Of a stretch of DNA of 64,000 nt, positions 1 to 64,000 are shown piece by piece. The notes below the pieces were generated by a model, which saw nothing but the letters and a program-made list of their open reading frames with translations, was not told the origin of the DNA and did no database searches. Within the stretch, counting starts at the first letter, position 1. Each line of letters begins with the position of its first letter. The stretch lies in contig NIVC01001279.1 of the NCBI GenBank assembly GCA_002269645.1, forward strand, positions 186,001-250,000, given 5' to 3'. The position numbers and the translations under genes were made by a program. The DNA is from Macrostomum lignano. Lineage: Eukaryota.

Positions 1-444
1 GGGGTTGGCCATGGGGTTGACGTCTCAACGTTGGCTTTCAATTAAAGGCTTATGGCTATTGGTTAATTTTATTATGAGGTGATATTTCCTGGAAAATGGG
101 AATGCGATCGAGAAGAGAAATAGGAGAAGACTATAAATTGTAGTTAAGGCAGCTCTCCGCCTCGGACCCATGGCTTAATTCGACAAAAGTTCTTCTTCCT
201 CTTCCCCACCGTCCACCGACTCTTCAGCGGCCTCCTCTCCCGTCGATCAATAAATGCGCGAATTGGCTAGTAGAATCTATATCAAATTTCAGCTACTTTA
301 ATTTAGAATGCTACTTTCGGTTTATCCTACTGATAAGGAGACAAGTAGGCTAAATTGAACTTTGCTACTTTAATGTTTTGGGAAGCATAAAATTTCATAA
401 TGTTAGATATTTAGCTGCGTTTAAATTTGATTTTTTATTCAGGT

Positions 445-1900
445 TAGATTGATGGGACGCTAGATCGATGTGATGATAGATGGGATAATAGATCGATGGG
501 ACAGTAGATTTATGGGATAATAAATCGATGGGATAATAGATCGATGAGATAATAGATCGATAGGATAATAGATCGATGGGATAATAATAGATCGATGGGA
601 TAATTGATTGATGGGATAGTAGCTCGATGGGATAATAGATCGATGGGATAATAGATCGATGGGATAATAGATCGATGTGATGATAGATGGGATAATAGAT
701 CGATGGGACAGTAGATTGATGGGATAATAGATCGATGGGACAGTAGATTGATGGGATAATAGATCGATGGGATAATAGATCGATGAGATAATAGATCGAT
801 AGGATAATAGATCGATGGGATAATAATAGATCGATGGGATAATTGATTGATGGGATAATAGATCGATGGGATAATAGATCGATGGGATAATAGATCGATG
901 TGATGATAGATGGGATAATAGATCGATGGGACAGTAGATTTATGGGATAATAGATCGATGGGATAATAGATCGATGGGATAATAGATCGATGGGATAATA
1001 CATCGATGGGATAATAATAGATCGATGGGATAATAATAGATCGATGGTATAATAATAGATGGATAGGATAATAGATCGATGGGATAATAGATCGATGGGA
1101 TAATAATAGATCGATGGGATAATTGATCGATGGGATAATAGATCGATGGGATAATAGATCGATGGGATAATAGATCGATGGGATAATAGATCGATGGGAT
1201 AATAATTGATCGATGGGACAGTAGATCGATGGGATAATATATCGATGGGATAATAATTGATCGATGGGACAGTAGATCGATGGGATAATATATCGATGGG
1301 ATAATAATTGATCGATGGGACAGTAGATCGATGGGATAATAATAGATCGATAGGATAATGGATCGATTGGATAATAGATCGATGGGATAATAATTAATAG
1401 ATCGATGGGATAATAATTAATAGATCGATGGGATAATACATCGATGGGATAATAGATCGATGGGATAATACATCGATGGGATAATAGATCGATGGAATAA
1501 TAATAGATCGATGGGATAATAATAGATCGATGGGATAATAATAGATCGATGGGATAATAATAGATCGATGGGATAATAATAGATCGATAGGATAATAGAT
1601 CGATGGGATAATAGATCTATGGGATAATAATAGATCGATGGGATAATAATAGATCGATGGGATAATAATAGATCGATGGGATAATAATAGATCGATGGGA
1701 TAATAGATCGATGGGATAATAGATCGATGGGATAATAGATCGATGGGATAATAGATCGATGGGATAATAGATCGATGGGATAATAGATCGATGGGATAAT
1801 AGATCGATGGGATAATAGATCGATGGGATAATAGATCGATGGGATAATAGATCGATGGGATAATAGATCGATGGGATAATAGATCGATGGGATAATAGAT
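445..1900. repeat. Minisatellite of 16-bp (GATCGATGGGATAATA) and 19-bp (+ATA) units, probably in an NSF intron
   Basis: Tandem units visible directly; ORFs 395-1003 and 1394-2014 are its translations (16-aa period = 3 x 16 bp). Confidence 0.95.
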
Positions 1901-2220
1901 GGAATGGCCTTGGGAAAATAGCCTACAAAACGGTTTGTTGTTGCCCCTCCCAGGGCTGATCCGCGGGTAGCCCCCGGCTTCCCACCCCCGTTTAACAAAA
2001 CGGTTTATAGACATTCGAGGCCTCCGGGAAGTTTGGAATTATATAACAAAAGAGGGTTATTTTTCTCATTTCTCATATTCTTATACAGCAATAAAATGGT
2101 AAGCATCGACTTAAATGAATATCTAGTTCAGCATCAACCCCGATGCATCTTCGAGACCTTCAAAGAGTGGCAATTACTTTACACAGTTTTAACTGCAATC
2201 GGAATTCAAACCACTCGCAG

Positions 2221-2577
2221 GTGCACGACACTGTAGTCAACCAGCTACTGTCGAAAATCGATGGCGTTGAAACGCTGAACAACATCCTAGTCATCGGCAT
2301 GACCAATCGCAAGGACATGATCGACGAGGCCCTGCTCCGTCCGGGCCGCTTCGAGGTGCAAATGGAGATCAGCCTGCCAGACGAGCACGGCCGGCACCAG
2401 ATTCTGAGCATTCACACCAGCAAGATTCGCGACAATGGCAAATTATCGCCAGACGTTGACGTGCGCGAATTGGCAGCCAAGACTAAGAACTTTTCCGGAG
2501 CTGAACTGGCCGGGTTGGTGCGCGCGGCTACCGTGACGGCTATGAATCGTTTGGTGCAGGCGTCTGAGAAGGTTCAG
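2221..2577 (+). CDS. NSF: NSF (vesicle-fusing ATPase) exon: end of the D1 AAA domain, second region of homology
   Basis: CAG acceptor ending at 2220 and GTGAGA donor at 2578; 357 bp, phase 0/0; [16 protein letters not shown]...[21 protein letters not shown]...TKNFSGAEL is the recognisable NSF D1 signature. Upstream exons lie outside the window. Confidence 0.95.
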
Positions 2578-2780
2578 GTGAGACTATAGGCTTCCGTTTC
2601 TTCAAGTATAGTGCCGGAACCAGTATGGATAGGAATTGAAACGGCTTTGTATAAAACGCGTTAACGTGGGACTTTAAGGATTGGATTGAAAATCACGAAG
2701 GACCAGAGTTTGATTCTCATAGTTCCGTTGTATCGTTAATGAGTCTCAATATGCTGGAAGTTGTCCATGGGATGTCTCGG

Positions 2781-4018
2781 TATGGGAGTCTCTTAGTGGG
2801 TCGGCATGAGAGTCTCTTAGTGGGTCGGCATGAGAGTCTCTTAGTGGGTCGGCACGAGAGTCTCTTAGTGGGTCGGTATGAGAGTCTCTTAGTGGGTCGG
2901 TATGAGAGTCTCTTAGTGGGTCGGTTTGAGAGTCTCTTAGTGGGTCGGCATGAGAGTCTCTTAGTGGGTCGGTTTGAGAGTCTCTTAGTGGGTCGGTTTG
3001 AGAGTCTCTTAGTGGGTCGGTATGAGAGTCTTAGTGGGTCGGTTTGAGAGTCTCTTAGTGGGTCGGTTTGAGAGTCTCTTAGTGGGTCGGTTTGAGAGTC
3101 TCTTAGTGGGTCGGTTTGAGAGTCTCTTAGTGGGTCGGTATGAGAGTCTCTTAGTGGGTCGGTTTAAGAGTCTCTTAGTGGGTCGGTATGAGAGTCTCTT
3201 AGTGGGTCGGTATGAGAGTCTCTTAGTGGGTCGGTTTGAGAGTCTCTTAGTGGGTCGGTATGAGAGTCTCTTAGTGGGTCGGTTTGAGAGTCTCTTAGTG
3301 GGTCGGTTTGAGAGTCTCTTAGTGGGTCGGCATGAGAGTCTCTTAGTGGGTCGGCATGAGAGTCTCTTAGTGGGTCGGCATGAGAGTCTCTTAGTGGGTC
3401 GGTTTGAGAGTCTCTTAGTGGGTCGGTATGAGAGTCTCTTAGTGGGTCGGTTTGAGAGTCTCTTAGTGGGTCGGTATGAGAGTCTCTTAGTGGGTCGGTT
3501 TGAGAGTCTCTTAGTGGGTCGGTTTGAGAGTCTCTTAGTGGGTCGGTATGAGAGTCTCTTAGTGGGTCGGTTTAAGAGCCGCTTGATGGGTCGGTTTGAG
3601 AGTCTCTTAGTGGGTCGGTTTAAGAGCCGCTTGGTGGGTCGGTTTGAGAGTCTCTTAGTGGGTCGGTATGAGAGTCTCTTAGTGGGTCGGTATGAGAGTC
3701 TCTTAGTGGGTCGGTATGAGAGTCTCTTAGTGGGTCGGTTTAAGAGCCGCTTGATGGGTCGGTTTGAGAGTCTCTTAGTGGGTCGGTTTAAGAGCCGCTT
3801 GGTGGGTCGGTTTGAGAGTCTCTTAGTGGGTCGGTATGAGAGTCTCTTAGTGGGTCGGTATGAGAGTCTCTTAGTGGGTCGGTATGAGAGTCTCTTAGTG
3901 GGTCGGTATGAGAGTCTCTTGGTGGGTCGGCATGAGAGTCTCTTAGTGGGTCGGCATGAGAGTCTCTTAGTGGGTCGGCATGAGAGTCTCTTAGTGGGTC
4001 GGTATGAGAGTCTCTTCA
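2781..4018. repeat. 24-bp minisatellite (TGAGAGTCTCTTAGTGGGTCGGT[A/T]), about 51 copies, in an NSF intron
   Basis: Tandem units visible; ORFs 3009-4019 and 3022-4065 are 8-aa-period translations. Confidence 0.97.
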
Positions 4019-4124
4019 TACCGATCAGTCGGTATAACTCTTATAATCTGGAGATGTCTGGATGAGAAACCAGTAGCTCACATGTGTATTTTGATTCAAA
4101 TATCAAACGCTTCTGGATCTTTAG

Positions 4125-4618
4125 GTGGACCCGGACGCAATCGAAAAACTTTGCGTCACTCGTCACGACTTCTTGCACGCCCTCGAATACGACATACGGC
4201 CGTCTTTTGGTGCCAAGAAGAGGAGCTGGATCGTTACGTCACAGGCGGTCTGGTCCAATGGGGCAACCCCGTAAATCACGTGATCGAGCACGGCCTGCTG
4301 GCGACGAGAGCCGCCCGAGCCGAAGCCGAAGCTGGCGCAGATTCCGGCCGACCGGTGGCTCTGCTTCTAGAAGGACCGCGCAACAGCGGTAAAACGGCGC
4401 TGGCCGTGCACATCGCCCGACAAGCCGGATTCTCCTACGTCCGCCTGGCAACTAGCAAAAACATGGTCGGCTTCAACGAAGTGGCGAAATGCATGGCCGT
4501 TAAAAAGTTTTTCGACGACGCGCACAAAGCCAAGCAGGCCGTTGTTATTCTGGATGGACTCGAGGGACTCATAGATTACAGCCCGGTAGGGCCGAGGTAC
4601 TCAAACTATGTACTGCAG
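4125..4618 (+). CDS. NSF: NSF exon: D1-D2 linker and D2 domain, with a 1-nt frameshift near 4213-4216
   Basis: TTTAG acceptor ending at 4124 and GTGAGA donor at 4619; reads VDPDAIEKLCVTRHDFLHALEYDIRPSFGA, then in a shifted frame QEEELDRYV...LLEGPRNSGKTALA (Walker A)...PVGPRYSNYVLQ, collinear with NSF. Confidence 0.92.
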
Positions 4619-4743
4619 GTGAGACGCTGCTGGGTTACATGCCAATGGTGTAGATTTGCAACATTCTTTTGCTTTCGTTTGCCAAGAGCCTTGAGTCTTG
4701 AATCGCCTGGAGTCTCAGTGTCTTCCTGGAGTTTCAATGTCGT

Positions 4744-5112
4744 CCTGGTGTCTCTCGGAGTCCCACTGTCTCCCTGGTGTCTCTCGGAGTCTCGCTGTCT
4801 CCCTGGTGTCTCTCGGAGTCTCACTGTCTCCCTGGTGTCTCTCGGAGTCCCACTGTCTCCCTGGTGTCTCTCGGAGTCTCGCTGTCTCCCTGGTGTCTCT
4901 CGGAGTCTCACTGTCTCCCTGGTGTCTCTCGGAGTCCCACTGTCTCCCTGGTGTCTCTCGGAGTCTCACTGTCTCCCTGGTGTCTCTCGGAGTCCCACTG
5001 TCTCCCTAGTGTCTCTCGGAGTCCCACTGTCTCCCTGGTGTCTCTCGGAGTCTCACTGTCTCCCTGGTGTCTCTCGGAGTCTCACTGTCTCCCTGGTGTC
5101 TCTCGGACTCCT
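4744..5112. repeat. 29-bp minisatellite (CTCCCTGGTGTCTCTCGGAGTC[C/T]CACTGT), about 12.5 copies, in an NSF intron
   Basis: Tandem units visible (e.g. at 4801 and 4830); the 29-aa periodic ORFs are its translations. Confidence 0.95.
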
Positions 5113-5169
5113 AGTGTCTCTAAAGTCTAGATAAATAAAGGTAAATATCAACATGAAGTATTATTTGAG

Positions 5170-5212
5170 TTGCCGATGCATTTCGTCCATTTGCATTAGG
5201 ACATCGTCAGGG
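5170..5212 (-). ncRNA. Mirror copy of the hammerhead ribozyme motif on the minus strand
   Basis: Left arm of the perfect inverted repeat; CUGACGA at 5210-5204, predicted cleavage C at 5175. Confidence 0.62.
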
Positions 5213-5235
5213 TCTTTTCGTCCATTTGCAAAAGA

Positions 5236-5278
5236 CCCTGACGATGTCCTAATGCAAATGGACGAAATGCATCGGCAA
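5236..5278 (+). ncRNA. Minimal type I hammerhead ribozyme motif
   Basis: CUGACGA (5238-5244), extra U, stem II GUCC/GGAC with a 10-nt loop, GAAA (5264-5267), palindromic mini stem III AUGCAU, AUC cleavage triplet (cut 3' of 5273); stem I has only CC/GG contiguous pairs. Confidence 0.65.
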
Positions 5279-5643
5279 CTCAAATAATACTTCATGTTGA
5301 TATTTACCTTTATTTATCTACTCTTCATCAAGCGAGCCACTTTACCTGATCTCTAAAGTCTCTCAGAATGTCTTTGAATATCTCATGACCGGAGGTATAT
5401 ACCTATGTATAATCATTTATACTTTTTTATATTAAATTCTAGCCAAATCTCAGTCTCCCTGACCCCCAGGGAGACCTTATACATATATACCGGTTTATAA
5501 ATAGTATAAATCTTCGCGTAGTCTTTCAGCATTGTATTGTCTTCCCAGTGTCTTAAACACAATTCTTTTTAAGACTACCATGGATCAATCTTAGCCTCTC
5601 GAATTTATGAGCTGCTTTATTCCAACCAACTCAATAAAACCAG

Positions 5644-6006
5644 GCTCTTCGCGACCTCATCACGGCCCCGCTGCCGCGCAACAAGTGCCTGCTGCTGCTC
5701 GGCACCACCAGCTGCCGCGACGCCCTGGAAGAACTCGGCCTAGTTCAGTGCTTCACTGCCGGCAAGATCCACGTCAGTAATTTGACTCAACCGGAGCACC
5801 TGGTCACCGCGCTAAACCAGTTGGACGCGGCTAAATTTACTGAGAAAGAGGTGCGTCAGATTTACAAGTCCGTGTCCGGCTGCCGGCTGAACATCGGCAT
5901 CAAGGAGCTGCTGGACGTGGCCCGCATGACCAACCGGGTGGAGGAGGGCGACAGGGTTCGCTACTTTCTCGACCGGCTGAATGAGGACGGCAGGCTGACC
6001 GAGTAG
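5644..6006 (+). CDS. NSF: NSF terminal coding exon
   Basis: CCAG acceptor ending at 5643; ALRDLITAPLPRNKCLLLLGTTS...NIGIKELL...RVRYFLDRLNEDG* aligns with the NSF C-terminus; TAG at 6004-6006; AATAAA at 6012 and 6142. Confidence 0.9.
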   Translation, partial: ALRDLITAPLPRNKCLLLLGTTSCRDALEELGLVQCFTAGKIHVSNLTQPEHLVTALNQLDAAKFTEKEVRQIYKSVSGCRLNIGIKELLDVARMTNRVEEGDRVRYFLDRLNEDGRLTE

Positions 6007-7024
6007 AGCTTAATAAATATGTGGATGTTTAATAACATTATCAATGACGTCACTTGCTAATGTCACATAAATATCCTTAGTAGCAAAAAACTACGTCACT
6101 AGCCCAATGACGTCACTAGAATAGTCTATGATGACGTCACCAATAAATAGTTCCTAAAACCAATTGCGCTAATTGATGTAATGACAATATTTTTCTTTTC
6201 TTTTGCTTAGATTACTTTTAGTCGGTTTGATGAGTCTGAGTATCATTTTTTTTTCAATTTTCCATTTGTGAATGTTTTATATGGTTGGCAATACTGATAA
6301 AATAATAACTGATTTTTACAGGTCTCTAGCTATCGTTACTAAAGCGTAGGTTGAATTGACAGACCGCCAATTCATCAGACAATAGCATGTACAGTTTTTA
6401 CAAACTATAACAAAGCATAATACTAGATGTTGTTACTATAAATATATATATTTATATTTATACATTTCTTCTTTATGGTCTGGTACGGAAAAAAGCAATC
6501 AATGTTTTATCGTTCAAGTGAATTATTTTTGTCGTCGTTTTGCAATTTGTTATTTCACTCAGCTATAATTGGATTTCAACGGCATTTTTGTTGTGATCTT
6601 TGCGCTTTTATAGACGAAGATATAAGATTATCTCGTCAGAAATGTTTTCGTTTTTTGGGTGTTTTTCCGTGTTTTTTAAAGGCTTATTAGACTCTACACA
6701 GTATGCTATGCTGAATTTAGCTAATTCCAGGCAATATTTATTCCACATGTATAACTTATCATAGCAACGAAATAGTTTTTAGATACAGTTGGTTTTCTAT
6801 GCCCAAGTTAAAATACCTCTACGATATAGAAATCTTTTTAGTTTCTTGCTTTTTCTGTTGTTTGTATGTTCTTTTTTAGGTAACCTCGCTGTCAGTCAGT
6901 CAGTTAATCGCAAATATACACACCTTAGTTTAGAAACTTTATATATAGCGATTTAATAAAGCACTAATTAATTATATGCCTTCCTTCAGAGAATTTATTT
7001 ATTTTTTAATACTGTACTTACGAA

Positions 7025-7220
7025 AAGTGGCGGATCTAGCGGGGGGGTCAAGGGGTTTGGCTGACCCCCACCAGAGAAAATTAGGGGGGTCAAGGTGGTT
7101 GGCTGACCCCCACTGGAGAAAATGTAAGGGGGGTCAAGGGGGTTGACGGACCCACCAGAAAAAAATTGGAGGGGGCAAGGGGGGTCATGACCTCCGGGAA
7201 AAATCCAGGATTCGCCACTG
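7025..7220. mobile_element. 196-bp hAT-like MITE with internal ~40-bp subrepeats
   Basis: 12-bp terminal inverted repeats (AAGTGGCGGATC / GATTCGCCACTG, 10/12); 8-bp flanks CTTACGAA and CTTCCGAG (6/8, decayed TSD); internal GGGGGGTCAAG...CTGACCCCCA repeats. Confidence 0.65.
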
Positions 7221-8469
7221 CTTCCGAGTGGCGAATTGAATTTCCGACAGATGATAGCTCATTTTGATCCACAGTATTGGGAAAATACTTATTACATTAC
7301 GTGTATTTATTTGCTATGTTGCACTATAAATAAATTTACCCTTTTTATCAGTTGCCATGCGAAAATTCAGGTGCCAAAAACGGACGCTTAAAGCGGCGAC
7401 AAAATTTCATTTTTGAGGCGGCATCGATTTTTGCGTGTACGCATTGCTTAGGAGTAAGTCAGGCGGATTTACAAACGCAAAATTAATATACAAAAATGCG
7501 GAAATACACTCGACCGCACGTCCCCCGCGCAATCAATATCGATACGCCTGTTTCAGATCTTCTGAGTTTCTTACTGGGGGGGTGTAGGAAATTTCCACCA
7601 CCCACACCAACTTCAATCCCGAAAGAGAAGCGGTCGACTAATAATAAAAAAACACGTGACAAATTCTTCAACTTAAACAATTCTGCGTTGCCCATGGGCC
7701 ATGACTAACTTAAAATAAGCAGATCTAAGCACGAGAAATATATATTTAAAAATAAAACTCATGCAAAAAGGAAAATTGCGCCATTTAGTGGTTTTCTCTG
7801 AGTCTCAATCGTTAGAATTCCGAGCTGCCTGAAAAAGTGGAATTGATATAATAGCTTTGGCAAAATCTAGAACCCAGTCAACTAAGAGGCCAACTAATTA
7901 CTAAAGGAGAGAGGGGCGGGCTTTTAAAAGGCCATTATACAATCGTTATCGTCAGTCATATAATGCATTAAGCCGTTTCATTCTGATGCCTAGACTACGC
8001 TACGGACAAGGAACTATTTCCAGCCAAAAGGGTGAAATAAGTTCACGGCAAGTCCAAAAAGGCATTTTCCGTCTTCTCTCTACCCCGCGATATTTTCTCT
8101 CTCCACCGTGTGGCCTCCGCCAATTCCTGAAATTAGATGTACACTGCGCTTCAAGGTCCTCCCAGCTGCGCTTCTCTCCCCCTCCAGTCCCGCCACCCCA
8201 TTTCCGCGGCGGCAGTGTACACTCTTCACAAGCTTAATGTACATTCCTCCCCTGCCATTACCCCAGCCTTCAGGAGAGAGAATGAAAGAGAAGCCTCTAC
8301 CGGCCCTACTCCCTTCGATAAACAGGCCAGTAAACACAGACAGGGGTTTCTCTCCCTCGCCCCCTATCTTATATTAAAACTCGTTCCACTGCCCCCCCAC
8401 TCCGCTCAGCTGACTGAAATTAATAAAAGTCCAAAAACACCCAACGAATACTGAGAGAAACGACAGCTC

Positions 8470-8569
8470 GTGAGTCGTTAGTAGCTCAGTTATAATTATA
8501 AATTAGTCATTAAGATTATTGTTTATTAAAGTCTATCCGATAGTTTGACGAGAGTTGAGAATTTGGCAG
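8470..8569 (+). other. Probable 100-bp 5'UTR intron of the stathmin-like gene
   Basis: Consensus GTGAGT donor at 8470 and TTTGGCAG acceptor ending at 8569, 25 nt before the ATG at 8595. Confidence 0.45.
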
Positions 8570-8594
8570 GAAATTATAAAGAATATATTAAATC

Positions 8595-8864
8595 ATGTCA
8601 ACTAGTGACAATCAATCAGTAAAAACGGCTACGGCTTTTGTAATTACGGACGTTACTGACACTACCAATTGTAACGGTAATGACACAGAAGACGCTCAGA
8701 TGCACGACGCAACCACGACGCAAGTTGTCGAGGCTGAGACTGTCGGGACCGCCACCACCGCCTTGCCCGATCGACTGCGTAAACGCCTGCTTAGCGAGCG
8801 CAAGTGTCGACCAACTAACGAGCAGCTTGACCAGAAGCTGGCCAGAGCCGAGCAAAGACGCCAG
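8595..8864 (+). CDS. Exon 1 of a duplicated stathmin-like coiled-coil protein (~438 aa in total)
   Basis: ATG in AT-rich context; GTTAGT donor at 8865, phase 0; LPDRLRKRL...EQLDQKLARAEQRRQ resembles the stathmin/STMND1 KLxxAExRR motif. The family call is tentative. Confidence 0.75.
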
Positions 8865-9266
8865 GTTAGTTTAAGGGAACTTTCACCGCGACAACGCCAT
8901 TGACCTGGTATTTAGCACACGCGAAAATGCCTTTTGCGCGGTTCACATTCGTTCTCATTTGCTCAAGCTCTCATTTTGATGAATCAAGCATTTAGTTTCG
9001 CTATTTAATTATGGGTGTTTGACTAATGCCCTGTCTGGGTTTGCGTGCCGCTTTGTGAATAATTTCTTTTTGTCCACCTGGAATGAAGTAAGGCAAGGCT
9101 GGTCAGGTAACTCATTTGCATGAAAGAATTACTTGATCAAGTAATAAAGAAACTTTATTTGCATATCTCTAGTACACTACTGATGCTAACTAACCAGTAG
9201 CATGCAGGGAATGAGCATGTTGTAAATACAGCTAAAGGTAAAAAGTTTCAACAAACTCGATTTCAG

Positions 9267-9811
9267 AAACAATTCGCAAAGCGCGCTGCCAGCGCTCGCG
9301 AAGCCGAAGCTCGATGCCGCCGAGTCGCCGAGGCGATGGAGACCCTCCATGCCCGACGCCCGCAGTCTCGAGCCGAAGTTGTCCAGCGCTACGTTCGACT
9401 ACGCCACGACCTACAGGAAGTTCTGGGCCGTTTCAACAGCGAGGTGGAGCGAACCAACTGCGCCCTGTTCGCTGGCCCGCCGCTACTGGCTTTCGGCGGC
9501 GGCTTGGGCTACTCGCCGTCGACATCGTCTAGGACGTCGACATCGACAACTGCTGCAACTGCGTCAGCACCGACTGCTACTACATCGACATCAAGTTCGT
9601 GGCAGCATCGACCAGCGACAGCCTTCGTTGTTGGCCAAACCAACGGAACGATGCGCCCGCTGCAGCTGCCAGCGCAGCCGACGCGTCGATCTCCGTGGAG
9701 ATGCCGGCCCGGCTGAGACAGCGGCTGGCCGCCTACCCGAGGCGCCGGGGGCGGCACGAGCTGAAGATGGCGCTGGAGAAGAAACTGGCTGACGCCCAGC
9801 GGAGGAAAGAG
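9267..9811 (+). CDS. Exon 2 of the stathmin-like gene, with a 1-nt frameshift at about 9647-9648
   Basis: TTTCAG acceptor ending at 9266; KQFAKRAASAREAEARCRRV...ATAFVVGQTNG, then in a shifted frame NDAPAAA...MPARLRQRL...LEKKLADAQRRKE; GT donor at 9812. Confidence 0.72.
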
Positions 9812-9914
9812 GTTCGCGAGTTTCATTGGTTTTTATTTATTATTTATAGGGGATCAAATTTTGAGGGGGTCAAATGACATCCTCTCCTACTTCCACTCCC
9901 AATGGCAAGCCTTA

Positions 9915-10324
9915 GGTCAGATGACCCCCTGTCCATTACCTAGCTTACACTGGCTAGCTTTGGGGTCAGATGGTCCCCTGTCCATTACCTAGCTTACACT
10001 GGCTAGCTTTGGGGTCAGATGACCCCCTGTCCCTTACCTAGCTTACACTGGCTAGCTTTGGGGTCAGATGACCCCCTGTCCCTTACCTAGCTTACACTGG
10101 CTAGCTTTGGGGTCAGATGACCCCCTGTACATTACCTAGCTTACACTGGCTAGCTTTGGGGTCAGATGACCCCCTGTCCCTTACCTAGCTTACACTGGCT
10201 AGCTTTGGGGTCAGATGACCCCCTGTCCATTACCTAGCTTACACTGGCTAGCTTTGGGGTCAGATGACCCCCTGTCCATTACCTAGCTTACACTGGCTAG
10301 CTTTGGGGTCAGATGACCTCCTGT
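9915..10324. repeat. 49-bp minisatellite, about 8 copies, in intron 2 of the stathmin-like gene
   Basis: Unit TTTGGGGTCAGATGACCCCCTGTCCATTACCTAGCTTACACTGGCTAGC (period 9961 to 10010). Confidence 0.95.
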
Positions 10325-10476
10325 CAACTTCCTAGCCTACCCTACGAGTATATTGAACTCTTAATCTGTCAATTAGATGATGCTACTTCTATTATTTAAC
10401 ATGCACTACAGCTGATTCAGCCGCTTACAAGTGGTGTAGATAAAGCGGGTATATTGAATTTTTATTCCCCCCCCAG

Positions 10477-10823
10477 CGCTACGAACAGCGACGCGCGGAG
10501 TCGATCAAAGAGACAGAGGAGCGCTGTCGCCGAATCTCGGAGACCATGGAGGAGATCAGCCTGCAGGCGCCCGGACCCGAAAATCAGTCGGAGCCGCAGC
10601 AGCCGCAGGAGCAGCCGCAGGAGCAGCGACCGGAGCAGCAGCAAACTGGGAACGGTGAAGTCTGCAGCAGCGCTGGTTCGCGCGTGTTTTACCGACGCGT
10701 GGCTAAACTGCAAGTTGATCTCGACTGCCTGTTCACCAAGTTCAACCGGGAGATTGTGACGGTTCGGGGTAGACCGGTGGACCTGCTGGAAACGCTTGAA
10801 TGGCCCCCAAAGCCGCCGCCGCC

Positions 10824-10855
<32 letters not shown>

Positions 10856-10977
10856 CTGAAGTTGAACAGCAAAAGCAACAGCAGAAGCAGAAGCAGCAAA
10901 ATAGGATTGCTTGTCAGACAGATGATCAGATTTGCAACAACTGCGGCCAAGATCCCAATGCTTCTCGTATGGCTTGA
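10477..10977 (+). CDS. Exon 3 (terminal) of the stathmin-like gene, with a poly-Q tract
   Basis: CCCCAG acceptor ending at 10476; RYEQRRAESIKETEERCRRISETMEEI is homologous to the start of exon 2; CAG run near 10825-10855; TGA ending at 10977. Confidence 0.78.
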
Positions 10978-12254
10978 GAAGGTTTATTGAATTACTCGTA
11001 TTTTTATGAACGATTTTTTCGTGAATTAAGTTTTTTTCCAGTTTTATAGCGAGTCATTAAGAGGCACGTTTAATTTATTAAATGCACATCGAGGTTTGAG
11101 TCGTTCTAATTTTAGAAAGAAGCGGCACCCAGTCACATTATTGAATGTACATTCGAGTGTAAATGTTCTAAGGCTTGTGCTCGTGTTTTCTTGTTGTGCT
11201 CACTAATTCCCGTTCAAAATGTTAGCGTGACCGGAATCGCTAGAGTCATTGCAAGCACCTCACTAGCAACTCTGGGATGCTTCTTGGCCTAGGTACCGTT
11301 TTCATCGGCAATGATGTGTATTAAAGTTTCGTTTAATTATTTCCTATGTTTCTATTATTAGCAACGTTTTAATTACAGTGGCAATTTTATAGCGATATAG
11401 AACTGCAATACAAGTTTGCAAGCTTGGCCAATATTAACAACCCAATACATTCTTAACACTAGCTGACTGACTGGAAGAATATACATAACGTTATGAGTTT
11501 TATGATCAGTTCAGGCCCAATATTTTTGGACTAACCCTCAAGTTTTATTGTACAGGAATATTTGTCTAACTTCGAACTTGTAAACTGTAATGAACATAAA
11601 TCTTATCTTCGTGTAAATTAATACTTGTCTCGTCATTTGTTAATACCCTGCAATCATCCTACCAGATTAATTCAAGTAATATAATAAAATCCAGATTATT
11701 TAAATGCTTTTTACTCTTAATAATTCCTTTCTGTAGATACTTGTCTGCACTCGGCATGAACCTTGTAAACACATTGTAAACACTTTAGACAGCTTGTTAT
11801 TCAGTTCATAGTACTTTCAGTGTGATGTAGATTTACAGATTTCTTTCATTAATGCTACGTCATTTACATTGACCAGCTGTTTAATGTTTTGGTTTCTTTT
11901 CAGTTTAAAATTTTATCTTTAAATACAACAATTTTCAATTGTAACTTTACTATTAAAAACCGAAATTCAACATGCTTTTACATTTTTTTGCTGGCACTAG
12001 ACATGCGATGACATTCTATAGATCATATGAGACGAGACTGTATGGACTAAAGACGAAATTTTATAAATTAAATGAAATGAGATTTTATAGATCCGATGAG
12101 GTGAGATTTTATATATCAGATAAGACACGATTGTATAGATCAGATGAAACGAGATTCTATAGATGAGATGAGATAAGATTTTACAGATCCGGCGAGACAA
12201 GATTCTATAGATGAGATGAGATAATTAGATTCAATAATTGAGATTAGATACGGT

Positions 12255-13970
12255 TTTATAGATCAGATGAGACGAGATTTAATAGATCCGATGAGACAAG
12301 ACTCTATAGATAAGATGAGACAAGACTCTATAGATCAGATGAGACAAGACTCTATAGATCAGATGAGACAAGACTCTATAGATCCGATGAGACGAGACTC
12401 TATAGATAAGATAAGACAAGACTCTATAGATCCGATGAGACGAGACTCTATAGATAAGATAAGACAAGACTCTATAGATCAGATGAGACAAGACTCTATA
12501 GATCAGATGAGACAAGACTCTATAGATCAGATGAGACGAGACTCTATAGATCAGATGAGACAAGACTCTATAGATCAGATGAGACAAGACTCTATAGATC
12601 AGATGAGACAAGACTCTATAGATAAGATGAGACAAGACTCTATAGATCAGATGAGACAAGACTCTATAGATCCGATGAGACGAGACTCTATAGATAAGAT
12701 AAGACAAGACTCTATAGATCAGATGAGACAAGACTCTATAGATCAGATGAGACAAGACTCTATAGATCAGATGAGACAAGACTCTATAGATCAGATGAGA
12801 CAAGACTCTATAGATCAGATGAGACAAGACTCTATAGATCAGATGAGACAAGACTCTATAGATCAGATGAGACAAGACTCTATAGATCCGATGAGACGAG
12901 ACTCTATAGATCAGATGAGACAAGACTCTATATATCAGATGAGACGAGACTCTATAGATCAGATGAGACAAGACTCTATAGATCAGATGAGACGAGACTC
13001 TATAGATCAGATGAGACAAGACTCTATAGATCAGATGAGACAAGACTCTATAGGTTAGATGAGACGAGACTCTATAGATCAGATGAGACAAGACTCTATA
13101 GATCAGATGAGACAAGACTCTATAGATCAGATGAGACGAGACTCTATAGATCAGATGAGACAAGACTCTATAGATCAGATGAGACAAGACTCTATAGGTT
13201 AGATGAGACGAGACTCTATAGATCAGATGAGACAAGACTCTATAGATCAGATGAGACAAGACTCTATAGATCAGATGAGACAAGACTCTATAGATCAGAT
13301 GAGACAAGACTCTATAGATCAGATGAGACGAGACTCTATAGATCAGATGAGACAAGACTCTATAGATCAGATGAGACAAGACTCTATAGATCAGATGAGA
13401 CGAGACTCTATAGATCAGATGAGACAAGACTCTATAGATCAGATGAGACAAGACTCTATAGATCAGATGAGACGAGACTCTATAGATCAGATGAGACAAG
13501 ACTCTATAGATCAGATGAGACAAGACTCTATAGATCAGATGAGACAAGACTCTATAGATCAGATGAGACAAGACTCTATAGATCAGATGAGACAAGACTC
13601 TATAGATCAGATGAGACAAGACTCTATAGATAAGATGAGACAAGACTCTATAGATCAGATGAGACAAGACTCTATAGATCAGATGAGACAAGACTCTATA
13701 GATCAGATGAGACAAGACTCTATAGATCAGATGAGACAAGACTCTATAGATCAGATGAGACAAGACTCTATAGATCAGATGAGACAAGACTCTATAGATC
13801 AGATGAGACGAGACTCTATAGATCAGATGAGACAAGACTCTATAGATCAGATGAGACAAGACTCTATAGATCAGATGAGACAAGACTCTATAGATCAGAT
13901 GAGACGAGACTCTATAGATCAGATGAGACGAGACTCTATAGATCAGATGAGACAAGACTCTATAGGTTAG
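12255..13970. repeat. 24-bp minisatellite (TATAGATCAGATGAGACAAGACTC), about 71 copies, with a degenerate lead-in from about 12020
   Basis: Tandem units visible; the 572-aa and 263-aa ORFs are 8-aa-period translations. Confidence 0.97.
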
Positions 13971-14659
13971 ATAGCACGGAAACATGTGGAATTCCACTGT
14001 TCACCACACCGAAAGCTGTCGCCTTATTCCCGACAAACATTCTATATTTTCTCCGTCAAGCAACTTATCACTCTCCATTCCAATCAGGCTATAGCTAAAG
14101 GCACGAATTAGAACGTGACCGCTGGCATGTCAAATCAGGCACGATATGAAGCAATTTTTCTGTCCCAAAATCTTTTATGCACTAAAGTTAGTAAGAGTCT
14201 GACACGCTGAAGGCATGATAGCCATACCGGGTATAGCAAAAAGGAAGATATTTGACACCATCACGCAACATATTGGGCGTGATCAAGGCGGAGATTTGAT
14301 ATAGGAGGCCTATTTAAGAAGAAATAATCGCTTGCATGATTTGAAGACTCGGAGATATGATTTCAGCAGGATTTTATGCTTACAATTCTGTAATAAATAT
14401 TCTTCAAGTGTCGCTATCTTAATGGCTTAAAGAGAACTAAAATTAGAACAACAGTATAAATCGTCCCTTACATTTGAGTACATTGAAAAATATTCCCTGA
14501 CGTCATCAGAACATTTGAGAGACTATCTCGTTTACAACTATCAATGGAGTGGGGGCTAATGACTTCAATGGACAATTTCCTAATAACCCGAGCGTTGCTC
14601 AAAAATCATTTCCTACTGTTTAGCATCGCGAATTTTACCGATTACACAACCGCCAACCC

Positions 14660-15335
14660 GAGAGAGCCAGCCCGAATCTTCCACAGAACCGCAGCCATAG
14701 CATTTCAGAGAGAGCCAGCCCGAATCTTCCACAGAACCGCAGCCATAGCATTTCAGAGAGAGCCAGCCCGAATCTTCCACAGAACCGCAGCCATAGCATT
14801 TCAGAGAGAGCCAGCCCGAATCTTCCACAGAACCGCAGCCATAGCATTTCAGAGAGAGCCAGCCCGAATCTTCCACAGAACCGCAGCCATAGCATTTCAG
14901 AGAGAGCCAGCCCGAATCTTCCACAGAACGCGCAGCCATAGCATTTCAGAGAGAGCCAGCCGAATCTTCCACAGAACCGCAGCCATAGCATTTCAGAGAG
15001 AGCCAGCCCGAATCTTCCACAGAACCGCAGCCATAGCATTTCAGAGAGAGCCAGCCCGAATCTTCCACAGAACCGCAGCCATAGCATTTCAGAGAGAGCC
15101 AGCCCGAATCTTCCACAGAACCGCAGCCTAGCATTTCAGAGAGCCAGCCCGAATCTTCCACAGAACCGCAGCCATGGCATTTCAGAGAGAGCCAGCCCGA
15201 ATCTTCCACAGAACCGCAGCCTAGCATTTCAGAGAGAGCCAGCCCGAATCTTCCACAGAACCGCAGCCTAGCATTTCAGAGAGAGCCAGCCCGAATCTTC
15301 CACAGAACCGCAGCCGAGCATTTCAGAGAGAGCCA
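14660..15335. repeat. 48-bp minisatellite (GAGAGAGCCAGCCCGAATCTTCCACAGAACCGCAGCCATAGCATTTCA), about 14 copies
   Basis: Tandem units visible; 16-aa-period ORFs; distal copies carry scattered 1-2-nt deletions. Confidence 0.95.
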
Positions 15336-16112
15336 GCAGCCCGAACCGTATATGGTTTAAGGTTTTATAGGGTTGCTCATGACCTTTCATAGAATATTTC
15401 CTAGCATCCTCCTGAGCATTACAGAGGAAACACTGCTTCTTATCAATACATACTCCCTGATTGTAAAATCGATACAACAAAGGTATCTGAAAGTTGTCTA
15501 TCAAACGACAGTAAAATGAAAGCTTACATCAATTATCGTAGATAATACGCGGTATACGATTTAGATATTGTTAGATTGAACTAATGTAAATAATAGAGTA
15601 CGAGCGTAAGGGCTAGTTTTATTGCGCCTATTTTTAGTCAGTTCAACAAAGACAATTTACTTGAAAAAACATGTGATCAATATGGTTTAGCAATCAATGT
15701 TGCGAAACAAATCAATGTTATGCATGGCACGCACAGGAAACCCGAACAAAGCAAGCGAAAAAGAAAGAATTCACAGAAAAATATTAAGCGACGCAAGACA
15801 TAAAAAGCACCTGCAAACTTTGGCAAAACAAAAAGCGCAGCAGCATGTTTATACAGCAGCAAGCACAAACAACACTAATAATATTCTATACAATGAAAGC
15901 AGTCTGTTGCATTGTGAAAAAGCAGACACGACTTCAGTAAGTAGTACTAATAAATGGAATTAAATCGCTCATTGATAGAGCTAGCAAGAACATCTATAGA
16001 ATATCCGTTGCTACTTACCGGTATAGTGAAAAAAATCATCGTCATGGCGAAAATTTGAAATAATATTTGAGCGATTTACCAGTATAGCCAACAAAAGTAA
16101 TCTCGCGTTTGC

Positions 16113-16730
16113 TTAAGACCTAAATGAACATACTTTAGTCCAATCTTAGGACCTAAAACAGGCCGATTTCAGCCCAATCTTATGACATAAAACGGGCCTA
16201 TTTTAGCCCAATCTTAGGATCTAAATAATCTTAGGTTATGACCTAAATAAACATACTTTAGCCCAATCTTATGACCTAAATAAACATACTTTAGCCCAAT
16301 CTTAGGACCTAAATAAACATACTTTAGCCCAATCTTATGACCTAAATAAACATACTTTAGCCCAATCTTAGGACCTAAATAAACATACTTTAGCCCAATC
16401 TTATGACCTAAATAAACATACTTTAGCCCAATCTTATGACCTAAATAAACATACTTTAGCCCAATCTTAGGACCTAAATGAACATACTTTAGCCCAATCT
16501 TATGACCTAAATGAACATACTTTAGCCTAATCTTATGACCTAAATAAACATACTTTAGCCCAATCTTATGACCTAAATGAACATACTTTAGCCCAATCTT
16601 ATGACCTAAATGAACATACTTTAGCCTAATCTTAGGACATAAAACGGGCCTATTTTAGCCTAATCTTAGGACCTAAAAGGGGCCTATTTTAGCCTAATCT
16701 TAGGACCTAAACAGGTTTATTTTAGCCCCA
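16113..16730. repeat. 33-bp minisatellite (ACCTAAATAAACATACTTTAGCCCAATCTTATG), first copy of the duplicated block
   Basis: Period 16261 to 16294; the same array recurs at about 17297-17905. Confidence 0.93.
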
Positions 16731-16810
16731 CCTTATGGCCTTTTTATCGGTGTCATATAATCTAAACATCTACATCTAATCATTTTCTCTAAAACGACTG
16801 AAACAAATCC

Positions 16811-16901
16811 NNNNNNNNNNNNNNNNNNNNNNNNNNNNNNNNNNNNNNNNNNNNNNNNNNNNNNNNNNNNNNNNNNNNNNNNNNNNNNNNNNNNNNNNNN
16901 N
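16811..16901. other. Scaffold gap (91 N) flanked by a ~1.09-kb direct duplication
   Basis: 15716-16810 matches 16902-17987 except for small indels. Confidence 0.95.
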
Positions 16902-17296
16902 TGTTATGCATGGCACGCACAGGAAACCCGAACAAAGCAAGCGAAAAAGAAAGAATTCACAGAAAAATATTAAGCGACGCAAGACATAAAAAGCACCTGC
17001 AAACTTTGGCAAAACAAAAAGCGCAGCAGCATGTTTATACAGCAGCAAGCACACAACACTAATAATATTCTATACAATGAAAGCAGTCTGTTGCATTGTG
17101 AAAAAGCAGACACGACTTCAGTAAGTAGTACTAATAAATGGAATTAAATCGCTCATTGATAGAGCTAGCAAGAACATCTATAGAATATCCGTTGCTACTT
17201 ACCGTATAGTGAAAAAATCATCGTCATGGCGAAAATTTGAAATAATATTTGAGCGATTTACCAGTATAGCAACAAAAGTAATCTCGCGTTTGCTTA

Positions 17297-17905
17297 AGAC
17301 CTAAATGAACATACTTTAGTCAATCTTAGGACCTAAAACAGGCCGATTCAGCCCAATCTATGACATAAAACGGGCCTATTTTAGCCCAATCTTAGGATCT
17401 AAATAATCTTAGGTTATGACCTAAATAAACATACTTTAGCCAATCTTATGACCTAAATAAACATACTTTAGCCCAATCTTAGGACCTAAATAAACATACT
17501 TTAGCCCAATCTTATGACCTAAATAAACATACTTTAGCCCAATCTTAGGACCTAAATAAACATACTTTAGCCCAATCTTATGACCTAAATAAACATACTT
17601 TAGCCCAATCTTATGACCTAAATAAACATACTTTAGCCCAATCTTAGGACCTAAATGAACATACTTTAGCCCAATCTTATGACCTAAATGAACATACTTT
17701 AGCCTAATCTTATGACCTAAATAAACATACTTTAGCCAATCTTATGACCTAAATGAACATACTTTTAGCCAATCTTATGACCTAAATGAACATACTTTAG
17801 CCTAATCTTAGGACATAAAACGGGCCTATTTTAGCCTAATCTTAGGACCTAAAAGGGGCCTATTTTAGCCTAATCTTAGGACCTAAACAGGTTTATTTTA
17901 GCCCC
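17297..17905. repeat. 33-bp minisatellite, second copy of the duplicated block
   Basis: Same unit and variant order as 16113-16730. Confidence 0.92.
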
Positions 17906-18231
17906 ACCTTATGGCCTTTTTATCGGTGTCATATAATCTAAACATCTACATCTAATCATTTTCTCTAAAAACGACTGAAACAAATCCATTTTTTCATCAG
18001 CCATTTTTCGAAGTTGTTAGTCTGTTATTTCGTAGAAAAATTAGCCAAAATTTAGTTTGATCTTATTGACGTAAACTGATCTTCTTAACTTCTTTGGGAT
18101 TGGTATTCCCCAATAAAGCAATCCAACTTGCTATTGATCTACAAATCAGAAATAGAAAAAAAAACTATAGATTCAGTCACGAGCCGTGTCTCAACCGATA
18201 TGCTCCCTGAGTCCAGTAACCCCAACGCAGA

Positions 18232-18631
18232 TCAATCGACACCGATGGCACCTGTACTTCGGCTTACTGCCAGTCCCAGTAAAATCATGCCGTCGAGCTC
18301 TGTGCTCAGCCAGCTTGGCCGCGCTGGCCTGAAACTGCCGCACACCGGACAACCGTAAGAGTCAGCTGGCGCAGTGGATGGCCGCAGGGCCAGAGTGGCG
18401 AACAAGTCAGGATCGACAATGCACACCTGCCGATGACTGGGCATGTCTACTGCCGGCAGTTTCAAATTGCAACGATCGCAAGCAATTAGAGGAGCTGAAG
18501 CTAGCAATTCAGCGGCTGCAATCGCCTCGGCGGAGGCGAGAGAAGAGACAGCAAAATGGTTATTTGCTGTTTCTGCATCTGCTGCCACTGAGGAGCCTGC
18601 TCCATGTTCTGTCTCCCAACACTTGCTGTCA
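18232..18631 (-). CDS. Possible terminal exon with a C2HC (UBZ/TRAF-like) zinc finger
   Basis: TCTTCAG acceptor before 18631; open frame to TGA at 18234-18232; CDRC-x11-H-x3-C motif plus CPVCG. Upstream exons were not found and the + strand is also partly open. Confidence 0.35.
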
Positions 18632-18856
18632 CTGAAGATTTAAGATGACATTTCGGAATTTTAACCAGTGAAAAAGGACAAATATTTATTAGATACATGT
18701 AATATTGTGCTAGTGTTACAGAGTTATCCATGTATGCAAGCTAAGCAGCATTGGGCGGGATTCCTACGCAGCTTAATAAGGCTGTTTGCGTCATCTTTCA
18801 AAACGTCTAACACGAGTTAGCGGCGAATTAGGCTGAGCTGCAGTTCACCCTGTTGT

Positions 18857-19177
18857 AATAATAATAATGATAATAATAATTGATTACACCTGCCCCAATA
18901 GGCAGGTGTGCAACCGACAGCTCAGCCGCAGCTATTGAGCGGCGCATCTGAAGGCTGCGTACGGCTGTTCAGTCCAAGGACTGGGGGTCGCCACACACAC
19001 CCTCAATTACCCCAGCTAATGCTGGCACCCATTTTACAGCTGGGTGAACTGAAGCAATGCAGATTTGTGTCTTGCTCAAGGACACAAATTGTTCAGAGTG
19101 CCGGGAATGGGTCAAGAATCGAACCCCCGACCTTTCAGTCGTGAGTCGGACACTCTAACCACTAGGCTACAACCCCC
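18857..19177 (-). mobile_element. tRNA-derived SINE with a CORE (MIR-like) central domain, 3' stem-loop and (ATT)n tail
   Basis: A box TAGCCTAGTGG (19169-19159), B box GGTTCGATTC (19125-19116); 19028-19085 resembles the MIR CORE; 9-bp hairpin 18886-18909; tail 18857-18880. Confidence 0.8.
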
Positions 19178-21984
19178 ACTGTGAGACTGTGATAGGGTAG
19201 CAGTCTGAGCTGCAGCAGACATATACATGTACAGGGTGTGGAGTCACGACCCCCCGCAGTGCCAGCACTATGCACAGGCTGTGCGCAGCCCTCAGATGCG
19301 CTGCGCAATTGCACAACACCAGACGGGGCGCATTTTTACATTAAAAATAATAAATTTCTAGTCAAAGGTGTGGCTAGAATCGGAATTTCAAAACACGTGT
19401 AATCTTTTACAGTTGAAAATCTTTTATAACCATACAGCTAGTGGCCGGCATCCTATGCATGCAGCCCTGGAAATTCTGTAGCAAATTATAAAAGTTCATT
19501 ATAAATTATAAACCTTGCTGTCAATAGCTGATGTATGCCGCTTGCCCCACGTCATGTTTCGAAATCGAGAGTTGATATTCAACAAATATTAACAGTACAC
19601 TTGTAGCAAGCTCTGGAGTGCTAAGGTGAAAAAATATAGAGTGAATGTAGTTCCAATTGCAACGCAATAGTGGAAAAACGTCAATACAGGATCAGGCGGC
19701 GACAATTTCCCATCGATAGATACTGATATATATTTATTACGCAAATCACAGCTAAAGCTGTGCTACATAAATCAAGATAATCAACACCTAGTGAAAGCAA
19801 GTCTCACTTAATGAGCAAACGTCTCCACCAAATAGACAGACTCAAGTCCAGTGTACCGAAAACCTTGTGTGCGGGAGTTATCTACAAATTCTCGTGCGTT
19901 GCTGAGCAATGCGGGTTTTACATAGGTAAAAATGAAAGTTGTCTATTCCTGAGGCGTTGTACATTAAACAGCTAAAGCCCGCCATGAACATCCGACTTGG
20001 TGGTAGAGGGGCGAGTGTCCTGACCTATGCCCTTGCCTCTCAATCAGTGCCTTCTAACTTTGCTACCCATACCTGCTTATTTGCATCATATTGGCTTACT
20101 AGGCTTAAAAAATTACCTTCTTTCTGGTATAATTGCCTGAAGATGCCGATTGTTTGATTCCTTAAAAGTGTCACGGGATTTAGTGTTTGTCATAGGTTTC
20201 AAATGTAATTCCCGAGTGGTGACTAAGCCACCCAGTCATCAAGGCGAATTGAGAATTAAAAAACGCTGCACCGCATGAACTTTTCGTCCTAGTTCACTGT
20301 CTGTCCTGGCTTGTTTCCCAGCGCTCTAAAGACGAAATTAAGGAAGTCATTTCTTCTCATTATAGGAACGTCTCAAAATACTTTCTTCCCCAACATGCAG
20401 TGAGCACAAAGAGGAAATAGGGGAAATACAAAAAAAATCGAGAGACCCGCTACCCTCATGCATGTGAGAACTGGAAACTGGACACTGTCGCAGCGACCGC
20501 CAAGTCAAGAGGGAAACTTCTAGCTTCTAGAAGGGGCTTCTAGGCTTGCAGTTGAGAATTGTCTAAAACCGAATTACCTACCCCACCTCAGCCTCCCTAT
20601 TGGCAACTGAAACGCATAGGAAAAATCGACAATTTCAGGAGAGGATCTCTCGCCAAAACCCATGTAGCCCCACCCATACGCGGACCATGCAGGATGCGCG
20701 GACAGGCAGTTTATCCGCGGAACGGGGGAAATTTAAGGAAGAAGAGGATGAAGGGAGGAGAAAATCGAGCAGGCAAAAATTTCCCACTCCCCTATTTCCC
20801 GAATCCTCACCTCGCAGCACGCGAGGGCAGAGGCATCGACTAAGGCTGCTACGGACCCGGTGCAGAGATATATGGAAAACAGGACAGAACGCGGGATTGC
20901 AAGTTGACGCCGCACCCATCGTTGCCGAGAGTCCGTGCAGCCAAATTAGATTGACCAAAACTCCCCGCACCCGCAAAGGGAAAATCGCTAGTCCCAATTT
21001 CTACTCCAGGAACTACTCCCGCATCTAAGGGGAAAATTGCTAGCAAGCGAACCAGTACGGATCAAACTAATACAAATTTAATGAGATTAGGCGTCGCCCG
21101 CATCAATCGATACTTCATTGTGGCGATAGTAACTTATTTGAACAGAAAGTAATTCAACAACCAACTTGCCGGAAAATCTATATGCTCGTATAATGGTGGA
21201 AATCATTTTAAGATTAGGCAATTTTTTTCTATTTTAAGTCTTTAATTTGTACTATTGAGCACTTGAGTTCGTATCGACTAAGTTTTAATTTTTTCTGATT
21301 AACGGCGGTATTAAATTTGAGCGCAAATTCAAGCATCCAAACAAAGTTTCCAAGAAATGTAAAGCAGAATAGGAAAATAAACAAGCTACAAATAAAATAT
21401 ACGCGATCGCTAATCGCACGCGGCCGACTAAATTCTTTAATCAGAGCGAATCCCATAGTGAGATAAATACGCTCGTAGTATATGCTGAAAATAAGAACTC
21501 GATAAAGCTGATAGCAAAGAGAACTTGTTGCCCAGAGAAGGAAAGAAATCGGAGAATAGGGAATTAGAGAGAGAGAGAGGGTAATACTAGTAGGCAAAAA
21601 GGGAGCCAGCATGCAAGCATTGGCATGGAAATCTGATTGGATTACAAAGCCTATATAGAGAAGCCCAATGCGGATTGAACCCCCAAGTACGGTAAACTGC
21701 AAGAGAAACTTCTGCAAAATATTTCAGAGGCCTTTAAAGTCAGCCCCTCACCACAGATTCTCGATCTCTTTAAAAAAAGCTTCCTGTTTCAGACATATTC
21801 GAATAAAACCGGGCATTAGGCAAAAGTATAGCCTAATGGATAATAGGCTCCGAAAAATTCAAGAGGAAATTAAAAATAAAAGTAACAAAGTGTCTCAGCA
21901 ACGGACAAAAGTGCAAATTGAAGCCCAACTAAGACACGGCTGGTTGGTCAGCCATGGGAGGTTCCTTTAACTCAAAATATGATT

Positions 21985-22700
21985 TTTAAGCCTCTCAAGT
22001 GATTAATTGCAAGATTCTGCTTGAATAAATTTTAGCTTTGCAACTTGCTGAAACATTGCTGATACAAGTCTTCTCTTAAAATCACTGGAGCACGACTCAA
22101 GGGCTAAACGAAGCCCTACTAGAAAATTGAAAACAACAGACATGGAAATCGACTATAATTATTGAATTAAAGGGCTGCTCTGAGACACCGAAATGCTAAT
22201 CAGTCTAGCCTCAATCGTACTACATGTTATATCTAGCCTTGAGCAGACACACGTGCACATGGGAGCAGCTTGAAAATCAATGGGCCTTAGACATCGATTA
22301 GCAGTGTAATCTTCTTTGCTTACTGTCCTTACCAAGACAAATTACCTCCCGCAGAGTTAGAAATCGATTAGTATTCTGAGACGATTCGATTGAACATAAT
22401 CTCAGTGCACTAACTGTATCGAAAGGACATAATCGATCCAGTATTTAATCTCTTCATTGGAGAGATCCGGCACCTACTTGACAGCAGACAGAAACAGCTG
22501 CGGTGATAAGACATCGTCTAAATCCAATTTAAAATATTCCTTTTTCATTCTCTCTTTTAGCTGGCAATGTCCTCTCTATAATAATTTCCTCTCTAAAATA
22601 GAGCTAGAATCTTTGTACCGCCTCCAGCACTAAGTATCATCTCGCTAGCGCGAGTCTTCAGATCGACAGACACTTAGGCTTAACCTCTCGACAAGCCAGT
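21985..22700 (+). pseudogene. Heavily decayed apurinic-endonuclease (APE) domain of a non-LTR retrotransposon ORF2
   Basis: Interrupted fragments in the expected APE order: QVINC (QIN-like), IQ..W..TQGL, VIFFAYCPYQDKLPPAEL (SxYxP-like), SSDRQTLRL (SDH-like); many stops and frameshifts. Confidence 0.35.
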
Positions 22701-22847
22701 CTCGTTTCCACAGCCCCCCCTCGGCAAAATAAGAAGTGCACGAAGAAAGGTGAAACTATAAAACAACCTGCTTGTACTCGTCAGAGGCTGGGAGGGAAGC
22801 GATAAATGGGCCCTTTAGAATCAAGGATGTGTCAAAAAGAGCTAGAC

Positions 22848-24360
22848 TGAGGCGGAAGGCCTTTTTGTTTCAATAGATGGAATGGCAGCGAAGAGTTTGT
22901 GCTGCTTTGCGCGTGTATTTATATGAGATTTACAAACAACGCCAGATTGAGGGGCCAAGGGAGGTGCGAAAAGGTGGCATGGCGTGATTGGCTACGCCAA
23001 CCCCCCGGCTTAGCGAGCCGGCTAGCTTGGCGCGTACCCACCCCACCTCAGCTAGACAGAGGCGGGGGGGGTTTCCAGTGCGGCTGCACTGGTGCTGCCG
23101 GTCGCGTAGTCTGGCCGCCACACAGCTCCCCCAGCACCGAGCTAGGCCCCGAACGTCGGGTGGTAGCCGAGGCAGCGAGAGCGCCGAGGAGCGGGCGCCG
23201 AAGGCGGCGGGGGCGCGAGGCGGGCGCCGAAGGCAGCAGAGCGCCGATGGCAGCAGGTCGCCGAGCGGGCGCCGATGGCAGCAGGTCGCCGAGCGGGCGC
23301 CGATGGCAGCAGGTCGCCGAGCGGTCGCCGGGCGGGCGCCGAAAGCAGCAGGGCGCCAGGCGGGCGCCGGGCGGGCGCCGAAGGCAGCAGGGCGCCAGGC
23401 GGGCGCCGAAGGCAGCAGGGCGCCAGGCGGGCGCCGAAGGCAGCAGCAGGGCGCCAGGCGGGCGCCGAAGGCAGCAGCAGGGCGCCAGGCGGGCGCCGAA
23501 GGCGGCAGGGCGCGAGGCGGGCGCCGAAGGCAGCAGGGGCGCGAGGCGGGCGCCGAAGGCAGCAGGGCGCCAGGCGGGCGCCGAAGGCAGCAGAACGCCA
23601 GGCGGGCGCCGAAGACAGCAGGGCGCCAGGCGGGCACCGATAGCAGCAGGGCGCCAGGCGGGCGCCGATGGCAGCAGGGCGCCAGGTGGGCGCCGAAGGC
23701 AGCAGGGCGCGCGGCCGTACCACACCAGAGGCAATCGACAGTCAGTTGCCGCCGTGAGCCGGATCGATGCTCCTGCACAGAGGCTGGGGACGTTAGGCTA
23801 GCAGCAGCGGTGCTAACCTAGAAGTAGCTGCAGCGTGTGGCGCTGGTTGGTCCAACGCGGGGGCCGAAAGGCGAGACCCCAGGAGCTACCGGGGGCGGGC
23901 TGACTGGGCCGATTCGTGCTGCTGGGCTGCGGTGCTGCTGGGCTGCGGTGCTGCTGTGCTGCGGTGCTGCGGTGCTGCGGTGCTGCGGTGCTGCCGTTGC
24001 AGTCGGCCAAGGCGGTTGGCTGCCAGGACCGCACAGGGCCGACCAGGTAGGCCCAGCGTTCCGCGCTGGGTGTCGGGCTCACCAATGAGGCGGAAGGCCT
24101 TTTTGTTTCAATAGATGGAATGGCAGCGAAGAGTTTGTGCTGCTTTGCGCGTGTATTTATATGAGATTTACAAACAACGCCAGATTGAGGGGCCAAGGGA
24201 GGTGCGAAAAGGTGGCATGGCGTGATTGGCTACGCCAACCCCCCCTTAGCGAGCCGGCTAGCTTGGCGCGTACCCACCCCACCTCAGCTAGACAGAGGCG
24301 GGGGGGGGGTTTCCAGTGCGGCTGCACTGGTGCTGCCGGTCGCGTAGTCTGGCCGCCACA
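22848..24360 (-). mobile_element. Non-coding 1513-bp LTR retroelement (TRIM/LARD-like)
   Basis: Two 275-bp TG...CA direct repeats (22848-23122, 24086-24360) differing only by two small indels at C/G runs; PBS-like TGGTGAGCCCGAC (24084-24072) 1 nt from the 5' LTR; GGGGGAG tract (23132-23126) before the 3' LTR; TATAAATA (22923-22916) and CCAAT (22991-22987) in the sense direction. Confidence 0.85.
23190..23715. repeat. GC-rich compound tandem array inside the TRIM-like element
   Basis: Variable 24-30-bp units built from GGGCGCCGAAGGCAGCA and GGGCGCCAGGC; also (GCTGCGGT)n at about 23925-23995. Confidence 0.9.
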
Positions 24361-25543
24361 AACTGTATTTATTTTGTGATTACAGCGTCAGCGTCACGCT
24401 GGAAGCTTTAGCCCGTCTCGACTCAATCCGATCACAAGGCATAAAGGCAAAACAGCTAAAATACAACCACATCGATTCAGTCTTTGTAAATAAAACAAAA
24501 CTGTCCAGTCTAAAAGTGCAAAACATTCGCTATAAATTTGATCTTAATATCCCATTCCTTAGATTTTAGAAATATGCACTTTATAAGCCTTTACTTTATA
24601 TTATTAATAATGCCTGACTCGAGATGGAAATCGGTCGTTAGTCAACACAGATGGAAAGCCCATTCGACTGTACCACCAGGAATGTTTAATAATGGGATCC
24701 AGATCCAGTCCTTAAGTGCAATCTAGGAGTGGCCCACAAGAGGGAAGTAAAAGGCTTGGTTGCGGATGGGAGGACCATGAAAAACTTTTTTTGATGCTCG
24801 AACGCAAGCCTAACTCCTATCGAAATGCTTTGTGTAATTCAGATGCTTCCCACACATAATACACCTACTAAACTACGCACAAAAACATACTTTGCAAAGC
24901 AATTCGTGCGGCCACGCCGGGGACACTTTGCCAGAATCAGCAAAACAGAAGAAAGTTAGTGCCAGGAAACACACACACACACACGAATACAATACATAAA
25001 TGTTTCCAGAATCTACGTCAAAAAAGATTTATTACCTCATTCGTTCGACCCCGTATATCCGTCCTCTCATAGCGTCGGAACAAAAAAACAATTTGCTGCT
25101 ATCTACCAAAGCTATAATACCGTCTGACTGACTGACTGAATGTCGTGATAAAGCAAAACTAAGAAACATAATCCAAATGAAAAAATGAGATTTCGGATGC
25201 AAATTCAATCCAGTACCACGAACTTACACGACAGGAATTCAGACAAAGCGACGGAACGTTCAAACGTGACACCCAGAGAGAATTGGGAGACAGAAAGAAC
25301 AACGATAACATTTTAACTGCAGTGCTGCAAAGTATGGGTGTCTGCCATTAAATTAACCTTTGCTTGTCACTACATGCATTCCGTCACAAGCGTCACAACC
25401 AAATTACAAACCATATATTGAATCACTGAAGAGAGGGATACTGTAGACTACAGAAGAAGCAAAGGGAAAGTTGCCTACCCGAAGATCCAAGAACTAGTGG
25501 TAGAAGTAGCCTACCGAACTACCAGGGTGGTGCAGTAACCTTA

Positions 25544-25682
25544 GGGTCCGTTCACATTACCGCTCGTAGCTCTGTGGATCCAAGATTGATTGAATCAATT
25601 TGCAGTTGGTTCACGCCCATGTTAAATTTGATTTGAGAAATCTTAGACCCGTGGAGCTTACTGTGGTAATGTGAACCCGCCT
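25544..25682. mobile_element. 139-bp PIF/Harbinger (Tourist-like) MITE
   Basis: 18-bp TIRs (14/18, core GTTCACATTACC perfect); 3-bp TTA duplication at 25541-25543 and 25683-25685. Confidence 0.7.
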
Positions 25683-28474
25683 TTACTGAAGGACCGGGAG
25701 TAGCAGCGAGATACCAAAAACCACAAGGGTTGGACTAGAGAGGGCTAGTAAAAACACTGGTAAATTCCGGGTAGACATACGAGCAAAGTCATGTGTGGTC
25801 TACCAAAAACTAGAATGGTAAGCTAGCAGCGGCCTTCATAAAGATTAGTTAGAAAGGAGCGCCGACCCAAAAAGGGATGAAGCACACATTAAATTAAATT
25901 TAGACAGAGCTAAGCCAGACACCAGCATAAATAAAAAACTCAGCCAATGTTTGTAGATAAGTTGCACAAGTGCACGCGAACTAGAGGCGAATCTGATTGA
26001 TTAATATACTCGCTCGTTTCGTTAAAAACTTAAAGCTCCAAGTCGCAGGAAAACCAATGCTAATCTGTGCTAATATCTATACGAAATCCTCTGATACATT
26101 TACTGTGGATAAAAAATGCATACAGTGCGGTATTGCAGCAAAATATTCATAAAACATAGCGATAGTCCCTGCAGCGACTCAAGTGTTTACACAAAACCCC
26201 AGACATCGGACTATACAAAGGGGGCCGAAGTTCGGCTACACAGCTTTGTTTACCCAACACACACGCATATGGGGGAATTTACAAGATTACCTTTCGCATG
26301 TCTTTGAGCGATATGGGAGCGTAAGATAAAGGCAACTAAATAAATAAACTAATTAGATTCGTCTAGCTACATTCGCATAATAAAGGTAGATAAACTTTCA
26401 CATCGTCGCAGATCAATTGATCAAATGTGGCGAAACGGAAACAGAAAAATAAAACCATAAATCAATACTTTGTAACGCAGCTCTACAAAGCAGGAATCAA
26501 AATATTGTTAAGACACGCAACTAGTCGGTCCGGAAAAATAACAGAAAAAGCAACTGTCTTCGTTAAAGAAGGATGTAAAGTTAATTTGAACTATTGTAGA
26601 AAACATACTAGATATCTGGATTTTTATCCTTGAAGAAAAAGTCATATTTTGTACACTCTTCAATAGCATTAAAAATTTATTAAATTTTCTATATAGCTGG
26701 GGTGGATCTCGTGAAGCCACTTGCCAGACAAATTACAAGTGACAAGTGACATTCCGCCAACTAATGCGTTCCATGAGAAGTTGTGACAAATCTACAAGTT
26801 ACAAGTGACAATTAGTCAAGCGCTATCCTGACAAGTGAAAAAACTTGTCAAGCGTTTCGTTTAACAAAACATCCGGCATTTAAATGATTTGGAGTGTTTT
26901 GTTTCGTATCCCTATACAAAAAATAAACTAACATCTGCTACTCATTCGCTTTGACTCATATTAATTATAATGCCTTCGAATTGCAAGGGGAATAAGAGCT
27001 AACATATCTCGAAGCACGCTCAGTCAGTCATTTCCCAAGACAGAATCTAATGCATCTTTACACAATCTATCAGTCAAAGAAAGCTTACTTGCTCACCGGT
27101 GCCGAAAATATATGGTCGGTGAAATAAAAAAAATCGATTTTAACACCCGTCACCATTCTTAAGCGACATGAAAGGATACTAGCCTCTGAGTGACAGAGAT
27201 TTCGCATAGATATTTTTGCAACTCAGCCTTATATGACATGCAGCCATGAAGACTTACAAAGAAATAAAATTATAATTAAACCCCATCGACAAAGTCGATA
27301 TCGTTCTATCGTTCGATATCGACAAAGCCATAAAAAAGTTAAAAACGATAGGACTTTTTGAAATAATTAAGCCAATGCTGAGCAGTGCTATTAGCTAGGA
27401 TACGCTCGTAACATTTCCATGACTACAATATATTTTTACTTACAGTAAGCTAGTTGATCTAACTCCGTTATATTGGGCTCTATATATGCGTGGCCACACT
27501 ATTATGAACTCATTCCATTTTTTAGATACTAAGTGCAAAAACTAAATATCGATGAAAATTTCTATATGATAAATACGCAACTATGGGCACTGAAAATTTA
27601 ATAATACGAGCTAAAAGAAGTCTCTCAGACCGGAAGCTGGAATGCTCTGAGGGCTATTGTTAAAGCCGCTGCCTTAACTTCTCGAATGCAAGGCTTGCGT
27701 GACCCGATGAAAGACAGACAGGCAGGGAGCAGAGCTGATAGCGCAGGAGCCAGAATTACAGTGTAACAGTGACAAGTCTGTCAGAAATCATCAAATATTG
27801 TGAATATCCACACTGGGTCTGGGAACTTCGAGGGACACTGGCTAGATTCGTTAGTGTGCCACATAAAGTTGTCTTTACGCAAGCAAAGTAAGAATTTTTG
27901 TCACGAAGCTCTGCATGCTATCAGCCGCCAATGTGGGAAAATAAAAAAATTACCCGAGGTTTTGACATGCAACACACTTATTGCATCTAGCTTAGAATTC
28001 CTGATGACAGCTAGAAATATAGCTCGTAGAAGACCATAAGAAATCTCCCGGGAGCTGGCTTTCTTATCCATTTACTCGTCAGAAAACCCACAAAATCAAA
28101 AGGACATTTACGAGAGCACAACAAAAAGATGGGAATAGGAAAAGCATAGAAAAACTGGCGAAAGCCAATCAGACCTAACCACGAGCGGGAGACGGCGAGA
28201 GGCCAGAAATATAAGGTTAAAAACGAAGAGTGGGAAAAAGCTCGGCTACATCAAAATCCCTGGCCTGAGGCACTTGCTCTCTAACTCCAAATTCCAGCCA
28301 GAAAAGCACGCTCCAAAGGCAGCGACTATCAGACAGTGTTTGAAGGCCATGACCAAACAAAAGGCTTTGTTGCCAACTAATTTCCTAACACAATAGCCTA
28401 CAATTGTTTCCACTTTGCCCAGGAACATTACTAATACGACAGCGACCGACGCTTGAAGCGCATTCAACGACAGA

Positions 28475-29842
28475 ATGCCAGACAACCAAACAACTAAGAT
28501 AAACTACAGCAAAAGCGATATGGCATTAGACATGGCCCTGCTAATAGCTCTCTCAGTTATCGGCGTTTTTGGCAACAGTCTCATCATAATCTGCGTGATA
28601 GTACACAAGAAGATGAAAAATGTCACTTCGCTCTTTGTAGCGAACCTCGCTGCAGCCGACCTGTTCTTGGCCGGTTTAGTCGCCCCGGGTTCAATTCGAA
28701 TGCTATGGCACCAACCCGGCATGCCAAATAGCCCCTGGTGCAAATTGTTCGGTATTGCACTGTTCTTTAGCTGCGCCGCTACTGTCAACTTTAGCGCTTT
28801 GATAGCACTCACTCGCTACATTGTTATCTGTAAGTCTCACCTGGTCGTGCAACTGTTCAGACACAAGCGAAGCGCACTTTGGTGCATCGGACTGTGGACA
28901 TATAGTGTGATACAAGTGGCACTGCCATCAGGCACTCAGCTATTCCAATACAACTACAATCAGGTGATCGACGTCTGCCACTTAAACTACACTAAACACC
29001 CAATTGCAATTGCCGTGTACATCAATGTCCTGTGCTTTTTGCCTTGTGTGGTAGTCTGCATCGCCTGCTACGCATTGATTTTTTCCGTACTCAGGCGCAC
29101 AAGACGAAACTTGCAACAGCACATGGGAGCCGCCAATGCCGCTTTTCTGGCCAGAAAACTGAGCCGCGAAAGACGTGCAACGCTGCCGCTCTTTATATCA
29201 TTAGTGTCATTCTTTCTTCACTGGCTACCGGTAATGATTTTATTCGGCGTTGATCCAAGCTTTCAATACAATCCTCAGATTCATCGCTACCTTGGCATAT
29301 TTAGCATATCAAGCGCCTGTGACAACTGGATTATTTACGGCATACTAAACAGAAACTTTGCCGATGGATACCGTTTAGTTCTGTGCTACTGGCGACGGAT
29401 TTGGGGAGCTCAACCAGCTGGCAGCGTCGATCAGAAACTGGCCCGGCGTGCTAGCAAGGCCAACCATTCGCACCCGCCGTCAGAACTGCGACAAGCCAAT
29501 CATCCCATGGCCATTCCTCTAGTCAGCGAAGAGGATTTCAACGATCTAAGCGCCAACAATTGCAGATCCCGAGAGGCGGAGCAGATCGCCGAAGATCACG
29601 ATTATAACGATGGTTCATCATCGAATTCTGAATCGGATTCGGATGCTGGGGCTGAGGACGAGTTTCAGCGCATCAACAGCCGATGCTGCAGTTATCCTAA
29701 AAACACGGGACAGCAGCAACAGCTGCATCTGCAAGTGCAAAGAGACGGAAGTAGCAACACGCAGAGCTTTGAGCTAACACCCGTGCATCAACTGTTAGCA
29801 GCTCCTGCGTCTATTGATGATGAAAATGAGGACAAGGAATAA
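28475..29842 (+). CDS. Intronless class A (rhodopsin-like) GPCR, melatonin-receptor-like orphan, 455 aa
   Basis: Seven hydrophobic segments; TM1 GN, TM2 NLAAAD, TM3 Cys and ALTRYIVIC, TM4 W, TM6 FFLHWLP, TM7 DNWIIYG..NRNF; N-terminal NQT/NYS sequons; long acidic/Gln C-tail. Confidence 0.93.
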   Translation: MPDNQTTKINYSKSDMALDMALLIALSVIGVFGNSLIIICVIVHKKMKNVTSLFVANLAAADLFLAGLVAPGSIRMLWHQPGMPNSPWCKLFGIALFFSCAATVNFSALIALTRYIVICKSHLVVQLFRHKRSALWCIGLWTYSVIQVALPSGTQLFQYNYNQVIDVCHLNYTKHPIAIAVYINVLCFLPCVVVCIACYALIFSVLRRTRRNLQQHMGAANAAFLARKLSRERRATLPLFISLVSFFLHWLPVMILFGVDPSFQYNPQIHRYLGIFSISSACDNWIIYGILNRNFADGYRLVLCYWRRIWGAQPAGSVDQKLARRASKANHSHPPSELRQANHPMAIPLVSEEDFNDLSANNCRSREAEQIAEDHDYNDGSSSNSESDSDAGAEDEFQRINSRCCSYPKNTGQQQQLHLQVQRDGSSNTQSFELTPVHQLLAAPASIDDENEDKE

Positions 29843-32800
29843 GTTATGCCGATAGATCGTACTTTTGAATAACCGTTAATACATTTATACTCAGCTAATG
29901 GATACTAAATTGACGATGAGTTGCTTTAAGCGTAAGCGTAAATACCAATTCTCGTCACAACTTTACTAAAAACGTTGCTTTGCATGTTACTACTTTGTAT
30001 ATGCATTATAAAGTAAAAATATCTCGGAAGTTGCAACAGCTTTGTACTTATATCCAGAAATCCAAATACTTTCGCGTGGTATAATGCCCTGATTCAAATT
30101 ACAGACTGCAGAATATAAAGCAGATTGACAAATGCCTAAAGAATGACGACAGTGTCAACGATAACCGTTTGCATGACAAATCAAGAGCAAATTCGTGTTC
30201 TAGCATTTTTTTAGACATTTGCATGCCTAAACTATAGCAGAACGTTTCACAAATCAAGCTATTGAATGAAAGTAATAACAAGTAACTATAAGCCAATAAT
30301 AGGCTGCAGTAAGCGGCTGAGAAACAATAGTCACGTGAGATGCCAATGCCATCAGCAAGTCAAAAATCCACCTATCTAAATGAGATAATAGATAAAAAAC
30401 TACAAGCTGGAAATACGATGAGGGCTAGAACAAACAAAAGCGAACTCAATGCGAAATTGCAGAGTAGCATATAGCTGAGCGAGTAAATTCGCATGAAATT
30501 TGAGTTAGCTACAGCTCCGGGTTAAATAAAGCCTCCTCCAAGTGATCCTAAACGACGTCAAAATGTAAGCCAGAATGATTCGATCAGTCAAAGAGTCAGG
30601 ATAAAAGACGAAAAATTGAAAGATGCAGAAAAGTCAACAGTTAATCCAGCCACTAGAAAAGGGCAAAAAGCGTTCTCTAGCTAGTTCAAGTCCAAGAGCC
30701 AATGCACAATATATGGACCTGTGGCAATGGGGTGGAAATTGTATATGAGCACTTAAAGCACTTATATGAGCAGAACAGGGGCAGTTCAGGTACAGTATCT
30801 ACATAATATCCCAGTGGAGCACTGGCGCCCGCGGTCCAACATATGGCGCTGGGCGCCAGAACATCGAACCTCGACGCCGAGTTTTTCAGAATTTTTACTG
30901 TACTACTTATTATCAAAAGGGCGGATAGTGGAGTACACTGTGTTTAAAAGCACGTTTTTTTATTATTTAAGGTGTCTATTATTAATAATTTCCTGTTCTT
31001 TTGTCTAAATTTTTATCTGCCGAACAATTTTTAGGACTCAAACATCTTTTGTGTCTAAAAAAACATATTATCGAAAAAAATTCTCGACCAATAATGTTTC
31101 TAAAAATGCTACTGACAGTAGGCGATTGACATTAAGAAGATTGCTAAAACAATTTCCTGTTTTGTCAAATTTCTGGTTTATGATTATGTCTTAAAGTTCT
31201 GAAAGAATTCTAGAAAAATATGAGTACATGTAGGACAGAGGAAATCAGGAAAAAATCTAGATTTCCCAAGCTGTATCAGTACACTGAGACTTGATTTTCA
31301 ACAAATAGTTATATTTGGCTAGTCAGTGTCTAGCACAAAAAGAATCATATCTCTATCTCATTCAAGCATTTGCTATATGCACGCTTAAATTTTATCCAAA
31401 ACTGGAAAAGTCAACAATATACAGAGTGAATTGTCATCCAGAAAATACTTAACACTCTACTGTAAGTAGCAAGCAGTTACGTGTAAAGTTTACATATAAT
31501 TTTTCATGAAATTAAACAACTTTTTCCTTATTGATTGTTTTTTTATAAAGTAATCAGCTTCATTTGCCAAAGTAAAAAAAGTAACAAAATACTATTGAAT
31601 AGCCCTATAAATCTTCAAAATGGTAAAATCTTAAGTCTTAGTTACAAGGGCTTAAAGGTAAGAAAATATAAGCATTGCATTTTAATAGAAATAAAATAGA
31701 GTTCTACCATAGTTACAAATATGGTCATGGGAATTTATGGACATAAGGGTTTTTAGATAAAATATACATATATAGTTATAGGAATACATATTTCCCATAT
31801 ATAGTTCCTAAAATATCTAGTAATATGAGCTATTTAGGACCTGAAAAGACTTAAAAGATCATTGGAGACCCTTGATTAATGGTTAGAAAGGTGTAGAATA
31901 ATAAAAAATGAATATTAGTTTTAATGCTTTTAAAGGGGGAACTCTTAATAAGTCCTAAGAATAGACCTAGGGACTCAAGCAATATAGAATTTTTATTCCT
32001 TATGCACATTAAGTTATTAGGGTCGTATAAGAAATAAAGTCAAGATTTATATTTTTATTTCCCATGCAAAGGGCCTAGATAAACTACAAATATAACTAAA
32101 AAAACAAAATAAGTAAAAAACCAAATCTAAAACTATATAAAAATAAATCTTGTCTTATTAATACTGAATAAGTTTTTTTTCATCAGGGCCCATATATATT
32201 ATTGATGAATTTTGTGTTTTTATCAGTGAAGTCAAGTCAATAGTCATAATTTTGATTAGATATAAATTATCACTTAGACTAAAACCTTTTAAGGGTTTAT
32301 TAAAGCGATACAATAAACAGTAATATTCAGCCATGTAAATTAAGTATACACAGAATTTCTAGTTCTGGTATTTTTCTTAGTATAAAGAATAATGACTAGG
32401 GCCTAAAGACATGTGTATATGCATTTTGAGCCTAACTAAATACCACATGATCTTTGAACTATAGATAGCAACAATAAATACATTAAAAAATTAAAGCTAG
32501 CATACATATACAACAAACAGAACTTCAAAAGTAATATTTTACCCAAATGCAAAGGCAACTATCTAGTTGTTAATAACCATAGGATAATTTCAAAAAAATC
32601 TTTATAAAAAGGGTTTTGGATTTTTTAGATTTCTTAGTTTTTGCTTCTGTAACTATAACCTGAGTTTTACCTAACTAGTATGATGTAGTTTTCTATGAAA
32701 ATACAATGTCATACATGTATCTAGAGAGCCTTTTTAGAACATAGCTATGCTTTACATAAAATTTGAATATTTTCCCTCTTTGGCTTAAGCTATTTATTGC

Positions 32801-33582
32801 TAATCTTATCTTTATATTTATGTTTTTCAATCACTTAGGTAAGTTTTCTTTTTTCTATATTTTTTGTCTTATAAACTTAAGTTTTTGACTTGTCCCTTAA
32901 TAGTTTAAGTGCCTTTTTGACCAGTTTTGTTATATACCTATTGGCTATTGGCTACTTTATCTACTAGTCATATTGGCTAGGTCAGCTAGGTATTGCCCAT
33001 ACTTTCAAAAATAATAATTTCATGATGATGCATAAAAATGTCAATGCAATACTGCCAATAGGACCTGGGCTAGAGTATCCTTACACTGAATACATTATAT
33101 ATATAGTATATTTAGATAATAGTAAAACATACCATTTTTATTGATGACAATTCAAAGTAATTAAAAGCACTTAAATTAATTAGTCCATTGAAAACAAAAG
33201 CAATTAATTAAATAGGCCCTATATCAGGATAGTGGTGCAGGTGCAACTGTACAAGCAAATTGCAAGAGTGAACTAAGAGATTTTTTAAATACAGGTCCAG
33301 AGTTTTAGGCTATAAATCTAGTGAAAAGCACCCAGTTTGTGACATAAAATGAAACCAACTGTTGCCTGTTGTTTTGAAAGTTTTTATAAATGAAATCACA
33401 TCACAGTCACACCAATCCAATGCAAACCTAAATGTGATAATATTGAAAAGCAATATAATATATGGTTGTAAACTAATTCATTCGAATCGAAAGACACTAA
33501 AGTTAAAGACTAGCTATTTAATCATGATTACAGTTACTTACAAAAGATTATACAGACATGTAAGTTATATTCTATTCTATTA

Positions 33583-35091
33583 GGGCATTTCCGTCAATTA
33601 GGCACTATCGGAAAATTACACTTCAACAAACAGAAAATGATGAATTGTAGCTTAAGCCAGCTAATTGAAGTCAAACAAGGACTTAAACTGAAAAATACAA
33701 CCACTTTTGCTCAATTTAAAGCTATTAAAGATTGTTAATCGGCAAAACTAATGTTGAATAAACCATTTTAAACTTACGTAGACGCCACTTTTTTGGATGT
33801 CCAAACACACAATTTTTAACTTCAACATTAAATAAAAGAGCGAAAAAAACATTTTTTATAGTAATTCTCTTTGTTTCATGAAAAAAACACATTAAACTTT
33901 GTTAAAATCATTCCTTTTCGTTACAACACCTGCAAGAAGTCATTGATTTTTGTCAGTTTTCTTGCTATACCAAAAATTATAAACAGTAAGTTTTTGTATC
34001 ATTTGTACTCATGTTGTACCCTCTCATTTACTCATAAGGCTTTCAATCTACACGTTTTTTAGCTTAAATGAAGGAAAACATCTTTGCGATAATGTATCAG
34101 TATATTTTTTAGCAATGAATTTGCTTAATACATTTTTCTAAGACATTAATTTTTTTTCGATGTGACATCTTAACCACAAGATTGTACTCATGTTGTACCC
34201 AATAATTTTTTTTAGTGCTTTTTATTAGCTGAAAACGATATATTTATGGATTGCTGACATACAGAGCTTCACAAAAAGTGGTCTGCTGAACCTTAATCTG
34301 TCAAAATACCTTAAATATTAACATTTAAATGTAGTAAGCACACTACTTACACGAGATGTATTTTCATGTTGTACCCTTTATTTTATTTTTCGCTAGTTTT
34401 TTTTCTCAAAATCAGTCTTACAAGACTATCATTAAGTATAAAAGCTGGAAAATAAAACAGTTTCACATTAATTTCTTGTTTATTTATCAATAAAAATGTA
34501 ATTTATATTTTGCACTATAGTATGTAGATAGTAATTTACATAGTATTAAATCAATTTTCCCCACATTTACTTGTAATATTGCTTCAGAAAAACTTTCTCT
34601 AGATTGTGGAAGCATATGCATTTCTTGCTGCTTGCAAAGTTGCACTGGAACTTCTGAATAATTACGGTGATCGGCTAGTTACTGAAAAGTAAAATTAGAG
34701 ATTTACGTTCGGTATATCGCGCAGAAAAATTTTTTTGACAAAGTTAAAAAATATCGTATGAACTTATGCGCAAAAATAACAAAATCTGAATTGAAAAGTT
34801 GATTAAAAGCATTAAGAAACAGTTAAAAAATTATTGACTGAAAGAAAGTTAATTATAAGCAAGCAATTATGTCTCAATATAAAATTTTATTCTCCTACGG
34901 TATTAATCGTCTTCTTAGATCAGTATAACTTTTATCGGCAACTTTTATTGTTACCAGAAAATTTCTTGTGCTTCTACAAGATAAAAAAAGAAATTTAATA
35001 ACAAATTCTAGTTAGATTTCCTGTTTTCAACATTTTTCGTCTTCTTTGCACACTCGGACACAATTTGTGTCCCTATTTGGCGGAAATGCCC
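33583..35091. mobile_element. 1509-bp non-autonomous DNA transposon, Sola2-like by termini
   Basis: 23-bp TIRs GGGCATTTCCG(T/C)CAA(T/A)TAGG(C/G)AC (20/23); 4-bp ATTA duplication at 33579-33582 and 35092-35095; no ORF. The superfamily call is tentative. Confidence 0.7.
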
Positions 35092-36379
35092 ATTAGTGTA
35101 GTTTGCACGAAAACTATTCTTTCACGCGTTTAAATTGTAAATGCGCGCTTTTTAACAGTGAAACAAAAACTAAAAATTTAATTCAGTATTATACGGCAAA
35201 AGTTTATATACGAACAATAAATTATTGTCAGTGAGTTTTCAACTTGACTTTTTTCGCTGTTGGTGTTTATTCTTTATCGTAAAAGAGTTCTGTTCTGTTC
35301 CGTTCTGTTATGTTCATTTTCTGCTCTATTCTCGTGGGCTGAGAGAGACTAGGCTAGTGCTTCTTTCAGCAGAAATAGAAAAATAGACTAGACTGATTTA
35401 ATTGCCCTCATATGCCTAAATAAAATTCCACCCCCGCCCTAAAAAATTGTACTAATACCATGTGTCGCGTTCTGTATAAAATTAAAGGCGCTTGATCAGA
35501 AAGTCCGGGAATGTTCAATACTTTATGGCTACACATATACGACCATTGACACTCAATACTAGGATTGAGATACATGTATTCTTTCACTGGTACACTGATC
35601 CTAAAAATGGCTCTGCCTGTTTTGGAGTGCGCATCTAATTTATCAGACGAATTGTCTCGCACACCCAAGCAAAAAAAAAATTAGCATTTGAAGTCATTGC
35701 CATTCGCACAGGAACTCTATTGAGCTTGTGGAGCTATGTGTAAAGATCGTCAAGGGTAGAAAAATACGCTCCATAATTCTTTGTTTTCAGAGAACTACAT
35801 GTATGCTGATTTAATGCTGAGGTCTAAATGTACATGTACAGTTTGGGGCCACGGGAAGAAGCAAGCAATCTATTAAATCACCCGCGGAAAATCTAGCACT
35901 ATCTAAGATAGCTCATTAATTTTTTGTCCCCATACCCCTCCACTGTTCCCCACCACATCCCCGCCCAATGATGAATCCTCCATGACAAGCCTCTAAAGCG
36001 GCCACAAAATACAAGACAAACAAGAAAAACATTTACATACGTTGAAATCAAGTTATTTCAATTAAGTGAACTGAATTAAAATTGTTCTGTTGTGGAATTA
36101 ACGAACGCAGAAACAAGATAGATAATTATCCGGGCGCTCAGTGGCACCAAAAGAAGGGCTTGGCCAATAGGAGGGCGGCTCGTATATTTATGCACGCGGG
36201 GAAGGAAAGTTCTAGAAAGACCGGGGAAGGAAACTTCTGGAACTATGCGTAAACAAGTCCGCGGTGGAAGTTTCTAGAAACGCTGTCCCCGAACTACCCC
36301 TACGCATCGCATGCCTTTGCAATACACAACATTCTTCCCCTCCTTCAAGGAGTCCAACAGTCCCCAAGCTTCACTTTAA

Positions 36380-37120
36380 TCAGTCCCAGCGGCAGTTCAT
36401 GAAGCGTATCGGCGGGTGCCTGGCTCGCTCAGATCGGCGGGGCGCTGCTGTTCTTGCCGGAGGCTCCGCCGCCGGTGCCGCCGGTGCCGCCGGTGCCGCC
36501 GTGCCGGCTCCGGTCGTTGGCGCCGAGTCCACCAGTGGGTCGAACCGCTCTCTCGGCTGCGCCGGGTGCGGTGTTCGGATCAGCCGCTGCTGGTTCCATC
36601 TGGTGCCGTCGCTGAGCTCGACCGCGTGGTGTCCCGCCTGACGGAGCACTTGTAGTGGCCGTGAGAGGCGGGTACCCAGCTTGCCCTTCTTGGTGGGCCG
36701 TCGGATTCTCACCCAATCGCCGGGGTGGAACGTCTCGGGGCGGGCCCTTCGTCTGGCATCGGTGTAGGCCTTGATCCGCTGCTGCCGCGCCTCGATTTGC
36801 TGCCGCAGTGCCTGAGGCGTCGCCTCGGTCGTTGTCATTCCCCCTCCGGGAGACAGCATGGTGATCGCGGTGCGCCACTTCCGACCCAGCATGAGCTCGG
36901 CCGGTGACTTGCCCGTCAGGCTGTGCTTGGAGCTCCGGTAGGCAGACAAGAAGTTGGTCACGGCGTCTTGAAACGGCCTGTTCTCCGCCATGGCCGCTCT
37001 GATGCTGGCGAGTAGCGACCGATTGAGACGCTCCGTCTGGCCGTTGGTCTGCGGATGGTAGAGGCTGGTCTTGACGTGCCGGATGCCCTGCTCGGCCAGG
37101 AAGTCCGAGAACTCGCTCGA
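36380..37120 (-). pseudogene. C-terminal remnant of the integrase
   Basis: SSEFSDFLAEQGIRHVKTSLYHPQTNGQTERLN...AYRSSKHSLTGKSPAELMLGR...GDWVRI; the catalytic Glu is retained, but the HHCC domain and both Asp residues are missing; out of frame with gag-pro. Confidence 0.9.
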
Positions 37121-38501
37121 TGATGCCGTCCTTCTCTATCTTGTCGAGTTCGGCACCGACCTGCTCCTGTCGCATGAGGGGCAGGCGGCGGAGTGGCTGC
37201 TGGACGGGTCGCGCTGCTGGGTCGACCTTGGGCTGGTGCACAGCGCCGGCGCAGCATCCTATCGCACCGCTGAAGGTCGTTGGGTACCGCGCCTGCAAGT
37301 CCGCCGTCAAGTCGCTGACCTCCGCGATTCCGGGTGGCTGCCCGCTAAGGTCGACTCGGAAGCCCAGCTTCTCCATCAGGTCTCTACCGACGATGTTGTC
37401 GCCGCCTGGCGCAACGAAGAACCGGTGCTGCATCGCCTTGTCGCCGTAGCGCACCTTCAGCTCGGTGACACCACTTAGCTGGATCGGCAGTCCACCGTAG
37501 GCACGCAGCTTCGTCGTAGTGGGAGAGGTGACTGCACCTGAGATCCGGTCGGCGGTCTGTCGGGACAGCAGCGACACCCTTGCGCCGCAGTCCACCATCA
37601 GGCTGACAGCGGTCCTGTCCGGTCCGAGTTCCAGCGTCGCCCGGACCTCCCTGTCGCCACCCGGCACTGCGTAGACTGTGATCACCTCGTCCGCGGCATT
37701 GACAGCAGCCTGCTGGCTGCGACAGCAACTCCGGAAGTGGTTCTTCTTGCCACAGGCGTCGCATGTCTTGCCCTTGGCCGGACAGGGGGTCGTCGGTCCG
37801 TGGTCTCGCCCACAGCGTGTGCAGGCGCCGCCGGGTTTGGCCGTCCTGCCAGCTGGTGCTGGGCGGTGCCTCCCCTTTGCAGCGACCTTCTGGCCCCTCG
37901 GCTGTCGGATCGATTGGACGGCTGCCGTGCTCGAGATTGATGGCGCCATCGCCTTGGCTTCTTTGGAGGCTTCCTCGATGGAGACCGCGATGCTGAGCGC
38001 TTTCGCCAGGTTGAGGTCCTCCACCTTCTCCGTCAGCAGCCTCTCTCGGATTCTGGGGTTACTGGTCTTCTCAGCCAGCTGGTCTCTGATGAGATCGTCC
38101 TGTATCGCGCCGTAGTTGCACAGCTCCGTCAGCTCCCTCAGGGCTGCCACGAAGGTCTTGACGTCCTCGCCGGGTAGCTGCTGGCGCTGGCGGAAGCGAT
38201 ATCTGGCTACCATCACGTTGGGCTTCTCGCCGAAGATCTTCTCGAGCTCCGCCTTAGTTGCTGCGAACGTGTCGTTCTCCTTGATTGCTTGGCGTGCTCG
38301 AGCAACCCGCTGACCTTCAAATCCAAGCAGATGGAGCAGAAGGCTCCTCTTCAGCGGTTTCGCCTCTTCCTTCCCTTCGGGCTCCTTGAATTGGGCCGCC
38401 TCGTAATAAAATTCAAAGGCCTCAATCCATCGGCTCCATGGTACTGTCGGTGATCCGCAGTTCGCCAGGAAGGGCGTGGGTGCAGGGATGCTAGCCGCCA
38501 T
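37111..38501 (-). CDS. Gag, aspartic protease and first residues of RT of the Gypsy element (~463 aa before the deletion junction)
   Basis: ATG at 38501 overlaps the PBS; CX2CX3-4HX4-5C knuckles (CTRCGRDH..C, CDACGKKNHFRSCC); protease LMVDCGARVS; RT start PLRRLP...ELDKIEKDGIIERV. Confidence 0.92.
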
Positions 38502-39767
38502 CCTCGTCGCCAATGTTCTGTTGTGGAATTAACGAACGCAGAAACAAGATAGATAATTATCCGGGCGCTCAGTGGCACCAAAAGAAGGGCTTGGCCAATA
38601 GGAGGGCGGCTCGTATATTTATGCACGCGGGGAAGGAAAGTTCTAGAAAGACCGGGGAAGGAAACTTCTGGAACTATGCGTAAACAAGTCCGCGGTGGAA
38701 GTTTCTAGAAACGCTGTCCCCGAACTACCCCTACGCATCGCATGCCTTTGCAATACACAACAAAAATTACTTAATTTGCATTAGCATTCAATCACAATTT
38801 TACGACAAAGTCAATGGAGCGCTAATTGTCGATGTCATAGAGAGAACCATGTCTCTGTATCGAACTAGTTTCGGAGCTATTCAAAGCGATTTTTTGCCAA
38901 TTCTAGTGTATTTATAGATAGGAAAAGTCCAAGAAATGTAACTTGCATTTGCCAAACTGTATCGTTGAAGATTTGGCTTCATAATCTTGAGTTCGAGCCG
39001 ACAAATTGATCAGGTCTTTAACCCCAAGACTGCAGGGCAGGCCAAGCCGCAAACTGTGTCTATGGCATGAACTCATCAGCGCAGTCTAGGGGTTAATCTA
39101 AGAACATCCACCCCGGATCCAGGCGAGCCTAATTAAGCATTACTTACGTGACATCCCAACAGAGCGCCACAGGAAGGACCCGAGGACCTCCCTGTCCGTG
39201 ATCATCAAAGAATTAGACCTAAGCAACCGTAAGCCCTCCAGGTAATAAGTAGTCTTCTAAGTATTCTTACGCTCCACGCAGGCCCTTCAAGGATTTGTGG
39301 AATGGGTGACGCCTCAAAGCTGTCATCAAAGCGGTCGAACAAAGGAAAAGCATTAATGCTCAACGAGATTAACAACAGCTTCTGGAAAGAAGCAAGATAG
39401 TAATTTCTATATCAGCTACTTTTGAGCAAACCTTGTACGTGGCGTCAGTAGATAACTAATTATATTTCTCCTTAATTTATAACTCTTTTGTTGGTTAAAA
39501 AGTACAACAGTTACTCGAGGATTACGAGTATAATATTTTCTGCATTTTCATGATCGCGAATGTCTACAGGTAATTAATTTTACGATAGATTTACAGATTT
39601 ACACGTAACCGTACATGCAGCATTGAGGTAAAATGTACACGTCACATGAAAAAACTTAGAATTATAGTAGAATTGAAAGAAAGAAATAAAACATCAAACA
39701 AACCGGTTCAAGAAGAATCTTCCCAAATCTCACACATGCAGCCATACGCTGGTACAGGACATGTAAA

Positions 39768-41178
39768 TCAGAAATTTTTATACGTGTTGTGCAGCCAAAC
39801 TCGATTATCTCTGCGACGCCAGCGCGACAGTTCAGCTGCTGCGGCTGCTTCGGCAGCCCCGCCCGCCTCCTCCGGTATCGACGGCGGAGGCGGAGGAGAC
39901 ATCAGCAGCACCGATCGAGGGCTGTTCGATCGCCCGGCAGTGGGGCGACCGTCCGGCGAACCCAGCAACAGGAAGTTGTCCGAGTGACGCGACGGGCGCA
40001 GCTCCCTAGTGAACTCTTCCTCGTCGACCAGATTGTCTAGCGAATAGTCTCCTGTCACGGGGTCGATGTCGCTCATTCTGGACATAGAATAACTACTAGC
40101 TCCTGCAGTCTCGGCGCTGATCAAACGATGTCGGCTTGCATGCAGGCTCTGCTTCGAATGCTGATTTTCCGACTTGCGATACCGATCCGACGCGATGTCA
40201 TGAATATCGTCAATGATTTTTTCTATGTCAACCAATTCAACTGGATAGGCAACGCCGCGTCTAGCTGGCGGTTCGTCTAGCTGAAGAAGCAACAGCTGGT
40301 GCTGCCTCCGACCCATTGGATCGCCGGCAGTGTGACCCGCACCGCCGACGGGCTGGCTCGCGAGATTCTGCTCTGACCGACTGCGGAGCAGCTCTCCTGA
40401 CATTGCCGCCGGCAGACGCTGTTGTTTCTGCTGCGGTTGCCGATGCTGCTGAGGGGCGCGCCTTCCTCGGCGCTCTGCCGAGCCCCGATTGCCGCCGTAG
40501 AACAGAGCGTCTTTGAGCTCTCTTAGCTCGCCCAACAGATTTGAAAGTGACCGACCTGTACGAGAACCGCTGCCTAGCGAATCTTCGGTGGTGGCTGTCA
40601 GAGGCGGCGGTGGGGTGACCATGTTCTCAAGGTATCGCCGGACAGTCTCCTCTTTGGGTAGCGATTCGAGTGTAGTGACTGCCTGTCTCGAGATTGCATC
40701 TTCGGCCGCCTCTTTCCTAGCAGGTGGACGCCCGTCCTCGTCGAATGGGTCGACGCCGCGAGCCGGTGGTCGCGACATCATCAGTCTATGATTGATGACA
40801 ATCGGCTGCGGTATGACCTCAATGATTTCCGTCCCGCTCCGACTGCTCGAGGCCATCGAGCGATCTGTCCGGCGTCGGAAGCGGCCGCCGCCTCCACCGC
40901 GTTGAAGCTGATCGCGGTCTGACAGTTGCTCTCGTTCCGGTGGAAACTGAAAACTGCTGCCGGCAGCTTTCAGGGGCACTGCCGGGGACGCTTCAAACTC
41001 TTCTTCGTCGCTGGACCCGGCCAGGCTCTGGCTGGGCTCCAGGGCCGCGAACGCCGGATCTCCGTCGGGTTCCGCTTGACGTTCGCGACTATCGAGTAGC
41101 TCGCGATATTCTCCGACGCTGATAGCCTCGTTGCTTTTTGTTTGATCAACTGAGAGAAGTTTTCGCAGCAGGTTGGTT
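39768..41178 (-). CDS. Terminal exon 7 of the CRAL-TRIO/spectrin-repeat gene (long low-complexity tail)
   Basis: CCCACAG acceptor, phase 2 compatible with exon 6; 469 codons to the stop at 39770-39768. Confidence 0.82.
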
Positions 41179-41266
41179 CTGTGGGTTGGATTCATGCACG
41201 GGCATAGTATAAGTTTTTGTAAGGGAATAAAAAAAACTGGTTCTCCTATGATTCTATTCGGGATAT

Positions 41267-41393
41267 GTGCGACCGACAGCTCGGCCGCAGCTATTGTGCG
41301 GCGCATCTGAAGGCTGCTTACGGTTGTTCATTCTAAGGACCGGGGGGTCGCCACACACCCTCAATTACCCCCAGCTAATATTAGTACCCATTT
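41267..41393 (-). mobile_element. Truncated copy of the SINE at 18857-19177, intronic
   Basis: Near match to about 18907-19035 (GTGCGACCGACAGCTCGGCCGCAGCTATTG...CCCTCAATTACCCC). Confidence 0.85.
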
Positions 41394-41543
41394 GACCCAA
41401 AAATTACCCAAAAAGTACCCAAAAACAGGTACCTTCACAGTCATACACTAAACTAAACACCATCGAAGTAGGTTCCTCAGCCTGCTTTGATTGTTATTAC
41501 TGCTTCTTAACAGCGCTATCTGCTGCTCTAGAAATCTCCGCAC

Positions 41544-41785
41544 CTGTACAATAGCAGCTGAGCTTCCTGACGAATCTCGGAATTGTCAATCAGTGCCATG
41601 GACTCCGTAATGTCGTCAACTTGCGCACTGGTTGGGCATGGATGCTGCTTTAGAAAGGCTTTCGCTACTGGAGGCCATTTGCTGGCTATTGGTAGCGAAT
41701 CGCTTGCTTGCAAACGGCTGTGACTCGCTGGCCGCAGCAGATCCAGAGGCAGCCTACGCATGCAGCGACGGTACCATTTCAGCAT
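41544..41785 (-). CDS. Exon 6 of the CRAL-TRIO/spectrin gene
   Basis: TTCCAG acceptor; begins MLKWYRR; AG|GTGCGG donor, 242 bp, phase 0/2. Confidence 0.8.
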
Positions 41786-41956
41786 CTGGAATTGATTGCG
41801 AATTTTATTTCTCGAGTTTTTAAGCTCGCTTTCAAAGCTTTTGAATTTGAATCGTAATTATATTGAAACAAGTTGTAGAAACTGGAAGCCTGGAAGCCTG
41901 GGGCTAGCCACATCAACCAAAGTAGAGAATAAAACATGCCACTGGCTAGCGTCTGA

Positions 41957-42278
41957 CCCGTAAAGCAATCCGACGTTGGTGACGACGTATAGCTATCCGT
42001 CGATGTAAATTTAAAAGTACATACTTTTTCAGAGACGTCGATAGACGTCGGTGTAATGTAAAAGTATACGTATTTTTTACAGCGCGTTGCGTCTGTGCTT
42101 CTGTTCTACAGCGACGTATAACGACGTCATACTTTAAGTAAACGTCGGTGTAATTTAAAATTGCATATTAAATCGATGGGTGATGACGTCATATGTCGGC
42201 TGAACGTCGGTGCAATATAAAAGTACATATTTGTCATCGACATCAATAGACACCGGGAACGTCGAATTGCTCTACAAG
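41957..42278. mobile_element. Decayed MITE with internal ACGTCGGTGTAAT-type subrepeats
   Basis: 21-bp TIRs (17/21, all mismatches transitions); four imperfect internal repeats; no clear TSD. Confidence 0.5.
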
Positions 42279-42396
42279 CATCATTGACATTTCTCTATTT
42301 AACGTATGCAGTGGAGGCGAGGAGGCGTGGTGACGCACGCAGTGGAGGCGAGGTGCTCTAAGCAAATATAAGTCCGATGTCTACACAGCGCCTTAC

Positions 42397-42621
42397 CTCT
42401 GCGCAGCCGCCGAAGAAGGCGCAAATCCTGATCAGCTGTTCGCTAGTCAATTTTATCCGCTCGTTGAAATTCTTCAGTTTGGCTTCCAATTCGTCGGCAA
42501 GTTGCGCCGCTTCGTGCGGCTCGCCGCCGACCCCGCTGGGCGGTAGTGCTGCCACCAATCGGCGAAGTCTGCCAGTCAGAGTGCGGCATTCGGCAAGTTT
42601 AGAAGCAGACGGTTCCAGCAC
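42397..42621 (-). CDS. Exon 5 of the CRAL-TRIO/spectrin gene (spectrin-like helix)
   Basis: CCACAG acceptor, GTAAGG donor, 225 bp, phase 0/0; ELEAKLKNFNERIKLTSEQL. Confidence 0.85.
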
Positions 42622-43105
42622 CTGTGGCAACGATATCAACAGGGAATATATGTGCATGTAGATAAAAGAGAATCAAATCGTTTTTTGGAACGGGGGAAAT
42701 ATTGCGTTGTGAGCGAATAAAACAACTGACAATTTTAAGTAACCGAATAATGCGATCTCGTAGACACAAATTCGAAATCAATCTGTCAAGGCTCATGCTT
42801 GCTGGAAATTGCTGAGTTGCCAAGGGTCAATTAGGAGCTTTTGGTAGCCCAAGCATCAAAGGAAGAATTATAGTTAAGCCATAGCTTCAATACCAAAGCT
42901 CACAGGGGGTGCTGATATCTTAGGCTAGGGCTTTCAGGGCAGATGCCTTTTTGCTTTAGACATCATTGTCCTTAAGAAACTAGCACAATGACTGTACATG
43001 CATAAGGTCAAAAGCTACATGCAGTGTCCATGAGTTGTTGGAACATGCGCAGAGAAACAGGTAGCATAGATGCAAGGAAATTCTTGATTTAATTAATATT
43101 GATGA

Positions 43106-43361
43106 TGAGGCGGAAGGCCTTTTGTTTCAATAGATGGAATGGCAGCGAAGATTTTGCACTGCATTGCGCGTATATTTATACAAGTGAAAACAGCGCGAGA
43201 TTATTCGGCCAAGGGAGGTGCGCACATGTGGCGTGGCGTGATTGGCTACGCCAACCCCCCTGGCTTAGCGCCGCCACCCCACCTCAGCTGGACAGAGGTT
43301 GGCGGGGGGGTTTCCAGTGCGGCTGCACTGGTGCTGCCGGTCGCGGAGTCTGGCCGCCACA
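43106..43361 (-). mobile_element. Solo LTR of the TRIM-like family, intronic
   Basis: TG...CA; homologous to 22848-23122; 4-bp TSD ATGA at 43102-43105 and 43362-43365. Confidence 0.88.
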
Positions 43362-43427
43362 ATGAGTAATATTATCATTAGCTAAAACAGCTTTGAGAGA
43401 CGCATTAGGCCAGATAGATAACGTTAC

Positions 43428-43961
43428 CTGTATCCGCATTTTCTCTCTGGCATCCTCGGCCATTTGTTGATTTGCAATTGAACGAGTGTCCACTCTCTTG
43501 GCCACCTCCTTGCTCCATCGATCCAGCCAGTCGCCCAGCTCGAGGACGGACCTTCTGTAGTCTCCCAATCGACCATCAACCAACAAGCCGGCTTCAGCCT
43601 GCTTCCACTTATCTTGCAGCAGCTGGCGCAGTTCGTCGAGTTTAGCCTGTAATCTTTCCAGCCGTTCGATATACGGCCGAAGCAAACTGTTCCCAGCGAG
43701 AGCTCTCGTCTCCGGGTGATTCGCTGGCTCCTTGCAGGCTGCCAGTAGCTGAGCCACTCTCTCCGAAGTTGCTTCCAAGCCGAGCGACGCCGTGACCCGC
43801 TGGAATTGGTCCTGCATGCCGTGCGCGGACTCTTGTAGCGAGGCCTCACCGGCCTCGCCGCCATTCTCCGACTGATTGTCTTTCAATCTGGCCAGGCTGT
43901 CCACAGCTGCCGGGGCCCGGTCCGCGATGTCGGTCACCTCGGCTAGCAGAGTGTCGAATTG
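43428..43961 (-). CDS. Exon 4 of the CRAL-TRIO/spectrin gene (spectrin repeats)
   Basis: TTTGCAG acceptor, GTAACG donor, 534 bp, phase 0/0; helical heptads with spectrin-type W (DKWKQ, LGDWLDRW). Confidence 0.87.
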
Positions 43962-45194
43962 CTGCAAATAATTAATTAGAAGTGAAAGTTAATTCGTATC
44001 AACATATGTCACAAATGAGGGGATCACAGCTCAAATCCATTTTTAAACGGATCCCGGAGTTTCTCGAAAAGCTTTGGACGTTGTATTGATTAATTGGTTA
44101 GAAAAGTTTTGGGCACTGCTTCGAGAATTTTAGCTGCTTTTCGTGCGATTCACTTCCAGGGCCAACCCCCTAGGTACAGAGAGTGTACACGCCTGTTGAA
44201 TAGAAAGTCAAGGTAGCTGTGCACCCTGTGTGAGTGCGTGTCTGTGTACAGTATTGAGGCGCTTGCGTGTGCTCAGGAGTCAGCGCAATGGACAGCATCG
44301 GTTGTGGGGCGATGTCGCCGAATTGACGTTGCGCCAGGGTGGCCCGCAGCCCTACTGCAGGTAAAAAAAATCAATGAAAATTTGCTGGCGATTCCGCAAC
44401 CTGACGGTGTCACTTCCGTGACTCCACGGACCCGATGCTGCAGTGCTGTCTTGCATCCGCTAGATGCACTTCAAGCAGAAAAAAGACTTTTTGGATATAT
44501 ACCAGGTAGCTAGACCTACTTTTTCATGGAATTTACTTCAGGTCCCCAGTGCAGTACTTTAACACATACATTCGATATTGACTTAAACTTTAGATATGGG
44601 AAAAAGCAGGAAATATCCCAGAACTGATAGAGTCAATCTTTGACTTTGCGAGTTGGTTTTGTTTGAATAGAGTGTCAGAAACTCCCCAGCCCTCGTCAGT
44701 TAACTGTAAATTTTGACAGGCGCTCAGTTTTACTAATAAAACCATGCACTTAGGACTTCCTACTTGACTCACTCTGCGCAGAAATAGTTCTCACTTTAAA
44801 CCCCACGAGAGGAAGGGAACACGTCTCGTAGAAGCCAACTAAAGTCTGGTCTCCAACAGCTGAAAAGTTTCTACAGAACGATATTTCTTCAGGCTGGGCA
44901 TTAGAAACTCAGTAGCTATATTATATTGCACTTGCTTCACTTGCATGACGCACGCCTGTTTAAATATAGACTTTTTCTATACTGAGAGTAGCTAGTGAAA
45001 AAAGCTGTAGTACTGCTTCTCGTTGTAGTTAGGACGTATATGCAATAAAATTTTTAACAGCTTGTAAGAAACTGCATAATGAGGCACACGCGTCTATTAG
45101 AAAAACTTGTAATATGTCTGCTTAATTTTTGTGCTGTTACATAAGTAGCATCTGAGGCGTAATCAGGATTCCTTATATAGGGGCGTCTTTGGCT

Positions 45195-46236
45195 TTAGCA
45201 TCAGGGACTTTAGCACCAGGGGCTTTTAGCAACAAGGGGCTTTAGCACAAGGGCCTTATCATCAGGGCCTTTTAGCAACAAGGGGCTTTAGCGCATCAGG
45301 GGCTTTTAGCACAAGGGGCTTTAGCGCATCAGGGGCTTTAACATCAGGGGCTTTAGCATCAGGTGCTTTTAGCACAAGGGGCTTTTGCCATACGGGGCTT
45401 TAGCACCAGGGGCTTTAGCACCAGGGGCTTTTACCATACGGGGCTTTAGCACCAGGGGCTTTAGCACCAGGGGCTTTAGCACCAGGGGCTTTAGCACCAG
45501 GGGCTTTAGCATCAGGCCAACAGGGGCTTTAGCAACAGGAGGTTTAGCACAAGGGTCTTTAGCACCAGGGGCTTTAGCCTCAGGGGCTTTAGCACCAGGA
45601 GCTTTTAGCAACAGGAGGTTTAGCACAAGGGCCTTTAGCAACAGGGGCTTTAGCAACAGGAGGTTTAGCACAAGGGCCTTTAGCACCAGGGGCTCTAGCA
45701 TCAGGGGCTTTAGCAACAGGGACTTTAGCACAAGAGCCTTTAGCACCAGGAGCTTTAGCATCAGGGGCTTTAGCACCTGATAGCCTTTAGCATCAGGGGC
45801 TTTAGCACCTGATAGCCTTTAGCATCAGGGGCTTTAGCACCTGATAGCCTTTAGCATCAGGGGCTTTAGCACCTGATAGCCTTTAGCAACAGGGGCTTTA
45901 GCAACAGGAGGTTTAGCACAAGGGCCTTTAGCAACAGGGGCTCTAGAATCAGGGGCTTTAGCACCAGGAGTCTTTAGCAACAGGAGGTTTAGCACAAGGG
46001 CCTTTAGCAACAGGGGCTTTAGCAACAGGAGGTTTAGCACAAGGGCCTTTAGCAACAGGGGCTTTAGCAACAGGAGGTTTAGCACAAGGGCCTTTAGCAC
46101 CAGGGGCTTTATCAACAGGGACTTTAGCACAAGAGCCTTTAGCACCAGGAGCTTTAGCATCAGGGGCTTTAGCACCAGGAGTCTTTAGCAACATGAGGTT
46201 TAGCACAAGGGCCTTTTGCATCAGGGGCTTTAGCAA
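45195..46236. repeat. 15-16-bp minisatellite (CAGGGGCTTTAGCAC and variants), intronic
   Basis: Tandem units visible; includes a 32-bp sub-array at about 45777-45890 and a block repeat (45601-45775 vs about 45971-46170). Confidence 0.93.
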
Positions 46237-46297
46237 GGAGACGCCCAACCCTGATCAATATTAAAAACGCAATGGACGTATGCAGATCATGCCTCAC

Positions 46298-46414
46298 AGT
46301 TCTCAGCTTCATCCAGGCCTGGTGATCATAGTTTAACGAGCCGCCAAAGTCCGGCATCAGGTTGGCTTTGCTGACAAACTGATAAAGCTCTTGTGAGCTT
46401 GGCAACAATACGCT
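46298..46414 (-). CDS. Exon 3 of the CRAL-TRIO/spectrin gene (end of the CRAL-TRIO-like domain)
   Basis: TTTCAG acceptor, GTGAGG donor, 117 bp; SQELYQFVSKANLMPDFGGSLNYDHQAW fits the L..FI...QL..E.GG.L.Y.H..W motif of Trio/MCF2L/SESTD1/PLEKHG4-type Sec14 domains. Confidence 0.9.
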
Positions 46415-46508
46415 CTGAAAGTTTTCGAAAGTTTTAGATCTGATTAATTCGCTGCCCAGTTATCAAAGGATCATCAAAGATCTCTGTATGATTTACGAGC
46501 TAACAAAC

Positions 46509-46664
46509 CTGAAAAGACCTGGCATTCGGATCTGGTGCCGACTTTCTGGTAGGCAGCAAAGTTTTCTTCTGGTAGAGACCGAGCATCTTTTGAAGACTCT
46601 TGGCGAGCTCCTTGCTTTTTGGCATCAGAGCGTAGAACACGGCGACGCTGCCAGGTGAACGAGA
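46509..46664 (-). CDS. Exon 2 of the CRAL-TRIO/spectrin gene
   Basis: TTGCAG acceptor, GT donor at 46508, 156 bp, phase 0/0; 94-bp intron to exon 3. Confidence 0.82.
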
Positions 46665-47311
46665 CTGCAATTTATGGCAAAAATAGAGAAGTAATTTCAC
46701 TATCGTTTCAGCTGTTGAAGTGGGAGTGGCAGAATATTTTCAAAAGGAAATTGATTTGATGAAACATCAACATCGTCCCACAACCATGGTCTCACGACAA
46801 GCCGCAGGTCAATTTTAGTGCACACAAATGAATTTAAAGCCCCAAATAAATGCCACGTGAGCTTGCAACGATAGTTCATCTATACTAAAGATTGCCGAAT
46901 GGAGAGCTATATTTCTCTATTTGGCTTTTGTTTTGGCTATACCTTTTGTCATTTTTTATTGTTAAACTCCACCTGGCTGGACAAGGTACAAAGTCATGAA
47001 GCTTGGCTCACTCAGAAAAGCACACCGGAAGTGAGAAAATTGAATCATTTTTGTCACACTTTGATTTTTTTGCTTTGTTCAACTGCAGAGCCTGACAAAC
47101 AAAGTCGCACAGAAAATGCTTTTGAGCAGCTCTGATATGTGTTGATCTTTGATTGAATATTTTTGACTCAGATATGTGCGATAACTAGACGTGTGCCACC
47201 CTTGACTTTCCCAGAAAATCACCTTAAAGTAGTTTATTGATTTTAACTGCCTTACAATTACAACATTACCCTAAATAACCCAAAATACTGGTACCACCTT
47301 AAATAAAACCG

Positions 47312-47632
47312 AAAATGTCACCAAAGCTACCTAAAATATCACCCTAAACTACCCGAAAATGTCACCAAAGCTACCTAAAATATCACCCTAAACTACCCGA
47401 AAATGTCACCAAAGCTACCTAAAATATCACCCTAAACTACCCGAAAATGTCACCAAAGCTACCTAAAATATCACCCTAAACTACCCGAAAATGTCACCAA
47501 AGCTACCTAAAATATCACCCTAAACTACCCGAAAATGTCACCAAAGCTACCTAAAATATCACCCTAAACTACCCGAAAATGTCACCAAAGCTACCTAAAA
47601 TATCACCCTAAACTACCCGAAAATGCCACCAA
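47312..47632. repeat. 44-bp tandem repeat made of two related 22-bp halves, about 7 copies
   Basis: Unit AAATGTCACCAAAGCTACCTAAAATATCACCCTAAACTACCCGA (period 47401 to 47445). Confidence 0.95.
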
Positions 47633-48114
47633 ACTAATCAAAAATACCACCATAGCCTACCCGAAAATTCTACCCATACTTTTTGGAATATTTGGGAGGG
47701 GGGTGCTTGCTATCAGCGAATGGTTGCTATTTGGGGGGATGCTTGCGGTCTGGGGGGATACATTCTATTTAGACAAAAGTGTGTTATCTTTGTAAAGGCT
47801 TTTTTGTTGTATTTTTGTTGCTTTTAAAAAAAGAAAGCTCGTATTCTTAGCAAAAATCTTTGTCCATGACAATTTTACACGAGTAATCACCTTGATTTAT
47901 AAAACTGAAGAGGAATTGGTTCTTAAGAAAATGTGCTTTATAATGGATTTGCATAAATAATTTTTGCTCCTTACATATTGCGCCTTGAAGGGGGGCACTA
48001 GATTGCTAGTACTACCCCAAAATTTCATACCTGGCTACCCAAAATACCGCCCTAAAAACCCATAAACACCAACAAAACTACTCAAAAATTCCGCCCAGAA
48101 CCGCTCCAAAACTT

Positions 48115-50600
48115 CCACCCTAAACTACGTAAAAAAAATCTGACTAAACTATCTAGAACATCATCCTAAACTACCTAAAAATTCAGACTAAACTACCTAG
48201 AACATCGCCCTAAACTATCTAAAACATCACCCTAAACTACCTAGAACATCATCCTAAACTATCTAAAAAATTCAGACTAAACTACCTAGAACATCATCCT
48301 AAACTACCTAAAAAATTCGGACTAAACTACCTAGAACATCATCCTAAACTACCTAAAAAATTCAGACTAAACTACCTAGAACATCACCCTAAACTATCTA
48401 AAAAATTCAGACTAAACTACCTAGAACATCATCCTAAACTACCTAAAAAATTCAGACTAAACTACCTAGAACATCATCCTAAACTACCTAAAAAATTCAG
48501 ACTAAACTACCTAGAACATCATCCTAAACTACCTAAAAAAAATCTGACTAAACTACCTAGAACATCATCCTAAACTACCTAAAAATTCAGACTAAACTAC
48601 CTAAAACATCGCCCTAAACTATCTAAAACATCACCCTAAACTACCTAAAAAATTCAGACTAAACTACCTAAAAAATTCAGACTAAACTACCTAGAACATC
48701 ATCCTAAACTACCTAAAAAATTCAGACTAAACTACCTAGAACATCATCCTAAACTATCTAAAAAATTCAGACTAAGCTACCTAGAACATCATCCTAAACT
48801 ACCTAAAAAATTCAGACTAAACTACCTAGAACATCATCCTAAACTACCTAAAAAATTCAGACTAAACTACCTAGAACATCACCCTAAACTATCTAAAAAA
48901 TTCAGACTAAACTACCTAGAACATCATCCTAAACTACCTAAAAAATTCAGACTAAACTACCTAGAACATCATCCTAAACTATCTAAAAACTTCAGACTAA
49001 ACTACCTGGAACATCATCCTAAACTACCTAAAAAATTCAGACTAAACTACCTAAATCATCACCCTAAACTACCTAAAAAATTCAGACTAAACTACCTAAA
49101 AATCATCCTAAACTACCTAAAAATTCAGACTAAACTACCTAAAACATCGCCCTAAACTATCTAAAACATCACCCTAAACTACCTAAAAAATTCAGACTAA
49201 ACTACCTAAAAAATTCAGACTAAACTACCTAAAAATCATCCTAAACTACCTAAAAATTCAGACTAAACTACCTAAAAATCATCCTAAACTACCTAAAAAT
49301 TCAGACTAAACTACTTAAAACATCGCCCTAAACTATCTAAAACATCACCCTAAACTACCTAAAAAATTCAGACTAAACTACCTAAAACATCACCCTAAAC
49401 TACCTTAAAAATTCAGACTAAACTACCTAAAAAATCACCCTAAACTATCTAAAAAATTCAGACTAAACTACCTAGAACATCATCCTAAACTACCTAAAAA
49501 ATTCAGACTAAACTACCTAGAACATCATCCTAAACTACCTAAAAAATTCAGACTAAACTACCTAAAAAATCACCCTAAACTACCTAAAAAATTCAGACTA
49601 AACTACCTAGAACATCATCCTAAACTACCTAAAAAATTCAGACTAAACTACCTAGAACATCATCCTAAACTATCTAAAAACTTCAGACTAAACTACCTAG
49701 AACATCATCCTAAACTACCTAAAAATTCAGACTAAACTACCTAAATCATCACCCTAAACTACCTAAAAATTCAGACTAAACTACCTAAAAATCATCCTAA
49801 ACTACCTAAAAATTCAGACTAAACTACTTAAAACATCGCCCTAAACTATCTAAAACATCACCCTAAACTACCTAAAAAATTCAGACTAAACTACCTAAAA
49901 CATCACCCTAAACTACCTAAAAATTCAGACTAAACTACCTAAAAAATCACCCTAAACTATCTAAAAAATTCAGACTAAACTACCTAGAACATCATCCTAA
50001 ACTACCTAAAAAATTCAGACTAAACTACCTAGAACATCATCCTAAACTACCTAAAAAATTCAGACTAAACTACCTAGAACATCATCCTAAACTACCTAAA
50101 AAATTCAGACTAAACTACCTAGAACATCATCCTAAACTACCTAAAAAATTCAGACTAAACTACCTAGAACATCATCCTAAACTACCTAAAAAATTCAGAC
50201 TAAACTACCTAAATCATCACCCTAAACTACCTAAAAATTCAGACTAAACTACCTAAAAATCATCCTAAACTACCTAAAAATTCAGACTAAACTACCTAAA
50301 ACATCGCCCTAAACTATCTAAAAAATTCAGACTAAACTACCTAGAACATCATCCTAAACTACCTAAAAAATTCAGACTAAACTACCTAGAACATCATCCT
50401 AAACTACCTAAAAAATTCAGACTAAACTACCTAAATCATCACCCTAAACTACCTAAAAATTCAGACTAAACTACCTAAAAATCATCCTAAACTACCTAAA
50501 AATTCAGACTAAACTACCTAAAACATCGCCCTAAACTATCTAAAAAATTCAGACTAAACTACCTAAAACCACAGAATATACCCTAAAACATCACCCTAAA
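48115..50600. repeat. ~45-bp dimeric minisatellite (CTAAACTACCTAGAACATCATC + CTAAACTACCTAAAAAATTCAGA), intronic
   Basis: Alternating 22- and 23-bp monomers over about 2.5 kb. Confidence 0.95.
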
Positions 50601-50669
50601 TTACGGAAAATGCCACCCGACACTACTCAAAGATATGCCAAGCCAAGCCCATTAGGCAACCAACTGCAC

Positions 50670-51053
50670 CTGAACACTATCCAAGGCGTCAATTACAATC
50701 CGAAATATCGACTGAGAGCACGCTCTGAAGTCGGCCAGAAACGCCAGTCCTCGATGATTCCGCCGATTCGAACCGGTCTCAGTCGACATCGACACTTCGC
50801 TAGGCGCAATGGACACTAGATATTCGACAATGCTGGCCAGTTCGGGGCTCCCAACGCTATTCAAATGCATTCGAATAATTTGTCTCGGGGGGAAGCAGAT
50901 CACCGGACGCAAACCGGTGTCGATTCCGCCAGTGAAGTGAACGAATCCGAGTGATAGGAGCTTTGGCTGCTGTTGCTGCTGCTGTTGTCTTGACTGATTC
51001 GATGTTGACAGAAGAGTGCCCGAACGGCTCTGTCTGGATTTGTCCTCGGTCAT
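50670..51053 (-). CDS. First identified coding exon of a CRAL-TRIO (Sec14-like) + spectrin-repeat protein (SESTD1/PLEKHG4-like), ~1022 aa over 7 exons
   Basis: LGFVHFTGGIDTGLRPVICF...VEYLVSIAP...GLAFLADFR is the Sec14-like N-lobe; CAG|GTGCAG donor; all seven exons join in frame. The ATG at 51053 may instead be preceded by an acceptor at 51069-51070. Confidence 0.85.
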
Positions 51054-51584
51054 TGTGACAGCACCTTCCTATTAGCTCAGCATTGTCGGATTCAATTACT
51101 AGCGCATTTCAACGCCCAGGTTAATTTTAATAGCCTATCAACAGTTGCTTTGCTAGTATTGGTTCATATAGAGTTTGTAGCCATGTGTATTTAAGCAGTG
51201 TGAGACCACTGCTCAGCAGAATGGACGAGAATGAGGAGGTACACAGGGTTAGAGAGAGAATAGAGGTCTGTGAGGGGTTTCCGAGCGAGCACTGATCGAT
51301 TGGGGGTTTAACAGCTCAAATGCACGATATGCTGAGGTGGGTGGGCAAGGTTCACTGCAAGGCCATTACTTTCAACCAATAGAGATCTGCGTCTCTTTGG
51401 CCTAATCCAGCTCAATGCAAATTGAGGAAGCGTCAGCCCTAGCTAGCTATAATGTCCAAGCTCCAGAGACTGCTTATGTACAGCGATATCTGGACTAGAG
51501 GAAAAGAACCAATAATGTCGGAACATGTATTATATAGCTGGTTAGATTGGTAAGTAGGGGTAGGTAGGTAATTAGGTAGGTTGG

Positions 51585-52560
51585 GAATGTGGCTGAGTAG
51601 GTAGGTAGATAATTGGTAGGTAAGTTAGTAGGTAAGGTAGGTTATATTAGTAGGTAGGTAGGTTAGTACGTAGTTAGATTAGTAGGTAGGTTAGTAGGTA
51701 GTTAGATTAGTAGGTAGGTAGGCTAGTAGGTAGCTAGATTAGTAGGTCGGTAGGTTAGTAGGTAGCTAGATTAGTAGGTAGGTAGGTTAGTACGTAGTTA
51801 GATTAGTAGGTAGGATAGTAGGTAGTTAGATTAGTAGGTAGGTAGGCTAGTAGGTAGCTAGATTAGTAGGTCGGTAGGTTAGTAGGTAGCTAGATTAGTA
51901 GGTAGGTAGATTAGTCAGGTAGTTAGATTAGTAGGTTAGGTAGGTTAGTAGGTAGTTGGATTAGTAGGTCGGTAGGTTAGTAGGTAGCTAGATTAGTAGG
52001 TAGGTAGGCTAGTCAGATAGTTAGATTAGTAGGTTAGGTAGGTTAGTAGGTAGTTAGATTAGTAGGTCGGTAGGTTAGTAGGTAGCTAGATTAGTAGGTA
52101 GGTAGGCTAGTCAGATAGTTAGATTAGTAGGTTAGGTAGGTTAGTAGGTAGCTAGATTAGTAGGTAGGTAGGCTAGTCAGATAGTTAGATTAGTAGGTTA
52201 GGTAGGTTAGTAGGTAGCTAGATTAGTAGGTAGGTAGGCTAGTCAGATAGTTAGATTAGTAGGTTAGGTAGGTTAGTAGGTAGTTAGATTAGTAGGTCGG
52301 TAGGTTAGTAGGTAGCTAGATTAGTAGGTAGGTAGGTTAATAGATAAGTAGGTTCGTAGGTAGGTTGATTGCTTTGTAGGTTGGTATGTAGGTAGGGTAG
52401 GTAGGTAGGTAGGTAGGTAGGGTAGGTAGGTAGGTAGGTAGGTAGGTAGGTAGGTAGGTAGGTAGGTAGGTAGGTAGGGTAGCTGGATAGGTAGGTTGTT
52501 ACGTATTCATAGGTGGGAAGGGTAGGGTAGCTGGATAGGTAGGTTTGTAGGTAGGTACAG
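51585..52560. repeat. Compound (TAGG)n / GGTAGGTTAGTAGGTAGCTAGATTAGTA microsatellite-minisatellite
   Basis: Visible directly; near-pure (GGTA)n at about 52390-52480. Confidence 0.93.
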
Positions 52561-53017
52561 TAGATAAGTATGTTTTTTTAATTGACCAGCCTCCATTCGA
52601 AGCTTGGCCTTCAATCCATATCTTAGAAGTCTAATATGCTCAGTAGTCCTTGAACCTAAGCTATTCAAATACAGGTACAGTCACCTTGGCAGTTGGCGAA
52701 TGAACTCAAAGTGGAATTATGCTAGACAGAATTCCAGTACACTACAAACACCAATTCCTCAGTTCTTCGCAATGACTATCATCGATTCCAGTCCCCCCAC
52801 TCTCTCGAAAAAAATTAGCCATTTCAAAGTGTGCTTTGGGTGCTGCAGAAAGTATAAGGGCATTTCCACTCACCGCTACCGAATCCAAGTGCAAAGACAG
52901 AGTTTCAGATAGGTGTAAATTTCTATGCTACCCTGGACTCCAGGAAAAATTTTTGGTATGTACTTGAGACTGTGTGCTTGCAGAACCGCACACATGCTGC
53001 TGCTAATGCTAAAGCAC

Positions 53018-53090
53018 ACAGTGTGATCTCTCAGTGTGATCTCCCAGTGTGATCTCCTAGTGTGATCTCTCAGAGTGATCTCTGTGATCT
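53018..53090. repeat. 13-bp tandem repeat (CAGTGTGATCTCT), about 5 copies
   Basis: Visible directly. Confidence 0.85.
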
Positions 53091-53254
53091 GATAAATGCT
53101 CTGATGAACGTTTGAAGGTCAAATTTAACGTAACTACTCACTAAGTAGTACAAGTATACCGAATATATCAAAATATTTATTTTTATAAAAGAAAGTCTAA
53201 AATAGTTAAATATCCTTTTTCAAATGTGAAAAACGAATTTATTATCCAATACTT

Positions 53255-56200
53255 CTCCTGACTCTTGTCTGACACTTTCTCCTGACTCTTATCTGAAACT
53301 CTCTCTTGACTCTTATCTGAAACTCTCTCTTGACTCTTATCTGACACTCTCTCTTGACTCTTATCTGACACTTTCTCTTGACTCTTATCTGACACTCTCT
53401 CTTGACTCTTATCTGACACTCTCTCTTGACTCTTATCTGAAACTCTCTCTTGACTCTAATCTGAAACTCTCTCTTGACTCTTGTCTGACACTCTCTCTTG
53501 ACTCTTATCTGAAACTCTCTCTTGACTCTTATCTGACACTCTCTCTTGACTCTTATCTGACATTCTCTCTCTTGACTCTTATCTGACACTCTCTCTTGAC
53601 TCTTATCTGACACTCTCTCTTGACTCTTATCTGACACTCTCTCTTGACTCTTATCTGACACTCTCTCTTGACTCTTATCTGACACTCTCTCTTGACTCTT
53701 ATCTGACACTCTCTCTTGACTCTTATCTGACACTCTCTCTTGACTCTTATCTGACACTCTCTCTTGACTCTTATCTGACATTCTCTCTCTTGACTCTTAT
53801 CTGACACTTTCTCTTGACTCTTATCTGACACTTTCTCTTGACTCTTATCTGACACTCTCTCTTGACTCTTATCTGACACTCTCTCTTGACTCTTATCTGA
53901 CACTCTCTCTTGACTCTTATCTGACACTCTCTCTTGACTCTTATCTGACACTCTCTCTTGACTCTTATCTGACACTCTCTCTTGACTCTTATCTGACACT
54001 CTCTCTTGACTCTTATCTGACACTTTCTCTTGACTCTTATCTGACACTCTCTCTTGACTCTTATCTGACACTTTCTCTTGACTCTTATCTGACACTCTCT
54101 CTTGACTCTTATCTGACACTCTCTCTTGACTCTTATCTGACACTCTCTCTTGACTCTTATCTGACACTCTCTCTTGACTCTTATCTGACACTCTCTCTTG
54201 ACTCTTATCTGACACTCTCTCTTGACTCTTATCTGACATTCTCTCTCTTGACTCTTATCTGACACTCTCTCTTGACTCTTATCTGACACTCTCTCTTGAC
54301 TCTTATCTGACACTCTCTCTTGACTCTAATCTGAAACTCTCTCTTGACTCTTATCTGACACTCTCTCTTGACTCTTATCTGACACTTTCTCTTGACTCTT
54401 ATCTGACACTCTCTCTTGACTCTTATCTGACACTCTCTCTTGACTCTTATCTGACACTCTCTCTTGACTCTTATCTGACACTCTCTCTTGACTCTTATCT
54501 GACATTCTCTCTCTTGACTCTTATCTGACACTTTCTCTTGACTCTTATCTGACACTTTCTCTTGACTCTTATCTGACACTCTCTCTTGACTCTTATCTGA
54601 CACTCTCTCTTGACTCTTATCTGACACTCTCTCTTGACTCTTATCTGACACTCTCTCTTGACTCTTATCTGACACTCTCTCTTGACTCTTATCTGACACT
54701 TTCTCTTGACTCTTATCTGACACTTTCTCTTGACTCTTATCTGACACTCTCTCTTGACTCTTATCTGACACTCTCTCTTGACTCTTATCTGACACTCTCT
54801 CTTGACTCTTATCTGACACTCTCTCTTGACTCTTATCTGACACTTTCTCTTGACTCTTATCTGACACTCTCTCTTGACTCTTGCCTGACACTCTCTCCTG
54901 ACTCTCTTCTCTGACACTCTCTCCTGACTCTCTTCTCTGACACTCTCTCCTGACTCTCTTCTCTGACACTCTCTCCTGACTCTCTTCTCTGACACTCTCT
55001 CCTGACTCTCTTCTCTGACACTCTCTCCTGACTCTTATCTGACACTCTCTCTTGACTCTTATCTGACACTTTCTCTTGACTCTTATCTGACACTCTCTCT
55101 TGACTCTTATCTGACACTCTCTCTTGACTCTTATCTGACACTCTCTCTTGACTCTTATCTGACACTCTCTCTTGACTCTTATCTGACACTTTCTCTTGAC
55201 TCTTATCTGAAACTCTCTCTTGACTCTAATCTGAAACTCTCTCTTGACTCTTATCTGACACTTTCTCTTGACTCTAATCTGAAACTCTCTCTTGACTCTT
55301 ATCTGACATTCTCTCTTGACTCTTATCTGACACTCTCTCTTGACTCTTATCTGACACTCTCTCTTGACTCTTATCTGACACTCTCTCTTGACTCTTATCT
55401 GACACTCTCTCTTGACTCTTATCTGACACTCTCTCTTGACTCTTATCTGACATTCTCTCTCTTGACTCTTATCTGACACTCTCTCTTGACTCTTATCTGA
55501 CACTCTCTCTTGACTCTTATCTGACACTCTCTCTTGACTCTTATCTGACATTCTCTCTCTTGACTCTTATCTGACACTCTCTCTTGACTCTTATCTGACA
55601 CTCTCTCTTGACTCTTATCTGACACTCTCTCTTGACTCTTATCTGACACTCTCTCTTGACTCTTATCTGACATTCTCTCTCTTGACTCTTATCTGACACT
55701 CTCTCTTGACTCTTATCTGACACTCTCTCTTGACTCTTATCTGACACTCTCTCTTGACTCTTATCTGACACTCTCTCTTGACTCTTATCTGACACTCTCT
55801 CTTGACTCTTATCTGACACTCTCTCTTGACTCTTATCTGACACTCTCTCTTGACTCTTATCTGACATTCTCTCTCTTGACTCTTATCTGACATTCTCTCT
55901 CTTGACTCTTATCTGACACTCTCTCTTAACTCTTATCTGACACTCTCTCTTGATTCTTATCTGACACTCTCTCTTGACTCTTATCTGACACTCTCTCTTG
56001 ACTCTTATCTGACACTCTCTCTTGACTCTTATCTGACACTTTCTCTTGACTCTTATCTGACACTCTCTCTTGACTCTTATCTGACACTCTCTCTTGACTC
56101 TTATCTGACACTTTCTCTTGACTCTTATCTGACACTCTCTCTTGACTCTTATCTGACACTCTCTCTTGACTCTTATCTGACACTTTCTCTTGACTCTTAT

Positions 56201-56257
56201 CTGACACTCTCTCTTGACTCTTATCTGACACTCTCTCTTGACTCTTATCTGACACTC
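53255..56257. repeat. 24-bp minisatellite (CTCTCTCTTGACTCTTATCTGACA), about 120 copies, with a 26-bp variant block at about 54885-55030
   Basis: Tandem units visible; all SDKSQERV/RECQIRVK ORFs are its translations. Confidence 0.97.
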
Positions 56258-56262
56258 TAACA

Positions 56263-56458
56263 CGCAAGAGACGCCAGGCCTCAGATTAATGCTAGCAAGT
56301 AAGATATGGTCACCAAGGCGCTGCTGCAGAGATTCGACCAAAGGTAGCTCCTGTCTGTCTACCTTGCGAAGACGAGAAAGGTCTGTCGGGCAAGTGCAGT
56401 GTAGACGAACAAGAAACTGACGGCTTATAAAAGTGCAGTCGGCGCTGCACTGATGCGG
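56263..56458 (-). CDS. Possible upstream exon of the CRAL-TRIO/spectrin gene
   Basis: CACAG acceptor and an open, protein-like frame (PHQCSADCTFISRQFLVRLHC...QELPLVESL...LLASINLRPG); donor weak and no in-frame link to 51053 was established. Confidence 0.25.
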
Positions 56459-56689
56459 CTGTGCGTTCATTTTACTTTATTTTAAAATTCACACTATACT
56501 GAATAGTGTGAATTGTGTGGTTTTTTGTAGTAGACTTTACTCGTTTAATCAGCCGACTGAATACAGCAAATTATGAGCGTAAAAGTTAAAATTTAAAAAG
56601 TTAAAACTCGCCTGAGGCATTCAGACAAAATCTCAGTGCCTGGCCTCACTATGCACTCTCTATCATTTTCCTTCTCTCGATCTTTTCTA

Positions 56690-57300
56690 TCTCTCTATTT
56701 CTTTCCCCTCCCGCTCTCCCTCTCCTCACTCCCTCTCACCCCTCCTCCATCTCTCCCTCTCTCCCTCTCTCCCCCTCTCTCTCTGTCCCCCACTCTCTCT
56801 CCCTATTTTCCTCTCCCCCTCTCGCTTCCAGCCCAGAAGAAGAATTTACCTAATTCGAAATATCGGCAATCCAACTAAATTGACTTTTGTCAGTCTTTTC
56901 TACCGTGTCAGGGCCTGAGATTGGAGGTGCCCTCTCTCTCTCTCTCTCTCCCTCTCTCACCCCCTCACCCCTTTCCCTCTCTCCCTCACTCCCTCTCTCC
57001 CTCTCTCTCTTTCTCTGTCTCCCTCTCTCACCCCCTCACCCCTTTCCCTCTCTCCCTCACTCCCTCTCTCCCTCTCTCTCTCTCTGTCTCCCTCTCTCAC
57101 CCCTCACCCCCTTTCCCTCTATCCCTCACTCCCTCTCTCCCTCTCTCTCTCTCTGTCTCCCTCTCCCTCTCCCCTTCTCCCTCTCCCCCTCACCCTATCC
57201 CTCTCTTCCCCTCACCCTATCCCCCTCTCCCTCTCCCCTCTCCCTCTCTCTCTCTCTCTCTCTTCTCTTCCTCCCTCCCTCTCACCTTCTTTTCCCTCTC
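56690..57300. repeat. Polypyrimidine (CT-rich) low-complexity tract with ~60-bp imperfect repeats
   Basis: Almost purine-free + strand. Confidence 0.9.
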
Positions 57301-57719
57301 ACTGTCCCAAATACATTCCCCCATTAACCATCCCATTCCCATATTTCTTGTTTTCACAACTCGACTGATAGCAAAAAAATAAACAAAAGGCAAAGCAAGC
57401 CAAAGGTTGAGCCAGAACAACTTGTCAATCAAATTAGCACAGCAGCACCTGATCTATGCGATGTATCTATCCATCTACCTGCCATCTACTACAAATCGAG
57501 GTGCAGAAGCCCGGACAGCTCCAGATCGAAGCCCCTAGCTAACAGATATTGCGGCTGTAGCAGCAGGGGCATCTAGTTTAAAATAACAATATATGCATAG
57601 ATTTTGCTTTTCCGTGTACGCTCGAATTTGCCTGTGTATTTTCAACTAACTGCCCAGTAGCTGCAATGATTGTGTCAGAGAAAATAACAGGGCGGGCAAG
57701 ATAAAACAAGGGAGAAAGC

Positions 57720-58805
57720 ACAGGACAGGACACAAGACAGGACAGGAGAAGGCAGGACAGGACGAATAGGACAGAATAGGATAGGAGGGACACACAGGAC
57801 AGGACAGGACAGGGAAGGACGGGACAGAACAGCACAAGACAGGACGGGATAGGACAGGACAGGACAGGACAGGACAGGACAGGACAGGACAGGACAGGAC
57901 AGGACAGGACAGGACAGGACAGAACAGCACAAGACAGGACAGGACAGGACAGGACAGAACAGCACAAGACAGGACAGAATAGGACAAGACAGGACAGAAC
58001 AGCACAAGACAGGACAGGACAGGACAGGACGGGACAGGACAGGACAGGACAGGACAGGACAGGACAGGACAGGACAGGACAGGACAGGACAGGACAGGAC
58101 AGAACAGGACAAGACAGGACAGGACAGAACAGCACAAGACAGGACAGGACAAGACAGGACAGGACAAGACAGGACAGGACAGAACAGCACAAGACAGAAC
58201 AGGACAAGACAGGACAGAATAGGACAAGACAGGACAGGACAGCACAAGACAGGACAGGACAAGACAGGACAGAATAGGACAAGACAGGACAGAACAGCAC
58301 AAGACAGGACAGGACAAGACAGGACAGAATAGGACAAGACAGGACAGAACAGCACAAGACAGGACAGAATAGGACAAGACAGGACAGAACAGCACAAGAC
58401 AGGACAGGACAGGACAGGACGGGACAGGACAGGATAGGACAGGACAGGACAGGACAGGACAGAACAGGACAGGACAGGACAGGACAGGACAGGACAGGAC
58501 AGGACAGGACAGGACAGGACAAAACAGGACAGGACAGGACAGGACAGGACAGGACAGGACAGGACAGGACAGGACAGGACAGGACAGGACAGGACAGGAC
58601 AGGACAGGACAGGACAGGACAGGACAGGACAGGACAGGACAGGACAGGACAGGACAGGACAGGACAGGACAGGACAGGACAGGACAGGACAGGACAGGAC
58701 AGGACAGGACAGGACAGGACAGGACAGGACAGGACAGGACATGACAGGACAGGACAGGACAGGACAGGACAGGACAGGACAGGACAGGACACACAGGACA
58801 GGACA
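57720..58805. repeat. (GGACA)n pentanucleotide microsatellite with interspersed variant blocks
   Basis: Visible directly; the VLSCP ORFs are its translations. Confidence 0.96.
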
Positions 58806-59584
58806 GGGAGCAGAGGCGTGAGTGAAAGAGGAGCAGGAAAGACGGCAGCTGACAACTAAGGATTCACCGCAACTGCGGCTGACTCGCCTGAGCCAACAAG
58901 AGATTCAGTTTATGCTGTCCTATGTGTATTCGAAAAGTTCTTTGTTGCTACAAGTCTCCTTAAAAACTTGAAATTGGGATTGGATTCCCCCGAAGCCCCA
59001 CAGGAGGGGCCATTTGCTAGAAAGTCCCTCAAGGTGTTCTTGTGACAAAATCTGCTTCTAGGGGAGCCAGGAAATTTAAAGGAGAGAGAAGTGGAGAGAG
59101 GAGAGAGGAGAGAAGAGAGAGAGGAGGTATTAAAGAGGTGGAACAGCCAACCACAGGGCTTGAATAGTATCGAACATGGCGGCACTCCGAGCCCGTGGCA
59201 TCTCCATCATTCGCTCCCAGCCTATCTTCTTGGTTCCTTTCTGCCCACCAGTTCTGTCTGTCTGTACAGTCTGGGGGTTGAACCATTCGGCATCTGGGTT
59301 GGATCTGCATGCGAACGATTTAACCAAAGGATTGGTGGTGGAATGCTGACCAGTTTCCCTTGGTTAGCAACTGTATATCATGGTATATAGTGTATAGCTT
59401 GGAATACTGATCTGGATCAGCTACTTGTAGTTATTCGATATTGAAGTTATTCCAGGTACGATTTTTATTGCTAAATTTCTTGTAACGTTGTTCAAAAGTA
59501 AGAAATAATTCCTAAAAACCTACTTCTCCTTTCTCAAACTCATTTTCTCCTTTGATCAACTTCCGAATCTGCCTTTCCTTCTGT

Positions 59585-60090
59585 ACCCTCTCCCTCACCT
59601 ACTCTACTCTCTCCCTCACCTACTCTACTCTCTCCCTCACCTACTCTACTCTCTCCCTCACCTACTCTACTCTATCCCTCACCTACTCTACTCTCTTCCT
59701 CACCTACTCTACTCCCTCCCTCACCTACTCTACTCTCTCCCTCACCTACTCTACTCTCTCCCTCACCTACTCTACTCTCTCCCTCACCTACTCTACTCTA
59801 TCCCTCACCTACTCTACTCTCTCCCTCACCTACCCTACTCTATCCCTCACCTCTCTACTCCCTCCCTCACCTACTCTACTCTCTCCCTCACCTACCCTAC
59901 TCTATCCCTCACCTCTCTACTCTCTCCCTCACCTACTCTACTCTATCCCTCATCTACTCTACTCTATCCCTCATCTACTCTACTCTCTCCCTCACCTACT
60001 CTACTCTATCCCTCATCTACTCTACTCTATCCCTCATCTACTCTACTCTCTCCCTCACCTACTCTACTCTATCCCTCATCTACTCTATTC
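59585..60090. repeat. 21-bp pyrimidine-rich minisatellite (CTCTCCCTCACCTACTCTACT)
   Basis: Visible directly; 7-aa-period ORF 59552-60205. Confidence 0.93.
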
Positions 60091-60996
60091 TCTACTTCTC
60101 CTACTCTATTCTATCCCTCTCCCTCTCCCTCTCCCTTTCCCTCTCCCCCTTTCCTTCTCGCTCTCGCTCTCGCTCTTCTCTCGTCTCCCTTCCCTCTCAT
60201 ATTAGATTTTTAACAACAAGAACTATTCTTACTTTTCCCTCAGAATTTTGCGCTTTTACTCCAGTCCAATTGTGAATCCATTTTTGTTGTAGATCGACTG
60301 ACTTCAAATTGATTTAATTCCAAACCCAATATACGCTCGTAATAGTGTATAAAGAAAGGAAGTTTGGAATTTTTCAAGCATTATAATGATTCGAAGAATC
60401 AAAAGATTATTACTTAAGAGGAAAGCTCTTGCAACTCAGAGTAGGCACTCAGGATTCGGTATGCATGCTACTAAAATGCATTGCCCTGGCTCTCTCATTC
60501 CTTTTTAATTTGCCGAAAGTGCGCATTAGAAACAGTCCACTTAGCTTCGAGTAGCTGCAGAATGGCCCTCAGTCTGACTGAAGCTCGGGTTGGGTCCTCT
60601 GTTTGGTATAAGGCAAAATTCTTGGCAACATTCTATACAAGTTTCAGTTTCGTCTCTGAACTCGTCTCTCATTCAGAGCGAAAATTATTTCAGTGAAATA
60701 CTGAAGTAATTAGACTCGCTATTATACATTCGTCAGGGAGATATCTTTCACCTGTGTCAGGTGCGTCGCAACGTGTCTCGGTCCCTAATGCTTGATCGAG
60801 CATGTGCGGTCTGACACCTTGCGAGCAAATGAGCAGGTGCAACTTTTATTGAGCTAGCTAAATATGCCGAGTATACGAGCGTGTAATATAAAATCACTCG
60901 TGGACTGTGTAGCATGCGTCCAACTATACCATATTCAGTATCTCTAGACTCTAGTAAAGTACGTTTCCCATAACGCTTCCAGAAAAATTCCCCGTC

Positions 60997-62829
60997 ATGC
61001 TTTCAGAACAAGCCGCAGAGACAGAAATGCTCCAACAGCACAAGCAAAAAGACGCAAAAAGTGCTGAAGGACTTGCAACGTCCAATCTGCGCAGAGGCGC
61101 CAGTCTATCACTGTCAAGCCTCGACGAAAGACTGTTTCTAGGCCTGGAGGATGACATGAGCTCGCTTGGAGACACATTCCAGCACAACCAAGCCTTCATC
61201 AGCGATGCTCAGTCAGCGTCTGACGCGGAAGAAGCATCTGACAGTCAGTTTCTGCAGAAGGTGGCCGACATCAATGCTCAAATGGCTGCTCAACTAGTGG
61301 GCCTAGCCCGCAAGGAGTCCATGGGATTAGGACCGAGCGTATCAACAGGGCCCTCTGAAGCTACAAAATCAGTGAGTAAGATTTCCAATAAAAAACCGGA
61401 GCAGCCCAACGACATCTCTGCAACTGCTGTCAGCAGAACGCTAGCTTCCAAGAACTTTAAAAAGATCGATTCTACACAGCAATCATCGCAGAAACTTTAC
61501 CAACAAGCTAAGACAAGACACCGACGACAGACAAAGCGTCGAACGTATCGACGACTGACGCTAGACCTTCTGACTTCAGACGAAGAGGCGAACGAGTTCG
61601 TCGAGGAGCGCAGCAGCCCCTACTTGGAGCCGTTGACGCGACGAAACCGTCAGGCCAAGGAGCCGGAGCGCAGGTCGTCTTTCGAGACCCTATACGGCGA
61701 CGAGTTTTGGTCGGCAGTCTCGGTAGAAAAAACCAGTCAGTGCGAGTGCAGTTGCCATGACAACGAATCAGGTCAGGCACTTTGCGAACAGCAGAATTCA
61801 AGCTCCCCTATTGGCTGCAAACAACCAGACAAGAAAAGTACTTGCAGCACAGAGCCTGCTGGGGCGGAAAACTCCAGTGAACAGAATAATGCTGCAGCAG
61901 TGGCTATGAATGAAAGCTCAGCTAGCAGTCACCCAGTGGAACGACCCAGACCAGCAGAATTGGTAGCCAAAAAAATGGCTGGCAGCCAAGCAGCAAATAA
62001 CTCGGCCACTTCCACTTCCACTGGAGCGGCATCGAGCTATCGAACGAATCCTAGGCGTGTTGTTTCTATGCGACGGCAGGACCAGGAGCAGCACAAGCTT
62101 CCGGAGCGTCATTCAGCCGGTGTCAGGTTTTCTGTACCCACAGCCATGGAGCCTTGCCAGAAGAAAGATTCTCTGGACCATCAACACAATGGCCATCAGA
62201 CGTCGCCACCGCCGCTGCCGCCGAGAATGCGTCGAGCCGCCGTCCGCTTCAGAGCCGGCAGTTTCTCGCAGGGTCTGACTGACCTGCAGCTGCAACAGCA
62301 GCAGCTGAATCAATCGTCGAGGCTTGAGATTGGCGTCTTACTGCGCGGCCCGCCGTCCAGTTTGAGTCGTCAGTCGTCCGAAGAGCTCGTGGTGACGAAT
62401 CTTCGCCGAGTAGATAGTCGAGACCCGGTGTCGCAGCTGGAGTTCATGTGCCGCGCTATGCGACTCGACGACGCCGATCTCATGGAGGGGGCGGCCAGGC
62501 GGGACCGCCTGGGACCGATGCCACCGCAACAGCAACAGCAGCATCAGCCGATTCGAAGGTGGAGCACCAGCAGCTATAAGCAATACTGGCGACAGACTCA
62601 GAGACCGGACCGGATCCGAGACGATCAGGCCAGACGACGCCTGGTCTGCGGGCCGGCGACTGCAGCTGAACAGCAGCAGCAGCGCCAGCAGCAGCGGCAA
62701 CTGCCAAACTTTATGGGCCGGGCGTCCGACGGCGACAGAGCGCGTCTTCAAGGTTGGTGGCGGGTGTCAAGGAAACGGTCGAGCATGCGGCCTCCAATCG
62801 GTCAGCCGTCCGAGAAAGCGACCAGTTAA
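60997..62829 (+). CDS. Orphan 610-aa Ser/Gln/Arg-rich protein, or a large exon
   Basis: 1.8-kb non-repetitive, GC-elevated open frame in AT-rich surroundings; PPLPPR motif, basic cluster, poly-Q; no recognisable domain. CATGCTTTCAG could alternatively be a splice acceptor. Confidence 0.75.
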   Translation: MLSEQAAETEMLQQHKQKDAKSAEGLATSNLRRGASLSLSSLDERLFLGLEDDMSSLGDTFQHNQAFISDAQSASDAEEASDSQFLQKVADINAQMAAQLVGLARKESMGLGPSVSTGPSEATKSVSKISNKKPEQPNDISATAVSRTLASKNFKKIDSTQQSSQKLYQQAKTRHRRQTKRRTYRRLTLDLLTSDEEANEFVEERSSPYLEPLTRRNRQAKEPERRSSFETLYGDEFWSAVSVEKTSQCECSCHDNESGQALCEQQNSSSPIGCKQPDKKSTCSTEPAGAENSSEQNNAAAVAMNESSASSHPVERPRPAELVAKKMAGSQAANNSATSTSTGAASSYRTNPRRVVSMRRQDQEQHKLPERHSAGVRFSVPTAMEPCQKKDSLDHQHNGHQTSPPPLPPRMRRAAVRFRAGSFSQGLTDLQLQQQQLNQSSRLEIGVLLRGPPSSLSRQSSEELVVTNLRRVDSRDPVSQLEFMCRAMRLDDADLMEGAARRDRLGPMPPQQQQQHQPIRRWSTSSYKQYWRQTQRPDRIRDDQARRRLVCGPATAAEQQQQRQQQRQLPNFMGRASDGDRARLQGWWRVSRKRSSMRPPIGQPSEKATS

Positions 62830-64000
62830 AGATGATCTTCATTTCTTACTATAGTTATCGTTCACAGTTGATCTTTCTGTCTTGCCTTTGTCCGCAGTTA
62901 TTAGATGTCTTCATAGTTTATCATCTGCAAGCTATATTGCACTATTTTACGAGTAATTCAAGCGTTCATCAAAAATAATTTCAGCTGTCAGCGGTACTAC
63001 CTGTCAAAGGTATGAACTCAATCTCTAAGAAAGAAAACTCCTTGCTTGTATTTCTTTCTGCAGTTATCGGTCTTCCTTCACTCCTAACTATACATTATGT
63101 GGTGGTTTGGTTCTTTGTTTGACTTGCTGCCTTGACTTTTGGTTTGTTGCGTACAACATGGAGGCACTACTAATATAGAAATTTAACATCCAATGCATGA
63201 TAGCTTCACACCCAACAGCATGGAAACGAGAATGCCATTTGCGGTACTTTTTAGCATTTCAGCCACCGTTAGCAGCCGACTCAGCGGAGCAGTTTTGAAA
63301 CAGAAAACCGTTGACGGGACTGTTGCTATTTGATTTTAAGACTACTGGCTTGCTTTTAAACTTTAAAGGAAGGAACTTCAAGTTTAATACTTTGAAACGG
63401 TTTATAGGTCCACTAAAACAACAGTCCTTCTGTTTGCGCTTGAGATCAATAACCCCACTCCCCTGAGACCACAAACTAAATTTTACACAGCTTACCTACA
63501 CTAAAGTCACAATACTTGCACGTTGCCGGAGAAATGCGTTTGTTTTAAACAAAAAATAAACTCTGTTAGTGGGAATGCTGTTAAAAACCGTATAACCGCA
63601 TGGTGCTTGAGTTTTGCGTGAATGATGTCTACTCACAATACTCTACTCAAAGTATGAACGTTTAATTTGATTTACTTTTTCATTTTGATGCCTGCATAGG
63701 GCCAACTATTTTAAATATTTCGATTTTTATTGAGACATTTGTAGACGAAAGTCATTCCAAACTACGAAAAAGAAATATGTGACTTTGGGATAAGAAAAAA
63801 AGGCAACCATGGTTAGCATTTGGGAATATTGGAAATAAGGATCGATAACAAGACGTATTAAGTCTTTTGATTGAAATACTCAAGTATCTGCTCAAGAAAA
63901 AGAACTAAGAATTTAGTTTGTACTTCTTCTAATTTGCATCATACGTGATCAGGAAGTCACAAAAGTGAGTTAATCGATTTTTCTATGCCGAAATTTCCTT

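What the first reader, a model, noticed from the sequence alone, without database searches (positions are those of the whole stretch)
5117..5361. Intronic foldback carrying hammerhead ribozymes on both strands (Penelope-like pseudo-LTR relic)
Seen in the sequence: perfect 91-bp inverted arms, a 29-nt tail on only one arm, and 12-bp direct repeats (TCTCTAAAGTCT) bracketing the insert. Each arm holds CUGACGA-U-GUCC(10 nt)GGAC-GAAA-UGCA-UC, i.e. the full hammerhead core with a 2-bp palindromic stem III (AUGCAU) and an AUC site. Established: Penelope-like elements carry minimal hammerheads with palindromic stem III that cleave as dimers, leave inverted pseudo-LTRs with a one-sided tail, and make variable TSDs. 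An extra base between A9 and G10.1 is tolerated in natural hammerheads, and GUCC/GGAC is the stem II of the schistosome SM-alpha hammerhead. Inference: this is a minimal self-cleaving retro-insertion inside a housekeeping pre-mRNA, where the long hairpin would switch the ribozyme off. Weak point: only two contiguous stem I pairs.
Basis: partly seen in the sequence, partly recalled or inferred. Interest (0 to 1): 0.8.

Follow-up and report, generated by a model that had tools for sequence, protein, structure and literature searches.

The report
Truncated Penelope-type retroelement relic with hammerhead motif
A 233-bp piece of a Penelope-type jumping gene, inserted as two head-to-head copies that each carry a hammerhead-ribozyme motif, sits in the last intron of the NSF gene of the flatworm Macrostomum lignano; it is a well-preserved but ordinary transposon remnant that is almost certainly inactive where it lies.

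Summary
There are two perfect 91-nt inverted arms (5128-5218 / 5230-5320), an 11-nt spacer and a 29-nt tail on the right arm only (5321-5349). The only two copies of TCTCTAAAGTCT in the window bracket the insert. Each arm carries CUGACGA-U-GUCC(10)GGAC-GAAA-UGCA-UC.

The window is Macrostomum lignano (Mlig_3_7). The insert lies in the last intron (4619-5643) of NSF.

The motif has the features published for hammerheads of Penelope-like elements (PLEs): an extra base between positions 9 and 10.1, a G10.1-C11.1 pair, and a palindromic helix III. The insertion also has the published PLE architecture: a 5'-truncated head-to-head inverted copy, a one-sided tail of about 30 bp, and a short target-site duplication.

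A descriptor built from those features finds only these two sites in the window. It finds none in 38 Mb of simulated sequence. It does recover the published Anolis PLE hammerhead.

Weak points:
- No Rfam hammerhead model matches.
- Helix I has 2 bp.
- There is no other copy and no PLE reading frame in the window.
- The rest of the genome was out of reach, so homology, covariation and an empty site are untested.

In the NSF transcript the region folds into a -162 kcal/mol hairpin, so cleavage is very unlikely. Verdict: a real but ordinary transposon relic, a new member of a known kind.

The parts
4619..5643 (+). Host intron: the last intron of the NSF (vesicle-fusing ATPase) gene. It contains a 29-nt minisatellite (4728-5107) immediately upstream of the insert.
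   Evidence: Donor CTGCAG|GTGAG at 4618/4619, from alignment to a congener transcript. Acceptor ccag|GCTCTT at 5643/5644. Pfam AAA and NSF_ATPase_lid on the joined exons. Minisatellite.
5117..5128 (.). Left copy of the target-site duplication, TCTCTAAAGTCT.
   Evidence: One of only two occurrences in the window.
5128..5218 (-). Left arm: an inverted, 5'-truncated copy of the element. The element's sense strand is the minus strand and its 3' end lies at 5128/5129. It has no tail.
   Evidence: Exact reverse complement of 5230-5320.
5175..5210 (-). Hammerhead motif of the left copy. The predicted cleavage site on the minus strand lies between 5175 and 5174.
5216..5230 (+). Junction of the two copies. 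It is a 15-nt TTTCGTCCATTTGCA direct duplicate of 5181-5195 and covers the 11-nt spacer 5219-5229. It contains the 8-nt palindrome TTTGCAAA (5225-5232).
   Evidence: family D4, pair I2. Palindromes at inverted PLE junctions are reported in PMC3846280.
5230..5320 (+). Right arm: a 5'-truncated copy of the element in sense orientation, the same orientation as NSF.
5238..5273 (+). Hammerhead motif: C3UGACGA9, extra U, helix II GUCC/GGAC with a 10-nt loop, G12AAA15.1, UGCA, U16.1 C17. The predicted cleavage site is 5273/5274. Helix I is only C5236-G5275 and C5237-G5274.
   Evidence: Same layout as the published Anolis PLE (PAc) hammerhead, which the same descriptor recovers.
5321..5349 (+). One-sided 29-nt 'tail' at the 3' end of the right copy. 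The only ATG whose frame stays open to the end of the insert is at 5296 (MLIFTFIY|LLFIKRATLP).
   Evidence: A tail of 30-40 bp (31 bp in Adineta vaga) at one end only, and a pLTR that includes the first codons of the ORF, are described.
5350..5361 (.). Right copy of the target-site duplication, TCTCTAAAGTCT.

Best explanation
This is a dead-on-arrival insertion made by the machinery of a Penelope-like retroelement (PLE). Only the last 91-120 nt or so of the element RNA were copied. That is the end of the pseudo-LTR, which carries the element's type-I hammerhead motif.

Shown directly:
- A 233-bp insert lies between 12-bp target-site duplications in the last NSF intron of Macrostomum lignano.
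- It is built of two head-to-head 5'-truncated copies whose 3' ends face outward.
- One copy ends 29 nt further out than the other.
- Each copy holds a complete hammerhead core with the PLE-specific traits.

Inferred origin:
- The PLE endonuclease nicked both target strands 12 bp apart.
- Reverse transcription was primed on both strands, or on one strand followed by a turn-around.
- It started at the two alternative internal start sites known for PLEs, which explains the one-sided tail.
- It stopped after about 100 nt, and the two cDNA ends were joined by template switching or microhomology. This left the 15-nt local duplication and the small palindrome at the centre.
- The template RNA had not been cut by the ribozyme, because sequence on both sides of the predicted cleavage site is present in both arms.

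Inferred present state:
- The insert has no function.
- In the NSF pre-mRNA the sense motif is paired along its whole length with its antisense copy, in a 91-bp perfect hairpin.
- There is no second sense copy to form the dimeric helix III that such ribozymes need, so self-cleavage is not expected.
- Zero differences between the arms and between the duplications point to a fairly recent insertion.
For: Anatomy.

Organism and host gene: GCA_002269645.1 = M. lignano Mlig_3_7; NSF, intron 4619-5643.

Motif is not chance: (2 hits in the window, 0 in 38 Mb simulated).

PLE hammerhead traits (PMC4209133):
- A G10.1-C11.1 pair.
- Palindromic 15.2-16.2 / loop 3.
- The Drosophila virilis variant has a 2-bp helix I and a 2-nt palindromic insert in helix III.
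- Opposite-strand pairs lie 100-700 bp apart.
- Monomers are inactive.

Positive control: the same descriptor finds the hammerhead of the Anolis PLE (PAc), CUGAGGA-U-GCCUGC..GUGGGC-GAAA-CG-UC, which also has the extra U.

PLE insertion architecture:
- An adjacent inverted 5'-truncated copy and a 30-40-bp tail at one end only (PMC8557442).
- A 31-bp tail, TSDs of 8-10 bp, palindromes at inverted junctions, head-to-head as the commonest arrangement, and a pLTR that includes the first codons of the ORF (PMC3846280).

Mechanism (PMC11167929):
- The PLE protein cleaves and extends both strands.
- It starts reverse transcription at two internal sites, and the interval between them is the tail.
- Uncleaved RNA is the dominant template.

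Hairpin energy of -161.9 kcal/mol.
Against: - No Rfam hammerhead model matches the region at gathering score or at E<=10, even when the arm is searched alone.
- Helix I has only 2 contiguous pairs. Helix II has 4 bp, not the 6-8 bp typical of PLE minimal hammerheads.
- The predicted best dimer fold (-23.3 kcal/mol) is not the hammerhead dimer (-16.1 kcal/mol).
- There is no second copy of the arm and no RT/GIY-YIG remnant in the 64-kb window.
- No homologous sequence was found in the collections that could be scanned.
- Descent from a PLE therefore rests on architecture and motif grammar, not on sequence homology.
- The tail is 29 nt and the TSD 12 bp, both just outside the ranges quoted in the papers read (30-40 nt; 8-10 bp).
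Confidence: 0.8

Rival explanations
1. A non-autonomous hammerhead-bearing retroelement rather than a truncated autonomous PLE. This would be a monomer of an animal 'non-LTR retrozyme' or a Sm-alpha-like SINE, copied into the intron. It would still most likely have been mobilised in trans by PLE enzymes.
For: - Helix II (GUCC/GGAC, 4 bp) and a helix III of 1 bp plus a 4-nt palindromic loop are those of canonical metazoan type-I hammerheads, as found in retrozymes.
- GUCC...CAAAU...GGAC-GAAA matches the Schistosoma Sm1/N79 hammerhead.
- On the minus strand the junction reads as a partial second copy of UGCAAAUGGACGAAA, 35 nt upstream. This could be a vestige of a tandem source.
- Dispersed monomers are common, and about 43% lie in introns in Xenopus. 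Retrozymes are related to PLE pLTRs.
Against: - There is no tandem repeat of a unit in the same orientation here.
- The one-sided tail and the inverted head-to-head copy are hallmarks described for PLE insertion units themselves.
- The two readings cannot be separated without the family consensus.
Confidence: 0.12
2. A foldback or miniature inverted-repeat DNA transposon whose arms contain a hammerhead-like string by chance.
For: - Long perfect inverted arms flanked by direct repeats are what a MITE looks like at first sight.
- No Rfam hammerhead hit.
- Helix I is nearly absent.
Against: - The insert is asymmetric. With the 29-nt tail included, as the direct repeats require, the two termini are not inverted repeats of each other.
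- A 12-bp TSD is longer than those I know for DNA transposon superfamilies (own knowledge).
- The motif carries three PLE-specific traits beyond the core and was not seen in 38 Mb of simulated sequence.
Confidence: 0.05
3. A local repair or replication product, or an assembly artefact of the PacBio-based assembly. This would be fold-back synthesis at a break with captured filler DNA. It would not be a transposition event.
For: - The assembly has at least one probable indel error nearby, a 1-nt deletion in an NSF exon.
- Template switching is evident at the centre of the foldback.
Against: - The clean 12-bp duplication sits exactly at the insert borders.
- The insert has 34% G+C and is unrelated to anything else in the window.
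- It contains a complete ribozyme core.
- Missed-adapter artefacts give kilobase-scale palindromes, not 91-nt arms inside a 322-kb contig (own knowledge; contig length).
Confidence: 0.03

Closest known systems
Minimal / atypical type-I hammerheads in the pseudo-LTRs of Penelope-like elements (Cervera & De la Pena 2014, PMC4209133). Closest are the Drosophila virilis, rotifer, shrimp and mosquito variants with a small palindromic helix III, and the Anolis Poseidon (PAc) hammerhead.
   Same: - Core CUGANGA...GAAA...UH.
- An unpaired base between A9 and G10.1; it is a U, as in PAc.
- A G10.1-C11.1 pair.
- A palindromic helix III (AUGCAU here, ACGU in PAc), which implies action as a dimer.
- A very short helix I (2 bp here and in D. 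virilis, 3 bp in PAc).
- The motif lies within about 50-90 nt of the 3' end of the insertion unit.
- It occurs as an opposite-strand pair.
   Different: - Helix II has only 4 bp with a 10-nt loop, against 6-8 bp in most PLE minimal hammerheads.
- No attached RT/GIY-YIG reading frame.
- No family of copies is available for covariation.
- The host, Macrostomum lignano, was not found in any paper on PLE hammerheads in the library searched.
PLE insertion units with an inverted 5'-truncated pLTR and a one-sided tail (Arkhipova et al. 2013, PMC3846280; Craig et al. 2021, PMC8557442; PAc biochemistry 2024, PMC11167929).
   Same: - Head-to-head inverted copies.
- An optional extension of about 30 bp at one 3' end only.
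- A short TSD.
- A palindrome or microhomology at the inverted junction.
- Insertion next to a simple repeat.
   Different: - Extreme truncation: both copies are only about 91-102 nt, so nothing but the pLTR end is left.
- The tail is 29 nt, against 30-40 nt.
- The TSD is 12 bp, against 8-10 bp in A. vaga.
Schistosoma Sm-alpha / Sm1 canonical type-I hammerhead and animal non-LTR retrozymes.
   Same: - Identical helix II (GUCC/GGAC).
- CAAAU in loop 2.
- A short palindromic helix III.
- A flatworm host.
   Different: - Sm1 has a 6-bp helix I with the loop contacts needed for fast cleavage, and no extra base after A9.
- Retrozymes are same-orientation tandem arrays. This insert is an inverted pair.

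Membership tests
Hammerhead ribozyme, type I (Rfam hammerhead families) | Conserved catalytic core C3-U4-G5-A6-N7-G8-A9 ... G12-A13-A14 ... cleavage after H17 | tested here: met
   CUGACGA ... GAAA ... UC at 5238-5273 (+) and 5175-5210 (-).
Hammerhead ribozyme, type I (Rfam hammerhead families) | Score at or above the gathering threshold of an Rfam hammerhead covariance model | tested here: not met
   No hammerhead family is listed at gathering score for the whole window. None is listed at E<=10 for 5100-5380 or for the arm alone, 5226-5300.
Hammerhead ribozyme, type I (Rfam hammerhead families) | Three helices around the core, with helix I of about 4-6 bp | tested here: not met
   Helix II has 4 bp. 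Helix III has 1 bp in a monomer and 6 bp only as a dimer. Helix I has 2 contiguous pairs.
Hammerhead ribozyme, type I (Rfam hammerhead families) | Self-cleavage leaving 2',3'-cyclic phosphate and 5'-OH ends | not testable with these tools
   Needs in vitro transcription or end mapping.
PLE-type hammerhead (Cervera & De la Pena 2014) | [quoted passage not shown] | tested here: met
   U5245 (extra=1). The criterion is quoted. The PAc control also has a U.
PLE-type hammerhead (Cervera & De la Pena 2014) | G10.1-C11.1 pair, and palindromic 15.2-16.2 / loop 3 | tested here: met
   G5246-C5263 pair; A-UGCA-U palindrome at 5267-5272.
PLE-type hammerhead (Cervera & De la Pena 2014) | Enlarged helix II (6-8 bp) | tested here: not met
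   Only GUCC/GGAC, 4 bp, and no extension is possible. This looks like canonical animal hammerheads instead.
PLE-type hammerhead (Cervera & De la Pena 2014) | Belongs to a genomic family of copies showing covariation, with some copies in the pLTRs of elements that have an RT/GIY-YIG ORF | not testable with these tools
   There is no other copy and no PLE ORF in the window. The rest of the M. lignano genome could not be reached. Scans of other collections were empty.
Penelope-like element insertion unit | 5'-truncated copy with an adjacent inverted 5'-truncated copy (head-to-head) | tested here: met
   Arms 5128-5218 (-) and 5230-5320 (+), with their 3' ends outward.
Penelope-like element insertion unit | An extension ('tail') of about 30-40 bp present at one end only | tested here: met
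   29 nt at 5321-5349, absent from the left arm. It is 1 nt short of the quoted range.
Penelope-like element insertion unit | Short target-site duplication | tested here: met
   12 bp, perfect, and unique in the window. The papers read report 8-10 bp, or none.
Penelope-like element insertion unit | Single ORF with a telomerase-like RT and a GIY-YIG endonuclease | tested here: not met
   tblastn of the PAc protein against the window gives nothing below E=1.9. This is expected for a copy truncated to about 100 nt, so the locus is a relic, not an element.
Penelope-like element insertion unit | The pLTR end and tail contain the first codons of the element's ORF | tested here: inconclusive
   ATG at 5296 is the only start whose frame stays open to the end of the tail: 8 codons in the arm, 18 with the tail. 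A. vaga has 12 and 22. An 18-codon open frame is not significant on its own.
MITE / foldback DNA transposon | Terminal inverted repeats at both true ends of the insert | tested here: not met
   The right end, as delimited by the TSD, is the unpaired 29-nt tail.
Animal non-LTR retrozyme | Same-orientation tandem repeats of a unit carrying a type-I hammerhead | tested here: not met
   No direct tandem. Only a 15-nt partial duplicate at the junction.

The most novel reading that the evidence does not exclude
The insert has been put to use by the host. One possibility is that the 91-bp perfect intronic hairpin is processed into small RNAs that silence active PLE copies in trans. Another is that transient folding of the sense hammerhead during transcription, before the hairpin closes or with a factor supplying helix III, cleaves some NSF pre-mRNA and so tunes NSF output.
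Probability: 0.04. Interest if true: 0.55.

Novelty: new member of a known kind. Interest (0 to 1): 0.25.

Why it matters
The locus is a textbook-clean example of how Penelope-like elements insert. It shows nicks on both strands, two alternative start sites for reverse transcription, uncleaved template RNA, and joining by template switching.

It indicates that Macrostomum lignano, a laboratory flatworm with transgenesis, has or recently had an active PLE family. That family's hammerhead combines PLE traits with the helix II of the schistosome ribozyme. The arm and tail sequence gives a ready probe to retrieve the family from the genome.

For the host gene it probably means nothing beyond a long double-stranded RNA stem in an intron. 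Comparable motifs are already known in their thousands in other animal genomes.

Tried and rejected
1. Rfam scans: the whole window at gathering score, then the region and the single arm at E<=10. No hammerhead appeared. The only hits were sub-threshold matches of the perfect hairpin to miRNA-precursor models (mir-7883 at 42.8 bits against a cutoff of 50, mir-873, mir-2568 and others). I treated these as generic hairpin matches. No paper mentions miR-7883.

2. Other copies in the window: blastn with word size 7 found only 11-14-nt chance matches.

3. PLE protein remnants in the window: tblastn with the Anolis PAc protein found none.

4. Reaching paralogous S/L1/L2 loci, or any other M. lignano DNA, for an empty-site test and a copy search:
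   - The NSF exons found only a transcript contig from what appears to be another Macrostomum species (84-85% DNA identity), which ends about 190 nt into the intron.
   - The downstream neighbouring gene gave nothing.
   - The GPCR at 28475 found only itself.
   - The 610-aa ORF at 60997 is not on record.

5. Pattern scans for the motif or arm in metagenome contigs (two scans) and viral contigs: 0 hits. PAc relatives in viral contigs: none.

6. Literature on Macrostomum together with Penelope or hammerhead: nothing relevant.

7. Bacterial promoter/terminator scan: irrelevant for a eukaryote.

8. A simple self-priming snap-back through the 11-nt complementarity between 5219-5229 and 5254-5264: rejected. 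It would give a junction reading GCAAATGGACG-AAATGCATC, not the observed GCAAATGGACG-AAAAGACCC (reasoned).

Full report
**What is there**

- The 12-mer TCTCTAAAGTCT lies at 5117-5128 and again at 5350-5361.
- Between the two copies, 5128-5218 is the perfect reverse complement of 5230-5320 (91/91).
- The arms are separated by the 11-nt spacer CGTCCATTTGC (5219-5229).
- The right arm is followed by 29 unpaired bases (5321-5349, CTCTTCATCAAGCGAGCCACTTTACCTGA). These have no counterpart on the left.
- The 12-mer has no other match in the 64-kb window, even with one mismatch allowed.
- The insert has 34% G+C and resembles nothing else in the window.
- The repeat finder also shows that the centre is not a plain turn. 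TTTCGTCCATTTGCA at 5216-5230 is a direct duplicate of 5181-5195 (D4), and the junction contains the palindrome TTTGCAAA.

**Where it is**

- A single-exon GPCR gene in the window is on record in GCA_002269645.1, contig NIVC01001279.1. Papers identify this assembly as Macrostomum lignano Mlig_3_7.
- The flanking exons encode the D1 and D2 AAA domains and the lid of NSF.
- Alignment to a related species' transcript fixes the donor at 4618/4619. The acceptor is at 5643/5644.
- The insert therefore sits in the 1025-nt last intron of NSF. It lies directly after a 29-nt minisatellite, 498 nt from the donor and 282 nt from the acceptor.

**The hammerhead motif**

- Each arm contains CUGACGA-U-GUCC-UAAUGCAAAU-GGAC-GAAA-UGCA-UC, at 5238-5273 (+) and 5175-5210 (-).
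- I wrote a descriptor from the published grammar: core boxes, 0-1 extra base, helix II of at least 4 bp closed by G-C, a palindromic helix III, and UH.
- It hits only these two sites in the window and nothing in 300 simulated windows (38 Mb).
- A looser descriptor adds two AT-rich hits, within the chance expectation.
- As a positive control, the same descriptor recovers the hammerhead of the Anolis Poseidon element at its pLTR/ORF junction: CUGAGGA-U-GCCUGC...GUGGGC-GAAA-CG-UC.
- Against this, no Rfam hammerhead model matches, not even at E<=10 on the isolated arm.
- Helix I has two pairs.

**Comparison with the literature**

Cervera and De la Pena (PMC4209133) list traits that emerged in PLE hammerheads beyond their search pattern:
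- a nucleotide between 9 and 10.1;
- a G10.1-C11.1 pair;
- palindromic 15.2-16.2 or loop 3.

All three are present here. The same paper describes:
- a Drosophila virilis variant with a 2-bp helix I and a 2-nt palindromic insert in helix III;
- pairs of motifs on opposite strands, 100-700 bp apart;
- undetectable cleavage by monomers;
- about 2,000 to 9,000 such motifs per genome in a schistosome and a frog.

Helix II here (4 bp, GUCC/GGAC) is that of canonical animal hammerheads, not the 6-8 bp of most PLE motifs. It is identical to helix II of the Schistosoma Sm1/N79 ribozyme.

**The insertion architecture**

- PLE insertions are 5'-truncated. They often have an adjacent inverted 5'-truncated copy, and a 30-40-bp tail at one end only (PMC8557442).
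- In Adineta vaga the tail is 31 bp and TSDs are 8-10 bp. [quoted passage not shown]
- The purified Anolis PLE protein cleaves and extends both target strands. It starts reverse transcription at two internal sites whose interval is the tail, and it uses uncleaved RNA (PMC11167929).
- The locus fits each point. The 3' ends face outward, the tail is 29 nt, and the TSD is 12 bp. The junction carries a palindrome and a duplication. Both arms include sequence on both sides of the predicted cleavage site.
- The only ATG whose frame stays open to the end of the insert (5296) would give 8 codons in the arm and 18 with the tail. This is suggestive but not significant.

**How it most likely arose and what it does now**

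- Inference: staggered nicks 12 bp apart were followed by target-primed reverse transcription from the distal start site on one strand and the proximal one on the other. Alternatively a single cDNA turned round.
- Synthesis aborted after about 100 nt, and the ends were joined by template switching.
- Today the whole region folds as RNA into one hairpin of -161.9 kcal/mol. The sense motif is therefore locked against its antisense copy.
- No second sense copy is present to build the dimeric helix III.
- Even for two free copies, the predicted best dimer (-23.3 kcal/mol) is not the hammerhead dimer (-16.1 kcal/mol).
- The ribozyme is therefore expected to be silent and the insert neutral.
- Identical arms and identical TSDs suggest a recent event.

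**What could not be done**

- The rest of the M. lignano genome was out of reach.
- Three protein searches found only a related species' transcript and the window's own GPCR.
- Other look-ups and pattern scans were empty.
- As a result, homology to a PLE with an ORF, covariation among copies, and an empty-site homeolog remain untested. They are the decisive next steps.

**Verdict**

It is an ordinary transposon relic of a kind known in thousands of copies elsewhere. It is a new member of a known kind, with an interest score of about 0.25.

Noticed in passing
window 4213-4214: The NSF exon has a 1-nt deletion relative to the transcript contig of a related species (GGTGC-CAAGAAG against GGCGCTCAAGAAG). 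This shifts the frame between ...RPSFGA and EEELDRY... It is either an indel error of the PacBio-based assembly or a pseudogenised homeolog of this neopolyploid genome.
   Followed up: partly
window 445-1900, 2777-4016, 4728-5107, 9915-10340, 12267-13997, 14544-15227, 53242-56470, 57578-58855: Introns and intergenic DNA are packed with long minisatellite arrays, with periods of 16, 24, 29 and 49 nt and others. These give spurious long ORFs on both strands. The PLE-type insert lies 10 bp beyond the last unit of the 29-nt array.
   Followed up: partly
window 5163-5285: The foldback scores 42.8 bits (E 1.9e-07; gathering score 50) against Rfam mir-7883. The arms share AUUUGAGU and CGAUGCA with the model consensus. 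Other miRNA-precursor models score 25-39 bits. This is probably a generic perfect-hairpin effect, but a transposon-derived origin of that miRNA family was not excluded.
   Followed up: partly
window 36380-38513 (-): A retrotransposon gag-protease remnant: weak Pfam hits to aspartyl protease and PNMA/gag. It is broken into overlapping frames and sits in a 62% G+C block.
   Followed up: partly
window 15677-15868 and 16776-17054, gap 16811-16901: A 91-base run of N is flanked by a duplicated segment. The same 51-residue ORF translation appears on both sides of the gap, which suggests a scaffolding join or a collapsed repeat.
   Followed up: no
window 8595-10977 (+): Downstream of NSF lies a multi-exon gene. 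It has repeated coiled-coil-like segments (LPDRLRKRLL...QKLARAEQRRQ; RLRQRLAAY...KKLADAQRRKE) and Q-rich tracts. It has no homologue in the protein collection searched.
   Followed up: partly
window 5245-5247; PAc junction: In both the M. lignano motif and the Anolis PAc hammerhead, A9, the extra U and G10.1 spell AUG. In PAc this is the start codon of the element's ORF. Here it is followed by a stop after two codons.
   Followed up: no
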